A stretch of 63,483 nt of DNA, counting the filler, from Hausera hauseri (taxonomy: Eukaryota), in NCBI GenBank assembly GCA_046269625.1. It is 11 parts of 11 records of this genome, joined end to end, with 100 filler letters (N's around TTAATTAATTAA, not from the genome) between each part and the next. Parts side by side here need not be neighbours in the genome. Positions count along the whole stretch, not along the records: positions 38,412 to 43,174 come from JBJURY010445357.1; 10 more parts are not named here. One strand, given 5' to 3'. The position numbers and the translations under genes are program-made. Positions within the stretch are counted from its first letter, which is position 1; every line of letters begins with the position of its first letter. Below are positions 1 to 63,483 of the stretch, piece after piece. The notes under the pieces are model-generated. The model made no database searches and was not told the origin of the DNA. It saw only the letters and a list, made by a program, of their open reading frames with translations.

Positions 1-179
1 GGAGGTGGTGAAAAACCTGCTTGGATAATGAAAAGGTCACATTGTCTCGCTCTGGATTTTTCAGGAACAGCTACTCAGGGACAAAAAGACAAAAAGGACA
101 AAAAAAAAAGAAAGGGTAAATTGGATCAGCAAGTATATGGAGTCGAAAAACTGAGGGGTTATTTGCTGCTGACCGGGTT

Positions 180-490
180 TCGTGACAAAGAGAAACTCAA
201 ATGAATATGCATTGAAAGAAGCTAATGAGAAAAGAATTATCACCGATATAAGAAAACGACAATCAAAATTTTTCACACATATAATGAGAAAAGGGGATTA
301 GAGAACTTAATAACAACCGGAAAAAACAGACCTGAAAAGAGCTAGAGAAAGACACAGACAAAAAATGTTGTTTGGTTTGGCAACATGGCATGGACAGAAA
401 CATCAACAGGTTTGATATCGGGCATTAGAAATAGGGAGATGTGGAGAGATATGATCGCCAACGCCATTAGGCAGGTCACGTGATGATGAT
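180..490 (+). mobile_element. 3' end of an RTE-clade non-LTR retrotransposon (degenerate)
   Basis: Translates across frameshifts as SNEYALKEANEKRIITDIRKRQSKFFTHIMRKGGLENLITTGK...RNREMWRDMIANAIRQVT*, followed by a (TGA)n tail. This is the typical RTE C-terminus. Confidence 0.75.
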
Positions 491-499
491 TCTCATCTC

Positions 500-1130
500 A
501 TGTCTCCTGACATGACTCTCATGGTTTTATTTACACAAAATGTATGTTATAGCTGTTCGGCATGCTGCTATACCATACTGAAGAACCGGGCAGAAGCGAC
601 CAGAGAAGAGCAACTTCATCTTCTCTGGTCCCAGTTTTGTGTAGCCAGATTTTTCAAGACTATCATGCCTACTTTCGCTTATGTCTGGATCATATCAGTC
701 AGAGTTTTCTATGTTTGATGGCTTTCGAAAGCTATACCTACGTCCTTTGGGTTTTCCTTATGACACGGATATGTCTCATTAACCATTATTCTAGAGCTCT
801 GTGGTTTTTTTGGCAGACAGAATACTGTATATGTGGTTTTTCTTCAAATATTTTAACCAAGCGGAGACATTTATAATGAGTTTAAGGTTTGCGGCAAGTG
901 ATTGTTTGCTATGGTAATTTTGTTTTGTTAGGTCCACATCGATATGTTATCTGCATACTATCAGTTTTCCTTTGATTGGGGTGTTTTTGTGATATCGTTT
1001 ATGTACACAAGGCAGAGTGTGGGTGACGATACTCTCGCGTTTTAGGACGCCCTACTTCGGTGTCATACTCGTATTAGTCTTAAGCTTTGCACCCATACTC
1101 GGGCAGTTCTGTTATCTATGCAGTGACTGA
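500..1130 (-). mobile_element. Degenerate LINE reverse transcriptase fragment (I/Nimb-like)
   Basis: The minus strand gives SPTLCLVYINDIT and YADNISMW (RT motifs B and YADD), then a xGIxF...LAT.NW segment. Many stops. Confidence 0.6.
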
Positions 1131-2474
1131 TCCATGTGCACATTTCTCCACACATTGTGCTTCAGGCTTTCACATCATACTCCCATAATTTCATCAATGA
1201 TTGTTATATATCCACATGGAATGCGAGTAGCATACTGACTTTTTCTATTTGTGGGATCCTTGGGCCGTTTTCAGTATAGATACTTACCATATCTTTGGTG
1301 CAAATCCTCTCTTACCATTTGTTATGTATGATTTCATGTGTAGTTATGTCCTTTCCTGGTAATTTGTTCTGCTTATTTATCCAGTGATTTTTGCCTATTT
1401 TATTCGTAGCTAGTTACATTTGCCATCTTGTGATCTTCAGGAGCGTTCATTGTGCAGCAATCTGTTTCCCCGCCTCGTGGTACATCAATGTCATTTGCTT
1501 GCGCACATTATTTCACTAGTACATTTGCACCTTTCGTTTTGAAACCTGTAAATATGTTATTATTATTTTTAAAAGGGTGATTTGTGTGTTATGGTATCTT
1601 TCAATGTCCACAACTTGGCTTATCTCTATAGATTTTTTATTCCTTTTCTCACTAGACTCAAGATAATCGGCTTTTCACCCAAAAAATGCTTTATTACCTG
1701 ATTTAGCACAACACGTGTGTATTCAGCAGAGGCTGCTATAACTAAAATGTTTGTTCTCGTAAAGACACTTTACGGTAAAGTGATTTGGAGGAGCTTTGTG
1801 TTTCTTTTCTACTTCTTTGGGATTTCACATAGTTTAATGATGTGAGCCACACTGTGCCCTGGCTTCTAGATATGTATGTATGCATCTTATCACGAAGAAG
1901 GGGGTTCGAAAATCTTGCCACTTGGCAGTCAGGAATTTACACTTTCATGACTCCATCATAAACAAATTAAGATGCACTTTTTTGGTAGGTCCGTTGCTTA
2001 GTACATTTGATTTTAACATGACATTGTTTCTGGTTTTCTTTCTTGTGACCTTCTGTCCATGTTCTTGTTAGCTCAAACACTGTTCACAAGAAAACGAGTT
2101 TATATTATGGGAATCTCTGCTTAGTTTACCCCGGGTGTTCTCCCATGTCTCTCGATGAATTTATGGGCACGTCAACTCGACTGTGGGCCTCGTCATCACG
2201 AACATTTTAATGGAGGTACGCTCGCTGGATGTTGCTTTATGGCTATCTCCCTCTTAGTTATACATTGGTAGACGACGAGACGAAAGAAAGAAGGTAGAAA
2301 GTGATTAGTGACTCAGATTCTAATTTTTATGCTTGTTAATCCCGAGAAGCTTGCACCAAATTCAATTTGTGGGTAGGGAGGGGTTATATGTACATTTTAA
2401 ATAGGGAATTAATACAACTTATTCTTCTCTTCCAAGGCAGAACAAACAAGCATCACAGAGCAGAGGAGACAACC

Positions 2475-2540
2475 ATGGTAACACTAAAAATTCTTGTACT
2501 AGCTGGGTTATTGCTCCTGGAGATTGCTCCCAGCTATCAG
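2475..2540 (+). CDS. Probable first coding exon of a secreted protein (signal peptide MVTLKILVLAGLLLLEIAPSYQ)
   Basis: Upstream polypyrimidine/AG acceptor at ~2422-2436, ACCATGG start context, 22-codon hydrophobic signal, GT donor at 2541. No downstream exons identified. Confidence 0.45.
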
Positions 2541-3214
2541 GTTACAGTATTCACATTATCCATTTTTCTGGCCTCGCTTCGTTTGTTTCTGTCCTCATCA
2601 TGGTGGAATTATGTGTTGATTATAGCCAGTGGCGGCGCGTTTACGTTCACAAATTTAGCAGAGCTAACAAAAAGCAAAAAGGAAACAAAGAAATAAATTA
2701 TATAATGTTAAATTTAAAAAAAAACCGAAATTAAAAAGTCTTGTAAACGACGATAATCTTACGGCCAGCAGCGCTCCATTGCAAAAGGGAAAAAAAAACA
2801 CGCTTAGTCTTTGTTAGCATTTTCCACCTCGCACCCGTACCGCAGCGTCAGCAGAGGTAGTTCTTGCTAACGTGGCAGTGCAGGGTGAGATGCAGTATTG
2901 TGAAGATCGGAAAGTCCTGTCCAAGTCTTTCTTTTGAAGATTAACCGCCTCCATTTTAGCAGATTGAGACATGGTTACAGGTCACAAAGTTCAGACGAAC
3001 GGATGTGAAATATGCATTCTTGCCGCGTTTAAAAATTGTCTTGAGGGGAAAGTGTTGTTTCTGCACGGTTCCATAGGAGCTACGTAGTCACTATTTCCTT
3101 CAAGAATTTTAGACCAGGCAAGTATAGTGGTAAACTATCTCTTAATTTAAGCAATATAATTACATAGGTTTAAATCCTGGTGAAAGCATTGGAAATTTGT
3201 TCTTCCCTTCGCCT

Positions 3215-3400
3215 CGAGTGCTAGAGGTGCGGGGTTCGAATCCCTGTGGAAGCACTTGGGATTTTTTCTCCTGGATCTTTTAGTACTAAATTCCCCTGAT
3301 CGGATGTACACTGTCGTGCACGTTAAAAATCCCCTGGCAATTGAAAATCGAAAAAGAGTAGGCCTTACCGCCGCTGTCCGGGAAACATTCTAGGAAAAAT
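3215..3400 (+). mobile_element. tRNA-derived SINE (5' truncated)
   Basis: B-box GGTTCGAATCCC at ~3233, then a GCACGTTAAAAATCCC...AAGAGTAGG body resembling conserved invertebrate SINE cores. A second degenerate tRNA-like head lies at ~3118-3188. Confidence 0.55.
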
Positions 3401-3469
3401 TTACCCACCAACCGGTCGAATGACCTCCAGATATAGAGTTTAGCTTTTGAAACTTTATAAGGAGAGTAA

Positions 3470-3925
3470 GGGCAGACATCACAGCCCTAGGTGAGTCAGT
3501 CAAGGCAACCTTACCTTCGCGGAGTCCTACGGGTCTCACGACGCCCACCGTTTAAACAGAAATGCCGCCTCTTCCTGCACTCGGTCGGGGGAGGTGTCCG
3601 TGGCCGCTCCTACTGATTGTCCCTGTCTTATGGTGGTTCAATTAGAAAAGCCTAGACTGTGCCGAAGACGGCTGCCCGGGACCTTAGGCACTACGGGCAA
3701 AGCAGAAAATGTGGAGCCCCAGCTCAAGGGTGCTTTAAACGGCTGTGCAACGCATCGGATCGGACCTCACGAGGATAAGCCTCGTAACTTGCCTAGTACC
3801 CGTGTGCTCTTCGGGAAAGAAAACGCAACCTGCAAGGTGGACCTGTCCCAACACCAAACAAACAAACTGGAGCAAAGAAGTTAAAAGACTGACATGTGGA
3901 CTCGCTATTAACGGAATCTACTGCT
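3470..3925 (+). mobile_element. Possible 5' UTR and start of the APE endonuclease of a LINE
   Basis: GC-richer leader followed by ARWTC..QTNKLE..KEVKRLTCGLAI, resembling the TWNVRTL..GKL....KE..RL.....ISE start of APE domains. Confidence 0.3.
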
Positions 3926-4089
3926 GACAAACTATTTTCCGGCTTCAGTATGTCCGTTACAAGCGGACAGTCGCGAGCGTTTGTTTCCGTTTGAGTCGTT
4001 TTAATAACCCTGTCGTAAAGGTCAAAACTTCGCATCCGCTGCAAACGCTTACGCATATCACGGCTTGCTGTGTTTACTGCTGGCACGAT

Positions 4090-4580
4090 AGACTTACTGG
4101 TATCTCACAAAGTATCTTAAGTGTTTTTGACCTTGTCTGCCTTGCACTGATAATGGCTTGAAGAGATCGAACATCGCGATTGCTTGTCCCAGCTTCCACA
4201 GCTAAATACCATGTCCTAGTATCCATTCTCTCTTATTCCACTGGCCAGCTCGTGATATTTTGACAGTTTCTTGCTCGACTTCCATATCATCGAGCTTTGT
4301 TCTTCTATATGAACCCAGAGAAGGGCTGTTGCAGTCCTAATAAGGACTATGGAGGAGAGTAGTTGAGCTTTCCTGCTTTTCCGGTGATATCTAATAGGTT
4401 ATCCGAGGTCCTTCAGGCGGTAGTGCAAAGCTTGGTCACCTAGAAGTGATTCACCACTCATCTGGGACCCATCTCAAGCCTCCGTCTTTTTCCCTACCGT
4501 TGACATGAGACACGAATTGGACATGGGAACATGATCTTAGGTGAATATTATTCGGCAGCTCTGGCACTGTATATCAGGGG
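4090..4580 (-). mobile_element. Remnant of an RLE-type non-LTR retrotransposon C-terminus (HERO/NeSL-like)
   Basis: The minus strand gives QCQSC...DHV, then KLSKYHELASGIRENGY and YLAVEAG, matching the CCHC plus K..KY..L......GW...VEVG restriction-like endonuclease pattern. Confidence 0.45.
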
Positions 4581-5540
4581 TCGTCAAACACACTGACCTC
4601 CATCTCCTTTGACAGTTTTAAAATATACTGTTCCTTATAAACATTTGGTGGTACTAATTCTGTCATGCAAGCTCGCACTGTTAAATAACGACCAACTAAA
4701 TATTCGATTAAAAGCAGTTAGTTTTTTAATGTTTTTTTTTTAAATAATAAAATTTAAATAATTCTTTAACTGTTTTGAAATTATTGAACTTCTTTTAAAC
4801 AAACAATTAATTTTACTCAATTAAAATTTGAAAATTTGAAATTAGGACCGCCCCTTCCTCCCTTATAATATAATGTGCATAGATCAATGGAGTATTTCCC
4901 TAAGAAACAGAGACATTATCAAATTATTTACAAACACAAATGTAAAAATACAGACAGACTTTCAGTGCTGATCAGTTAGTGGGGAAAAATCGTACTCATT
5001 TATTCGAAGGAGAACTCTACTCTTCCTTTATAAACGGTTCTGTCAAAAAAAGTGTCTTAAGTCTGGCAGAGTCATCTCGCATTGCTTTGTGATTGTGACT
5101 TACGAACCAATGAGACAACACATGATGAAACATTCCATCAAGAGCCAGTCTCCAGACACTAAATACAAAACTAGGTAGTGCTGAAATATACACGGCGCAT
5201 AAATCACACTTCTGCTTTAAAGAAGCTGCTTGGATTAATAGTTTCCCACTGACATTAATTCGATGCGCTTAAGCTAACGAGGCTTTAGCTTTCTCATTCA
5301 AAAATCACGTCCAGATGGGAAATACATGAGAAATCACTAATCTAAACAGTTCCCAGTTTGCTTGTCAGGATCTCACGTCAGTGGTAAACACAGCTGTCTT
5401 CATTGAAAGTCAGAAAATAATAGACCACTAACACATTTTACTGATACCTTATAAGTTTACATGAGCAAAAGTCGTAGAGTTATTTATATTTTTCTCCCTA
5501 GACTAAGAAAAGAGACAAAGTGCATTAACAAGCTATGGGT

Positions 5541-5670
5541 ATTTCCAGTATTTACAGTGACAGACAAGTGTTCACTACTACAGCCCATGCCCATTTCCAG
5601 TGTTACTCGATGACAGACAAGTGTTCACCATTACAGCCCATGCCAATTTCCAGTGTTACTCTGTGACAGT
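5541..5670. repeat. Tandem repeat, ~52-53 bp unit, about 2.5 copies
   Basis: ATTTCCAGT...GACAGACAAGTGTTCAC...ACAGCCCATGCC recurs, with unit starts at 5541, 5593 and 5646. Confidence 0.85.
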
Positions 5671-6985
5671 CTTTATTAGGAGCTACAAATTTAATTCCCC
5701 GGCTTTTTCTAGCGTTTCGCACACACCTCACTTTTCATTTATACGGCGTTATTTGGATAGAACAAACAAGACTATCACGTGATAATTCATGTACTGTTTA
5801 TGTTTTCTTGATATTACCTTTTGTAAAATGTTTCACTAAATTTCGTTTTCAAAGAACAAACATTGAACTCCAGTTTCACTGTTTAATTTTGTTGTCATTT
5901 TGGCCCAAGGCAGGCCACCACACCTGTCAAATGTCAGCAGGTAGTTCTGAGAAAACTATGGGGCTTCTGAGTTTTTTAATAAGTAAATTTCTTTTTTTTT
6001 TTTGAACTTGATTAAGACTCTCCTAGTTTTTTCTGAGAGCATGTTCCATATTATCAGATTTTTTTTTTGGCTGCCGGGGGTGGGTCTTATTCATTAAGGA
6101 CTGGGATTTCTGAATTATTAATTTTGGTGCAATTTTTTTCCGCCGTTCTAATACAATTCCCATGAATTATAAAACTTGAAACACTGGCTACGTTTAATTA
6201 GAGTTCATTGCAACATACTGGGTAGACACATTTCATAATCTATGAAAAAAATTATGTTTTTTTCACTTGGCTTTTTGTAATCCACATTTACCTTAGTTGT
6301 TTGCTATTGCATTGTACACACCCAGTTGACATAGTGGAGCACCACCTAATGGGTTGCCTTGCACACTAGGAACTAAGACAGAAGCTGCCACCAGACAACC
6401 CAAATTTAGCCATTGTCGTATGTTGCAGCCCACAACAGAATTGAAAAATATCAGAAAATGGCATCAAAGTCAACAAGCACTGACGCTAAACGACTGTGGC
6501 TTAACACCACGGAGGAAAAATAGCATATGGTTGCTATTTTCGAATTATTTAGCTTTGTTTAGTAGCGTCAAAGGCGTCTTAGTAGCATGTCCATATTCTT
6601 CTTCTCCTACTTTTCTACTACTACATTTTATCCTTTCTTCATCTTCTTATATTTATTTTCAGAGACGCGTTAAATTGTACAGGCATCTTAAAGTTATCTG
6701 GGTTCCTCAGAGCTGTTTCAACCGGTATAAGGTAGTTTGATTCAGGCAGGACAGATATCACAATCATCTTTTGAGAAATGTTGTTGTTGATGTTGTTGTT
6801 ATCGATCTCCTCATCGACGAGCGTCGGCTCTTGTTGATGGGCCCCGAGCAAGGGCCGTGGCCCTAAAAAGGACAACAGGAGTGGTTTTGTTGAGCATTCC
6901 TTCTGTCGCAGTGGAGTCTAGTAGGGTGGACCGGGGTCCTCCAGTCTTGAGTGCAATGTCTGGCCTCCTAGGAGTGATCCACTTC

Positions 6986-7085
6986 NNNNNNNNNNNNNNN
7001 NNNNNNNNNNNNNNNNNNNNNNNNNNNNNTTAATTAATTAANNNNNNNNNNNNNNNNNNNNNNNNNNNNNNNNNNNNNNNNNNNN
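6986..7085. other. Artificial contig linker
   Basis: 44 N + TTAATTAATTAA (stops in all six frames) + 44 N. Confidence 0.98.
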
Positions 7086-10000
7086 TTTTGTATTGTGTTT
7101 TGTTACGTGTTTTGTATTGTGTTTTGTCTTATGTTTTGTCTGGTGATTTGTTTTGTATTTTGTCTTATGTTTATTCTTGTGTTTCATTTTGTGTTTTATC
7201 TTTTGCTTTGTCGTGTGTTTTGACTTGGGTTTTGTCACGCGTATTTTCTTGTGTTTGGTCATCTGTTTTGTCTCGTGTTTTGTCTTGTGTTTTGTTTTGT
7301 GATTTACCTTGTGTTTGGTCTTGTGCTTTCTCTTATCTTTTGTCTTGGGTTTTGTGTTATGTTTTGTCTTGGGTTTTTTCTTGGGTTTTGTCTTGCGTTT
7401 GTCTTGTATTTTCTCTTATGTTTTGTCTTGTGTTTTGTGTTATATTTTTCTTGTGTTTTGTTTTGTGTTTTGTTTTATGTTTTGTCTTGAGTTTTTTGTT
7501 ATGTTTTGTCTTGGGTTTTTCTTGGGTTTTGTCTTGCGTTTGTCTTGTGTTTTCTCATATGTTTTGTATTGTGCTTTGTTTTTTGTTTTGTCTTGTGTTT
7601 TATGTTGTGATTTTTATTGTGTTTTGTCTTGTGATTTGTCTTGTGTTTTATCTTATGTTTTGTCTTATGTTTTGTCTTGTGTTTTGTCTTATGTATTGTT
7701 TTGTGCTTCATCTTTTGTCTCCTCTTGCGGTTTTTCTCATGTCTTGTTTTGTGTTTCATCTTGTGTTTTTTCTTGTGTTTTGTCTTGTGCTTTGTTTTTT
7801 GTTTTGTCTTCGTTTTAGTGTTGTGTTATTTATTGTGTTTTGTCATGTGTTTTGTCTTATGTTTTGTCTTATGTTCTGACTTGTCTTGTGTCTTGTTTTT
7901 TGTCTTGTCTTTTGTCTAGTGATTTGTCTTGTGTTTTTTCTCATGTCTTGTCTCATGTTTTGTCTTATGTTTTGTCTTGTGTTTTGCCTTATGTTTTGTT
8001 TTGTACTTCATCTTTTGTTTTCTCTTGTGTTTTGTCTTATGTTTTGTTTTGTGTCTCAATTTGTGTTTTCTCTTGTGTTTTGTCTCATATTTTGTCTTTT
8101 GTTTTGTCTTGTGCTTTGTAATGTGTTTTGTCTTGTGTTTTGTCTTGTGATTTACCTTGTGTTTCGTCTTGTGTTTTCTCTTATGTTTTGACTTGTGTTT
8201 TGTGTTATGTTTTGTCTTAGGTTTTTTCTTGGGTTTTGAGATGTGTTTTGTTTTATGTTTTGTCTTGTGTTTCATCTGCTGTTTTGTCTTATGTTTCATC
8301 TTGCGTTTTGTTTTGTGTTTGGTCTTATGTTTTGTCTTGTGTTTTGTCTTATGTTTTGTCTTTTGTTTTTTCTTGTGTATTGCCTTATGGTTTGTCGTGT
8401 GTTTTGTCTTGCGTTTTGTCATGTGCATTGTCCTGTGTTCGGTCATGCGTTTTGTCTTGTGTTTTGTCTTTTGATTTATCTTGTGCTTTGTCTTCTGTTT
8501 TCTCTTATGTTTGGTCTTGTGTTTTGTGCTATGTTTTATCTTGGGTTTTGTCTTGTGTTTTGTCTTGTTTTTTGTCCAGTGATTTGTCTTGTATTTTGTC
8601 TTATGTTTTTTATTGTGTTTCTTCTTGTGTTTCATCTTGCGTTTTGTATTGCATGTTGTCTTGTGATGTATGTCTTCTTTTGTCTTATGTTTTTTCTTTT
8701 GTTTCATCTGCTGTCTTGTCTTATGTTTCATCTTGCGTTTTGTTTTGTGTTTTGTCTTATGTTTCGTCCTGTGTTTTGTGTTATGTTTTGTCTTGTGTTT
8801 TGTCTTGTAATTTGTCTTGTGTTTTTTCTTGTGTTTTTTCCAATGTTTTGTGTTTTATCTTGTGCTTTGTATTCTGTTTTGTCTTGTGCTTTGTCTTGTG
8901 CTTTGTATTGTTTTTTGTCTTGTATTTTGCCTTGTCTTTTGTACTGTGTTTTGTCTTATGTTTTGTCTGGTTATTTGTTTTGTATTTTGTCTTATGTTTT
9001 TTCTTGTGTTTTATCTTGTGTTTTGTCTTTTGTTTTGTCTTGTGATTTATCTTGTGTTTCGTCTTGTGTTTTCTGTTATGTTTTGTCTTGTGTCTTGTGT
9101 TGTGTTTTGTCTTGGGCTTTTTTCTTGGGTTTTGACTTGTGTATTTTTGTGTTTTCTCTTATGTTTTTTCTTGTGTTTCTTCTTGTGTTTCGTGTTGTGT
9201 TGTCTTCTCTTTTGTCTTATGTTTTGTTTTGTGTTTCATCTTGTCTTTTGTATTGTATTTTGTTTTCTGATTTATCTTTTGTTTTGTCATGTGTTTTGTC
9301 TTGCATTTTGTCATGTTTATTGTCTTGTGTTTGGTCATGCGTATTGTCTCCTGTTTTGTTTTGTATTGTGTTTGTCTTGGGCTTTGTCCTCTGTTTTATC
9401 TTGAGTTTTTCCTAATATTTTGTCCTGTGTCTTGTCTTGTGTTCTGTCTTGTGTTTTGTCTTGTGTTTTGTCCTGTGTTTTGCTTATGTTTTATAATGCT
9501 TTTTTCTTGTGTTTTGTCTTGTCATTTATCTTGTGTTTTGTCTTGTGTTTTGTCTTATGTTTTGTCTTGTGTTTTGTCTTATGTATTGTCCTGTGTTTCA
9601 TCTTTCGTTTCGTCTTGTGTTTTGTCTTGTGATTTATCTTCTGTTTTGTCTTGTGTTTTCTCTTATGTTTTGTCTTGTGTTTTGTGTTATGTTTTGTCTT
9701 GGGTTTTTTCTTGGGTTTTGTCTTGCGTTTTTCTTGTGTTTTCTCTAATGTTTTTTCTTGTGTTTTGTCTTGGCTTTTGTCCAGTGATTTGTCTTTTATT
9801 TTGCCTTATGTTTAGTCTTGTGTTTCTTCTTGTCATTCGTCTTTTGTTTTGTCTTATGTTTTGTCTTATGTTTTTTTTGTATTTCATCATGTGTTTTGTC
9901 TTGTATTTTGTATTGTGATTTATTTTTTGTTTTGTCTTATGTTTTGTCTTGTGTTTCATCTGGTGTCTTGTCTTGTGTTTCATCTTGCGTTTTGTTTTGT

Positions 10001-11242
10001 GTTTTGTCTTATGTATTGTCTTGTGTTTTGTCTTATGTTTCGTCTTGTGTTTTGTCTTATGATTTGTTTTGTGTCTCATCTTGTGTTTTGTCTTGTGTTT
10101 TGTCTTGTGTTTTGTCTCATGTTTTGTCCTGTGTTTTGTGTTGTGCTTTGTTTTGTGTTTTGTCTTGTATTTTGCCTTTTCTTTTGTATTGTGTTTTGTT
10201 ACGTGTTTTGTATTGTGTTTTGTCTTATGTTTTGTCTGGTGATTTGTTTTGTATTTTGTCTTATGTTTATTCTTGTGTTTCATCTTTTGTTTTATCTTAT
10301 GCTTTGTCGTATGTTTTGTCTTGCGTTTCGTCATGCTTTTTGTCTTCTGTTTGGTCATGTGTTTTGTTTCGTGTTTTGTCTTGTGTTTTGTCTTGTGATT
10401 TATCTTGTGTTTTGTCATATGTTTAGTCTTGTGTTTTGTTTTATGTTTTGTCTTATGTTTTCTTTTGTGTTTCATCTTGTGTTTTGTATAGTATTTTGTC
10501 TTGTGATTTATCTTTTGCTTTCTCTTATGTTTTCTCTTATGTTTTGTCTTGTGTTTTCCTTTATATTTTGTCTCGCGTTTTGTCTCGTGTTTTGTCTTGT
10601 GATTTATCTTGTGTTTTGTCATATCTTTAGTCTTGTGTTTTGTTTCATGTTTTGTCTTATGATTTCTTTTGTGTTTCATCTTGTGTTTTGTCTTGTGTTT
10701 TGTCTTTGGATTTATCTTATGTTTTGTTTTGTGTTTTCTCTTACGTTTTGTCTTGTGTTTTTTCTTGTGTTTTGTCTTATATTTTGTCTTATGTTTCTTC
10801 TTGTGTTTTCTCTTATGTTCTGTCTTGTGTTTCATCTGGTGTCTTTTCTTACGTTTCATCTTGCGTTTTGTTTTGTGTTTTGTCTAATGTTTTGTCTTCT
10901 GTTTTGTCTTACGTTTTGTCTTGTGTTTTGTCTTATGTTTTGTCTTATACTTTGTCGTGTGTTTTTTCTTGTGTTTTGTCTTGTGTTTTGTCTTATGTTT
11001 TGTTTTGTGCTTCATCTTCTGTTTTTTCTTGTGTTTTGTCTTATGTTTTTTCTTGTGTCTGATCTTGTCTTTTGTCTTGTGTTTCGTGTTGTGTTTTGTC
11101 TCACGTTTTGTCCTGTGTTTTGTCTTGTGCTTTGTATTGTGTTTTCTCTTGTATTTTGCTTTCTGTTTTGTATTGTGTTTTGTTACGTGTTTTGTATTGT
11201 GTTTTGTCTTATGTTTTGTCTGGTGATTTGTTTTGTATTTTG
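7086..11242. repeat. 12-bp satellite array, consensus TCTTGTGTTTTG, with higher-order structure
   Basis: The entire contig is a degenerate 12-mer. The long ORFs (CLVF, SCVL, KHKT repeats) are by-products of it. Confidence 0.95.
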
Positions 11243-11342
11243 NNNNNNNNNNNNNNNNNNNNNNNNNNNNNNNNNNNNNNNNNNNNTTAATTAATTAANN
11301 NNNNNNNNNNNNNNNNNNNNNNNNNNNNNNNNNNNNNNNNNN
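11243..11342. other. Artificial contig linker
   Basis: Same 100-bp spacer. Confidence 0.98.
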
Positions 11343-11613
11343 TCAGAAATAATATTTGGAAAAAACTGAATGTACAACATTTTTCTTTCAGTCAGAAATA
11401 AATTTCAAGAAAGAAATAAAATATGAAAAGCCGAAAAGAACTTTCAATATAGATCAAAAGGCACTTATTAAGAGAGATGTTCGAAACAAATCTGACAACA
11501 GATATGACAGCCCCTTTAGTGTAGTTGAAAAGATGCAAGAAAAATGTTACAGAATTATCGTGAAAGGTATCGAGAGAATCGTTGGATCTTGCTCTTATTC
11601 AATAAAACACTGA
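11343..11613 (+). mobile_element. C-terminal tail of a Gypsy-type integrase (GPY/F region), degenerate
   Basis: KRTFNIDQKALIKRDVRNKSDNRYDSPFSVVEK..EKCYRI resembles F..GD.VL.....K....Y.GPF.V. A polypurine run GAGGGGGGAG at ~12214-12223 is followed by TGCAGATA. Confidence 0.5.
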
Positions 11614-12341
11614 CAGTAGTTTATATAAAACACCCATACATTCATATTTATTACCGGAATAAAACTGTCACTTTTGATGTTCAAGATGGATGTTTGATCT
11701 GCATTGTTTTTCTAAAGGTTAATTAGTGCAATACATTAAACGTGTGTCGGACAAAACAACTGCGCACTGTTTTATCCGATCATAATCAAACATTTCAAAT
11801 TTAGAAATTATTTTTATAATTTTAGATATGCTTTGTCCAATTTTCCGCCACCGTTGTCTCGCGAATAAATAATTTCAGAAACAGCTTTGAGTCCTGTTCT
11901 ATTTGACATCGTTTCCGGTCTATGCATTTGTCTACTTTATTTCGACGTAGAACATGTTTCAGAATATTTGGATAAATCAAGGAACATCGGTAAATCATCC
12001 GTTATTAATAAATTTGATGAAATCAGATATCTAAGTACGCGGACTATTATTTCAAATATTTGTACAGTATTGTTATGTTCAAAATGCATTGAATCTCTTA
12101 ATTGGATTATAGTTTTGTTCAATCCTCACTAACTACGTTTGGAGAGACTCGTATATTAATGATTAATTAATGGGGAGAACAGGTGTATCTTCTTATTTAA
12201 TCAAACGCTATATGAGGGGGGAGTCTGCAGATATAGAACAATGAATTCTTATCTAGCTGTTAGTAGGTAATATATAAAGGTCGGTTTCTTTTCTTTTATT
12301 TGCTTACTTACTACTGTTTAATTTCCTATATCTTTATTCAA

Positions 12342-12675
12342 TGTTACTTGGGCGGTCGTCAGGTAGCATTATACCTGGTCGACCAAGGGCGTACCAATGT
12401 TAATTAGGAATTACTTAGTTACTTAAGTTAATCAGTCAATAGAAAACGTTCACGAAAATAACAGATATCATTGTGGAAAGAACAATGGTATATGACTTTA
12501 TCAAACAATGACGAAACATAAAAGCAAATCAAAGGATGCACTTACGTGTAGACATGGCGATCAAACGCAATTACAACAAAAATTGTTCTGTTGGCTTTAT
12601 AAAGAATTACGGTATATATTGTAAATAAGCCTCCGTCGTTATACCATAAAAATGTCCGAATTAGGATACGTAACA
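12342..12675 (-). repeat. Candidate 3' LTR of the minus-strand env-bearing Gypsy element
   Basis: 334-bp segment bounded by perfect inverted termini TGTTAC...GTAACA, downstream of the env-like ORF. The PPT is not clean and no partner LTR is present. Confidence 0.4.
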
Positions 12676-13099
12676 TCATATATGTCCAAATTAAGACAAA
12701 TACGAAAAAATAATGAAATCAGCACATTATGATTGTTATATTTAAATTGTCTGTTATACGGGTCCATATTTATTAGTTTGACTTTTATTGAGGTTTTGCG
12801 ATTCGCTCTTTGATATGTAATTTGCCAGAAATATTATAAGCAATCATTGAATGATATCTTTCTGGGAGTATTATTAGTTGCTGGAGGTAGAACAATGTGG
12901 CCTTTGTTAGTTAAATTAAGGTTAACGATCTGTTACCCATACTATAGCCCTTGAGATTATTCGGAATCTGTGGAGTCTGGGGATAGCTCAGACTATATGT
13001 ATAATCGTTATGAACTATGTGATATTGATTGGCTGGGGTAGCGTTGATGAGATGGGTTTTGGCGTTGTTGAACCAGTGCTTCGATCTGGTTATAGATTG

Positions 13100-14620
13100 A
13101 ATCTGGTAAGCGGTTGAAGTTGTTACTAAAAAGAAATGTCAATAGGTGATTATTATAGATATCTAAGCACTACACAACGGTTATCAGACACAATGGTAAT
13201 CGTCATGATTTTACACTTTAGTTGGTTTTTGTAGGTAACCTGATAACATTCGGTTATCTTTCTTAAAAGGGCTGCATAGATAGCAATCCCTAGACTTAAC
13301 CGTCAGCTTGGGTTGTCTATATTTAACGAATTCGTTAGACTGCGCAGGTTAATTCGAATCCAGCTTCGCTTATTCTTGTGTCGTCGTCGTGTTATCTTAA
13401 ACAATATCTCCACCATTACCATAACTACTATCGGAACTATCGAACTACTTAATATTATCTCTAAGCAAGAATGTATATATACCGCTCGTGATGGCTTTTT
13501 TGTTTTTTTATTTTTAACTGTATTCACCTCATGATGGTTTTATTTTATTATTTTCCTTTGTGATTGCTGACATTACCTTAGTGGAAGTTATTTTATCATT
13601 GTCATCTAACAATTGTGGAATCACTGTGTATCTTGTGTCGGGATCCAAGGCTGCGCATGGTGCTATCAGGTCGTCAGGTGTTACGACTCCCTTTGCTACT
13701 ATTGTACCTTGTTTCTTGCAGCTGAGTTTAACTTTCACAAAATCAATATCTGGTTCAACGGAAATAATTAATGCGGTAGGGGCTGCTACGATGGTTACGT
13801 TATCCTATATCGAACGTTTTTGACGATAATACGAAGCGTAAGGTTTAATTAGGATAGTCATCTCTTTTCTATCAGGCGAGGACCGCACAAAAGGCGTCGT
13901 GATCTTTTCTTGTATATCACCGTATTCTTTTTGATTTTTGTATCGTATAAACATTGTCGGCCCTTTTTGTTCTAGTGGGTTCACAAACTTGCCGTGTTTA
14001 TTTCGATACAAAATATAATAGACATAGTATATTCTTCCTCGTGTAACCATACAACAAACTCGTTGTTGATTACATTTAATTCTGAAGATTCTAGCTTTTG
14101 GAATCACTGTTTCTATTAGTTTTATTGTTATTCGTCGAATATCTTCTAATTGTATCATTGTTATAATCTCAATGCAACTTTGCCCGCTTTTAAATCCCAT
14201 TGGACTTGCTATCAGCTGGTTAAGTATTATTTCGTCTAATAGGGTTTCGTTCATCTGCTGTCTAGTAGAAATCACTATTGATCTATAAAATTTTGTTTTC
14301 TGGCTTCTATAATAATCTTTTTGCTTCCTAATAAGTGTAAAGTATATATAATGGACACCTAAGCCTTGTACCATACACATCGTTGGGATCTCCTTTGTTA
14401 TCATACCAAGGTATTACTTGTATCCCCATTATATATGTTGGGAGCATTTTTTCTGGCATACTCCAGATCATCACTTTCTGACCTTTTTCTGAAATTTTCA
14501 TTAACAGATCTTTTAACCATTGCATGTCTCATTTTTGCTTGTTCAATTTCTTGATTAGTCATATGTCCTATCACTCCGGAAAACAACAAGATGGTGATCC
14601 ATAATAGGCCCGTCGTGAAT
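13100..14620 (-). pseudogene. Env-like / surface-protein ORF of a Gypsy element, disrupted
   Basis: Signal-like LLWITILLFSGVIG, basic cleavage motifs VKR/S, RKR/S and RQKR/S, an FN3-like segment (CAALDPDTRYTVIPQL), TM LEIILSSSIVPIVVMVMVEILF, then basic RRRHKNKR. Contains in-frame stops and frameshifts. Confidence 0.5.
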
Positions 14621-14699
14621 CGATGAGGTCTATATGGTGAGTCTACTTCGACTACTTTCTCATTAATACTTCGCACTAACTCTTTTTCGCCTTTCCTTA

Positions 14700-15362
14700 A
14701 CTCACTCTCCTTGGCCGCGGGCTCACATCTATTAATGTGGACCTTCAAAGACGTGTCATTTTTCTTCAAACAAATATTCGGTAGGTCCACTTTTTCTGCT
14801 TCATATGGTCCTTTATATGACCTATCCAATTTAGATGTTTTACCCTTTTTAATTGCCGGTAAATATAACATTACTTGGTCACCTATCTTAATTTTTGGCT
14901 GTTTGGTCTTCTTGTTATAGTACTTTTTATATCTTAATTTACACACTTTTTGATTATTTCCAATTGTTTTATATGGCAACTGAAGGAGTTCCTGCATAAG
15001 CTGTTTATAATATTTTACTTCCATTAGGTGCGAAACGGGTTTCACATTAAAATCTAAGTCAATTGGTAGTCTTGCATCCCTTAAATACATTAAGCAAAGG
15101 GGGTTTCTTTAGTAGCTTCATGAACCGATGTCCGATTTATGAAAACTCATGCATTATATATTCGTCCCAATCGTCTTGTCTAGAATTTACTACCGTTCGT
15201 AATTTCCCTTTTAAATCACCAATGTACCTCTCGACCATTCCATTATTCTCCGGGTGTCCCGGCGTGGATCGTAGTTTAAATATCTTCAGAATGTCGTATC
15301 TGGATTGCATTACCTTTCCGGTTAAATTTGACGCTAGGTCAGTTAAGAGAATTCTTGGGGTT
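14700..15362 (-). mobile_element. Gypsy LTR retrotransposon integrase (core end and GPY/F domain)
   Basis: PRILLTD.ASN, STPGHPENNGMVER, DDWDEY, RDARLPID, KIGDQVMLY, KLDRSYKGPY and VHINR motifs. One stop/frameshift near 15100-15140. Confidence 0.9.
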
Positions 15363-15462
15363 NNNNNNNNNNNNNNNNNNNNNNNNNNNNNNNNNNNNNN
15401 NNNNNNTTAATTAATTAANNNNNNNNNNNNNNNNNNNNNNNNNNNNNNNNNNNNNNNNNNNN
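15363..15462. other. Artificial contig linker
   Basis: Same 100-bp spacer. Confidence 0.98.
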
Positions 15463-16658
15463 GAAGGAGACTTAAGACATAGAAAAGCTGGAGCTGATGT
15501 TATTGAATTAGTAAACAACTACAGTAATTGTATGCAGGCTGAGAAAATAAAAGCATGGAAATGATGGACCTAGAAGGTAAAAAGGAATTGCTATTTTCGG
15601 GAGTAATAATATAGGGAAATGAAGGAATTTACTCAAGACAGTGAGACATGCTGTGCTATAACCTCTACTAAAGTAAGTGGGGAGGAATGGGTTCTCAGGG
15701 GGAACCCAAAATAGTCCTGTCAAACCCTGGACTGATGACATATAATTTGTCACTTTCTGACTATTCCAGTTGAAAGCACACTTAACTCCACCAAAGAAAA
15801 GAAGAGGCACATCGTCTTCACTCCAATAAATAAATACTGTAATGAGCAGTGTGTGTGGATGCAATACAACTATTCACACAGAACATGCAGGTCATTAACC
15901 TCTTCTGTCCTCTCACACAAACAGTATTAAATAGACTGCAGACATGAAACTGCTTCCATTTTTGTTAAAAATACACTTGTAATTGTTTTATACAGAATTT
16001 ACACAATATCGGTTTAGTCAGAAATAATGTCACAGACTTTTTGTTTCTTGATTAAAAATATCGAAATTACAAATTCAATAAACAACAAAAGAAATCCCAC
16101 CTCTCAATAGAGAGAATAATAAGTCAATAATTAGAATCAGTATTAATATAATAAACAAATACAATAAAAATATAGTCACATTAAAATGTAATAAAGAACA
16201 TTACATTTTAGTATATATAATAACAATAAGAAATAGTAATAACAGCAGTTATTGCTACAATATCCTAGGAACAAATTCGGAATAATATGTATAATAATTA
16301 TGTATAAATTCATAAATCACAGTCTGTATATAATCTATCATAATCTATGTCAAAATAAGCAGTGAAATTAAACCGATTAGCACCACTGGTATCAAAAGAA
16401 AGTGGAAGAAAAGGTACACAAGGAGAGACGCACCACAACGGTACGATAGCTGCTGAGATATGACTACATATACAAAAATCAGACATACATTATTAATTAT
16501 TGTTGTAAAATAAATATGCTAGTGAAAGGGTCGTCATCCATCATTCGGATTATTCGCTATGACCATCCGACAGAATCGAGTCCGCACACACACACACACA
16601 CGCAGGAAGAATAATTTTTTACTAAATACGAGACGTTGAAGGCAAACTGTGACAAGTT

Positions 16659-17519
16659 TCACTGATTTGTCGGAATGAGCATGGGATTCATGGGATTTTG
16701 TGCTAGACCATGATGATTCTGATGGACCATGAGTGGTGAATGATTCATGGTAGGATTTATGAGGACTTGGTTGTTCATCTGATTGTATGGTTGTTGCATG
16801 GACGACGAATTAATGACATTCAGTGGCATCTGGTCCATCTGTGATGTCTGACTGAAATACTGAGGGAATTGGGTCGGCATTGGTTGGTGTTTCGGGTTGA
16901 CGGAACACGAATTGCTTGGTGTCATATTGCCATCGTGCATGCCTTGGTGGTGCTGGATAATCGGAAGACAGCGATGAGACTGGATTTGAGCTGCTTTTGG
17001 AGTATTCATCATGGTTTGTGAAAACCGTGGCATATTAGGATGTGGTTGAGGTAAGTATTGGACGTTGTTGATGTAATTTGGTGCGGATAGTTGAAAATTT
17101 TGATTTGATTGATAGGGTATTTTCTGGATCATGTTGACGTGATGCATCGAGTCAGACGGATGAGGGGAGATTGCTGTTTGAGCGGGAGGTAATTGTTGTG
17201 GAATAGGAGCGATGTACACAGGATTATTGTTAATTAATCTCGTTGGTTTCATAGAGGCGTTAATGTTATAATCGTACATAGATGGGTCGTTGTTGTGGAA
17301 GGTGAAATTCTGTTGATAAGAAGATACTGGTGCGCTGTTAGAATCCCACTGACTTTGAGAATAGGTCGGATAAATGGGCTTCGGTATGGGAGTGTCACGG
17401 ACAGACTGGATGTTTTGAAATGGAGGATTAACAATAACTTCGTTTTGACGAGATTTGAACTTTTTAAGTACCTCGAATGCTATTTTATATTTCGGATAAG
17501 TGTTAAGCCAGTCGTTGAA
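16659..17519 (-). CDS. CBP/p300: CBP/p300 terminal exon (divergent NCBD end and Q/P/N/M-rich tail)
   Basis: TTTTATTTAG acceptor at 17520-17529 and an 861-nt open frame to TGA. The phase-0 join gives ...VREEFIKN/FNDWLNTYPKYKIAF, resembling the NCBD helix VLNILKSNPQLMAAF. Confidence 0.7.
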   Translation of the reverse strand, partial: FNDWLNTYPKYKIAFEVLKKFKSRQNEVIVNPPFQNIQSVRDTPIPKPIYPTYSQSQWDSNSAPVSSYQQNFTFHNNDPSMYDYNINASMKPTRLINNNPVYIAPIPQQLPPAQTAISPHPSDSMHHVNMIQKIPYQSNQNFQLSAPNYINNVQYLPQPHPNMPRFSQTMMNTPKAAQIQSHRCLPIIQHHQGMHDGNMTPSNSCSVNPKHQPMPTQFPQYFSQTSQMDQMPLNVINSSSMQQPYNQMNNQVLINPTMNHSPLMVHQNHHGLAQNPMNPMLIPTNQ

Positions 17520-17644
17520 CTAAATAAAACGAAGCTATGTACGTAAATGTACAGAAAAAAGTATTAAAACAGTTCATACAGAACATGTATAACTATAATA
17601 CTCTTTAAAATTACCTGACAGTAAACAGCACCTTACTGTTAGTC

Positions 17645-17810
17645 TGAGTTTTACAAGTTCTACAGGTTCAATAAGTACAACATTTTATACTGATTAATAA
17701 TATGAAAACAACTTGCAAATAAAGCTAATATTAGGGAATATGGACTTCAAAATGTTGCGTCATTTCGCACTTCTCCAATTTACCCTAACATGTAGAGAAA
17801 TTTTTTCGTT
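17645..17810 (+). repeat. ~160-bp intronic dispersed repeat, copy 1
   Basis: AGTTTTACAAGTTCTACAGGTTC...AAAGCTAA...CATGT is shared with 18075-18222 (inverted) and 19780-19940. Confidence 0.75.
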
Positions 17811-18074
17811 TCTTTTTTCAACCAATATTTTACAACGGTTGAATCTCCCGCTTGTCATTAATGTTATGTCAAAGTACAATGTATTCGTCTAATTATTAGT
17901 TACATCCCTAATATTTCTTCCTCCTATATAAATATTAGTTTTACACGTGAAAGATGGCATGTTATGAACTAAATATTATATCGATATTTATTAGGTGTTG
18001 ACAAAACATCAAGATAACACAATTAGTCAAATGTTAATAGTCGAAAAAATGGTAAAATTTGTGTTAATTCACAA

Positions 18075-18222
18075 AATTCATCTGCATGTTTAGGGAAAAT
18101 TGAGTAGGAGAAGTTCGAAATGAGCAACATTTAGTAGCCCGTATTGAATAATCTTAGCTTTGTTTGCAAAATTTATTTTCGAAAAATTTTTTACCTGCTG
18201 AACCTCTTGAACTTGTAAAACT
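18075..18222 (-). repeat. ~150-bp intronic repeat, copy 2 (inverted)
   Basis: The reverse complement reads GAGTTTTACAAGTTCAAGAGGTTC...GCAAACAAAGCTAAGATT...AACATGCAGA. Confidence 0.65.
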
Positions 18223-19779
18223 CCAATTAGCAGTAACGTGCTGTTCCTTGTGAATGATTTCCACGAATTCATAAATTAATACATAAATGCTTTATTAGCC
18301 CTTTCTAATCGAATGTCAACGTAAGCTCCACATTACATATTTTGTAACTCGAATGCCGAACTGTGTTCGATTTAGCATCATTTTCTTGCAACTCGATATC
18401 AATATAGTCATTTTATTAGCACATTTTCTACTTTAAAATACAATTTGTTCAACAATAAAATTTTTTACAAAAAAAAAATTGAATTTAGATAAAATGTGTG
18501 TCGATATTCATACAAATGGAACAGATAGTGCATTAATCGGCCACTTTAGATCATTCTCGGTACTGACATAGTTTGAAATGATTGCTCAAAGACGGCCTAG
18601 TATGTTCTGAGTAAATCACTCATGGAGGTAAAAAAAGAAACCAGGAACCTTTGTGATATTTGTTAAAGGAGGACTGGGATCCATCCAGACTATTCTTTCA
18701 AACGAAATCATACATTACTTAACTATAAAATTTTCGATACAATACATTGTAGATAAAATGTTTTCATTGTATTGTTAACTTTTATTTTTCACAATTATAA
18801 ATAGAAAACACATGATTATTACAAAATTTTGTTTTAATCAATGAGTGCTTGCAATGAAATGTTACATTAATTGTCGCTCGCAAAGGGTAAATGATATATT
18901 TCGAACCCATAGATTTGCATCAGAGTACAATAAGCCTGATGTAAAAAATTGTATGTTATGAAAATGTACGGTGTTATAAAAGGATTTAATACTTTGACTC
19001 TCGTTATCAGCAACCATAGAATAAAACTTTTTAAATCATTGCACGTTACTAAAGAAGAAATTATGAATTATAAGATAAAACATATTTTAAGTACAAAAAC
19101 TATCATATTATAATGATAATTATCACTATAGTTAATATAGTACACATGACGCGTTTTAGAATGTTTGGCTAATGTGCATCAATGGTGCTCATAAAAACAT
19201 TTTAGGTACCTTGGAAAGGTTTGAAAAGCATGCTAAGATAAAATTCGTAGAAAAAACTATCGTCTAAAATAATTATTTTAACCACGCCAATTAACTTACT
19301 GTTGTTTTATTGTAACAACCTACAGGTATTGGACATCATTTTATGATAGGTTTGATTTTCAACTGCTGTAAAGATTCTAATAACCATATTTTGTAAAATG
19401 CTAATAGAAACCTTTCCCACGTACCAAAATCCAGAATGTTAGTTATCATTCAATGTGTCTTGATAAGGTCTATCGATATGTTTTAGACAAACACCCAAAC
19501 AGCAAAGTTGCCCGTAAGGATTTGTGACATAAGGCCTATGTTTCTTTCAACTGCAGGGCTCAAAATTTGGAAAAGTTATTCATTTAATGTCTTTTTTCAA
19601 ATTCATATACAAGGTGTAAGGGAATCTTCTTACCTTCTACCTTCTTTCATAAATTTACCGCACAAAGAAATAAAAGCATATGTCAATTACTGTCAGAATA
19701 TAATCTTACCAACGTATCCAGCTGCTGCTTAAAATCCTGTAATATTTCTCGCAAGAAACAACACGTTAACCCTAATCAC

Positions 19780-19940
19780 AGTTTTACAAGTTCTACAGGT
19801 TCTACAACTACAACATTTTATGCTGATTAATAATATAAATACATCTTTTCAAACAAAGCTAAAATTATAGAATATGGGATTCAAATATTGTCATTTTGCA
19901 CTTATTCAATTTCTCCTTCATGTGCAGAGGAATTTTGTTG
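19780..19940 (+). repeat. ~160-bp intronic repeat, copy 3
   Basis: AGTTTTACAAGTTCTACAGGTTCTACAACTACAACATTTTATGCTGATTAATAATAT... Confidence 0.75.
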
Positions 19941-19959
19941 CTCCTTGTAAGAAGAAACG

Positions 19960-20110
19960 TGATGGTACTGATACCAGATGGATCACCAAATTATACTGCC
20001 ACAGTAACCATTGGAAGGATTACGTACATATTTTCAGAGATCTGGACATACTGGTCTGGCCCATCACCTGATCTAAAACAATCGAGCATTTTTGAGCAAG
20101 ATTACATGCT
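19960..20110 (+). mobile_element. Tc1/mariner transposase remnant
   Basis: DGSPNYT...LDILVWP..SPDL..IEH across frameshifts, resembling QDNAPCH...WP..SPDLNPIE. Confidence 0.5.
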
Positions 20111-20566
20111 GCAATTCTAAAGATTCCTCATCCACGAAATCTCTAGTAGTTAATCGATCGAGTAACCAAATAATGGAATTCGATTATTCAAGCCCCACTG
20201 TTTATCTTAGTTCAGAATTTTCGTTCAAGATTTCTCGGTTACCTTGAAGTAAATGGACAGTCTACACATAATTAGTTAAACCAATGTGTATTGATAAAAT
20301 AAAAATATTTTGTATGAATATGCTTTTATTTCTTCATAAAGTAAAATTTACGAAACACGGTAGTCATAGAGAGTGAGATTCCCTTGTTAGATATGTTATC
20401 AGTTGGCATAGTTATTTTAATAATTATTTCTACGGAAGACTAATAATTATAATATTTTGCATCTTCCTATATTACCTGGGTTAAACAGTCTATGGCTTAA
20501 TCGGATTTTACAGTTATAATCAGTTATTTTTGAAAGGAATATAAAAACATAATAAACAAAACAAAC

Positions 20567-21892
20567 ATTTTTGATAAACTCTTCACGGACTGGAAATGAT
20601 CTACTCATCTGTGCAAACTGCTGCTGGACAATCTGGATATCTTCATCCGTAACTGTTTTCTGATCAGTAAAGTGATTTGGAGTAACGGCATTTAATGTAC
20701 AATTAACATTATTAGAATAAATATTTTCAATTTGAGATGTTTGAGTTTGAAACGTTGGAGGACTAATATTTAAAGGCATTGGTTTCTGCTTAGAAAAGTC
20801 ATTATTGCATGTATTATCACCATTGCTCATAGACGGTTTATTCACAGAATTTTCAAAAGGCTGCGGTTGTGAATTCAATGGAGTAGGCGTCGGTTGATCG
20901 CCATGTATTCCACGTTGCATTAAAGCTACTCGTCGCCTCAACATCTGTGCTTGTTGCATCCGTTGTTGGCTACCTTGTTGTTTCCAATTGAAACGCAAAG
21001 CTAGACAATTTGGAACCTGACATTTAGGATCGTTGCAAAACTTAGCATGCACGAAACATATTCGAACGAACGACTGACAAAGTTTACACGAATTTCGTGG
21101 CAAAGAACAGCACTGTGTATGTTTAACCATGCCTTTCATTTTAGAACAGAAATTTATCCTGCAATTTACATCGCGGCATTGGCAAGCATGTTGCAAACTT
21201 TGAGAATACTTTATCATTCGAGCTCTGGTTGTATCTTGAAGTTCTGACGTTGGTTGATTAGCATTTTGGAAATTCATACTCGAATTTTCTTCATCCGGAT
21301 CTATTTTAATTAACGGATGTGGATGACTCTCCGTTGAATAACAACTTGGACACAACTCAAAGTCTTCACATTGTCGGCAAGTAAAACGAACCTCGATTTG
21401 TTTATTGCATGCATTGCAAGCATAAAGAACGGAATGTTTCTGTTCCATATGTAATTCGTAACAGAAACATAATGTCGAGAATTTAGAACGCCGCAAGGAC
21501 GAGAATTCCAAATGCTTTTCTCTTGCTAAGCACAGAAATTTATCTCTTCCGTCCATTAAATCACTATTGACCAATGGATCTGGATCATTAATTGGAGGCA
21601 AATTAGCAGCATCACTTTGTGTGTGAAGACGAATTACGAAAAAATTTTCTTTTCGTTTCTCCATTAATTCTAAGACTCTTCTTGAAACATCATTAATACT
21701 GTCGGATCCAACGCTCCGTTTGCGTTTGTTGTTGAGAGAGTTCATGCGTTTTAATTTTCGCTTTTTAGGCTTTTTATCCATTTTTGAAAGATTATTTTTC
21801 GATATTATATCTTTTTGAGAAATTTCGTCTTCTTGATTATTTGAAGTTTCGGAATATGTTTTGTTTCGTCTGTTAGTTTCTTCATCAATTTC
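20567..21892 (-). CDS. CBP/p300: CBP/p300 internal exon (HAT C-terminus, ZZ zinc finger, TAZ2)
   Basis: MEKRKENFFVIRL, DPDPLVNSDLMDGRDKFL..AREKHLEFSSLRRSKFST, ZZ motif YACNAC...CEDFELC..CY and TAZ2 motif SLQHACQCRDVNC..CSKMK. AG acceptor at 21893-21894, GT donor at 20565-20566. Confidence 0.93.
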
Positions 21893-23991
21893 CTACATAA
21901 AATCATTGTAAAAAAACAACTAATCTTCAAAGTTTTACGAACATTATACAAATATATGATTTTGAGACAATTAATGATTTAATTATTGGCCGAATTTTAA
22001 AAACTAAATTTTCAAAAACCATACAAAGCGATAGAGAATTATGAAACGTAAGTACAATAAATATTAGTTGGGAATTTATTCTAAAGAATACTTACAGTCA
22101 GGCCTTAACAGAGCGGAGGCCATAAAGGCCATGACAGGGTCCTCAGGTCTTAGAGCCCAAATGATCGTAGATTTAACACATTTTGGAAATGATCGTTAGG
22201 ATTATTCAAACATTGACAAAATAATTTTTTAAGTCATGATTTCATAAAACAAAATGATTTTGCCTTTTAAAAGATTTTTTGAAAAATTTAGCGTCTTATT
22301 ATTAAAAACGAAAAACGTTGAGAATTAAAGCCATTGAAAACAATGAATCAGGATAATAATAGCAACAATGTGCAGACAATCGAATAAATAAGCAACATAC
22401 ATCAACTGAATAGAAGATGAATTTTCGGATGAATCCCTAAAAGAGAACGAAGAATAGGCCGCAACGAAACTTGATATAGTGGATTGAACCTTCTAAGGCA
22501 ATTTTGGCACTTGTACAGTATCTCCCCCTTCTAGCATGCAACCGAAAATTACACACTTTAACCGAACTTTTTATAACAAGTTAATGGCATCGTCTCTAAG
22601 GAAAATTTGTTTGTGTATGCTAAATTTTTGCTTTCATGTTCAGGAGGCGATACTGTATAAGTGTTAAATTAGTGATTGTTTCTTATTTGCTTTAACAGTC
22701 GAAGGTTGGGCTAATCTTAGCCTTATAGTGAGTTCTATTTCAAAACTAGGGCTACGCGAGTGATAATTAGCAAGTTTGTTATTGAGAAATGAATTATCTG
22801 TATACAACTGGCGATGCGAGCTTGAAACACGAATTAGGTGGATATTTCTATTATTTGTAAAATTATTTGGGGTCAGAGATTTTGGTGAGTCGTCAAGAAT
22901 CGACTTAACAACCCGTCTTCAGGTAATATCACAAGGATAGAGCCTGAGAATCGAGAATTTTACTTATTTATTCTCCACACAGTCTGACAGTAGGGACTAT
23001 TTAATTTTCAAGTACTAAGTTAGAAATCGAAATTTATTAGGTAATGCTACAAGAGTAAAACCTTTTAGTAGGCAACTTTATAAGGTTTTTGTGAATAGAG
23101 AAGTTAGTCGGTAATGCCACCATGACAGAACCGTTATTTCAAACAATTTCAACAGCCCCAACTGCCAGAACGCGTAATTTGATTTACTAGACTGCAGACA
23201 ATCTTCACAAAAATTTAAATAAAGAGATAAGGCTTAATCGTTTGTTCAAAATTTTTTCTTTATAGAAAGTTCTCTACAAAATTTTTTTTAATTTTCAGAT
23301 TTTTATAGTCATTATATACTGGTGGAATACCACCCATGTCGAAAATATGCAGTTTTGGTGGCGCCACCGCTGGAGACTGAAATTTATCAACTATCATTTA
23401 TCACTCCCAGCGGCTGGCATTTATCATAAATATTGCCATTTTGTGCTGCTTATTTTTTTTGTAATTGCGTGTTATATCAATTTACCGCCTGTAGAACTAT
23501 GTAAAAAGGTTTAAGAAGCTAGAAATATTCAGTTCCAAAAAGCGAAAATGCAACAATTAATAAAACAATTATTTGATCTGGAAACGCAATTCTACTTTCT
23601 AAACAAAAATCGATATTTTATCAACAGAGCGCTTCAAATGTTTTATAGCTGATTTATCAAAAAATCTTGTCCTTGAAGCATGAAAAGCAACTATTTAAGC
23701 AGAAGTTTTAAATTTATTTGAGCTTACACACTTCTTAATAAGATTGAATATGATAATGTTTACAATGATACCTTAGAAGCCGCCAAATATTTTCTATCGG
23801 TATGATTCTCAAAACAAAGGAATATTCAAATATTAAGAAGCTGTTTGTCACAGCTATCAATAAGTTTTAAATAAAATTAAAAATATGATCCTAACATTAA
23901 AGGTCTATTAAAAATCCCCATTAAAAAGGATATGTTTAAATACTTCCTTCAAAAGTTATTTAGAAATTACCATATATAAAATAATAATTAC

Positions 23992-24871
23992 TTTAAATAT
24001 TTCTTCAAGAGCGTTTGGCCAGTAATCTCCTTCAAAATAAGGCAATTCAGTTGGACTTAGCATACTTGAATGCAAAGCATCACTGAAAATATCTTTGTAA
24101 TCAACAACAATATTTTCTTTCATCGATTTTTCAAGAATCTTTATGTACCATTCCTGCAAACGTTTTGGTTTAGGAAGCTTCTGTTCAGGGGGATGCATAT
24201 GAAAAATATAATCATCCCCTTCTCCCGGAGGACACGCCCAAATGTGAGCCATAGTAAATCCTAATTTTTTAACATATTCTAAATAACCGATCAAAAATTC
24301 ATGATAAACATCTGTTCGATATTTTCGAGGATTGAAATAATGAACTGAATCAAGATACGCAATATAAACTCGCCTAGAATTTGGATCAGGACAATCGGAT
24401 CCATATTCTTGTACATGAAGTCCAAAGAAACATACTTCATGACCATCGACTTCTTGAAAAGCAAATATTGCTTTTAGGCGATATTTAAAAGATTCCGACA
24501 TTTCACATGTTTCACAATAATGGCTTTTCATACCAGGTTTAACATCAACATTTTTATCGCTACTTGATAAAACGCGAATAACAACTTCACTGACTGACGG
24601 ATCAACTTCTTTTAGAAATTTATTCACACGATTTTCTATATGTTTACTGAGTTCATTATGAGGTAAGTACTTCGATTTGTACATATTTGGTTTGATTTTA
24701 ATATTTTTCTCTGAAATGCATGTGGGACAGAAAAAGCCATCTCGCCAAATTTCATCAAGATAATCAGCACATACTCTATGCCATTTACGATTACATAGAC
24801 GACAAAATATAAATTCTTCATTATCCTTCACATTGTTACGACATTTTGTCAGAAGATTCTTTTTGACTTTG
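23992..24871 (-). CDS. CBP/p300: CBP/p300 internal exon (PHD end and KAT3 HAT domain); upstream exons not on this contig
   Basis: CFFGLHVQEYGSDCP.PNSRRVYIAYLDSVHYF, HIWACPPGEGDDYIFH, PKPKRLQEWY, LPYFEGDYWPN. AG at 24872-24873, GT at 23990-23991. Confidence 0.95.
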
Positions 24872-26213
24872 CTACAAGTAATAAAAATTATAAATAAAAA
24901 TAAAATACAAACTTAGAATGACAAGAATAATTAAGTAAAAAACAAGAACTAAATTGTAAATCAAATAATGTTTTCTGAGTTTTGACTTTGAAATAATTCC
25001 AGTTAGAAAGGCAATACGATCGAAACAGATCAGTCAGTGGACTCATTTACAAACAAGGAGCCTTACTGGTTAGTCAATGTATTTTTTATGAAAATTAGTT
25101 GTTCAAGTAGAAATTTTTATGCTCAAAATATTTTTGCAGGCAAACATAAAACTACGCAATGAAAGCTTTCAAACTTTATCTAATTTCGAAATGCTACAAT
25201 TTCCTCCTAACATACAAAGCCATTTCTAAATTTGATAACGTTTTCGTTTTTTTTTTTCAACAAATATTCTGCTCAATTTCAATTTCTAGTGTATCGTTCA
25301 TTCTAAGACAAACTACGATATATTCGTTCAATTCTCAATAACGTCACAAATATATCCTTGCTTCTGAATAAATTTTGCCTATGTGCCTGAACGACAAAAT
25401 ATCAGCCGAGTATTAAATGCTGATAATTTTTGACTCCAAAATAACTTCAAGAGGGCGCAATGAATCAAATATTATTGATAAAAACAGTTAAAATTTTGTC
25501 CATTGTCTTTATATCACAGCCCATAAAATCTTTAAATTTTACGGCGTCTGACCAAAAATAATACTGTCTCTCATCATTTAACTTATCATGGCTTATTCCA
25601 AGTGCTTGTAATTCTGCAGCCAGTTTGCTGTAGTTATTATCCATAATGTCTTTAACATGGTATCTAAACTCAGTCTATTGAATAAATACTTAATCCTATA
25701 GTTCAATTGTTCTTGTACATTTTAGGAAACTCATCTGGTATCCCATATAGGTTCTTGGAGCTCCCATTTGTGCCATCTTCTTTTGGACAATCTTCAACTC
25801 TAGACTTTTGAACAATTGGTGGGATATTCTGGCCTTCACACCTACCATTCTGATCCCATCATTGTCATAATGATATGTAATATCCAATTTCTCTTTCACC
25901 TTTCTCATGTATTCGATCAGATATTCAGTCTTTCTCTTACAGTTTGGAAAGCTTAGCACCTCATCAATCGCTCAACCAAATGAAACATCAGTATTTTCAA
26001 TGTTGCAATTCTAAAAATAGGTAAAGACAGGAGAGTAGCACAAAAAACTCACCATTCTCCGAAAACATTTTTGAAATAATGAAAAATATAACCATGCCAA
26101 CGCGCACTGTCTTGTGCCGACCAATCAAATTTGTAAAATTTGAATGAACCAATCAGATTTGTCCAATTTGAATTTGACAAGTCAGTTGGAAACGTACCTT
26201 TCATTTTTACAAA

Positions 26214-26313
26214 NNNNNNNNNNNNNNNNNNNNNNNNNNNNNNNNNNNNNNNNNNNNTTAATTAATTAANNNNNNNNNNNNNNNNNNNNNNNNNNNNNNN
26301 NNNNNNNNNNNNN
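26214..26313. other. Artificial contig linker
   Basis: Same 100-bp spacer. Confidence 0.98.
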
Positions 26314-26649
26314 TGAATAAAGTTCATGTACCATGATTTTTCTTACGACATTTACTGTGAGAACATGGGTAGTGTTGCAGAAAAGAAGAAGGGTGAGGCG
26401 ATGCGGTACCACGGGCACGGCCGCGCCCAGCTCCCCAGCCGGCAAATCCCTTGTATTTCAAATATGAGTTATCAATGAGGAGCAGACGTTCCAGAATTTA
26501 AATGAATGAATATAGGAATGGTTATCATAATTACCTCGTGTTGTATTGTCTGAACTGGTCAAGCAATACGGGGTAGGAGTCGAAATGCATGACGTTGGTG
26601 AGAAGTTTGACGGAAAACTAATGGAACAGTATGAGTTGTATGTGTGTTT

Positions 26650-26900
26650 CGAGTTGTATGTAATAAATTGATTGTACCACTTGAAAATTTGAGGAAGAGA
26701 TATTTGTCGCTTATCAGCATCACAAGAAGATTTGTATTTCATCATAAAAGATAAGTTGCGCTGTAACTCAGTGAGTAAATATTCTGGAGTAAAAATATTT
26801 AATGGTGGACTTGATGCAGTTCCATGAATCATCAACAGTAGCGTCTGTAACGTACTTCCATTAACCCTATATCGCTCTTCCAGTTGATTAGCAAGAAATG
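26650..26900 (-). pseudogene. DUF547-like C-terminal fragment fused in frame to the dynein remnant
   Basis: HGTASSPPLNIFTPEYLLTELQ...DKRQISLPQIFKWY matches the CGA.SCPP...YT...L...L....V.LSKIF.WY pattern of DUF547. Confidence 0.55.
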
Positions 26901-26949
26901 GTACTGAATTTTTCAAATCAAAATCGCAAAATGTTACATCTGGAATTAC

Positions 26950-29900
26950 ATCTGATTTTATAAATTGCGCAGATACATCTTCTCGGTAAAACGCCAAAAG
27001 AGCATCGGGATTTTGAAATGCTCCCAGCCAATAACACGTCGTTTTATCCTTGTTAATTTGAAGAAGTTTTTCAATATGCTGATATTTGCTCAATAAAGAA
27101 CTCAGTCAATCAATGGTAGCATATCCTTCGTATCCTGTAGGATTTAAAAGAAACCTTTTCCATGGCAAAGGTACTTCGTTTTTCAAAAGTAAAATTATAA
27201 CAGATAAATCAGAATTAATCAATAAAGTGCTAAGATCGTTAGTAAGCACCTTCTTCATTTTCTGCACAAATGAAGAAACTTCCATAAAAATTTTCTGATA
27301 TCCCTTCAATTCTCGAATCATGAAAGCCGTGTAAAATGAACTGTTGTTTACTTTCTTTATCTTTTCTTGAATGTTGTCGACTGTAGACTTCGGAAGTTTA
27401 TTTAACAGACTCTTTGACAATTCAAATAATTCGTTTTCAATTTTTGATATATCCGTTTGAATATCAGATTGTCGTTTGCCATGGAAAGCATTTTTTATTT
27501 GAGCTATTTTATCTGTCACTGATCTTTCTGTATTAACTTTAGTCGAAGATGCAGATAACAAATGGCATGATTCAGAACTTTCAAATTGAAACGGAGAAAT
27601 AGCCCTGAAGGCTCGTTTGACATCGGCTACCTTAGGATTAGCTGCAAGTAGTATTGCCGGACAATGATATTTAATTTTTGGAAATTTAAATTCTTTCTTC
27701 ACGGAATTGGAAATCATCCGAGAATCTATGATAGCACTTATTGATGTCCGGTCCTGTCCAGATGTTATTATGCTGCCGTAGACTATGCCGGTCAGAAAAG
27801 ATCTTGTCATACTCCAGCAAACTGACGGTTTAGAATCGAACCAAGTGCAAATATTATTGGCGGCTTCCATAGCAAGCATGGGATTTGAAACGGATTCGAT
27901 AACACCAGCATTGTGGAAACCAATGGAAGGAAGTGCACACATGGATCGGATTATTGACATCAGTAGGCAAAGGTTATGGATAACTGGTAAAATATCTGGA
28001 GTCAGCTTGTCTAATTTACTTGCCACATTCCAACAGATTTTCGGTTGAATCATCAGCAGTTGGTCAATGGAAGATAAATCAATTGTAATAAAAATAAGAA
28101 GTCCCATATTAGCGTGAGAGTTTGACAATGGAGATTTAATGAATAAGTCTTCTTCGGAAGAGATTTCGTTTTTTAGTTGATTAAAGAATGTTTTCAAAGA
28201 GGTACTCAAAGAATCATTGACCTTAAAATTAAGAGACTTTGCTTGACTCCTTTTCTGAAGTTGTTGTAAAAGATCTGTTACATCACAATTATCGGTTTTG
28301 TATTTAATGAGTATTGCAGTGTTTTCAGTCGTCGAATCAAGCGCCAATTTGACATAAGATGTTGAAACACTTCCTCCAAATCTTAAATTGAGAGTTGACT
28401 GAATAAACCAGTAGCATGTCTGCATTATTCTGTCTGGTCGAATAACCCTCAGTAAACACAGCTTTTGAAAAGGCGTCAGTAAGATTTTAAACAATTTTTC
28501 GATCACATTTGACAACTCTGGATTGTCACTTTCAAACAGCAATTTCCATTGGTACTCTTTTGAATCCTTGTACATATTCTCAAGCATATCCTAGAAACAT
28601 GGAAATGCCGTGCAGAGAAGTTTAACATTAAATAACTGTTCCTCAGTTAACCAATCAAAAGGCTTTTTGGAACTTGAACTTTTACTTTCTGCTTGTTTCA
28701 TGAAATCCGGATTTATTTTTTGAACGACACTCAATGGAGATAATAAGAAATCGTCATAAATTGGGTCAATGGTAGAAAGTGTCTTTTGAATCTCAATAGA
28801 CAGCAACAGACAAAACGTGAATTTAAGATCATTATTCATGGATAACAGTGCATATTGACTAGTTTTCTTTGTCGGCTTGTCTATAATCGTTTTATTTGAT
28901 AGCCGATCCGAAGATTCAATCAACGAATCAAATAAACTAATGTATTTATCAAAGTCAATAAGATAATCTGGTTGAACTCTGTTCACTTTTGATGCCATCT
29001 GGAAACATGTAGCGAATCTGACAGCAATTGCTTGGTAGTTTTTGATGGATTTCTTGTTTGTTTCGTAGATAAATTCTTTTTGTTGGAAGTTAGTGCTTAT
29101 TTCTTCGTAAAGTTTCAAGTAACGAATAATTGTCCGGCAATGTTAGATGTGCTTAATACTTCTTACATTATTACTCAAATCATCAAGTGTCTGTTCTTCC
29201 AGCTTAAAAAGCTTTCTTTTCATACGATCCTTTTCTTCAAGGATATTTTGTCTTTCCAAATAAATATTCGGTTTAGCTTTCTCGATAAATCGACCCAAAA
29301 ATTCATTGACCAACACAGGCATTAACATATTAAATGAGACAAGAAACGTCTGAGAAATTAGAATATCAGGAACATCGCATGCCGGTGCACAAGTGTGTAA
29401 AAATAGTTGGAAATTTTGATTGCATGCCAACTCTTGTCCATTCGACAAAATTAATTTAAACGGACATTTTTCCTCAAAAAAATTATGTTTATTTCTCAGA
29501 ATCTGTCTCATAGTTCCATCGTGAATGAGTTGTTGAATATCACAGTCAGTTACAATGACGCAACTTCCATTTGCAAGACAATTTTCCAAATTGCTACTAA
29601 TTTCAGAATATGGAAATGACACAACATTGTAGTTAATCAAATATCTCTTTAGCCAACTGATTACACGTCTCGATGGATCGGATAACAGGAGCCAATTTCG
29701 AAGAAGGCTCTCGTTCATAATGAAACAGACATTATCAATTTCATCTTCGCTGTCGGGCAAATTGAAAGCTTCAAGTCGGGCTGTTTCCATAGGTGTATGA
29801 AGGAAATTGGCAATATCCATTCGGGTACACATTAATGTCTCCGATATTAATTCGCTCTTCTTTATGAGCTCAATACAATGCTGTAAGAATTGCGATTTCT

Positions 29901-30210
29901 GTTCATAGTTAAGTGGACCACAATAGGCTAGGTATGCGGATGAAATAAGACATTTTACGAAATTTGTGCGTTTGTCATGATACGTCTTTAAAAGAAATTT
30001 CCATTTCTTTTCCATGGGTTTAATGTTTTCTAATAACCATTGTCCTAATTCCAATCGTTCTGTCAAAGCCTTTAAATCCGTCTCAACAATTGATCGATCA
30101 CCAATTAGAGTATTATATTCGGTTTCCAGCTGTAGACATTCTTGCTTTAAATGTATCAATTCTTCAACATCCCACTTCTGACACCAATTTGTGGGTAGTG
30201 ATAAATCCAT
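26950..30210 (-). pseudogene. Divergent dynein heavy chain C-terminal part (stalk CC2, AAA5, AAA6, C-domain), intronless, three in-frame stops
   Basis: CLISSAYLAYCGP, WLLLSDP...SWLK, LENCLANG, NFQLFLHT, FQKLCLLRVIRPDR, GIVYGSIITSGQDR, VPLPW, YWLGAFQNP. Four ORFs in one frame, separated by TAA (29143), TAG (28591) and TGA (27106). Confidence 0.85.
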
Positions 30211-30426
30211 TAAATCGTAGTAAAAAACCCAAAATTACAATAAAATTCCAAGAAAAAACGAAATAGTACGACGATAATATATGTTCTATTTTGAATCAAA
30301 TTTACAGATTAATTATCCATACAAAAATCAATTTCAATATTTACATTTATACATGTAATGTTCACCGCCTGATAAATGGGAATATCGAAAGGTAGGAAGT
30401 GAAATGATTGATTTGAGAAATGTCGA

Positions 30427-30526
30427 NNNNNNNNNNNNNNNNNNNNNNNNNNNNNNNNNNNNNNNNNNNNTTAATTAATTAANNNNNNNNNNNNNNNNNN
30501 NNNNNNNNNNNNNNNNNNNNNNNNNN
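30427..30526. other. Artificial contig linker
   Basis: Same 100-bp spacer. Confidence 0.98.
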
Positions 30527-30619
30527 ATTACATTAAAATTTTAATTAATTAATTTTAATTAAATTTTTTAACCAATTCCAAATTGGAATCTTAATTTAAA
30601 TTTTAAAATGTTTCTGATT

Positions 30620-30780
30620 TAAATTTAGAACTTCTGTTCTCAATTATATCCTCACAGGAGCAAATTATAATCATCTCCATCAAGCGATAAAAGAAATACC
30701 TGGAAAAGAGGGAGAACCAATGGCTAGATTAACACCATTAGGTTGGACCTGCATTGGTTCAACAGTGACAAAACCATTTC
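30620..30780 (+). mobile_element. BEL/Pao retrotransposon fragment (end of the protease region)
   Basis: GKEGEPMARLTPLGWTCIG is the characteristic BEL/Pao motif upstream of RT. Confidence 0.65.
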
Positions 30781-31160
30781 AGAAAAAATCGAATTTTATT
30801 CGCTGCTTTTTCTTAAATAAAGCAGAACCGAAGGAAGAAAAAATAGATAAGTCATTTATCCAGAAATTTGATAAGAGGTCTGAACCCGTTGAACGTAAGA
30901 TTATTACATCACCAAACGATAATGATTTGAATTTTAATTAATAAGAAGTAAAATTCAATCAGGGTATTAAATTATTAGAAGACATCCCAGATGTTTCACA
31001 TAATAGAAGTAGTCCTCATACACCAGTCAAAGTTGTTCTGCAAAAAGAGAATAAAAACACTACTTTTTTCAAAATAGAAAATTTCGAGGATGAAGCTGTA
31101 AGAAATATTCGTGCGTTCGTTGAATTTAACGACAATTAAACAAATAACAATTTTCAAGTT

Positions 31161-32024
31161 TTGAATGTGTCGAGACAACTGCCGAAAAATATTGTAGGCA
31201 GCGTGAATTCACCAGGAATTGAAAGTAATTCAAAGGTATCATTGGAATATAATATTGTTGAAAGAGATAAAAGCTATGCAATGCATCGGTTAGCATCAGA
31301 AGGCGTGTTGGACAAATCTACATGTGAAAAAGAATCGAGTATCATCTCAATTGGTTGTATGGCGAATGGAGGTAAATGTAGCCCAGTAAAAAGATACAAT
31401 TTCAGTTTTACTAATTTTGGGATATTCGAAGGAAATAGACAGACAAATAATTTAGGCAATTCCAAAATTCCTAACAATGAGAATTATATGGAAATTGAAG
31501 ATAAAGATTTTAAATTAAACGATTTCAAAGTGGCGCGAAATGTAAAATACAAATTACCTGGTACATGTTTAAGTGAACAAGAACAAAATGATGGTATTTT
31601 GTCGAAAACCAGAAATGAAATAGCAATATCTAAGCCTCTTGATCAAATATCACATGTTGAAAATTCTAATTTTCGTGATGCATTTCTACAAAAATTGGAT
31701 TCAGAGAACAAGTTAATTGTAATTGACGTACAAATTACGAAAGACAATACAATGGAAAAGGAGAAGGAAACAGATGTTGGAGTAGTAACTAACCGTGATC
31801 TGAAGCCATGCTTATTGATTAAGGATTATATTAATGTGCCCAGACAGTCAAACGTGACAAACGATACACAGTTAGAAAGAACTGTTTTGGGGTGTAAAGA
31901 GTTTACAAGTGATATGGTTTTACTTGAAAATCATTATGTAATGTATAAAGACGAAATGCTTCAAACTCAGCATAAAACTCTAAATAAGGCAGAAAATAAT
32001 AATTTAAAAAAGACAAATGATTGA
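31161..32024 (+). CDS. Hydrophilic, apparently disordered ORF of unknown function, probably retroelement-derived
   Basis: 287-aa open frame in AT-rich DNA, K/E/N/S-rich, no recognisable motif; follows the BEL/Pao fragment. Confidence 0.3.
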   Translation: MNVSRQLPKNIVGSVNSPGIESNSKVSLEYNIVERDKSYAMHRLASEGVLDKSTCEKESSIISIGCMANGGKCSPVKRYNFSFTNFGIFEGNRQTNNLGNSKIPNNENYMEIEDKDFKLNDFKVARNVKYKLPGTCLSEQEQNDGILSKTRNEIAISKPLDQISHVENSNFRDAFLQKLDSENKLIVIDVQITKDNTMEKEKETDVGVVTNRDLKPCLLIKDYINVPRQSNVTNDTQLERTVLGCKEFTSDMVLLENHYVMYKDEMLQTQHKTLNKAENNNLKKTND

Positions 32025-32315
32025 TGCTACCAATCAGTTGAAGGAGAGTGTGAACGAAAAGGAAGAAAATTTTGTTTGTCAAGCAATCAATAAAAACTCA
32101 GACAAAACCAATATCAAACCAAATCGAAATGAGTTGGCAAACTACACGAAAATACTTTAGAAGGTAGCAGTATTATGTATTTAGAGGATAAATCAGAAGG
32201 CACGGGATTGCATAAAGAAATAAGTACCTCTCCGAAAAGTTCTTCACAAACTCAGGAATTTACTGACGAACCCGAAAGTATGAATTGTAAAGCTCCGATT
32301 GATAAAGGTGGGACT

Positions 32316-32498
32316 GATTTAGCTGAAGCATTACCGCATTTGGATGAAGTATTATCTGCTTTAGACACACTGAAACTTGCTGATATCACTAATGTTAAAA
32401 CTATGCAAAATCCACCTGGTGGGGTTAAACTCGTGATGGAAAACATTTATGTAATGAGAGAGAGAAAACCTGAAAGAGTTAATGATCTAAATAAACCC
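32316..32498 (+). pseudogene. Isolated axonemal dynein heavy chain stalk/MTBD fragment
   Basis: DLAEALPHLDEVLSALDTLKLADITNVKTMQNPPGGVKLVMENIYVMRERKPERV matches the DNAH3/7-type stalk. Confidence 0.8.
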
Positions 32499-35290
32499 TG
32501 TTATGGTACAGGGGTTACCTTTAAACTTTACTTCGTACCTACATATAAAATAAGACTCATGAAATCTCTTCTCAATTTATATATACATTCCTTTATGCCT
32601 CTTGTTGTCTATTCATATTACAAGTGTAAGTTTCCTTAGTTATTTCTCGAAATTTTTTTCATATATAGGGTAAAATACTTATTTCAATTGTATTATGCCT
32701 AATTTACTACACATAATTTATTAACGAACTATCCTTACTTAACTATTGGTCATTAATCTATTTCTAGTTTTGATCTCTGAAAAATGATCTGGATTCATCT
32801 ACTGAACCTTTCATGCATTCCTCACCCTATACAGATATGGGCGACCATTAAACGCAAACTATTTCCATTCGTAAATACAACATTTAGAAATTGTCCGGAA
32901 ACACGTTTACCTTCATTGTTTGTATGTTTTATCTGCCTTTAGCTGTTCTTTCTCTTACTTTCATAGTTTCACAATAAAACAACAAACACTTTTATTATTG
33001 CTGCAGGAGTATTCTTTGGGACGGTTCAATAAAGGGTACTCAACGTCTCATATCACCTTTCTATTGCATATTTTTCTAGCTTATACAAATGCTTCAAGTT
33101 AATTCCCATTTGTTAGGTTAATTTCCTGAAATTTCCATAATACTTAATTACGCCAGTTTACCAAATTTTAACTCAAATAACCAATTATCACTTTTCTATT
33201 GATAGACATCCTAGTTTCATTTTATTCATTAACCACAAGATCAATTCACTCTATTTATCACACATACTGTATAGTATTATACAATCTCTATATTTATATT
33301 ATTTTGTCAGCCGTTCTCATATACTATATAATATCCTAATTGCATTACAAACGATACGAAACCCAGTTAACATATTATATATATTATACATTAATTTATA
33401 ACTTGCTGTTTGATGTTAGACAGAATCTATTTGGTCTCATAGCAATGATCGTATAAGTATAATAGATCCGTAAATTATTCCACTCTTAATCTTGTCTTAA
33501 TAACATTGGATTATTCATTGTCATTTCATTATATTTAATACACATTACTTTATAATTTTATTCATTCTTTGGTACTATATTCAAATTACTTATTATCATT
33601 AAAATCATCAGGAAATAGTACTGACACTCAAGTAATATGGGTACACAATCTGCGTGAATATATATTTCATATACATTTGTTCTTAATATTACTCAAACAC
33701 AATCTGAGGTTGCTATTTCCTCCAATGGTTTCGACAATGATCAACACAGCATTGTTATACACTGAGGGAATCCATATAGTATTTCTCTAAAAGATTCAAT
33801 TATATAAAATTTATTTACTGTTGTTCCCAGTTAATTACAACCACATAAAATTCATCAAATATTTTACTCCTTCAATTTAAAGTACTAAGATTATACAAAC
33901 TTCAACAGTATAGATATAATAATGTATTAATCACTTAAAACTTCTAAGCCATACTTTCGCCCAAAATTTGTTTTATATCTATTATAAATTCTGATTACCT
34001 TGACCTTCATGATTACGCTCTATATTATCGTTGAATCATTGGAGTCTCCCCAATTTTATGAAACACATGATTGTTAATTCATGTTTGAACTCCGATGTAA
34101 CAATAATTGGTTCCAGAATAATTCTCAACACACTGGGTCCTCGCTCTATCAGTTCTGCCTTTGTGACCATATATATACATGCATCACCTCGTCTGATCTG
34201 AAACTCGGTCATATCATTCTGATCAGCTATCGATTGATCTCCGGCCAGCAGTCAATAACGGTTAATTTCATATGTAAAGTATTTATTATATAACAAATAT
34301 TACAAATAAAAACAAATATAAAAATTTGCGGCAAGGTTAATCTCTCTATATTTACAAATAAGGCTTACCATCTTGATCTAATGCTTGCTCTGTATGATTC
34401 ATAATTTGTTCATCCATCTTTAACGAGATTTGACCTGGAATACTTATATTCAAATAGTTCGAAGAATCAGTTGCGAATCGTAGGTTCAGATAATCAACTT
34501 TACTCTAGCCACTATTATTCTAAGACCAATAATGCTTTCTTCTATTTATTTCTTGGTTGCAGATAGTTTTGTATATCAAGATAAATTTTTTCCTTTTTCA
34601 ATGAATGTGACAAATTGTTGTAATTCTAAATTAGTTTATTACTATATCGTCACCAAATCATTACCTTTGGTAAAATGCCTTGTAGAAAAATGCTAAAATT
34701 TCTTCTTGTGTTAAAGTTTTCTCTCTTGTGTGTGTTATTGTCTGTTTTCACCTTCGGCTTATATACCAATCTGGGGTATTAAGCATTTCGCAAAATTTAT
34801 TTTGTAAATTGTTTCTTGTTTACCAAAATTGATTGCAAAGCAGTTTTTGTTTCATTTGTAAATTGGTTTTTGTTTTGATTTCGTTAGTAAATTCCTTCGC
34901 AAAATTTATTTTGTAAATTCAAATTGTGTAACCTTTGCTGAACACGTACTTATACTTTTATAACCTTGTGTTTCTGTTACTTTATTATCAACTTAGCCGC
35001 ATGGTTCACAATTCAATGCACATAACAACAGAATATAATATGACACCCATCACATCTGGGTTCACACCTTACTAAAGAGGAAGAATAAAACATATTTCAA
35101 GATAATATTTCAAATCAGTTATTAATCTCGAACAAAATTATTAAAACAAATATAATAAAGCAGAGCGTCGATGTCTGTTATATTGATCATCCGATAAATT
35201 TAATTATAAAATCCGATGTCTGTTATATTGATCAATCGATCCATACTGATCAATGATTAATCGATCTACATTTATCAATCAATCCTAACA
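32499..35290 (-). repeat. 3' LTR of a minus-strand LTR element; either ~2.8 kb (ending 32499) or 316 bp (ending 34975)
   Basis: Starts TGTTAG at 35290, directly after the PPT. The complementary TGTTA occurs at 34975 and at 32499, where dynein similarity stops abruptly. Non-coding, with short internal direct repeats. Confidence 0.55.
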
Positions 35291-36560
35291 TTTCTCCCCC
35301 TTTTGAAAAAGGATTTGGTCCTCCGGATCACTCTGGGTACTGGCATCAATAAAACTAAGGTTTCTGGGTCTGATAGTCAGTGTTGCATCATTTATCGGGT
35401 TCATCCAGTGGCATAGTCGTTGGGTACGGTCATCGTAGGTATAGGAGAAGTGATAGTAGACTGATGGTTGTCGACAGTATGGACATGAAATACCATTTTA
35501 AAAAGTCATTTGAAGAGCATATTCCGGGTTGATTGATTTGAGAGACTGAGAGCGAAGTTTGTTGAAGCAGGTTGCACACAGTTGGTGATTACATTGAAAT
35601 TGAACAACCGTTATTCTTTCAGTAAGACATATAGTACATTCGTAGGTAGGTAGTTGATCATAATAAAGAGATTGTAATGTTGCCCATAAATCAGGAGGAG
35701 CTAGATCAAATATAAGGTCAATTGGACATTTATTAAAGACTGGGAACCAGTCTTCTTGTAAGGATATTGGTAGTGGTGGACTATACGAACTAGTTGGTGT
35801 AGGTACTATTGTGGGTACCTGCACTGGCAATTCAGGCGATGATCTAGTAATTCGTTCAGGTTGATAACGTGGATGTGGTATTGAAGATGGCTGTCGTAGA
35901 AGAGTCATAACATTTATATGGGGTAAAGGTACTTGAAAGGTAATTGGTGGTGATCTAGTTATCGTAGAAGGATTAAATCGATGAATTGGAAATTCGATTC
36001 GGATTGATGACTGTTGCTCTAGTCGAAAGTATCTTGTTGGAAGTATTTGGGGAATTGGCGTATTGGTTATAGTAAGAAGAGCTCTTCTAGGATGGTGGAA
36101 ATATGAGTAAATAAATTGAGGGCAGAAATAACATATGCTACAGATTAAGTATTGATGGTGGGATTCTAGTTGATAGCAATGAGCACAGTACTCAGCATTA
36201 CAACAACTAAATTGATAGGCTATTCTATTAGGTTTTTGACATAAGCAACACATGTGTAATTGAAAATGTGGAATAGAGAAAGGGGTTGATACATTCCGGG
36301 TGTAATAGTAGGTAACGTGGTCAGATGGTTCAATAACTTCGAAGGTTTGGGCATTTAGTAATGATTGATCAGCGTGGGATGGATATGCATCATGTCGGAT
36401 GCAATATTTGATTTCATATGTACATACGGGACAATAAGGTGTAGGATGAGCTTGTGATCGTATTCGATCTATACAAAATGAACAAACCATATGCAGGCAC
36501 GGTGTTAATCTGTACACCTCGCTGAGGATTACTCTGCAGAACAATTATTCTGGAAGATCT
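35285..36560 (-). pseudogene. Multi-RING-finger protein, last ORF of the LTR element
   Basis: PCLHMVCSFC...CPVC, CCLC...CCNAEYCAHC...CSIC and CTIC...CNHQLCATC. After one in-frame TAA (35498) the frame continues ISCPYCRQ...PEDQILFQKGEKC* through the PPT. Confidence 0.8.
35291..35304 (-). promoter_or_regulatory. Polypurine tract (AAAAGGGGGAGAAA)
   Basis: Pure purine run immediately 5' of TGTTAG on the minus strand. Confidence 0.8.
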
Positions 36561-36574
36561 AAAAATAAGTAGAA

Positions 36575-37612
36575 TTAACTAAAATTTAACTCAATTACAT
36601 TATGATTTTTATTCTCAGCATTTTCAATGTACAATGAGTTTGACAAAAGGTTAAACAATTGTCTAAGTAGATGGGCTTGTACTAATGGTGAAGTATATGT
36701 AGGAATAGTGATGGTATGTAGTAATTGTTCACTTAGACGAATTATGAGCATTGGGTCTGAGGAAAAACTTGTAGCGATAGGGTGGCGACTAAGATTGAAG
36801 AAACCATTAGTAAGGGTAGTAGGCAGTTTCAGTGAACATAATAGTAAGTCAAGTTGTGTCGTTATAATGAATTTATATTTTAACATATCTTGTATGTAGG
36901 GTAAAAAATCATCGTTGTCTATTTTATTTAGGGTAAGATCATCAGTTATACCTGTAAAAGGTGTTCTCCAATCTACGACTTTATGTCGGGGGTACATTTG
37001 CTGCTGTAATAATATTTCACCTTTAAAGTCTAATATGGCGATATCAATAATGGTTTGGTTGATGGTTGTTAGGTTAGGTTGAGTGGTAACATACGTATAG
37101 GCTACAAAGGCGAATAGGGGTTCTAAATCAGGTATAGTTAATCCTTCTGGTGTCGAGGAATATTTATTTATTGATAGAATTGATCTAGGTATTTGATTCA
37201 AATGATCATAACTCTCATCATGAGTGTATACGAGTTTTGGTTGGGTTATTTCCACAGCAAATAGACAATTGTTTGAAGAAGAAATAGTAAAAGATAACAA
37301 TTCAACAGGGGGAATTGTGATAATTGCACTAGAATCGTTAAATAGTTCATAATCAATATCAAGAATAGGATCCTCGAAGTTGGCATTGACAGTTAATTTG
37401 CCAGAAATGAGATGAATGGCAATAATATCGAATTTCTTCTGTTTATCGGTAAGAATTAGTTGGGATAATGAATTGGTAACGCTAGCCGATGTTTGCTGTA
37501 TATACATCTGTCTGGGATAAAGTTGTAATTTCTCAGATTTTAAATCATTTGGGATAGCTGTCTGGTTGGAAAAATTATGATGGAATCGATTTGCACTCAC
37601 ATAGGACGCCAT
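36575..37612 (-). CDS. Unknown N-terminal domain plus catalytically degenerate DEDDh exonuclease fold (REX4/ISG20-like)
   Basis: IAILDFKGEILL...P...VVDWRTPFTGI...IQDMLKYKFII...LSEQLL follows VSIVN..GEVLY...P...VTDYRT.VSGI...LLKGRILV...LAEELL. The expected acidic and His catalytic residues are absent. Confidence 0.7.
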   Translation of the reverse strand: MASYVSANRFHHNFSNQTAIPNDLKSEKLQLYPRQMYIQQTSASVTNSLSQLILTDKQKKFDIIAIHLISGKLTVNANFEDPILDIDYELFNDSSAIITIPPVELLSFTISSSNNCLFAVEITQPKLVYTHDESYDHLNQIPRSILSINKYSSTPEGLTIPDLEPLFAFVAYTYVTTQPNLTTINQTIIDIAILDFKGEILLQQQMYPRHKVVDWRTPFTGITDDLTLNKIDNDDFLPYIQDMLKYKFIITTQLDLLLCSLKLPTTLTNGFFNLSRHPIATSFSSDPMLIIRLSEQLLHTITIPTYTSPLVQAHLLRQLFNLLSNSLYIENAENKNHNVIELNFS

Positions 37613-37708
37613 TGCGTCATAAAAATGTTGCGAATCAATATAAGGCTCTATTTTTAGTCTTAATACAAAACATAATGATAAAAATTTATTAACATTAAAT
37701 GAATATCA

Positions 37709-38311
37709 TCAGACAGAATAACAATACAACATTGAATATAGATTATATACAGTGATTAAAGGATATAATATGTCAAAATTCATACATATACGACAGGATA
37801 AATCAATAGACGGATGATGGAAGTATTCAAGAACAAAAGTTATAACAAAATATATACACGCGAGTAGAGAGTTAGTTAAGTATGTAATGTATATTTGTAA
37901 TACTATCTCTCGGCGCATTATGACCAGTAATCGTTCGCGTTCGTAGGGACTGGTCATAGGATCGTGCATCAGGATGTCATTGATGGTCAGGTTTCGATAA
38001 TTATGAGTCTCTGGTCGAATATCTGGTCGCCGCATCAGGATAGGGATTGCCCCATAGGTTCGGGTTAAAAGCGCAGTTATAAGAGGAGTCTCTTCGTATA
38101 ATCCATGAGCATAATTTACATCGAATAAATAAGTTCCATTGTCGAATTTTTTATTTAGGAAGGTTTCCAATAGTAGGAATCGTTTGAAGACTATTGCATG
38201 ATGTAAAGGTGTACTACGTAATTGGGTTTGGAAAATAGCTTGAAATACTTTGTTGTCGTAGGCATAATCGAATATCAGGATTGCCAAGTTATGTCGACCA
38301 TGTCGTATGGC
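37709..38311 (-). CDS. Ankyrin-repeat protein (5' partial)
   Basis: AIRHG, STPLHHAI, DVN....EETPLITAL, ILMRRPDI. Near-identical to the C-terminal part of 62767-63390. Confidence 0.8.
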   Translation of the reverse strand, partial: AIRHGRHNLAILIFDYAYDNKVFQAIFQTQLRSTPLHHAIVFKRFLLLETFLNKKFDNGTYLFDVNYAHGLYEETPLITALLTRTYGAIPILMRRPDIRPETHNYRNLTINDILMHDPMTSPYERERLLVIMRREIVLQIYITYLTNSLLACIYFVITFVLEYFHHPSIDLSCRICMNFDILYPLITVYNLYSMLYCYSV

Positions 38312-38411
38312 NNNNNNNNNNNNNNNNNNNNNNNNNNNNNNNNNNNNNNNNNNNNTTAATTAATTAANNNNNNNNNNNNNNNNNNNNNNNNNNNNNNNNN
38401 NNNNNNNNNNN
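38312..38411. other. Artificial contig linker
   Basis: Same 100-bp spacer. Confidence 0.98.
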
Positions 38412-38413
38412 AT

Positions 38414-41190
38414 AGAGTTGACGTAAAAGTCACTAAAGCCCAGACATTACTATCCACTCTAGAAGTAAACCCGAAATTAAAGAGAGCAACTCGGAGTCTA
38501 GAACGTACGAAGGATAAAATTAGCTTAGTAACGATTTACCGACTTAGAGAAAAACCGATTAGTGATCGAAGTAATGTCGATTTAGAAATATTGGGTATAG
38601 TCCTAACAGATATCCCTCCCTTAATGGAGATGATTAAACTTACGTTCGCCGTACCTAGACGATATACGAATTTAGAGAATCGTATTAAATTAGTAAATAA
38701 AATACGAGCACAGATTTATGAGTTGAGGAACCGTATTATTTTTCCAAGTCACGAGGATACTCAATATGTAATAAAAGCTTGTATCGTAGAGTTAGACGAG
38801 TACAAGGACGAGTTTAGTTATGTCGGACGAGTTATGAATTTCCTAAAAGGACCGGATGATGCGTTAGAAGATGACTACAAGATGCTAGATAAAGCCATAA
38901 TGGCGAAACCGGTAATCGCAAATCAATTATCGGAATGGTCCGAACTAGTAATGCGACTAACCAGATTGTTAGAAGATTGTAAAACAGAATTTCCGCAAAG
39001 CGATCCAACAGTGAAGAAGCAATTAGAGGAAAGTGCGCACAATTTAGCCACGTTGCGAATAGAAATAGACATCCGTACTCTATTTGAAGCGCTACGACAA
39101 CTAAAATTTATGGAACAGGAACGAGAAGCATCGACAATGGATGAAATCTACAAATTGATCGAAGAAACAAATTTTACGGAGAAACGGAATATGATTCACG
39201 ACGTAAATTAAAGTTACGGATTGTCCGGCTAGACGGGATTCAATATATAACCGGGAAACCAATCGACGAAATTTCTGTACCAGATATTGAAATCTTGGAT
39301 ATTTGCGCCGGATATCGAGATATGTTAACAGATGCAATAAGGTTTCTACACAAACCTAAAGAATGGATGGCCGGATCAGACCAGAACCTCCATACCAAGT
39401 TGATAGAAATCGGAAACGACCCACATTTTAGCTTTCAGGAGCACAAGTTTTTAGAGAAATTGTTGGATGCAATGGACCAGGATTCAAAGGTTATAAATGG
39501 GTTGTATGAGCTAGCCTATCTATTAGTGGAAATGGCAGAAATCAGTGATGAACAGATGAGGCAGTTGATGCCCAAATTACAGAAAGTAGAAGAAACATGT
39601 ATCAAAACGAAACAAAGGGAGACAAGGTTAGATGAAATAACAAAAGAGCTAGAAGTCTATCGGAACAAATATGCTCTTACCGAATCAGAGATTAAGAATA
39701 AACGAGAATTTGTACAAAGATGGCAAAAGGATGTGATTCTTGAATTGACATATTGTCACCAAAAAGGACTTATCGACTCTAACGAATTCGGTGAATTACT
39801 GAAAATGATCCAGTATGCCTGTGGGAATGGAAGAGGATTCCGAACTACGCAAATGAAAGAAATACAACCCAGATTAAAGGAAATTCGGGAAAACATTCAT
39901 AGAGCCAATACAACGTTAGTGGACTACCGATTTCCAGATGTCGGAAACGAACCCGAATGGGATGCATACTTCGATGAGATACTCGCCGGGAAGGCTACGA
40001 CTCCAGTACAACTGAACGAAATAAAAACAGGTCCGCAAAACAGAAGGTTCAACGTGGAGATGCTACTGGATTCAGCGCTAACTGAAAAGGATTTCATTGA
40101 GTTAATTAACGTAAATATTACTGAAAATAAACTTCGACAACTTATCCCTACTCTAACTAAATTATCTAGCGAAAGCACGATCTATTGTACGGTGCCGAAA
40201 CTTTTGATAAGGAAGTACGCTAAAATTTTGAGGGCTAAACCTGCGATGACGATAAAAGTAATGGTGTCATCCGAATGGATGGACGAAACAGAATGCGAGT
40301 TGCCTACATATTCCTACGTAAAGGACGTAAGAGAATGGCTAGTAGACAATAGCGGGACAAATAAGTTAAATTACAGATTTTACTTTAAAAGTAGAATATT
40401 AGATGACTTGGAACAATTGAGAGACGTCGGGATTATTCCCGACGAAACAAATCGGATAGTGGCAGTAATAGTTAACGAACAGACAAAAGAAGAAGCTACA
40501 CGTAAAACTAAATCAGAAAAATGCGAAGGACAAATCACGGGAGTCCGAGACGCCGCCCTGTATTTTGAGTATTTACAAACAGACGAAGATAAGGAACAAT
40601 ACGATATAAACTTAGTACCACTTAGTGAATCAATCACTAAAGGTTTGAGACCGAAACGCCCAGTAGGTCGGCCTAGAAAAGTGCGAGAAGAAATAGATTA
40701 CAACGGAGAGTTAATTAGAGAATTGAGGCAGATGTCGATCCCAACTCTTAGCACAGATAATGAAGAATTAAGCGAATTAATGAAAAATTTAATACGAATT
40801 GTGAATTATTCTAGTTTCCGAGGAGATATGTTGGATGATAAAGAAAAGATCATTTTCGATGCACCCAAAATGATTCGAAACTTGCGTTTTAAACTATCGA
40901 AAAGCAATTTAACTGATGAATCGGTAATGGAAAAGATCATGGTGGAAAACACGAATGAAGAATTGAGAAAAGTATTGCTATACTTAGCTATCAAAATAAA
41001 TCCTAATCAAGAGAGTGAAATCAATCGGGCTATAAGCTTAGCGTGGAGAGCAGCAAAAAGAATGCCTTGCAAAGTAAATTGGGTAAGACTATTTGACAAG
41101 GAAGAGGACAAACGAAATAATAATAAACTCGACGATATGTTGCGTAACCTGACAACATCAGACGTTGGAGGTCGAAAAAACGAATCAAAT
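38414..41190 (+). pseudogene. Large polyprotein region: helical/coiled-coil repeats, ubiquitin-like domain, AT-hook; one frameshift near 39205
   Basis: Open from the contig start. Ubl at 40246-40473 (VKDVREWL...YRFYFKSRILDDLEQLRDVGI), AT-hook RPVGRPRK at ~40657-40680. Continues in frame into the glycoprotein. Confidence 0.65.
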
Positions 41191-43000
41191 TTGCTAATAA
41201 GCTTTCTCACCTTAATAATGCTAATAAAGCACATAAGCGCGATAACCGTATATGATTGTGATAAGGTTAAGTTAGGACAGAGATATTCCTTAATTGATTT
41301 AGAAGTATGCGAGGATGCCAGACCGCACAAACTAGAAACAATATAGAAAAGTTACTTCCTGTATCAACAATAAGAAATGATATCGTTGGATGGAATGGAA
41401 TGTATGCTGAAAAGATCGCGTAGTATTTTTCACTGTGGGTTGATTCATGGACACTCATCTATAATTAAACCAATGACTCCATTAATTCCAATGAACTTAG
41501 AACGACAACACTGCAAACAAGCTAGAGAAAGAGGAAGAATACAATGGGATAGCATGCAATTGGAAATGTAACCCGGAAAAATAATTAGAGCATACAAAGT
41601 AGTAGCTGGAAGGTTGGATATGTATAACGGATATTGTAATGAAGCAGAGTACTATACCGGAAAAGGTTTAGAAACGAAAGTTGTGGTTGTGGATTTCTAT
41701 GAATCAGAAATGCAATCACAGAAGGTGATGTTTCATAGCGTCACTAAATTATACACGGAGAATCAAAAATGTCATTTACAAGACGGAATATATGCTTTTA
41801 GGAGCTCAGTTGCAATATGGGAACCTCCTTCTGCGAGAAATTGTAATTTTATTAAAATCAAAGAACTTAAGTTCAACGAGACTACAGGGACGAGATATGT
41901 GGACAAATCAGAAACTAACTCAAGAACACGCGAAGATGTATCGGAACACCCTAACCTACTATATTAATCTCGGATCCACGTGGACTAAAATTCATAAAAA
42001 AGAGATGATGACCCGTTGTGATGTAGTAATGTTCGCCACAAACTATGAAGAATTCTTTGTGGCTGAAAGGGAAATAAACGCAAAAACTTACAAATTGGAA
42101 ACGCAAGATGTTCGAATCGACGATTACCTGAAAAATAGAGACGATTACTTCTACTACAAAGGACAAGTTGGAATAACGGAATTACACCACAAAATGATAA
42201 TGGATGACTATAAATTGGATACAGAAATCATGAGAACTAAAATGGCTCTTATATATGCAAACCCAGAATTAGCTTCTCCAATAATTTCCATGAGAAAAGG
42301 AATTTTCGGTCGGGTCACAGGCCAAGTACTGCTAACATATGAATGTGAAAAGAGAGAAGTTCTTATCAACGTAGAAGAAAAACGTTGTATCCAGGAACTC
42401 CCTGTTATCAATCAGAATATTCCGAGATTATCTACGCCGTTGACGACAGTGTTGTTGGATAACGTGACACAACCAACCATTCTGAAAGATTGTAAGACGA
42501 GCTTAGGAGAACCAATGTTTAGACGTAGTGAAACAAATTGGGTTAGTTTACCTAATGGAGGTATTACTGCCGCTCCCAACAAGCTAACAGGGATAAATCT
42601 TGCAAAAGGAATTACAGACGATAAATTTCAAGACACCTCGTCAAAAGATATATATAGGCCGAGGGTAATCGAGGCCTTTAGACAATTTCTTGCCTTTCCA
42701 CGACAACGAACACATGAGCTAAATTGAGCTATGGCGTCGGTAGTAGACGACACCTGATATCAGGCTAAATGGAAATCATTACTTGGCGTAAACCATTATC
42801 AGAGGGTGACAACCGAAATACTGTATAAAATTTGGGGAAGATTTTTAATTTTTGGACAAGCCGCATCAGGATTTTTAGCAATGCAGTAATAAACGGATAC
42901 GAAGTATTTACGCTAACCGGATTTTCATGTAAAATTCTGACTGCAATCATAACGCCTTTTGGAAAATTTTTAAAAGCATACGAAGAGAGTAAATGGAAAT
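41191..43000 (+). pseudogene. Chuvirus (Jingchuvirales)-like envelope glycoprotein, disrupted
   Basis: Signal, then VYDC...SLIDLEVC, C...RSIFHCG..GHSS, W.PP....C, MAL...NP......KGIFGRVTGQVLLTYEC, CIQELPV......TP.T.VL, IWGRFLIFGQAASG and INGY....GFS. These follow the order I recall for chuviral G proteins. Several in-frame stops and at least two frameshifts. Confidence 0.8.
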
Positions 43001-43174
43001 CGGACGTAGAACGCCATGTAGGTTATTATAATTGTAAACGAAGAAGGAGACCGATATTCATACGGAAGCGGGAGTCTACAAAACCGAATATACGAAGAAA
43101 TAATTCAGATGATGACGAGCCTAAGGGAGGAGAAGCATTCTCAGGGATGAATAGACATAAGATGTACTCGGTCG

Positions 43175-43274
43175 NNNNNNNNNNNNNNNNNNNNNNNNNN
43201 NNNNNNNNNNNNNNNNNNTTAATTAATTAANNNNNNNNNNNNNNNNNNNNNNNNNNNNNNNNNNNNNNNNNNNN
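43175..43274. other. Artificial contig linker
   Basis: Same 100-bp spacer. Confidence 0.98.
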
Positions 43275-44966
43275 CACAACCCATTGTGGTTTTACCACTT
43301 CATCAACATGTTTGTTTCTGTCAATAGGGCTGACTCCTTCCGGTACAGACATATGGGTGTGGGCTACACAACCGGAACATACGTCGGATGCATAACGGAA
43401 TCGAATGACACATTCTCATGCAGTGTGTATGACTGGACGAAGAGCGACATCACTGTGCCCGGCAGCAAATGTACGTATCTTACGAGGACATACTATCAAT
43501 CGAATTACTCGCTGATTAGTGAGATGCGTGGTACTGGAGACTTCAACATTACTAACAATACCTGGTATACAGTGGTAAGCAAATCATTGGGTGGAAGCAT
43601 TCGATGGGTGCCAACGCATCTTATTGGATCTTTGACAGTGACAGGAGTGAGTTCTTGTGTGTACCTGAATGACACGTTTATTGGTGTAGTCACTCTCACT
43701 TTCGATATCAACGCTATCCAACAATTCATGTCTGCTCATACCAGCGCGTCGGTAGATGTGTCATTTTTGGTTGATGCCCTAGGCTGGATTGTTGCAACCA
43801 CGCACCATGCGCCGTACGCCACCATGACAATAATACCAGCCAATGACACGCGGCCAGTTCCGTCAAACTGTATACGTTCGCATGAGAGTAATGGGCCTGT
43901 ATACCAATACTGTCGCGCCTCAGTATTTGCGTTTCCATATGCACCACTGAACGAGCTGGCTTTGCATTATTCTAATTACACGATGAATGGCACTGATGAC
44001 AACTCTGTGCTACTTCGATTAGGTGGTAATGATTTCTTTGTCTTTGTCAATGACATGCTTCAACTTGACGAGACAATGCCGCGGTGGAAGGTGATTGTGT
44101 TCATTCCGTCAACGAACGTGGATGGTGGGCTGACGTCTGGTAAGGCTGTGCCGATCTCCATTGTGTGTGCTTGTGTTGTTGTCATTGTTGTTGTTTTTGC
44201 ACTGCTTGCGTTCGTACTAACACCTCGAGGTCGGGACAATAAAAATGCTCCGAAGGATGAATCAGCACCCTTCACAATTGTGTTCACTGGTGTGGAGCAC
44301 AGCACTGAGCTATGGACTGAGGTTCCTGATTCGATGGCTGCCGCCATTAAACTACATCATTCTATAATCCGTGAGCTGATTGTGAAGCATCACGGGTACG
44401 AGGTGAAGACGATTGGTGACTCATTCATGATTGCATTTGTGCATGCTGCTGATGCTGTGTTGTTTGCTGCAGATCTTCAGACGACTTTCCTTGCTGATGA
44501 GCGATGGGACGTGTTGATAGATGTTATGTACAGAAGGTTTGCAATGGAGGGTAAGAAGGCATGTGTTGATGGTTCAAATGCGCTTGATGCCTTGACAGCC
44601 AAACTGAATATTGAGGAGTATGCATCGGGATGGCATGGGTTGCGTGTGTGTGTTGGGGTGAACTGTGGATTTGGTGAGGTCAAGAAGGATGTGACGACAC
44701 AAGGCTACGACTACTATGGTCCTGTTGTGAACACTGCCGCTCGTGTTGAGGCGATTGCTCACGGTGGGCAGGTGTTGATCACTCGAGCTGTGAAGGAGCA
44801 CGTTGTCGGAAGCACAAAGAATGTCGAGGCTTTTGACATAATCAATTCTGCAATGTCGCTTGGATCCGTTGCCCTTCGTGGTGTTCCTGAACCTGTGGAT
44901 GTTTACCAGTTGGACATCATCTCTGGACGAGTGTTTCCACCATTAGTGACTGTTACCGCATTCTGA
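43275..44966 (+). CDS. Kinetoplastid-type receptor adenylate cyclase with dCache-like ectodomain (5' partial)
   Basis: APKD..APFTIVFTGVEHSTELW, YEVKTIGDSFMIA, WHGLRVCVG, YDYYGPVVNTAARVE..AHGGQVL. TM precedes the cyclase domain. Intronless and higher in GC than the other contigs. Confidence 0.9.
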   Translation, partial: HNPLWFYHFINMFVSVNRADSFRYRHMGVGYTTGTYVGCITESNDTFSCSVYDWTKSDITVPGSKCTYLTRTYYQSNYSLISEMRGTGDFNITNNTWYTVVSKSLGGSIRWVPTHLIGSLTVTGVSSCVYLNDTFIGVVTLTFDINAIQQFMSAHTSASVDVSFLVDALGWIVATTHHAPYATMTIIPANDTRPVPSNCIRSHESNGPVYQYCRASVFAFPYAPLNELALHYSNYTMNGTDDNSVLLRLGGNDFFVFVNDMLQLDETMPRWKVIVFIPSTNVDGGLTSGKAVPISIVCACVVVIVVVFALLAFVLTPRGRDNKNAPKDESAPFTIVFTGVEHSTELWTEVPDSMAAAIKLHHSIIRELIVKHHGYEVKTIGDSFMIAFVHAADAVLFAADLQTTFLADERWDVLIDVMYRRFAMEGKKACVDGSNALDALTAKLNIEEYASGWHGLRVCVGVNCGFGEVKKDVTTQGYDYYGPVVNTAARVEAIAHGGQVLITRAVKEHVVGSTKNVEAFDIINSAMSLGSVALRGVPEPVDVYQLDIISGRVFPPLVTVTAF

Positions 44967-46247
44967 GGATGTGGCTATTTGGCTGATTGCTATTATGTCC
45001 TTGCGAATTGAATTTATTGCGAGACGTGCAACAGCGTCTTCGGTCGTGGACGGACCGGGGATACCCTGGTGCCGCGCGGAGGTAAAAATATTGCTAGTAT
45101 TTATTAGATGTGTTTTACTGGCTTGACGGTATGGGCAGCACATGTTGATTAGTATATACTGATTATAATGCGACGAGTGATGTCATGGTTGGTTATTGCT
45201 CAGTGACCGTATTACATTGATTTATTAGGGGTGCGTCTTTTGTCGAGGCGCGCTGTGGGGAATGACCATCTGCTGTCCAAGTGGGGCATTATGAGTGCGA
45301 GGATAGAGACTTGCTAGGCATACTATATTCGTCGTCTGGGGTTGTTGTGTATAATGAGTATATGAATAACGAGTGAGCTATTATGTTACATTGAAGTTAG
45401 AGTAATTTAGGAACCATGAAGGTTATCATATGAGGTATTTGTGCTGCTCTTGAGATATTTGTGTCTTATGCAGCTGATTCAGGTACTTTTTTAGGAACAG
45501 TATTACATTACTGTGATTAGCTGAAACTTGTTTTTGTTTAGAGGGATCTGTTTTTTTCCAGCTGCTTTTATGATGTACACTTACCAGCATCCTCTGGTGA
45601 TGCTAAGGTAGTTCAAGAATATCCAGATGAGCTTTTGTATGGGAGTGGTTGTGTTCTGACAGGAGATGGCTGCATATCATGTGAGAACCGTATGCTTGTC
45701 ATTATGTGTTGTGGTGACTAAATTCCATTCTGGCATGTATAATCTTTGCTTCTCCACTATGTTATCACTTATGATTCCTTTGCTTGTTTTGTTATTTAAT
45801 TTACTCTACAAGTGGATCACTGCATATAGCACGTCACTAGTTGAATACCAGACATCTCTTATTCATCTTTATGCTTGCCCTGTGTGGTTTCATGCTTGGA
45901 CACACGTTGTTATAGTTGACTTGCTGTGTGTTTATGGACATGAGCACATCTACAGGTAAGTGGTGTGGCACCCGTTTTGAGGGATTGTGCCTATGACAGC
46001 TGTTTTCAGCCTGGCGTGAGCAACACATCGACTGTGTCTCTGAGCTACATACGGTCAAAGCTGCACCTGAATGCTGACATGCAAGTGTGTTTGCTCCCGT
46101 GCATTGACTAACTACAGATACGTCCAAACGGTGTTCGTTGTTGTGACTGTACAGGACAGTCAGTGTGTGAGATGCGATGCCATGAAAACACAGAAGCGCA
46201 TTACTAGGTCAGCGGCCTGAATACGTGCACATCTGATGCGTTGTCAG

Positions 46248-47564
46248 ATGAAAGAGAAGACAGCTTTTGAGTTGTCCGTCTGAAAAGTGAGACTCAATAC
46301 TGTATTGGCCGTGAGTGTCTGTGCGTTGCTTATTGCTGTCAGTTCCCTGGTTCCCATGATCATTACCCTAGACACATTCACTGTGACTATGCAACCTTCG
46401 ATGTCAAGAGGCGCTTATGCAACATCGAGTGTGTTTCTCACGTACATAGAATATTATTTTTTGTTCCATCCCTTTCAATTTTTAACCAGTCGGGCTAACT
46501 CACTGTCGAGTCCGCCGCATCAACAGGAATGGCGAGACCCCGCACACAACCCATTGTGGTTTTACCACTTCATCAACATGTTTGTTTCTGCCAATAGGGC
46601 TGACTCCTTCCGGTACAGCCATATGGGTGTGGGCTACACAACCGGAACATACGTCGGATGCATAACGGAATCGAATGACACATTCTCATGTAGTGTGTAT
46701 GACTGGACGAACAGCGACATCACTGTGCCCGGCAGCAAATGTACGTATCTTACGAGGACATACTATCAGTCGAATTACTCGCTGATTAGTGAGGTGCGTG
46801 GTACTGGAGACTTCAACATTACTAACAATACCTGGTATACAGTGGTAAGCAAATCATTGAGTGGAAGCACTCGATGGATGCCATTGTATCTCATTGGACA
46901 TTTTGCGGTTGTGGGAGTGAGTGCTGGTGTGTACCTTGATGACACGTTTACTGGCGTACTCACTCTCAGTTTCGATATCAACGCTATCCGACAATTTATG
47001 TCTGCTCATAACAGCGCGTCAGTCGCTGTGTCATTTTTGGTTGATGCCCTAGGCTGGATTATTGCAACCACGCACCATGCGCCGCACGCCACCATGACAA
47101 TAATACCAGCCGATGTCACGCAGCCAGTTCAGTCAAACTGTATACGTTCGCATGAGAGTAATGGGCCTGTATACCAATACTGTCGCGCCTCAGTATTTAC
47201 GTTTCCATATGCACCACTGAACGAGCTGGCTTTACATTATTCTAATTATATGAGGAATGGCACTGGTGACAACTCTGTGCTACTTCGATTAGGTGGTAAT
47301 GATTTTTTTGTCTTTGTCAATGACATGCGTCAAGTTGACGACGCAATGCCGCGGTGGAAGATGATTGTGTTCATTCCGTCAACGAACGTGGATGGTGGGC
47401 TGACGTCTGGTAAGGTTGTGCCGATCTCCATTGTGTGTGCTTGTGTCGTTGTTATTGTTGTTATCATCGTCGTCATGGTAACTGGACGTGTTGGACCGCC
47501 AACTAGTGTCCAACCCCTTAGCCCGCTTCCAAGCAGGATGGGTGTTGCTATGCGGGACTCCTGA
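46248..47564 (+). pseudogene. Paralogous dCache receptor, truncated after the second TM (no cyclase domain)
   Basis: Highly similar to 43275-44190 from 46544 to ~47460. The ATG at 46248 is followed by an in-frame TGA at 46281. N-terminal TM present. Confidence 0.8.
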
Positions 47565-48044
47565 GGCAAATGGCGATGAAAATGTCTGAAGTAGCTGCTG
47601 AGTCTGTTCAGCTTTCTTAACACGAAATGGGTCTTCAAAGTCCTTGTTGGACAGCGCGACCCGTGCGCTGCTGTGGTGAGGCTGGCTGTTATACTGCGAG
47701 CTCTGTGTGCTCGGAGACGAGGATGAAATAGTCGACGCACCTGCAGGATAACCCAGGCCGTGGGCTGGAAGTTTATCAAACGAACGCCGAATGTAGCAAT
47801 GGGAACTGGCCTGCCGCTCTCCTGTAGACAGCAAAGGCGTGGGGGAACCTGGGATATCTTCAGTGTCTTTTGTAGAAGACTGGTGTTGTTGATGATGCTG
47901 CGAGGGATTGCGTTTCATAATGACCTACACTTCAGACTGGCACCTGATGATGATAATAAAAACATTTTCCTAACTGAAAACCTCAGGTAATTCATATTTT
48001 CGTAAAGGTAAATTGAAAACAAATGTTAAAAAAGGATAACAAAC

Positions 48045-48308
48045 CTTCATGCTATAGGCTCTGCGATTGGACGGCTGTACTATAACCTTGACCCCTGACT
48101 TCACAAGTTTCTTAATCTGTTGAGGGGAAAGTGGTGCTCGCCGCTCCCAAACATTCACTGTTTCTCTCCGGACAGCCATAACTGGTTGGTCGCTGGCCCT
48201 GCGTATATGAATACTGGGAAATGCTGACATAATTTTTCCTTTAAGGCAAGCCTTGCTAAATATTGGCAGCACATTCTGTTTAACTGGTGCATAAAGCTGG
48301 GAAACCAT
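48045..48308 (-). CDS. AASS: Alpha-aminoadipic semialdehyde synthase, first coding exon
   Basis: Mitochondrial-type presequence, then [20 protein letters not shown]...[17 protein letters not shown], then a GT donor at 48043-48044. Confidence 0.9.
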
Positions 48309-48341
48309 ATTTCTGACTATCCTTTACTGAATGCTTTGCAA

Positions 48342-48441
48342 NNNNNNNNNNNNNNNNNNNNNNNNNNNNNNNNNNNNNNNNNNNNTTAATTAATTAANNN
48401 NNNNNNNNNNNNNNNNNNNNNNNNNNNNNNNNNNNNNNNNN
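48342..48441. other. Artificial contig linker
   Basis: Same 100-bp spacer. Confidence 0.98.
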
Positions 48442-49222
48442 AATTCTAAGCCATTTTGCGGTTTTAGTGGTTTTCGTGCTTTGTTTGATATGGGTAGGGA
48501 AGTCGATCAAGTTTTGATTTATTTGGCACGATTCTTAGCGCATGCCATTGGGAACAAAGGAACAATTTCCATTTTAATAGGCGAAATTGAGTAATATTTT
48601 GACGTAGTACATGAAAAATAGACTAGGTATATACAAAGGAACAAAGTAGCGCATTAATTTGTTTTTGTTTCACAAATTATTACCTGAGCACCATCAACTA
48701 AAAGGGCCAAGGGCAAAACTCGCGGTGGGCACCACACTAACCCCAAGTGTCTAAGCTGAAAACTATAATGCAAAGAAAGAAAGAAAGGAAACCGCAAAAA
48801 GAAACAGTGTGATTTGTCTATGAGGTTTTTATGTGTAACAGACGTTGTATTCCCTCAATATTTAGTTGTCTAATGTAGGTAATTAATGTCACTGACTTAT
48901 GATGTCTCATTGCTTTTGTGTCTGGCTGCTGGAGTAGTTTGGGAAAAACAATATCAGATTTTGCACTGTTGAGTGTTATGTCCTATTAATGTAAGACAGA
49001 AAAAGGAAAAGAAGTGACTGAAGGTGAATGATTGAAGTTGTCTAGGAAAATACCAGAAGGTAATGAGTTGGAAGAAGTAGGAACAGATTTATGAATAGAA
49101 ATATAATCTGGATTAGTAAGAGGAATAAGATTGGAAGGTGACGTAGATGCAGAAACAGAAACGGGGACAGAAGGAGACGTGGGAGCGAGAAAGGAAGTTG
49201 CTGTTTTAATTGTAAAAGTGTC

Positions 49223-51690
49223 TTAAAGGTAAAAAGCTGCTTTTACGTTGCTAATATGAACCGCGAATTCTTTGCCATCTTTAAGGATTATAGAGTTGTG
49301 AGAATGTACTTGGATTAGTTTATAGGGTCTAAAATACTGTGGTTGAAAACAGCACGGCGCTTGATTTTTCAGCCAAATGAATTTTGTGGAATATATTACA
49401 TCTGGTAAATATGCCTTGTCATTGTGTAACACCTCAAATACCAGTCTTTGCTGACTGTAACGAAGTGGTTTTGTGCTGCTCGTATTGTTTCATCTGTAGG
49501 TTTGTCTTCTAAAATGGCCAGTTTGAACAATTACCGTATAGGAGCACCAAATAGGGCTTCGGTAAATGAGCATCCTGTAGAAGTGGATGAAGTGTTCTGC
49601 CAGCCAAGCAGAATACACGGAAGGAGAGTTGTCCAGTTTACATTGGACTATACTGGAAGTTTAAGCGATATTTTCAGTGTTCGGTGGAACCGCTGAAGAA
49701 GGTCATACGATTGAGGATGGTAAGATGTTGTATGAATATGACTGATTCCCAGTCGGTTAACTAAGGATTCAAACAGATTGGATTCGAATTGAGGACCTTG
49801 GTCCGAGATAATGAAACAAGCAGATCGAAACCTACTAATCCACGTACGAATGAAAGCATCCGCTATTGTGTCAGTACTTTTGCTCCTCAGAGATATGGCT
49901 TTTGGCCATCGCCAAGAACGATCCAGCATGCTCAGAATGAATTGATGACCGTTGTCTAGTGGAAAAGGACCGACGAGATTCAAAACGAATTCAAAACGCG
50001 ATGTGCGGGGACGTAGTGATTTTAAATGCTTTGTGATTTTATTTTTCTGACAAGCCACACACTCCTTAACCCATGATTGCACATCAGAACGCATTGACGG
50101 ACAAAGTACCTGTCGTTGAAGTAAGCGAAAAGTGGCCTTGGCACCATTGTAGTGTAATGAATGTACGCTATCAAATGCTTGTTTTTGCAAAGATGGAGCA
50201 AGAATTATTTTGGATTATCCTGGTTTGGAAGGGTTTAATGCCACGCTGTCAACGATGTTGCAAGACTTGAAAAAATTAAGAATATCTGAAGGTGGCGGGT
50301 TTTCTTGAAGTTTTGCTGAGTAAAAAATTTGATGTAGATAAAAAATGGCAACTAAATTATTAACACTGTTGACATATTTGATATCGAAACTAAATGTTGA
50401 CAAGTATGATACTTGTGGCACTTGACGTCTGGATTTGTATTTCATAGACATAATATTGACTAAAGCCTTGCGATCAGTTGGGATAACAAAACTGCGAGCT
50501 GTGAGTAAGTGGTAGAAGTGTTTTAAGGCCAGACCTATTGCCAATAGTTCTCGATCGAATGTGACATAACTAGTTTCTGGTTTCGCTAGCTTTGTAGAGA
50601 AAAATTCGAGTGGTTGGTTTTCACCTTTGTATAACTGATGTAACACAGCGCCTTGTGAGGTAGTTGAAGCGTCTGTGGTAAGGATAAGTTCAGCGTCAGG
50701 TTTAGTTAATGCCAGAATTTCTATGGTTTTGAGACCTTCGCGCAATTTATCGAACTTACCAACCAATTTAATTGTCCATTAAATTGACTGATGTTTTTTT
50801 CCACTTCTCAAATGTGCGAAAGATGTCATGAGTTTCGAACAGTATGGAACGTATTTGTGGATGAAGTGTAAAGTTCCTAAAAAGCTCCTCATTTCTGTTG
50901 TGCATTTTGGTAGTTGTATGTTTTTGAGAGCTTCCACACAGTCTGGCTGAGGAGAATGTCCATTTGCTCAAATGACGTGTCCGAGAAAGTTAATACGCTT
51001 TTGGATGAAAAGGCATTTTTCAAAATTAATCTGGAGATTATGGTGGTTAATTTGTTGGGAAATAGAACGAAGGTATTTAGCGTGCTGTTTGGTAGAAGAC
51101 GAAAGGTTTAAGATATCTTCAATGTATGGATGCGCGAAAGTGAAATCCGAGGGAACGAAATCAATGTGACGTTGGAAGGTCTGCGCGGAGTTGCATAAAC
51201 GAAAAGGCATATAAATATATTCATGCAGGCCCAAAGGTGTTGTAACAGCAGTTTTCTTGATATCATCTAATGCTACAGTAATTTGATGATATGCCTTGAA
51301 TAAATCTATAGTTGAATATAGTGTAGTCGAGTTGAACCGGTGCAGGATATCCTTAATTTGTGGTAAAGGATATGCATCCATTATAGTTAAAGTGTTGAGC
51401 TGACGGTAATCGCTGCATGGTATAAAAGATTCAACCTTTTGCACAACGTGCAAAGGCGAAGATCACGATGATTCATATCTGCGTACAATGCGGGCACATT
51501 CAATGTCTAGAAATTCAGCTTCAACAGTTTACCTGCGACGAGGTGACATTGGGCGTACCTTTTAACGAGTAATTCTTTGGTGTTGCGTTATGATGTAGTG
51601 AAAAGTACTGTTTACAGGCGTGAAAGTTCGGTCCTTCTGGATTAAGTGAGGACATGGAGTGTTGATGTATTGCCGCAGACATGCAGGCAA
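49223..51690 (-). mobile_element. Degenerate Gypsy pol (RT, RNase H, integrase)
   Basis: DYRQLN...DAYPLP, DLFKAYHQI, MPFRLCNSAQTFQR, LTTDAS, FDRELLAI, H..H...C..C, SDQGPQFES, TTSYHPQ. A PPT-like GGGG run with TGTGG at ~48736-48746 may mark the 3' LTR start. Confidence 0.92.
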
Positions 51691-51921
51691 TTATGAGAAA
51701 TTGNNNNNNNNNNTGAATGGTGCTGTTGACTCAGTATGTGTAGTTGCAAGTGATGTTTGCGAGTTATTTGCTGGTATGAAATCAAATGGAGTTTTGGTGT
51801 AAGATAGTAGTATTAAGGCTTCAATATTTATTAATACTGTCGCCATTATTCATTTATGTACAAAATCATTTTTGTTTATAACACAAAGAAAAAGAACAAC
51901 AAATTATCATTATCATTAAAC

Positions 51922-52375
51922 TTAAGTGGTTTTATTCATATCACCGAAGTCAGATTATTCGCGTTCATTTCGTATTTCACTGACGGAAAATAATCCCAAT
52001 TGTTCCGGCGATATTACACTGAATTCAGCCTCTTTACACGAAAGAAAAATGATTTGTGCCATTTCATTGCCTTTCAAAATATCATACAATAGTCCAGAAT
52101 GATTTTCCAGCAATACTCTAATTTCACTACAGAAGTCTGAATCAATTATTCCGCCAACAACAGTCAGTCCAAGGTTTTCCAATCCGCTTTTCGAAGTGAG
52201 TTGACAGTAGTAACCGTATGGAATCGTTAATCGAATACCAGTCGTTATACATTTGATTGTTCTGTCCACTACTGTCGTATTGATTTTAGAAAACACATCA
52301 CACCCTGCACGTGTTTGCTATAACACGTCTCAGTACAGGGGCACTTTCACCTGTTAAAATAATCTTTACATCATT
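51922..52375 (-). pseudogene. dut: Trimeric dUTPase, intronless, disrupted
   Basis: AGCDV (motif 1), SKSGL (2), GIIDSDF (3), MAQIIF (4). Motif 5 is broken by a stop (RE*SDFG), and there is a frameshift near the N-terminus. Confidence 0.85.
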
Positions 52376-53535
52376 CACTATCACAATTCTTATACTAAAA
52401 ACAAATTACATGTATATTTATATTTGTTAATTGGGTTCATACAGAGGAAAAATAAAACAACAATAACAAAATTTATTAATAATTAAAATATGCTTCAGGT
52501 AAGCGCCAAATTGGGCTTTTGGCACCATCTTTTTCTCTATATTCTTGCAATTCAATGTCGAAACATTAAATCTTCAGGTATATTAGACATTTCTCGACCA
52601 ATAAAATGAAACTGTTTAGTTTTTGTGGCTGGTAAAACGATGGATTGCTGCTGTAAGGATTTTTCATTCAACTTTAAATCGAAGTTTACTTGAGGTAAAG
52701 CATCAGTAAGTTTCTTAATATCTTCACAAAACAGCTTTTTTACATGATAACTGTACTTCGTTGCATTCGAGGACACTGGATAATTCAATGGAACCTGAAC
52801 TGGCGTTTGAAGAAAATACATTTCATACTTTCGAAAAAGTCGTTTCAGGAAAAATTTCGGTGTTTGACGCTATGACTTTAATTTTCGTTTGCGTATTCCA
52901 TGATCAATCATTCCCACTTTCCTTTTTAATAACGGATTTGCTGATTGCTGGACAGGTTCTGCTTTCAGCTATTTGATATTAGAATTGTCTTTTTGTCACC
53001 AAACAACTAATCGGAACTCTCATCATACTTATCACCATTGAGTAGTATCGATTTATCGTCTTCCATAGTAATGTCTGAATGAACATGAGAATGATATTTA
53101 TAGTTTATAGTGCAATATATATTATTTTGATTTACTGAAACATTTATTTTTTTTCTAATTTGATTAATAGTCGTTGATGAATAGTCATATGTACAGATTG
53201 ATTGATGGACAGTGTAAGTGAGTCTACCATTACTGATTGAATTTGGTTGCTGACAATTCCGAATGGCAGTAGTTTACTGTTGTCAGCTGTGATTGGTTTG
53301 TGACAACCCATAATACGACGCTTTCCAGATTGAAATATTAAGCACGTAAAAATATGGATATTTTAGGAAATGCTCCCTCGTCTTCCATTGATTAAAAGGT
53401 AAAATATATTAATACACTCTATAATATGTTCGCGATAGTCAATATTAAGTAACATTATGAAACACTGTTTATACTGCGGCTATTTATGTGTGTGGCATGA
53501 TTATAAACAAAGCATGTGACGAAAGGTTTTATTAT

Positions 53536-53635
53536 NNNNNNNNNNNNNNNNNNNNNNNNNNNNNNNNNNNNNNNNNNNNTTAATTAATTAANNNNNNNNN
53601 NNNNNNNNNNNNNNNNNNNNNNNNNNNNNNNNNNN
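53536..53635. other. Artificial contig linker
   Basis: Same 100-bp spacer. Confidence 0.98.
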
Positions 53636-53805
53636 CTTCTGTTAGATGACATGGCAGCTAGATATAAAGTGGAACAAACATTATCAGAGGCACTAAAAAC
53701 AATAGGGCTTAAAGACTCAATAGGATACCAGTCGTTTTTGTATCCGAAAGTTAAAGACACGACAAAAATTATTTCTTTCTTATTTGAAATGTTACCCAAA
53801 GTTGA
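53636..53805 (+). pseudogene. CCDC22: CCDC22-like N-terminal fragment
   Basis: MAARYKV...LSEALKTIG....IGYQSFLYP...DT..IISFLFEMLPK parallels MSARFR....LAQAC..LG....GYQNFLYP...D...LLLFL.E.LP. Confidence 0.65.
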
Positions 53806-54129
53806 TCAATATACTTTAGCAGCTGTACTTGGCGCTTGTTTGCATGGTCGTAAAAGCGGTTTTGGACTTGCTCTCAGTTCGTATAATCACCTAATTTATA
53901 AGTATCGTTGTGAAATATCCAATTACATGTTCACAATTCTTCTTAAAGTCGCTGTTCAATGTCAGTTTGGAAATTCCACAGTAATAGAAACTGTATTTGG
54001 TCTGTAAACAGCAGCATATCAACCATGTACTTCTCTTTATATAAATTCTCAAGAAACATGTCTTACTCCACCATAGGGTCCACCTTCATCGCCATCTGCA
54101 ACTGCGGTTTCTCTTTTGGAAAAAGAATA

Positions 54130-54250
54130 TGTTGATATTATAGACTCAACAGCTCGAAAAGTCGGGATTACTGTTACCAATTCCCTCAGTAAGTCCTTTG
54201 ACATTTTGTTTTCTAAAACAAGTTTTGTGCACTGGCACGTTGGAGAAGGA
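54130..54250 (+). pseudogene. Divergent alpha-tubulin C-terminal fragment
   Basis: KSFDILFSKTSFVHWHVGEG versus [20 protein letters not shown]. Confidence 0.65.
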
Positions 54251-54605
54251 CCTTTGAAGAGGAACCCGATTACCCCGAAATTTGGGACCTGCCGTTGCAA
54301 GGCTGAGGTCCCGGCCGCCAACTCTGCTCCATTGGGTAGGACGGTGCCTTTTACGGCCGCGCCACACCACGCCCCCGGGTATATCACCTCTCCCCAGTCC
54401 ACCTTACTTTTTTAAATAACAAATATATACACACATACACAGCATTACACTTAAATACTGCAGCCATTCATAACTTCATCTCTACCTTACTCCACTCCTC
54501 TGATTTCTACCTTAACACAATGGATGTTTAGTACCCCTCGCTGGAACTCTACAATTTTCCTCAACCCACATCTGTTTTTATATTCTCTTCCGTATCCATG
54601 GTGGC

Positions 54606-55620
54606 GTGAATTCATCACCCACGATTGATACCACGGACAAACTCACCAAACCACAGATCCCCATCATTTACTTACCCAAACAAAGTGCTTCAAACACCCC
54701 TACACAACACACCCTCCTCACTCATTCACCCTGCACCGAATACTTCCTCGACAGCCAAAACTCTACCCAAACTTGGTCAAAATTGCACCAATTTTGGCTC
54801 CAATTACAAAAAGTCGTCGACTCTTTATCCAAAGCCAACAGCCTTTTTTTCCACTTACCAGCTTCCATAAAAACTAAAATTACCAATATCAGCGATATCC
54901 TTCATTACACCAACCCATATACTCAACTTTACAATGCCGTTCTCAAGCTTACTGAGCCTTCAATCGATTCAATCATTCAAAGATTCTTTAACGATAACGC
55001 CATGGGCCTTGAGAAGCCTTCTGAATTCTTACGCACATCCTTGTCTCACCTCAACACCCTTGGCGTAACATCTGAGCATTGTCCAGAACTTATTCACCGC
55101 TACTTTTTAAATGCATTGCCCCTTCAAATAAGAGCTTTGCTAACTGTGGTCGAAGACTCCAGGGCTCTGGAAAAGCTAGCCGAACTGGCAGACAAAGCCT
55201 ATGGAGTGCTGCACTCTCACACAGCATCAACTATCTCTGCGGCATTAACAACAGACCAACAACAACAACAAAATTCAATACTGCAGCAACAAATTGCGCA
55301 ATTACGCACGGAAAATGAAAAGTTACAGAAGACAATCAACAACATAAACGAAAAATTAAACTAATTAACGCTGCCTCGACGGGGTTTTTTTAGGCCTGCT
55401 TCCCCTAATGTATTGAATCAACGTCAAAGTTGGTCGCCTTCGCCCGTGAGGTCATCTATTTGCTATTATCATAGTAAATTTGGTAACAATGCTTAAAAAT
55501 GCTGCATCGGTTGTAAATTTCATTCCCCTGACTTTAATACAAGCAACATCGTTTGCATCTACCACTCAAAATTTGGCACAAAAGCACAAAAACGCCTATC
55601 TGGCTGTAACTACGACTCAC
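54606..55620 (+). mobile_element. Gypsy gag with two tandem CxYHxxFG zinc knuckles
   Basis: NPYTQL...L, MGLEKPSEFLR, FLNALPLQIRALL, LAELADK. After a stop: ICYYHSKFGNNA*KCCIGC and VCIYHSKFGTKAQKR...C. Confidence 0.85.
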
Positions 55621-55732
55621 ACAATAAGACCAACACTAATAAGTTCACACAAAACAGTAGGTCAAACTCACCAACTACAAAAATCTGATTTCGCCGCTAG
55701 GACACACGGCAAGTCCTAGCAAAGGCAACAAC

Positions 55733-58700
55733 TTGCAAAAACATAGCCGACACATTTCCTTTGCTGTATTCACGTTGGAAGCAGCACTCGTCACTCCAAC
55801 AAAACAAAACATTAAATTTCTCATAAACACCGGGGCAGCAATCTCTCTACTGCCACCAACACAACACGTCCAAAACAATTACACTTCACAAAAGCAACTG
55901 TTCATGGCGTCCGGTGAACCTTTACAAATTTTTGGTGTTTCCAAATTAACGTTTACTCTTCCACACTTCTCAAACACATTCACATGGAAATTTACAATAG
56001 CCAACGTACGCACACCTATATCGGGTTCAGACTTTCTGTCCCACTACAATTCACTTGTACATTGCAAACGATGTTTCTTAAAATGCGGAAATTATCTGAA
56101 TCAAATTAGCAGCATTTCGGTGACCACCCCGGCAATCGCTTCCAGCAACTCAATACTGAAAAACACGACTTCCGATTTAAATTATTTTTATAATCACTCA
56201 CTATACAGAAATTTTTATTATGGTAACAAATAAGGTATTGCCAACTGCGTGGCACCTATTACTGACAGTACCGCTGCCAACACCATCTTCAACACGAACA
56301 TCCTGCACCAAATACCACCCAGTCACAATACTTCGTCTACAACTCATACCTCAACTTCATCCAGTTACGATGCATCGACACCATCGGATAACCTTTCATC
56401 GTTGCCTTCTGATCTACAGCAAAATATTTTGTCTTCCTGCACGCGTCTGTTGCAGAAGGACAAATCATTCATACCACCTCAATCCACCTTCCATCACATA
56501 GTAACAGCACATCAAAGACCAATATGTCAAAAGGTTCGTCCGCTATCGCCTCGTCGCAGTGAAGGCTGAGTTGCTGGAACTGGAAAAATCAGGCATAATC
56601 AGAAGATCCAAATCCCCCTGGTCTTCACCAGTACATGTGGTTCCAAAAAAAGATGGCACCTTTCGCCCATGCGGTGATTACCGCTAACTCAACATCATAA
56701 CAACAATGGATGCCTACTCTCTACCATTAATCAACGATATCCTTCACAGGCTCCATGGTTCGACCATTTTTTCCTGCGCTGATTTACACAAAGCATACCA
56801 CCAAATTCCGGCGGCCCCAGCAGACTTTCCGAAAACGGCTATCATTACACCTTCCGGCCTTTTCGAATACATCTTTATGCCTTTTGGACTCCGTAGCGTT
56901 TTCCAGACCTTCCAAAGGCCAATATGCCTTTAAGTTTAGACTTTGCTTACCCCTATATCGATGATATCCTAATTGCACCATCTTCCTCGAAACAACACTC
57001 CGAACACTTACGTCTAATCTTCCAACGCTTGCACCAAAACAACTTGCAAATTAATTTCTCCAAATGATCTTTTTTCAACATAAGGTCAACTTCCTAGGAC
57101 ATGTTATTAGCTCCTCCGGACATTCACCTCAGCCATAGCGCATCACACAGCTCAAAAACATACAACTACCACGTACATCCACAGAGATGCGTTCTTTTCT
57201 CGGAATCTTAAATTTTATTAATAAGTATGTTCCACACTGTTCCACTCTAACTGCTCCATTTGGCTCACTAAGCTCTGGCAAGAAAAAACGTCCTGTTCAA
57301 TGGACTGCCAAACTAGTCAACGCTTTTGATCACCTCAAAGGCAATTTAAAAACCGTAGAAATCCTGGCCTATCCAGACTCCCGTGCAGAACTCTTCTTAA
57401 CCACAGACGCATCCGCAACAGCTGCAGGTGCTGTCCTCCGTAAAGTCAAAAGTGGATCCCATAAGCCATTAAAATTCTTCTCTCGAAAATGCACAGCACA
57501 ACAGCAAAGATATTCCACCTTTCATCGAAAGTTGCTTGCAATGGTCCTTGCCGCAAAACACTTTAAACATCTACTAACTGCACGAGTTTTTACAATACAA
57601 ACGGACCACAAGCCCTTGCTTCAAATTCTCACCACCAAATCGCCTTCTTCACGTCAGGAGAGGCAAATGTTGTGTTTGTCTACATTTAATTTTGAAATTA
57701 AGCACCTAAACGGAGTCGACAATTTAGTAGATGACTTTTTGCCCCGATGGGTCAGCTCGATTGATTTCACATAAATTTTTCCTCAATCCAAACTTCAACA
57801 AAATCAGCCACCTCTTGACATCCTTAAATCTTTTAAATCGTGCAAAACCATCGACTGTGTGGCCTTTGACACTTCCGAACCTAATAATCCTAAGGTCATC
57901 CTTTCTGAATCGCTTCAAAAAGAAGCATTCAACAACATTCATTCGTTGCATCATCCCGGTACCAAGGCCACTTTTCTACTTTTACAACGCCAAGTAGTAT
58001 GGCCGTCGATGTGCTCTGATGTGCAGGCATTGGTTAGACAGTGTGTGACATGCCAAAAATACAAAGTTACTAAGCACTTAAAGCCACCACTATATCATTT
58101 TCCCTGCACGTCTCGTTTTAAATCTGTTCACATTGATCTTGTAGACCCACTACCCTTAGACAACGGCCATTAGTTCATCCTCACAAAGATGGACCGTTCC
58201 TCGCGATGGCCAGAGGCTGTCCCGCTTTAGAGAACTAACACAGAAACAATCGCAGACGTTTTCATCCGCACTTGTATCAGCAGGTTTGGATCACCTCGCC
58301 ACATCATTTCGGACCAAGGTCCACAGTTTGAATCCAACCTGTTTAAAGCTCTTATCAATCGATTGGGAATTAACCACATTCACACGTCACCATGTGAAGA
58401 TAAATTTAAAAAGGATATTAATGTTTAAATTCAATTTAAGGTTAATTCAATAAATAGCCAATAGAAAGTCAGGAAATTTAGAAAAGGATGAAAATAAGAC
58501 TCATTTAATGAGTGGAGGCGATAATTGTTATACAAACTTTTATAATGAATCTCTTATGAATAATTCTATTTTACAATCATGAAGTCAGGTTGAGGTTGGG
58601 ATGGTAGAGACTCAATCTACTAACAATCATATCATTATCAATTGAATGGCCTTCTCGAACGCTTTCACCGAACGATGAAAACGTCTCTCAAAATTCTTGC

Positions 58701-58776
58701 TGAGTCCAATCGCAGTTGGACCACACTCCTTCCGTACGTTCTGCTTGGCTGGCGGAACACACCATCTACTTCTACA
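55733..58776 (+). mobile_element. Degenerate Gypsy pol (PR, RT, RNase H, integrase), same family as 49223-51690 and 60130-60545
   Basis: [53 protein letters not shown]...CVTC, VHIDLV, SDQGPQFES, NGLLERFHR. Many stops and frameshifts. Confidence 0.93.
58393..58625. mobile_element. Probable solo LTR (233 bp) inserted in the integrase
   Basis: TG...CA termini with an imperfect inverted repeat, flanked by ACCA/ATCA. Removing it restores HTSP-YH.Q.NG. Confidence 0.7.
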
Positions 58777-58876
58777 NNNNNNNNNNNNNNNNNNNNNNNN
58801 NNNNNNNNNNNNNNNNNNNNTTAATTAATTAANNNNNNNNNNNNNNNNNNNNNNNNNNNNNNNNNNNNNNNNNNNN
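58777..58876. other. Artificial contig linker
   Basis: Same 100-bp spacer. Confidence 0.98.
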
Positions 58877-59776
58877 GCTGGACCTACTACTTCAAAAACA
58901 AATATAGACGTTCCGAAAAAAGATGGGCAGAGTAAAGTAGACTTAATGGATGATTTATTAGGGCGGACATCAAGATTTAGGAAAAGTTTAGTCAATCAGT
59001 ATGCAGAATATAATGCAGTTTCTGAAGCTTCATCAGTCATCTCTCCTTCATCACCTTTACCTTGCCAGCGGCCAGTGCGACACAGCATTTGTCTTGGATC
59101 TACTATGTCAAATATAAACAGAGACATTCTTAAAAAAGGTAAACAGAGTAAAGGAAACTTGATGGATGACTTGCTAAGGCGAACCTCAAAATTTAAGAAC
59201 CGCTTGGATAATCCATATACAACAGAATGCAGTACAGTTCCTGAAACATCTTACGTCATCCCTCCACCTCCTTCATCACCTCCACCTTACCAGTTACCAG
59301 TAAGTCACAGCTTATGTGCTGGACCTACTTCGTCAAAAATAAATGGCGACATTCATAAAAACGGTATTCAACCATCTTCATCTTGCCAACGGCCTATGGA
59401 AAATAATTTTCCTACTGGAAAAATTAAGTCGAAAATAAATGGCGACGTATGTAAAGACGTTCAGCAGACTACGGAAAATTTAATGTCGGAATTATTAAAA
59501 ATGACTGGAAATATACGGAAACACTTGGATAATGAATATACCACAGAGTGCAGTGAACTTCCTGAAGTATCTTGTATTGTACCACCGCCACCTCCTCCTC
59601 CTACACCAACTCTATCTTGCCTACCGCCAGTTGGAAATAACCTTTCTTCTGGATCAATCAAGTCCAAAATAAATGGAGAAATCGGAGAGATTAAAGGAGA
59701 TTTAATGTCGAATTTATTGGAGCAAACTAAACACTTAAGAAGAGAGTTGGATGCTCGATATACACATCAACAATAA
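58877..59776 (+). CDS. Tandem-repeat protein with polyproline tracts and [DN]LM[DS]xLL helices (5' partial)
   Basis: Open from the contig start. Repeat units begin at 58877, 59093, 59318, 59414 and 59648. Four LM..LL..T...R/K..L helices and two long PPPP tracts. Confidence 0.7.
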   Translation, partial: AGPTTSKTNIDVPKKDGQSKVDLMDDLLGRTSRFRKSLVNQYAEYNAVSEASSVISPSSPLPCQRPVRHSICLGSTMSNINRDILKKGKQSKGNLMDDLLRRTSKFKNRLDNPYTTECSTVPETSYVIPPPPSSPPPYQLPVSHSLCAGPTSSKINGDIHKNGIQPSSSCQRPMENNFPTGKIKSKINGDVCKDVQQTTENLMSELLKMTGNIRKHLDNEYTTECSELPEVSCIVPPPPPPPTPTLSCLPPVGNNLSSGSIKSKINGEIGEIKGDLMSNLLEQTKHLRRELDARYTHQQ

Positions 59777-60129
59777 AGGTTATGATGAAAAAGCGTTTTT
59801 GACTCCATCTAGTATTTATATTGTTTCAGAAAATTTTGAAATTAATATTAATTATGTTCACAGTTCTTTTGTAAATTTTTAAATAAAAATATTGATATTC
59901 AGTCGTGGTTCGATGTCGCCAAGTGTGGTACTGTCAACAACCTTAATTCACTCGACGAAATCACTTCATCGAATACCATTTTCAATTCGACCATTTTACA
60001 CCAAATACCACTTGACTGCACAGCACCAAACAATTCACATATCGCATCCGCTACTACTCAAGCCGCTTCACCATCATCACCGAATCTCTCACAGCTGCCT
60101 ACAACTTTACAGCCATTCGTCAACACATC

Positions 60130-60545
60130 ATGTCAACGAGTACTCAAAAAGACCGTACGTTTACCCCTGCAAACAGCATTGTACATAACATAATTACACA
60201 GCATCAACGACCAATACGCCAAAAGGTACGACCACTGTCATCCCGTCGTAGACAGTCTGTAGAAGCCCAATTTCTTGAATTAAAACGCTTCGGCATAGTA
60301 CGCCGTTCCAAATCTCCTTGGTCATCACCGTTACACGTTGTACAAAAAGGACGGCACTTTTAGACCATGCGTTGACTACCGACAGTTGAACACCCTTACT
60401 ATCATGGATGAGTACCCCTTACCACTTATCAAGGATATCTTGCATTGCCTTAATTCAACTACTATTTATTCGACCATCGATTTGGCCAAAGCATACCACC
60501 AAATACCGGTGGCACACGAAGATATATAAAAAAACTGCCATAATT
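60130..60545 (+). mobile_element. Gypsy RT N-terminal fragment
   Basis: [47 protein letters not shown]. Breaks off after KTAII. Confidence 0.88.
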
Positions 60546-60636
60546 TTAATTTCATTTGAAATTGTACAATGATCGTAAATACGAATATTTGAAGAACACA
60601 ATTTTTCAAAAACAATACTTACATATATAGTTATTT

Positions 60637-61299
60637 TTGGATGGGCCAATGTCGGCACCACACCGCTACCTCTATTGGATACAGATAATACGCCAACCTT
60701 ATGAACCACCTCTTAAACAAGGAACATTAGCCGTGTGTCACATAACTACAATTGAAGAGCGACACAACGTCTTTACCAAACCACAAACAACGACTAGCAA
60801 AAGCAAGATATTAGCAGAAAACAGATTGCCCAACATTACAACAAATCAAGAACGCGAATCGTTATTATTGGTAACCACCATACCCCCTTTTATCATCACA
60901 ATTATCTTAACACCGATACTGATCCCATGTATCAGAAGACGTCTGCAAACGAGAAAGAATACCGCCTCTCGCAAAATACGATTGAGTAATAAATTAATAA
61001 CTAAACCTCTCAATTACATCGTCTCCAGTCCTAACGTAGTAAGAAATGGCCCAAAATATCATCGGGTGATTTTACCCTTGAGTATATTAGTTTGCTGCAT
61101 ACCAAACGCATTAACACAGCTAACTTTAAGTCCTCAGAAAATAACATCAAACTTGTCCAATCAGATATTACCCAGTACATTTTCAGATTTTATGAAATTT
61201 CTAAAAGGAAATCCGAAAACAGAACCATGGGATACCCAGGACATTGCACCAGGAAACCTTTTCATCCAATATAACCATAGAAAAGGTGCATACTTATAA
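60637..61299 (+). CDS. Membrane-protein segment (TM, basic tail, second hydrophobic stretch), env-like polyprotein remnant
   Basis: T-rich stalk, LLLVTTIPPFIITIILTPILIPCI, RRRLQTRK, then VILPLSILVCCIPNALT. Same layout as 13100-13530. Confidence 0.45.
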   Translation: MDGPMSAPHRYLYWIQIIRQPYEPPLKQGTLAVCHITTIEERHNVFTKPQTTTSKSKILAENRLPNITTNQERESLLLVTTIPPFIITIILTPILIPCIRRRLQTRKNTASRKIRLSNKLITKPLNYIVSSPNVVRNGPKYHRVILPLSILVCCIPNALTQLTLSPQKITSNLSNQILPSTFSDFMKFLKGNPKTEPWDTQDIAPGNLFIQYNHRKGAYL

Positions 61300-61716
61300 A
61301 ATTTTTCCCTCAACAGAATAAAAAGTACAATGACGGACCTATAAAAGAAGAATGGGGAACACTAACAGTATAAAAAATCAAAAGCAATGTGCACATCTAC
61401 AACCACCTACAAAGAAAACTGTTGTCAAGTTACCCCTGAATCTATATATTCAGTATAAATACATACATCGAGAAGTAAGGAATTGCCTCTTATCGAAAAT
61501 CGTACAATTGAAATAATCATACCTACAGAAACAAGACAGCTACACTATCCTTAACAGATAATTCACAGGAACAAAAGGAGCAAACCAATATTGATATATT
61601 ATTCCTACAAGAATGAATATTTATAGGCCAACCTAACTATAAGAATCAGTGCCTACTAGTTGAATTGGATAAAAAAATACCAAAGGGTAAGGTAATGCAA
61701 ATAACCACCCGATCCG

Positions 61717-62800
61717 TTGATACCTTATCACAGTAACAACATCCATTACTCCAGGGAACACAACCAATCAGCCGGAATATTTGCACGTCCAGATCTGGAA
61801 TACTCACTAATATTGGCCATGTTTCGTCTCGTAAATTTTATATGGAGAAGTAATGTAAAAGGAATTGAAAGAAAAGCACCAAAAATCCTATGCACTCCCA
61901 CAGTTACAGACAATCAACGAATTAATGCAAATATATTTTACGAAAATGAAATTTTACTGGTAGCAACACAAATTAGTAGAACACACTATGCCCTGTCCTG
62001 CGCCACGAAACGTTATAGCAAGGAAATGTATACCCTAGAGGTCACAAGCCCACAATCGCCGATATCATGTATGAAACACGACAATCGAAAATTACTCCTA
62101 ACAGTACAGTTACAATCCTCTTGTCCAAATATCTTTTGTCTGAGTAGTTTTCGCTATACTGTACATAACAAAATTCTTCACATAATAGCAGGATTACGAC
62201 AAACCCCGGAACGAATGAAAGTAATTCCATTTAGATCACTGGATATTTATCTTCAAGTAAGATCTGACTGTGTAATGTTCATTTATCTAATCTCGATTTT
62301 ATTGTCACATTAGATAACGCCAATGAGGCTTGCTTTCTAATCACCAGTACCTACGATGAATGTACTCAATTATTATTCAGTTATCCTTACTCATTCAATA
62401 TCCAGCTACCCTACTATGACCCAGAACAGTTGTATTAGTAGAGATCAGTGCACTCAAAAGAGGAGTACATTCACTGTTTCGATTTCCAACACTAGAAGAG
62501 GTAATGAAAAGAGGAAAATTCATTTTTATAAAATCTACCGCCCCACCCGAAAACAATCAGACACTGACTGTCATATTACCGTCAGTTGGACCAATGAAGC
62601 AACCCCACACAGATTACAATATATTCTTGCTAATAGAAATAGCAGCACCCACTGTAATTAAATTCGCAATATCGGCCTTCTCTTTTGGAGCAACATTTGA
62701 TAACGAACCTTTCGAAATCGCTTTGACCAGTTTCGAATATGATTTCAAAATCTATGGCGATGACAAATGGTTATCATCACCAAAGAAGATGAATGCTACC
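61717..62800 (+). pseudogene. Frameshifted coding region of unknown beta-rich domains upstream of the ankyrin ORF
   Basis: Overlapping plus-strand ORFs with a recurring I.LP...N....EI motif. Confidence 0.35.
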
Positions 62801-63390
62801 CTTATGTAGGAAACAATGAGGAACAAATCCTGCCAAAGGCAGAACGTTACATGTTATGCTGCACCGACGAACCAGCTAACCCAATGGATTATACAACAGT
62901 AAAGAACGTCGAAGCAACTGCCCTAAAGTTAGCAGTAGCATCAGGAAATGAAGAAAAAGCCAGGGAAGCCATAATACAACTAGGCGATGAAGCAGCTGAA
63001 GCACTGAAGTTCCAAGATACGAACGGCAACACCATCGTTCACTTAGCCATTATGAGCGTGTCTCACAATTCGTTTATACTCATGCTCATTCAGACACATG
63101 GGCCCTTACATTTAACCAACGTGGATGGATACATTCGTTTACTACTCGCTATACGTCATGGTCGACATAAACTTGCAACCCTAATATTCGATTATACCTA
63201 CGACAACAAAGTGTTTCAGGCTATTTTCAAACCACAAATACGTAGTACCTCACTGCATCATGCTATAGTATTCAAACGATTCCTCCTACTGGAAACCTTC
63301 CTTGATAAAAAATTTGACAACGTAACCTACATATTCGACGAAAACTGCACGCATGGCACAAATGAGGAGACTCCCCTCATAACTGAGTAG
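62767..63390 (+). CDS. Ankyrin-repeat protein, 3' truncated
   Basis: TALKLAVASGN, DTNGNTIVHLAI, NVDGYI.LLLAIRHG, TSLHHAI, EETPLI. Homologous to 37709-38311. Confidence 0.85.
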   Translation: MVIITKEDECYPYVGNNEEQILPKAERYMLCCTDEPANPMDYTTVKNVEATALKLAVASGNEEKAREAIIQLGDEAAEALKFQDTNGNTIVHLAIMSVSHNSFILMLIQTHGPLHLTNVDGYIRLLLAIRHGRHKLATLIFDYTYDNKVFQAIFKPQIRSTSLHHAIVFKRFLLLETFLDKKFDNVTYIFDENCTHGTNEETPLITE

Positions 63391-63483
63391 GGAAATTGGA
63401 GCGCACTGGGTCACCCCCCCCCACGGATCGATAATCAATATTGTATGGGAATTTTATATGGGGAATTTTGAAAATCAATAATT

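Follow-up and report, generated by a model that had tools for sequence, protein, structure and literature searches.

A probable LTR-retroelement 3' end carrying ankyrin, catalytically degenerate exonuclease-like and three-RING genes in Hausera hauseri

General features of the cassette

The window, that is the whole 63,483 nucleotide stretch of Hausera hauseri DNA (GCA_046269625.1) analysed here, contains on one of its parts (JBJURY010903535.1, positions 30,527-38,311) three minus-strand frames arranged head to tail in the order ankyrin, exonuclease-like and RING, followed by a U-tract, a polypurine tract (PPT) and the sequence TGTTA at 35290 (Table 1). The three co-oriented ORFs described in the earlier note were recovered, at 38311-37709 (ankyrin), 37612-36575 (exonuclease-like) and 36544-35285 (RING), and their description as intronless is based on colinearity with homologues over the full length. 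The gaps between them measure tens of bases, and all three lie in the same reading frame, for which the prior is about 1 in 9. Base shuffling of the cassette never gave a stop-free stretch of at least 345 codons (0/2000), 200 codons being reached in 2 of 2000 shuffles. The G/C skew of the coding strand is -0.29; the values for Gypsy pol stretches elsewhere in the window are -0.31 and -0.19, and the CBP and dynein genes of the window, unlike the cassette, range from -0.01 to +0.13. The copy is decaying, with at least three breaks: a stop that splits RING 3, and two absent initiators. The contig stops inside the ankyrin ORF, and no gag, pol, second LTR, PBS or TSD was found on it.

Table 1. Features of the cassette, its flank and the second ankyrin locus (positions in the window)
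Feature	Position	Strand	Remarks
Ankyrin-repeat ORF	37709-38311	-	5' end cut by contig edge; Pfam Ank E 0.018-0.097 for the piece
Cupin-like barrel and ISG20/REX4-type DEDDh fold	36575-37651	-	Predicted; catalytic residues absent
T-rich splice-acceptor-like site	36559-36575	-	Inferred; in gap before RING ORF; one of four sites that a simple filter retained between 32300 and 38311
Three-RING ORF	35285-36544	-	zf-C3HC4 E 3.1e-7; tail passes through PPT
RING 1	~36538-36422	-	7/8 ligands, likewise in intact homologue P0010
RING 2	~36247-36131	-	All-Cys variant, judged by eye; not covered by a separate Pfam match
RING 3	~35638-35474	-	C3HC4 in 3/3 lineages; split by stop in window copy
U-tract	35310-35306	-	Sequence
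Polypurine tract	35304-35291	-	14 purines; P0010, P0011 and P0014 have the same peptide at their ends
Putative 3' LTR	33111-35290	-	Start at 35290 well supported; far-end candidates 33111, 33414, 32499 or nearer
U3-like direct repeats in putative LTR	35169-35240; 34787-34919	-	Sequence
TATA-like site in putative LTR	34765	-	Sequence
AATAAA sites in putative LTR	34640, 34550, 34287	-	Sequence
Splice-donor-like site in putative LTR	34368	-	Sequence
Axonemal dynein heavy-chain stalk fragment (flank)	32304-32486	+	DNAH12 E 1.8e-16
Decayed co-oriented frames upstream of second ankyrin copy	60631-62809	+	No usable Pfam, PHROG or Atlas match
Second ankyrin copy, truncated	62764-63390	+	Window's last contig; Ank_2 E 1e-8

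The three-RING frame and its junction with the putative LTR

The terminal frame is 64% identical to P0010 and 59% to P0011, and 26 of the 27 Cys columns of the RING alignment show no variation in the rows extending over them. Three Cys clusters agree with the three RING-like fingers described earlier, with the reservations that the first lacks one ligand and the third is broken; a Pro-rich linker separates RING 2 from RING 3. The initiator Met of the homologues is absent at the aligned position 36544, and an in-frame stop (35500-35498) lies inside RING 3, so that what runs into the PPT in the window copy is a remnant of just 70 codons. Of the earlier claim that the last ORF runs through the PPT and stops two codons into the LTR, the PPT, the TGTTA and the end of the frame therefore stand, the ORF itself being interrupted by this stop. 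Read in the direction of the ORFs, the PPT is followed directly by TGTTA, the second codon past the PPT is the stop of the frame, and the G/C skew changes sign at the PPT-TG junction.

The far end of the putative LTR was sought among 154 CA-ending positions, where the terminal inverted match is 7 nt at 33111, 6 nt at 33414 and 5 nt at 32499, the last being tied with six others. The boundary originally placed at 32499 thus ranks behind 33111 and 33414, and the dynein match of the flank may run weakly across it: this match ends firmly at 32486, and a weak extension to about 32552 adds approximately 2 bits (empirical p approximately 0.014-0.02). Given this extension and the poor rank of the inverted match, we no longer read 32499 as the point of a clean insertion into dynein. 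The stretch after 32499 by itself had no PDB match. A 9/10 hairpin, noted by eye, pairs 32492-32501 with 32508-32517 and straddles 32499. No second copy of the putative LTR occurs within the window, and a six-frame Pfam scan of 32499-35290 revealed no families.

The exonuclease-like protein

The initiator of the homologues aligns at 37651, where the window copy has no Met, and the first in-frame ATG is at 37612. The window protein alone gave no Pfam match, and two of the four close members matched PF00929 weakly (best E 0.0048). A profile that takes in four active relatives matched ISG20L2 [E 5.9e-19]. A fold model based on eight sequences was of middling quality (pLDDT 63.8, pTM 0.51; with four sequences the pLDDT was 35.6 and the model unusable), and it suggests that a cupin-like barrel (approximately residues 1-125) is fused to an ISG20/REX4-type DEDDh fold. 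The predicted cupin-like part has structural matches [Foldseek E 1.7e-5; VIA Z 9.7, rmsd 2.6, 92 aligned], and the predicted exonuclease part resembles ISG20 [Z 13.8, rmsd 3.4, 146 aligned]. A DnaQ-like fold with the ExoI-III layout is supported. Profile match, predicted structure and structural comparison together back the REX4/ISG20-like fold that had been proposed; Foldseek against viral models returned generic cupin and exonuclease matches only. The N-terminal domain shows one invariant His (H67, in 8/8 rows), and a full metal-binding His/Glu motif of the cupin type was not seen by eye. A profile built from this domain alone, as it occurs in the active relatives, finds all four dead copies and none of four control proteins.

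None of the five catalytic residues (D, E, D, H, D) is kept in the window protein or in P0001, P0002 and P0003, whereas all five are kept in the distant relatives P0004, P0006, P0007 and P0008, which share both domains. The exonuclease earlier called dead is consequently dead across its whole close family (4/4 copies) and not in the window copy alone. In the tree a branch of length 2.43 with 100/100 support splits off the dead clade, whose tips measure 0.13-0.26, and the four active relatives adjoin it.

The ankyrin frame and its second copy

The ankyrin ORF is 78% identical to P0012, which matches Ank_2 at E 1.2e-14; the final 60 or so codons of the former are hydrophobic and are missing from P0012 as called. 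The two ankyrin copies of the window share 81% nucleotide identity over 238 nt, with a dN/dS of 0.098 (79 codons; Fisher p 6e-12). This comparison across copies, which the earlier note had proposed, was run for ankyrin and indicates an accessory gene under selection. The frames upstream of the second copy gave no usable Pfam, PHROG or Atlas match (Atlas: 61705-62310). At a distance of 2.2 kb upstream, and on the same strand as the second copy, there is a reverse transcriptase fragment [PF00078; E 3e-8]; it is truncated and may be unrelated.

Relatives of the cassette

The diverged copies comprise three exonuclease and two RING clusters at 57-64% identity, from one species or more. P0010, P0014 and P0011 share an identical nine-residue end coded by the PPT and TG, and the 10-20 residues preceding it vary, with indels. 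Exonuclease P0001 and RING P0010 both have a longest contig of 19467, and exonuclease P0002 and RING P0011 both have one of 3286; P0004, P0006 and P0009 come from contigs of 15-25 kb. Since the RING lineages match the contig sizes of the exonuclease homologues, the exonuclease-RING-PPT end is likely a family trait, the linkage resting on equal contig sizes and not on DNA that was seen. No matching RING partner of P0003 was among the homologues returned. The search for ankyrin homologues returned one (contig 1695) and none with a contig of 19467 or 3286, and the linkage of ankyrin to the cassette is thus seen in this window only.

Nature of the element

We consider it likely that the cassette is the 3' end of an LTR retroelement, in the form of a module of accessory genes; such an end with accessory genes, as first proposed and here in an element of several lineages, is backed by the common PPT-coded peptide, the shared contig sizes and a dN/dS of 0.10. 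The U-tract, the PPT and the TG are hallmarks of LTR elements, and they argue against an endogenous DNA virus, a Polinton or a Penelope/Terminon-type piece, explanations which, together with a former polyprotein read through stops, we hold to be very improbable. Viruses commonly carry ankyrin, RING and DEDD genes, but no relative was found in the viral contigs scanned, nor in the prokaryote genomes scanned. The sole match among metagenome contigs, locus L001, is a bacterial gene with one common 8-residue word and was discarded. The shared reading frame would suit a polyprotein, but each of the seven exonuclease homologues aligned in A2 begins at an aligned Met of its own. Terminons carry DEDDy ORFs, according to the available part of a review (PMC6431247); against such an origin, Rfam over 32300-38311 gave a single chance-level match and no ribozyme. 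That the same PPT-TG peptide ends three lineages at 59-64% identity also makes it improbable that we are dealing with a host cluster of paralogous genes (ankyrin, pseudo-nuclease and RING), in or beside which an LTR landed and whose PPT-like tail is incidental. Some host genes of the window do have long exons, no pol is linked to the cassette and a low dN/dS fits host paralogues too; set against this are the short gaps between the ORFs, a strand skew resembling that of the retroelements of the window, and the decayed or truncated state of the window copies.

The same element might instead carry its cargo to replicate itself (through handling of RNA 3' ends, assembly of particles or Gag turnover) or to the benefit of the host cell, which we think unlikely. 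Purifying selection is silent on the target of these proteins. 3'-end processing has been proposed for exonuclease ORF3s in the available text of PMC5408684, but the catalytic residues for it are lost in all four close copies; and the RING-BIR (anti-apoptotic) region of Burro1 protects stem cells, as related second-hand in PMC13465017, but neither BIR nor any Bcl-2 family was listed when the cassette proteins and their homologues were scanned with Pfam.

Proposed role of the cassette proteins

On balance we favour, as a whole, an LTR-element 3' end in which an ankyrin, catalytically dead exonuclease-fold and three-RING module protects the element from host silencing. The counter-defence role itself, in which host silencing would be the target of an E3 ligase, an adaptor and a protein that binds nucleic acid without cutting it, is proposed tentatively. 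An ancestral active cupin-DEDDh gene may have been inactivated once and then conserved, which would leave the exonuclease-like protein with a role that has no need of catalysis. Its targets might be the 3' ends of RNA or DNA, or else the partners of REX4/ISG20/SDN-type nucleases of the host; by binding them it could shield element transcripts or cDNA. The ankyrin protein could be a targeting adaptor, and the RING protein could recruit E2 enzymes, leading to removal of a host factor for restriction or cell death. Spliced subgenomic RNAs that begin in the 5' LTR might serve to express the accessory genes, the donor-like site at 34368 and acceptors near 37660 and 36559 being candidates for the junctions. 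A complex prediction for P0010 with P0001 (score 0.00, run without alignments) gives no evidence either way.

We know of few counter-defence genes described in animal LTR retrotransposons. It is conceivable, if rather doubtful, that a cupin-fused REX4/ISG20-type nuclease entered a retroelement lineage by capture, became a conserved pseudo-enzyme through a single inactivation and now forms, with the ankyrin adaptor and the triple-RING ligase, a dedicated, virus-like counter-defence kit by which the small-RNA or antiviral nuclease machinery of the host is blocked and destroyed. Capture and inactivation followed by conservation would imply selection for a non-catalytic job.

Comparison with known systems

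The predicted fold of the middle protein is that of the DEDDh exonucleases ISG20, ISG20L2, REX4 and SDN1; unlike the ISG20/REX4 type, it has other residues at all five catalytic positions and, by prediction, a cupin-like domain in addition. Maelstrom (MAEL), a catalytically degenerate DEDD-fold protein, also resembles it in fold [Z 8.2], and acts in the piRNA pathway without the DEDD set. Ankyrin and RING are paired in the E3 ligases XB3/XBAT and in Mind bomb, which has the ankyrin + RING architecture; these are host genes with both domains in one chain. A match to PF24921 (ankyrin-RING E3 ligases XB3/XBAT) at E 1.5e-5 is below its cut-off. PML and Plex9 combine RING with a DEDDh exonuclease, and PML restricts retroelements (PMC10123124, available part); the likeness lies in the joint occurrence of a RING and a DEDDh-type domain, which in PML serves the control of retroelements, but these are host genes with the domains in one chain.

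The bdelloid rotifer LTR retrotransposons Juno and Vesta, as described in the available text of PMC5408684, resemble the cassette in having an exonuclease-fold accessory gene (ORF3) near the 3' end, such ORF3s being typically expressed from spliced messages. Theirs is an RNase D-like DEDDy enzyme with intact catalytic residues, whereas that of the cassette is REX4/ISG20-like DEDDh, keeps none, has a predicted cupin-like N-terminal domain and is flanked by an ankyrin gene and a RING gene. The main text of that paper contains none of the terms RING, ankyrin, DEDDh and cupin. Burro, a giant planarian Gypsy element, likewise combines ankyrin repeats with RING-type, ubiquitin-pathway domains (review PMC6431247, in part). 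Its motifs lie inside an ORF1 polyprotein with MATH, BIR, Bcl-2 and env, unlike the separate 3' ORFs abutting the PPT, and the available section lists no exonuclease for it, whereas the cassette has an exonuclease-fold ORF; the comparison is by description, setting a gag-env-pol polyprotein of approximately 5,000 aa in an element of over 30 kb against 3 kb of internal cassette sequence. A contig with a Burro-like env adjoins in the window, unlinked and of opposite strand skew to the cassette.

Gypsy, accessory ORF, ankyrin, RING and exonuclease all appear together in a review, and invertebrate LTR elements with a nuclease, ankyrin or RING cargo have been described before, which makes the general theme less surprising. 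No title on retrotransposon-borne ISG20 or REX4 genes was among the matches listed, and the literature searched contained neither a cupin + DEDDh architecture nor a paper joining retrotransposon, cupin and DEDDh. What appears new is the predicted cupin + DEDDh architecture of the middle protein, with catalytic loss in its close copies as against retention in distant relatives.

Anatomy of the cassette

As the earlier note had described, the ankyrin, exonuclease-like and RING frames follow one another on the minus strand (Table); all three share one reading frame. They constitute a real, selected 3' accessory module, likely of an LTR retroelement family. A stop-free stretch of 345 codons was reached in none of 2000 shuffles of the cassette. 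The window copy is decaying: RING 3 is split by an in-frame stop at 35500-35498, and the initiator methionine of the homologues is missing at the aligned positions 37651 (exonuclease-like) and 36544 (RING). Reading of the last ORF through the polypurine tract (PPT), also claimed in that note, holds for the family, whereas in the window copy only a 70-codon remnant does so. Because the window consists of 11 unrelated contigs joined by N-linkers, contigs adjoining that of the cassette are not its genomic neighbours; on the others are several Gypsy fragments, pieces of axonemal dynein and a gene resembling CBP, which makes an animal host likely.

Table. Features of the cassette and of other parts of the window
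Feature	Position	Strand	Remarks
Ankyrin frame	38311-37709	-	Open at contig edge
Exonuclease-like frame	37612-36575	-	345 codons
RING frame	36544-35285	-	
PPT	35304-35291		14 purines
Exon-like pieces inside putative LTR	34420-34010	-	Donor and acceptor sites; weakly BTB-like by eye; no Pfam match in six frames
Second ankyrin copy	63148-63385	+	81% identical over 238 nt
Tandem array	7086-11242		4.2 kb; 12-base unit, about 347 copies; yields long K/H/T-rich open frames
Integrase end (rve_3, E 0.0047), then frames with signal-peptide-like and transmembrane-like stretches	11343-15362	-	No Pfam family for the latter frames; a further retroelement, bearing env-like or cargo genes
Dynein heavy-chain frame set	27106-30210	-	Divergent, intron-poor; AAA_9 (E 1.2e-25), Dynein_C; possibly an LTR-mediated retrocopy
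PBS-like 18-mer	30186-30169	-	After CA and 3 bases; leads directly into dynein set; presumably a tRNA-Leu match
Short frame	30618-30941	+	No Pfam match; motif we take to be BEL/Pao-like pol
Long coiled-coil-rich frames into Monjiviricetes-type fusion glycoprotein	38412-43174	+	PF24664, E 1.8e-17 and 6.5e-6; broken by stops and frameshifts; contig separate from that of cassette
Adenylate cyclase genes	43308-47564; 47970-48308	+; -	Nearest match trypanosome GRESAG4 (E 1.1e-51); the two are 94% alike over 918 nt; same contig has what we take to be an aminoadipic-semialdehyde-synthase-like exon; co-sampled kinetoplastid, chimeric contig or gene transfer
Decayed Gypsy-type gag/pol elements	48442-53535; 53636-58776	-; +	64% alike over 1.7 kb
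dUTPase-like frame (by eye)	51955-52317		Upstream of RT in the first of these elements

Boundaries of the LTR

At the LTR start a T-tract, the 14 purines and TGTTA (35290) succeed one another. Runs of at least 12 purines followed by TG number five in the window on both strands, this one included, so that such a run alone is modest evidence. On the coding strand, all 15 windows that begin within the cassette, as far as 35511, have a negative G/C skew; at the junction it changes to +0.26. Beyond 35290 there are AATAAA sites and a TATA-like site as well as direct repeats. The relatives provide a stronger test than these signals of the window itself. A nine-residue C-terminal peptide, encoded by the U-tract, PPT and TG, is common to the window and the RING homologues P0010 (64%), P0014 (a member of the P0010 cluster) and P0011 (59%); only one of its positions differs among copies, conservatively, whereas the stretch preceding it is variable and has indels. 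The PPT and the TGTTA start of the putative LTR, as proposed earlier, are well supported.

The far end had been placed at 32499. Of the 154 positions that end in CA, 33111 has the longest inverted match to the LTR start (7 nt) and 33414 the next (6 nt); that at 32499 is of 5 nt, tied with six others. The flanking sequence encodes part of a dynein stalk (DNAH12, E 1.8e-16), and its match is firm as far as 32486. Carrying the alignment on, with gaps, to about 32552 raises the score by some 2 bits (61.8 vs 59.7). The anchored score of this extension was reached by 70/5102 and 286/14592 null positions, and the extension weakly disfavours a boundary at 32499. The LTR may be some 2.2 or 2.8 kb long, or shorter.

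Linkage and selection

When the whole cassette was used as one query, with stops read as X, 5 of 1954 candidates were returned: two RING, two exonuclease-like and one ankyrin protein. The longest contig listed is 19467 bases for both P0001 (exonuclease-like) and P0010, and 3286 for both P0002 (exonuclease-like) and P0011. These matching lengths, together with the PPT-coded ends, suggest that two or more further lineages also have exonuclease, RING and PPT end linked to one another. For the ankyrin homologue P0012 the longest contig is 1695, and ankyrin linkage to the cassette is seen in the window only.

The two ankyrin copies of the window differ by a dS of 1.01 and a dN of 0.098 over 79 codons (Fisher p 6e-12), and 26 of 27 Cys columns of the RING alignment are invariant among the rows covering them. 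The second ankyrin copy is preceded by 2.2 kb of co-oriented, decayed frames for which no family match was usable, which makes it likely that the cargo is longer than three genes; before them, on the same strand, an RT fragment (PF00078, E 3e-8), perhaps unrelated, breaks off near 60550. At -0.29, the strand skew of the cassette resembles that of Gypsy pol stretches elsewhere in the window (-0.31, -0.19) and differs from those of host genes and of the contig bearing env (+0.13), a likeness that is suggestive only.

The middle protein

As sole query the exonuclease-like protein had no Pfam match and no PDB sequence match. Three close relatives (57-63%) were found among 1515 candidates. HMMER, run in full over 1.84 billion representatives, gave six matches at E 0.001 or better: one close relative, four that are distant but full-length, and a tandem-exonuclease protein. 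The four distant relatives score above the PF00929 cut-off and retain all of D, E, D, H and D; the four close copies, including that of the window, keep none of the five, and "dead exonuclease" was an apt description. The REX4/ISG20-like fold is likewise supported, an 8-row profile matching ISG20L2 (E 5.9e-19), ISG20 and SDN1. The AlphaFold model (pLDDT 63.8) splits into residues 1-125, which match cupins (Foldseek E 1.7e-5; Z 9.7, rmsd 2.6, 92 aligned), and 157-330, which match ISG20 (Z 13.8, rmsd 3.4, 146 aligned), a predicted cupin plus DEDDh architecture. A profile of the N-terminal part of the active relatives alone recovered 4/4 dead copies (E 1e-9 to 9e-4, Z 100000) and 0/4 control proteins. 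P0004, P0006, P0007, P0008 and P0009 form a catalytically intact cupin-like plus DEDDh family on contigs of 1-25 kb (ENA, Logan, JGI).

In a small, midpoint-rooted exonuclease-domain tree of 12 rows, drawn up without P0009 (nearly identical to P0006), a 100/100 branch of length 2.43 separates the dead copies from the rest; their tips measure 0.13-0.26. The long branch and short tips fit one inactivation followed by renewed constraint; given the size and rooting of the tree, the order of events is inferred. The predicted cupin-pseudonuclease of the cassette is undescribed in the literature searched.

Proposed function and known systems

The genes may be expressed from spliced subgenomic RNAs, with a donor-like site downstream of the TATA-like site, at 34368, and an acceptor-like site at 36559. 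Most simply, the conserved dead nuclease would bind, but not cut, the targets of the active enzyme, either partner proteins or nucleic-acid 3' ends. RING 3 forms a complete C3HC4 finger in each of three lineages and would recruit an E2, and the ankyrin repeats would choose the target. Our tentative reading, somewhat short of an even chance, is that the cassette would shield the element from silencing or restriction by the host; we rank it above the alternatives of a part in the replication of the element itself and of a benefit to the host.

The cassette would work like the accessory cargo of the bdelloid Juno and Vesta elements, whose ORF3s are stated to be typically expressed from spliced messages (PMC5408684). 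It does not belong with these ORF3s, its protein being a dead DEDDh. By analogy it would also resemble the accessory cargo of planarian Burro elements, and the layout of the fusion-glycoprotein contig resembles that of Burro, where env lies inside the polyprotein (PMC6431247).

Follow-up and report, generated by a model that had tools for sequence, protein, structure and literature searches.

The contig at positions 38412–43174 of the window, i.e., of the whole 63,483-nt stretch of DNA analyzed here, is very probably an internal part, now decayed, of a flatworm LTR retroelement of a Burro-like Ty3/Gypsy type, for which gag, accessory domains, env, and pol are predicted, in this order, in one polyprotein. 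The window consists of small contigs joined by N-spacers, and the finding is confined to this one contig. A first-pass annotation had described a chuvirus-type glycoprotein (G) at the end of a polyprotein with ubiquitin-like (Ubl) and AT-hook modules, and had attributed it to the env-bearing polyprotein of a large retroelement or to an unknown endogenous virus. The retroelement is upheld, with a chuvirus/Monjiviricetes-type G in frame, whereas the RNA virus is unsupported. Because neither gag, pol, nor LTR is found on the 4.8-kb contig, the gag-env-pol order is taken from relatives that are 24–33% identical. The features, all on the + strand, are as follows.

38412..43174, +, whole contig: part of the interior of a single decayed copy of a repeat present in many copies; bounded on both sides by the limits of assembly and not by those of the element
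38414..39211, +, frame A: 265 codons, running off the contig edge; rich in charged residues and helical in appearance; matches no family
39145..41346, +, frame B: 733 aa between two stops; a charged and helical stretch, then the helix+Ubl module, the AT-hook, a helical domain, the signal peptide, and the beginning of G
40090..40473, +, helix+Ubl module: short helical domain and ubiquitin-like domain (40246–40473); conserved
40657..40680, +, AT-hook motif: Pfam AT_hook E 0.025, below the cut-off
40750..41100, +, five-helix domain: occupies the position at which three relatives carry a Bcl-2-like domain; five helices from a fold model, pLDDT 60
41188..41238, +, internal signal peptide: a hydrophobic core, with cleavage predicted ahead of mature G; aligns with the same segment in five relatives
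41239..41967, +, N-terminal half of the G ectodomain: Monjiviricetes/gB-type class III fusion protein; three in-frame stops; PF24664 E 1.1e-13
41966..42892, +, C-terminal half of the G ectodomain: lies beyond a frame shift; contains four stops and the beginning of a membrane anchor that is partly missing; PF24664 E 2.4e-24
42895..43173, +, post-membrane tail: no stop before the contig ends; the corresponding stretch of relatives leads to a protease; weak match to P0017 951–1000

Reading frames, copies, and host

Frame A, which has its stop at 39209 and differs in frame from frame B, is likely part of the same polyprotein, severed by a frame shift apparently absent from other copies. Frame B is free of stops for 681 codons, through the Ubl, AT-hook, and helical domain, into a hydrophobic segment starting at 41188 (the only strongly hydrophobic one in the coding frames of the contig) and the start of G. 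When the contig was shuffled 200 times, the longest run free of stops averaged 83 codons and never exceeded 135, so these frames are not due to chance. Of the earlier claim of at least 900 codons without a stop, the stop-free fusion into G stands at 681 codons, whereas 924 codons (265 + 659) are reached only across the frame shift. This shift is probably a lesion of the present copy, since 12 contig ends in run X1 depart from the contig sequence at the A/B shift and continue in related sequence in another register. A programmed frameshift at ~39200 was considered and judged unlikely: no slippery heptamer is evident by eye, and the shift is seemingly absent from other copies, among which no listed contig bridges the site. 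None of the fetched relatives matches frame A or the initial 300 residues of frame B, frame B has no match among 5,208 candidate proteins of 1,284–3,665 aa, which is weak evidence, and Pfam gives no Gag match in the 924 codons upstream of G, the contig being open at its upstream end.

The contig belongs to a large, diverged, high-copy repeat family. In run X1, 15,247 contig pieces fall on the contig (845 at 99% identity or more, 2,217 at 95–99%, 5,511 at 90–95%, and 6,674 under 90%), and this run is possibly the source sample, so that the copy count represents one data set. The pieces span 80–100% identity, the differences are mostly transitions, and the tail beyond ~43090 differs among copies (loose ends). 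The sequencing-run search placed the stretch in one run, with no RNA run among those listed, and no related loci were found in the viral contigs or metagenome contigs searched. The host would be a flatworm, judging from a CBP gene on another contig of the window, which falls on the flatworm side of its branch (SH-aLRT 98) in a tree without a triclad. Another contig in the window looks protist-derived.

The glycoprotein and the domains upstream of it

When read with X at the stops, both halves of G match the Pfam family Monjiviricetes_fusion (PF24664; profile positions 22–227 of 653, E 1.1e-13, and 262–557, E 2.4e-24), which bears out the chuvirus-type assignment by profile match, the check suggested at first pass. 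Among the 14 cysteine columns conserved in eight relatives, 12 are kept; the best matches to the C-terminal half of G are 31–33% identical, and no solved glycoprotein was matched in the G profile search. The internal signal peptide proposed to join the upstream frame to G, with no stop between them, is likewise confirmed by the hydrophobic segment from 41188. G had also been called near-complete; both halves are indeed recognized by PF24664, but it carries seven stops (41344, 41371, 41569, 42725, 42755, 42887, and 42890) and one frame shift near 41965, and its membrane anchor is partly missing. Contigs of other copies have extra letters where the anchor is expected. The present copy is dead and cannot make G.

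Upstream of G, the Ubl alone is below the Pfam cut-off (E 0.018), and its identification draws on relatives. P0001 matches the helix+Ubl stretch at E 3e-6 and, in a second comparison, at 2.6e-8, and a profile of the four relatives to which the module is common, with the contig left out, finds it in the contig at 2.8e-10. Against the PDB, a five-row helix+Ubl profile has ISG15 (E 0.0024) and the UBL of ubiquilin (E 0.005) as its leading matches, the top 12 of its 23 matches being of the ubiquitin fold, and PF11976, the family named for the Burro Ubl, matches one of the five Ubl rows (E 0.011). On these profile comparisons, the Ubl assignment is judged firm once relatives are included, in agreement with the first-pass annotation. 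The domain would be an integral Ubl, as opposed to a conjugatable ubiquitin, because it is without a C-terminal diglycine. The AT-hook module fares less clearly: the motif is seen at 40657–40680 and likewise in four relatives, but alone it is below the Pfam cut-off. Of 124 fetched proteins, four carry a similar GRP-core motif ahead of G (P0018 and P0136, which form one cluster, P0019, and P0027), and in all four G lies before a protease.

The helical domain that follows is possibly Bcl-2-like. Three relatives (P0026, P0016, and P0037) have a Bcl-2-like domain just before the signal peptide, as recognized in P0026 by Pfam (E 0.00096) and in P0016 by a profile of P0026 and P0037 (2.9e-6), and the contig domain aligns partially with this slot by eye. 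The contig domain does not match the Bcl-2 profiles. Its fold model (pLDDT 60) has no Foldseek match at E<=0.001 in PDB or BFVD and no clear fold match by VIA (best Z 5.0), and its comparison with Mcl-1 and Bcl-xL (E 5, TM ~0.2) is noise. The Bcl-xL matches of profile A6 (E 0.07) cover the C-terminal motif of the relatives and hence say nothing on the contig domain. A reading of the motif at 41074 as BH1-like was not supported by profiles. A single-sequence fold of the whole Ubl-to-helical region reached pLDDT 34, and the whole-protein alignments A3 and A7 were left out, as the upstream domains are misaligned in them.

Order of domains and alternative explanations

Part of G was used for a HMMER search of 1.84 billion proteins, which gave 120 matches, and 28 of the 120, including 12 of the best 13, were scanned for domains. 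Proteins of at least 1,200 aa account for 8 of the 13 best matches and 4 of the 107 others. A retropepsin follows G in 9 of the 12 scanned best relatives (8 at E<=0.001, and P0021 at 0.0018), often with RT, RNase H, and integrase thereafter, whereas Pol precedes G in none of the 12; the remaining three terminate within G or shortly beyond it. P0001 (4,029 aa; cluster of 20), found by a separate search, comprises the Ubl module, G (1114–1752), proteases, RT, RNase H, and integrase, and is matched by the contig at both the Ubl module and G. Signs of Gag upstream of G, in frame, are Retrotrans_gag in P0028 and zf-CCHC in P0027, and all seven relatives having RT show the Gypsy-type order and a Y(I/L)DD motif. 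After the integrase, a second protein composed of signal peptide, ectodomain, and anchor is present in five of five relatives extending that far; a profile of this ectodomain has no match in the six frames of the contig. Furthermore, the phylogeny suggested at first pass was built by a quick tree search on the C-terminal half of G (98 of 125 rows; 27 were left out as short matches or as three cluster duplicates). In this tree the contig G falls, on a long branch (1.62), into an unstarred group of 15 rows (SH-aLRT 91) that includes nine G-before-protease proteins and is separate from both G-after-pol proteins.

On the evidence of these relatives, G is probably located mid-polyprotein (gag-env-pol) and not terminally. 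The earlier placement of G at the end of the polyprotein is accordingly modified: nine of 12 relatives continue into a protease, and the contig ends 114 codons past the juxtamembrane motif (42833). The distance from this motif to the protease motif is 129–369 residues in 10 of 13 relatives, and since the contig ends before a protease could start in any of the 10 relatives measured, the absence of Pol on it is uninformative.

This bears directly on an alternative within the same lineage, in which pol is lost or separate and G is the last part of a Gag-accessory-Env protein, either non-autonomous or with pol in its own frame, or in which translation from the methionine at 41137 yields G by itself as well. 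The lack of a protease on the contig and the variable tail beyond ~43090 are in keeping with lost or separate pol, and the position of the methionine 17 codons ahead of the hydrophobic core, together with the annotation of several relatives as proteins beginning 145–160 residues ahead of G, with G made alone; however, the contig is too short to reach a protease at the spacing of any relative measured, its tail is open to the contig end, and the integrase end of the same polyprotein type is carried by another contig, which leaves this alternative improbable. Less probable again is a terminal G after the integrase, as in an Anakin-type BEL/Pao element or in a Gypsy element with the usual gag-pol-env order. 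Chuvirus-like G is known in such elements (PMC7642597), and P0071 and P0040 have G after pol, but these two are distant (E 2e-6 and 1e-11, respectively) and lie elsewhere in the G tree, and the ~920 codons upstream of G show no match to RT, RNase H, or integrase, which largely refutes this arrangement.

Equally remote is an endogenized negative-strand RNA virus, chuvirus-like or otherwise, that has an unusual polyprotein, to which the membership of G in the Monjiviricetes fusion family and the many G-sized proteins (600–800 aa) among the weaker matches (41 in ranks 31–120) would point. Against it, the thousands of diverged contig pieces represent repeat amplification, the best relatives are fused to retroelement enzymes, and no nucleoprotein or RdRp family match is found on the contig. 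The element is read here as most likely Ty3/Gypsy and not BEL/Pao or an unknown RNA virus.

Proposed mechanism and comparison with known systems

For the intact Burro-like element, a mechanism can be inferred from the topology in the light of what is generally known of signal-peptide polyproteins and of class III fusogens. The chain would begin in the cytosol with Gag and the accessory domains; the internal signal peptide would thread G into the ER, where signal peptidase would free the N-terminus of G; and the membrane anchor would bring the chain back to the cytosol, so that Pol would be made as the tail of Env and then be cut free by the element's own proteases (retropepsins). Equal numbers of Gag, Env, and Pol would in this manner arise on a single membrane, and fusion of the particle with a new cell by G would permit cell-to-cell spread. 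The AT-hook is predicted to bind AT-rich DNA, either cDNA or target chromatin, and the Ubl and the helical, possibly Bcl-2-like, domain are predicted to act on host ubiquitin and cell-death pathways.

A broader proposal, which is tentative and more doubtful than the identification of the element, is that flatworm gag-env-pol elements are true enveloped retroviruses of an uncharacterized design, in which a polyprotein crossing the membrane four times combines a conserved helix+Ubl module with an AT-hook, in many cases a Bcl-2-like domain, a fusogen of class III, and tandem proteases, followed after the integrase by a second membrane protein that would serve as a separate attachment protein. The AT-hook and the post-integrase membrane protein were not found in the portions of the literature searched. 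Were such enveloped particles with a fusogen and a second surface protein real, they would offer a model for retrotransposons turning infectious and for meddling with host ubiquitin and cell-death control. A single broken fragment in itself matters little, its layout being already in print. It adds a divergent (31–33% best G identity) and heavily amplified family, and indicates that an accessory cassette between Gag and Env (helix+Ubl, AT-hook, and Bcl-2-like) is common to a broader set of these elements, with its parts reshuffled among them.

The first-pass annotation did not recognize the combination of Ubl, AT-hook, and G from any described family. This no longer holds, as the layout has been described for Burro/GYPSM1 (PMC6431247) and for GAG-ENV-POL elements (PMC13524379), the AT-hook alone not being found in the parts of these sources consulted. 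According to the Burro section of PMC6431247, which cites Grohme 2018 and Jurka 2007, Burro/GYPSM1 is a planarian giant Gypsy-like LTR element of over 25 kb with a 4,873-aa frame. It has a Ubi2/SUMO-like domain and a BCL2-like motif, its env, which matches mononegavirus fusion glycoproteins, lies in frame between gag and pol, and its accessory domains include MATH, BIR, RING, and ankyrin. The contig shares with it a Ubi/SUMO-like domain upstream of env, a mononegavirus-type env in frame with the upstream polyprotein (681 stop-free codons), a very high copy number, copies decayed by stops and frameshifts, and a flatworm host, as judged for the contig. By contrast, an AT-hook is not mentioned in the Burro section, and the supplements of that paper may mention one; MATH, BIR, and ankyrin domains are not on the 4.8-kb contig, which is likened to Burro by description and not by alignment. 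As for the BCL2-like motif, the helical domain of the contig is in the right slot, with no profile or fold match.

"Ancient errantiviruses" of the GAG-ENV-POL order with an HSV/gB-type ENV have been reported in Platyhelminthes, Nematoda, and Bryozoa (PMC13524379), and the supplement consulted includes nine flatworm elements: six from Schmidtea, two from Prostheceraeus, and one from Macrostomum. The env rows of the six Schmidtea elements resemble, by eye, those of the relatives and the contig in cysteine spacing and motifs. Smed_errantivirus_1 and 2 span ~14.8 kb in this source, which is close to the 4,873-aa frame of Burro, and the two are therefore probably Burro. The contig resembles these elements in its env type, signal peptide, anchor (of which this copy lacks a part), and multi-copy repeat nature, and its closest relatives have env before pol; unlike the intact elements, this copy is broken. 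The word "ubiquitin" is absent from the text of PMC13524379 as consulted, and both "ubiquitin" and "AT-hook" are absent from its seven supplements as searched with long cells truncated.

Two other systems are more remote. Anakin elements, described in PMC7642597 as Pao elements with a chuvirus glycoprotein in mosquitoes, likewise use a chuvirus-like G as the env of an LTR retroelement; however, they are BEL/Pao elements of insect hosts, whereas the contig has no pol upstream of G and its relatives are Gypsy. Jingchuvirales glycoprotein EVEs, which are a stand-alone viral gene or a fossil thereof (PMC10084718), belong to the same Pfam family of G, but the contig G is joined in frame to 681 or more codons ahead of it and has been amplified into a repeat. 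Because its features match both Burro/GYPSM1 and the GAG-ENV-POL gB-type errantiviruses, the contig is regarded as a decayed copy of an already described kind.

C-terminal and post-anchor features of the relatives

Five of the retrieved proteins resembling the env-bearing polyprotein (P0001, P0017, P0019, P0032, and P0136) extend past the integrase, and in all five the C-terminus carries an ectodomain flanked by two further hydrophobic segments. Several of them additionally contain at least two retropepsin domains. In the tail behind the membrane anchor of the chuvirus-type glycoprotein G, YPxL, PSAP, or PPxY-like motifs, of the kinds known as ESCRT late domains, are found in 7 of the 11 relatives with the anchor motif (raw count). 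The record of P0017 (HBK71150.1), a eukaryotic retroelement polyprotein, is labeled as originating from a Flavobacteriaceae metagenome-assembled genome, a label likely attributable to bin contamination.

Other retroelement and possible accessory sequences in the window

14488-15361 (-), on contig 11343-15362: integrase end, decayed, carrying a GPY motif
35498-38311 (-): three consecutive same-strand frames, i.e., ankyrin-like, ISG20/SDN1-like exonuclease (weak match), and RING finger
48442-53535, 53636-58776, and 60145-60523: decayed Gypsy pol fragments of ordinary type

The integrase end displays 29-59% identity, piecewise, to the relatives with gag-env-pol order; beyond it lie a signal-like hydrophobic stretch and further broken coding sequence. 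It probably represents the 3′ terminus of a sibling element and lies on a contig separate from that of the polyprotein. The ankyrin-like frame has an 81% DNA copy at 63148-63385, the exonuclease match is weak (E 0.47), and the RING finger frame is matched at E 3e-7; the three frames may be candidate accessory genes of elements resembling Burro, the giant Gypsy-like LTR retrotransposons of planarians. The ordinary Gypsy pol fragments share a mutual DNA likeness of 64-75%.

Host genes and remaining contigs

7086-11242: 12-base tandem repeat filling the entire contig
20447-24912 (-): CBP/p300, host gene with long exons
26458-30234 (-): dynein heavy chain, host gene with long exons
43275-48341: contig with two receptor-type adenylate/guanylate cyclase frames

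The + strand of the tandem-repeat contig is very T-rich. The top named matches of CBP/p300 are flatworms (61-65%), and a Logan protein matches at 84%. The cyclase contig is richer in GC (46%) and possibly derives from a co-assembled protist, since its cyclases presumably resemble those of kinetoplastids.

Follow-up and report, generated by a model that had tools for sequence, protein, structure and literature searches.

Two pieces of DNA from Hausera hauseri (GCA_046269625.1) carry overlapping parts of a multigene cassette, which is most likely derived from a cargo-bearing LTR retrotransposon with an unusual, conserved set of three accessory genes. The window, i.e. the whole stretch of 63,483 nucleotides that was analysed, consists of separate contigs strung together via N spacers; one cassette piece lies on the contig 58877-63483 (plus strand) and the other on the partner contig 30527-38311 (minus strand). 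Taken as a whole, the cassette is probably the 3' accessory region of an LTR retrotransposon, either autonomous or mobilized in trans, that is expressed via spliced or subgenomic RNAs. Both pieces would be decayed 3'-end remnants of one old LTR-retrotransposon family from an AT-rich invertebrate. Ahead of a purine tract and the 3' LTR, this family would encode, on the same strand, an ankyrin protein (~236 aa), a beta-sandwich fused to a putatively dead DEDDh domain (~350 aa) and a triple-RING protein (~425 aa), with a membrane-protein region farther upstream in at least part of the family. Copies would have spread by reverse transcription, using their own pol or one supplied in trans, and the accessory ORFs would be translated from spliced or subgenomic messages. 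PMC5408684 describes additional 3' ORFs of LTR elements and, for the rotifer ORF3s, their expression through splicing.

The ankyrin gene shared by the two pieces

The ankyrin-repeat ORF is the point at which the two pieces meet. Its 5' two thirds, from subfamily copy 2, are found at 62854-63387 (+; Pfam Ank_2, E 1e-8), and its 3' part, from subfamily copy 1, at 37900-38311 (-). The overlap, 63148-63385 (+) against 38311-38074 (-), extends over 238 bases without a gap (E 3e-58). A preliminary reading made from the sequence alone (hereafter the sequence-only reading) had called the copies nearly identical; however, they agree in only 80.7 % of the DNA and in 64 of 79 residues (81 %), with a dS of ~1.0, and thus they are old subfamilies under selection rather than near-identical copies. 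The same reading had proposed past purifying selection from the excess of third-position differences, and the alignment that it called for bears this out, as mismatches at codon positions 1, 2 and 3 number 13, 5 and 28 across the 79 codons (Fisher p 6e-12). The overlap has a dN of 0.098 and a dN/dS of 0.10 (bootstrap 0.03-0.20), the underlying dS being a rough value near saturation (pS 0.55).

P0004, a 236-aa ankyrin protein that was found with the upstream query, is 70 % identical to the N-terminal part, present only on the contig 58877-63483, and 78 % identical to the C-terminal part, present only on the contig 30527-38311. The joined order put forward by the sequence-only reading therefore holds for the ankyrin gene, which P0004 spans across both pieces; P0004 spans that gene only and says nothing on wider gene order, because it sits on a 1,695-base contig. 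Since the pieces lie on contigs that are joined by N spacers, the gene order across both of them is one that we infer. Once joined, the pieces span ~5.6 kb, in agreement with an earlier estimate of about 5.5 kb of cargo. What is not supported is that the same cargo is fixed in every copy, for the upstream part has several-fold less depth than the ankyrin gene and is without a protein homolog.

In copy 1, the ankyrin frame continues beyond the end of P0004, with stops at 37711/37708. Because P0004 ends earlier, the hydrophobic stretch behind the copy 1 repeats is probably read-through. Another protein, P0005, was dropped as a relative, being a generic ankyrin match. In copy 2, the alignment of the two ankyrin copies breaks at 63387/63388, and the frame ends at 63388, interrupted by the start of a different repeat of very high copy number. 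This unrelated repeat, 63388-63483 (+), cuts the ankyrin ORF (last-bin depth 72,743) and is presumably the end of a DNA-transposon-like or MITE-like element.

Downstream genes and the candidate 3' LTR

Behind the ankyrin gene on the partner contig, 36575-37651 (-) encodes an N-terminal beta-sandwich fused to an ISG20/RNase T-like DEDDh domain, an assignment that draws on homologs as well as profile and fold matches. The ORF lacks a start codon where its homologs begin; three intact homologs (57-64 % identical, from 1949 candidates) share its stop position, and the four subfamily-level versions are 58-71 % identical in pairwise comparison. The beta-sandwich, at approximately residues 65-133, is cupin/jelly-roll-like, with unspecific matches (Z 5-6). 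All four PDB profile matches to the ORF are DEDDh nucleases, each of them weak (E 0.06-0.37), with ISG20L2, SDN1, the PolC exonuclease and ISG20 as the best, while Pfam RNase_T is matched by P0001 at E 0.005 and the Atlas returned RNase_T clusters at 0.83-0.86. Based on a model with a pLDDT of only 38, Foldseek matched ISG20L2 (E 2e-4) and VIA-align matched ISG20 (Z 6.6, rmsd 4.8, 126 aligned). None of the 4 copies has an acidic residue at the aligned ExoI and ExoII positions, and ExoIII was judged from its known motif only. By its residues, the DEDDh domain is predicted to be catalytically dead, and since ExoI and ExoII are changed in all four copies, the enzyme would have died before the subfamilies split and yet have been kept.

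The next ORF, 35285-36544 (-), has three RING-type Cys clusters and a Pro-rich linker (Pfam zf-C3HC4, E 3e-7) and is interrupted by an internal stop at 35500. Three homologs among 510 candidates, P0006-P0008, are 56-64 % identical to it, and the four subfamily-level versions are 57-66 % identical pairwise. Clusters 2 and 3 retain the full Cys/His set, and cluster 1 is without its second ligand in both full-length versions. Two intact 425-aa RING ORFs on different contigs are identical at 422 of 425 residues (99 %) and may represent young copies or alleles. The homologs of the pseudo-exonuclease and of the RING protein sit on contigs of the same three sizes (19467, 3286 and 2652 bases), with P0001 and P0006 both on a 19,467-base contig. 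This match, which is one of contig sizes and not of DNA, argues that the two genes sit together in three more subfamilies. Because the cassette ORFs have homologs that are distinct proteins, each with a start of its own and a common stop, the cassette is a row of separate intronless ORFs. A single polyprotein covering the whole cassette, as might be read from the downstream ORFs all lying in one frame, was discarded on these grounds. No relative was confirmed in contig collections (four viral scans and one prokaryote scan); the sole metagenome match, L001, is a false positive inside a bacterial gene. Scans for tRNAs and for Rfam families, hammerhead ribozymes included, gave no match.

The RING ORF spans a 14-nt polypurine tract (35304-35291, minus strand) that is directly followed by TG, and it stops just inside this TG, the start of a candidate 3' LTR at 34975-35290 (-). 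The TG start of the candidate is firm, its end may lie at 35041 or 34975, and it contains a 27-nt internal direct repeat; the window holds no second copy of it. A purine run followed by TGT, a pattern chosen post hoc, occurs once in 51 kb over both strands versus 0.12 expected under a dinucleotide model. The C-over-G bias, which is -0.18 and -0.29 in the cassette, -0.23 to -0.31 in the gypsy pieces of the window and ~0 in host ORFs (0.01 for CBP, -0.03 for dynein), ends at this tract, flipping from -0.31 to +0.25 at the purine tract/TG point. The tract and the TG encode the nine C-terminal residues of the RING ORF, which the window shares with P0006 and P0007, whereas the stretch preceding them differs in length. 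As judged from these sequences, an ORF end that encodes a purine tract plus TG and is conserved in three subfamilies is a hallmark of an LTR-element 3' end.

Among the other contigs of the window, the host ORFs for CBP/p300 (20447-24912, minus strand) and dynein heavy chain (26458-30234, minus strand) identify the host as an AT-rich animal, the dynein frame containing in-frame stops at 29143, 28591 and 27106. Nucleotides 43275-48341, with a GC of 0.46, hold two dCache plus adenylate cyclase genes in tandem (94 % alike), which we take to be of kinetoplastid type and probably from a co-sequenced protist. The entire contig at 7086-11242 is a T-rich short tandem repeat with an AT skew of ~-0.82.

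Upstream DNA, copy number and origin of the cassette

The region upstream of the ankyrin gene, 60541-62853, begins with an AT-rich junction (60541-60630, plus strand) that is repeated in the sequencing run, has a poor coding score and shows variants at 60591 (14 contigs) and 60617 (6 contigs). Within the junction, 60612-60630 (+) offers a branch-point-like heptamer and an AG directly before the next frame, an arrangement that we regard as splice-acceptor-like. The 222-codon open frame that follows, 60631-61299 (+), has two hydrophobic segments around a basic loop, starting from 60856 and 61066 (hydropathy 1.81 and 1.89), and gave no Pfam or PDB match and no homolog. An integrase tail from 60631 onward was considered but is not supported, as the 222-aa frame shows no likeness to an integrase tail of the window. 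Elsewhere in the window, 13805-15362 (-) has an integrase tail, then a segment resembling a signal peptide and another ORF, which together form a third, unrelated env-like gypsy end. The remainder of the upstream region, 61300-62853 (+), is a decayed coding region, Cys-containing and predicted to be beta-rich, with open pieces at 61705-62313 and 62420-62809; by codon score its best frame switches several times, and it is crossed by stops. Just 5' of the ankyrin start, 62821-62850 (+) loosely resembles the end of the RING ORF with its purine tract (35318-35285, minus strand), a likeness that may be due to chance or may be the trace of an older 3' end behind which three genes were added.

No protein homolog of the upstream region was found among 1.84 billion representatives, and none of 273 candidates passed as a longer protein matching it; an 811-residue read-through query recovered two proteins, both of which match the ankyrin part. 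There was likewise no Atlas match, PDB sequence matches were none or had E >= 0.39, and a single-sequence model (pLDDT 40) had no viral fold match under E 0.001. The membrane-protein part of this region may be env-like, although searches by Pfam, PDB, Atlas and fold gave no match for it. According to the review PMC5718144, an ORF3 need not be env. On a separate contig, 38414-43174 (+) contains long helical ORFs and then a decayed fusion glycoprotein of Monjiviricetes (chuvirus) type (PF24664, E 2e-17); it has a G-rich bias that differs from that of the cassette and is probably another env-bearing retroelement.

Copy number was approached through summed contig depth in run X1, possibly the sample that the window itself comes from; such depth is not copy number itself. 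It amounts to 4-7 on the neighbouring host ORF at 58877-59800, lies at 195-1308 in 13 of the 14 bins that cover 60725-62880 and reaches 3479-7090 over the ankyrin gene; over the decayed region 61300-62853 it ranges from 381 to 1308, dropping to 56 in the bin 62573-62726. These depths show that the cassette is repeated, with copies numbering roughly in the tens to hundreds. Of the statement that it is 'multicopy and therefore mobile', the first half thus stands; for the second, no second LTR, target duplication or link to pol was seen in the window. The upstream DNA is continuous with the ankyrin gene here, as a 724-base difference-free piece runs from 62237 to 62960, and over a short stretch also in another copy, where a diverged piece (42 differences) runs from 62777 to 63058. 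Because its depth is several-fold lower than that of the ankyrin gene and it has no protein homolog, the upstream part may be more diverged, often deleted or limited to some subfamilies. The single-copy ORF end at the left of the same contig, 58877-59776 (+), has four short amphipathic repeats and Pro-rich linkers, with no Pfam match, and presumably resembles WH2/WASP-type actin regulators.

To the left of the cassette lies a frameshifted gypsy-type pol fragment (PR-RT linker and RT start) at 59920-60540 (+; left edge approximate), which at the DNA level is 68-69 % identical to the window's two gypsy elements at 51702-51248 and 56492-56815. It is truncated, as had been suggested, being cut at ~60533-60540. 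The further suggestion that it belongs to a different family is supported in part, in that its depth is 21,000-39,000 over 59955-60416, i.e. 15- to 200-fold above that of the upstream cassette, and 31 contigs diverge from the window at 60533 to continue as ordinary RT. The strand bias of the fragment resembles that of the cassette, and a related gypsy at 48442-51703 has no such accessory ORFs after its integrase. The RT fragment may adjoin the cassette without being related to it, may be what a large internal deletion left of the same element, or may stem from an assembly join. As counterpoints to the LTR-retrotransposon reading, this cut and much deeper fragment is all the pol that adjoins the cassette in cis, and the 5' end, with PBS, 5' LTR and target-site duplication, is absent from both contigs.

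The lack of a pol link in either piece is also what would be seen in a non-autonomous LTR derivative, i.e. cargo between two LTRs that has no pol of its own and is moved in trans by the abundant gypsy family. That very abundant RT family, with an equal C-over-G bias, is indeed present, and non-autonomous derivatives are described in PMC6431247. However, the retention of all ORFs under purifying selection to a dS of ~1 in several subfamilies is easier to understand for an autonomous lineage, and the short contigs would simply miss the 5' part. Taken separately we judge this reading unlikely, although it falls under the best explanation, whose confidence partly includes it.

A mis-assembly, in which the contig 58877-63483 would combine a non-adjacent RT fragment, a cassette fragment and a repeat end, is about equally doubtful. 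Three repeat classes of very unequal depth do meet within 3.5 kb, and no crossing of 60533-60640 is seen among the 8 of 5602 pieces listed. On the other hand, difference-free pieces cover 58903-59247, 61737-62027 and 62237-62960 at single-copy depth, the last of them linking the upstream region to the ankyrin start, and the argument concerns only the RT junction and not the family.

Large DNA viruses often carry ankyrin, RING and DEDDh genes in tight intronless arrays. This is a point for an endogenized large DNA virus or Polinton-like remnant that has been amplified, with the purine tract and TG arising by chance or from a neighbouring insertion, and the beta-sandwich weakly matches viral jelly-roll proteins (best E 1.6e-3, TM 0.15, from a low-confidence model). 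Yet neither contig holds a core DNA-virus gene, the four viral-contig scans returned no relative, and the ORF end encoding the purine tract and TG is conserved across subfamilies, making a viral origin improbable.

Least probable is a host family of ankyrin or ankyrin-RING paralogs expanded by segmental duplication beside merely neighbouring upstream DNA: the several-fold greater depth of the ankyrin gene, the dip to 56 between the two regions and the upstream proteins without homologs would fit it, but the exonuclease and RING genes recur together, so that sharing extends beyond the ankyrin exon, the upstream DNA likewise occurs as a repeat, both copies in the window are broken or cut, and the window's host ORFs are without the C-over-G bias. 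The cassette is a repeat family and not a host ankyrin paralog, because of its pseudo-exonuclease and RING relatives, the conserved purine-tract/TG ORF end and a depth far above single-copy.

Possible functions and comparison with known systems

In the LTR retrotransposon favoured above, the three accessory proteins would act together as a host-manipulation kit. More weakly, we infer from folds that the RING protein would work as a ubiquitin ligase, with an adaptor role for the ankyrin protein, and that the dead nuclease would bind RNA ends, as a shield or decoy. The last of these roles is proposed because Maelstrom and EXD1, inactive DEDD derivatives, keep RNA binding and act in piRNA biogenesis, as stated in PMC5408684; Maelstrom resembles the pseudo-exonuclease in structure (Z 5.1-5.5). 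A bolder version, which we hold to be rather unlikely, sees in the cassette an undescribed LTR lineage as complex as the vertebrate lentiviruses. It would have a new env-like membrane protein and a three-gene counter-defence module, in which the dead ISG20-like domain binds either RNA ends or small-RNA machinery, while host restriction factors would be directed by the ankyrin and triple-RING proteins towards proteasomal degradation; the RING pair with 99 % identity would then mean recent spread.

To our knowledge, most invertebrate LTR elements carry no more than a single additional gene behind pol. Three or more accessory genes that form a stable set and are selected across subfamilies only ~60 % alike would make an invertebrate counterpart to the complex retroviruses, and the cassette would be a candidate for a transposon-encoded counter-defence against host RNA silencing. 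P0001, P0004 and P0006 are intact natural versions of all three proteins, and therefore ligase activity and RNA binding are directly testable. This gene set was not found described in the literature searched, a body of work with most subscription papers and Repbase reports outside its scope.

Complex retroviruses have 3' accessory genes, and the lentiviral nef overlaps the purine tract. They share with the cassette small host-interaction genes at the 3' end, the last of which crosses the purine tract into the LTR, a likeness that is one of analogy only. Among cellular enzymes, the DEDDh exonucleases of the ISG20/ISG20L2/REX4 type resemble the cassette domain in fold and in a conserved central segment; however, identity is ~16-20 %, and the ExoI/ExoII acidic residues are those replaced in all four copies.

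Burro/GYPSM1, a giant gypsy-like element of planarians (PMC6431247), provides RING and ankyrin domains in an invertebrate LTR element with accessory ORFs, as here, and these domains have been read as tools for meddling with host ubiquitination. In Burro, however, they lie inside an ORF1 of ~4,900 aa between gag and pol, together with BIR, MATH, BCL2 and env, whereas the cassette has separate 3' ORFs beside a purine tract and a dead DEDDh domain. No Pfam match to BIR, MATH, BCL2 or env was obtained in the scanned pieces of the 5.6 kb, which belong to an incomplete and partly decayed element. The same source places a dUTPase before RT in Burro and in rotifer elements; elsewhere in the window, a dUTPase (51958-52317, minus strand; E 7e-17) precedes a gypsy pol by ~250 bases, with a 10-N gap in between.

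The bdelloid elements Juno and Vesta carry a DEDD-superfamily nuclease as an extra 3' gene and have TM-type extra ORFs too (PMC5408684). Their ORF3, usually a single one, is RNase D-like and of DEDDy type with catalytic residues intact, whereas the cassette domain is ISG20/RNase T-like, has lost its acidic residues, is joined to an extra beta-sandwich and belongs to a set of at least three accessory ORFs; the words 'Ankyrin' and 'RING' are absent from the text of that paper. The cassette is thus closest to the planarian Burro and bdelloid ORF3 elements, and is a member of neither.
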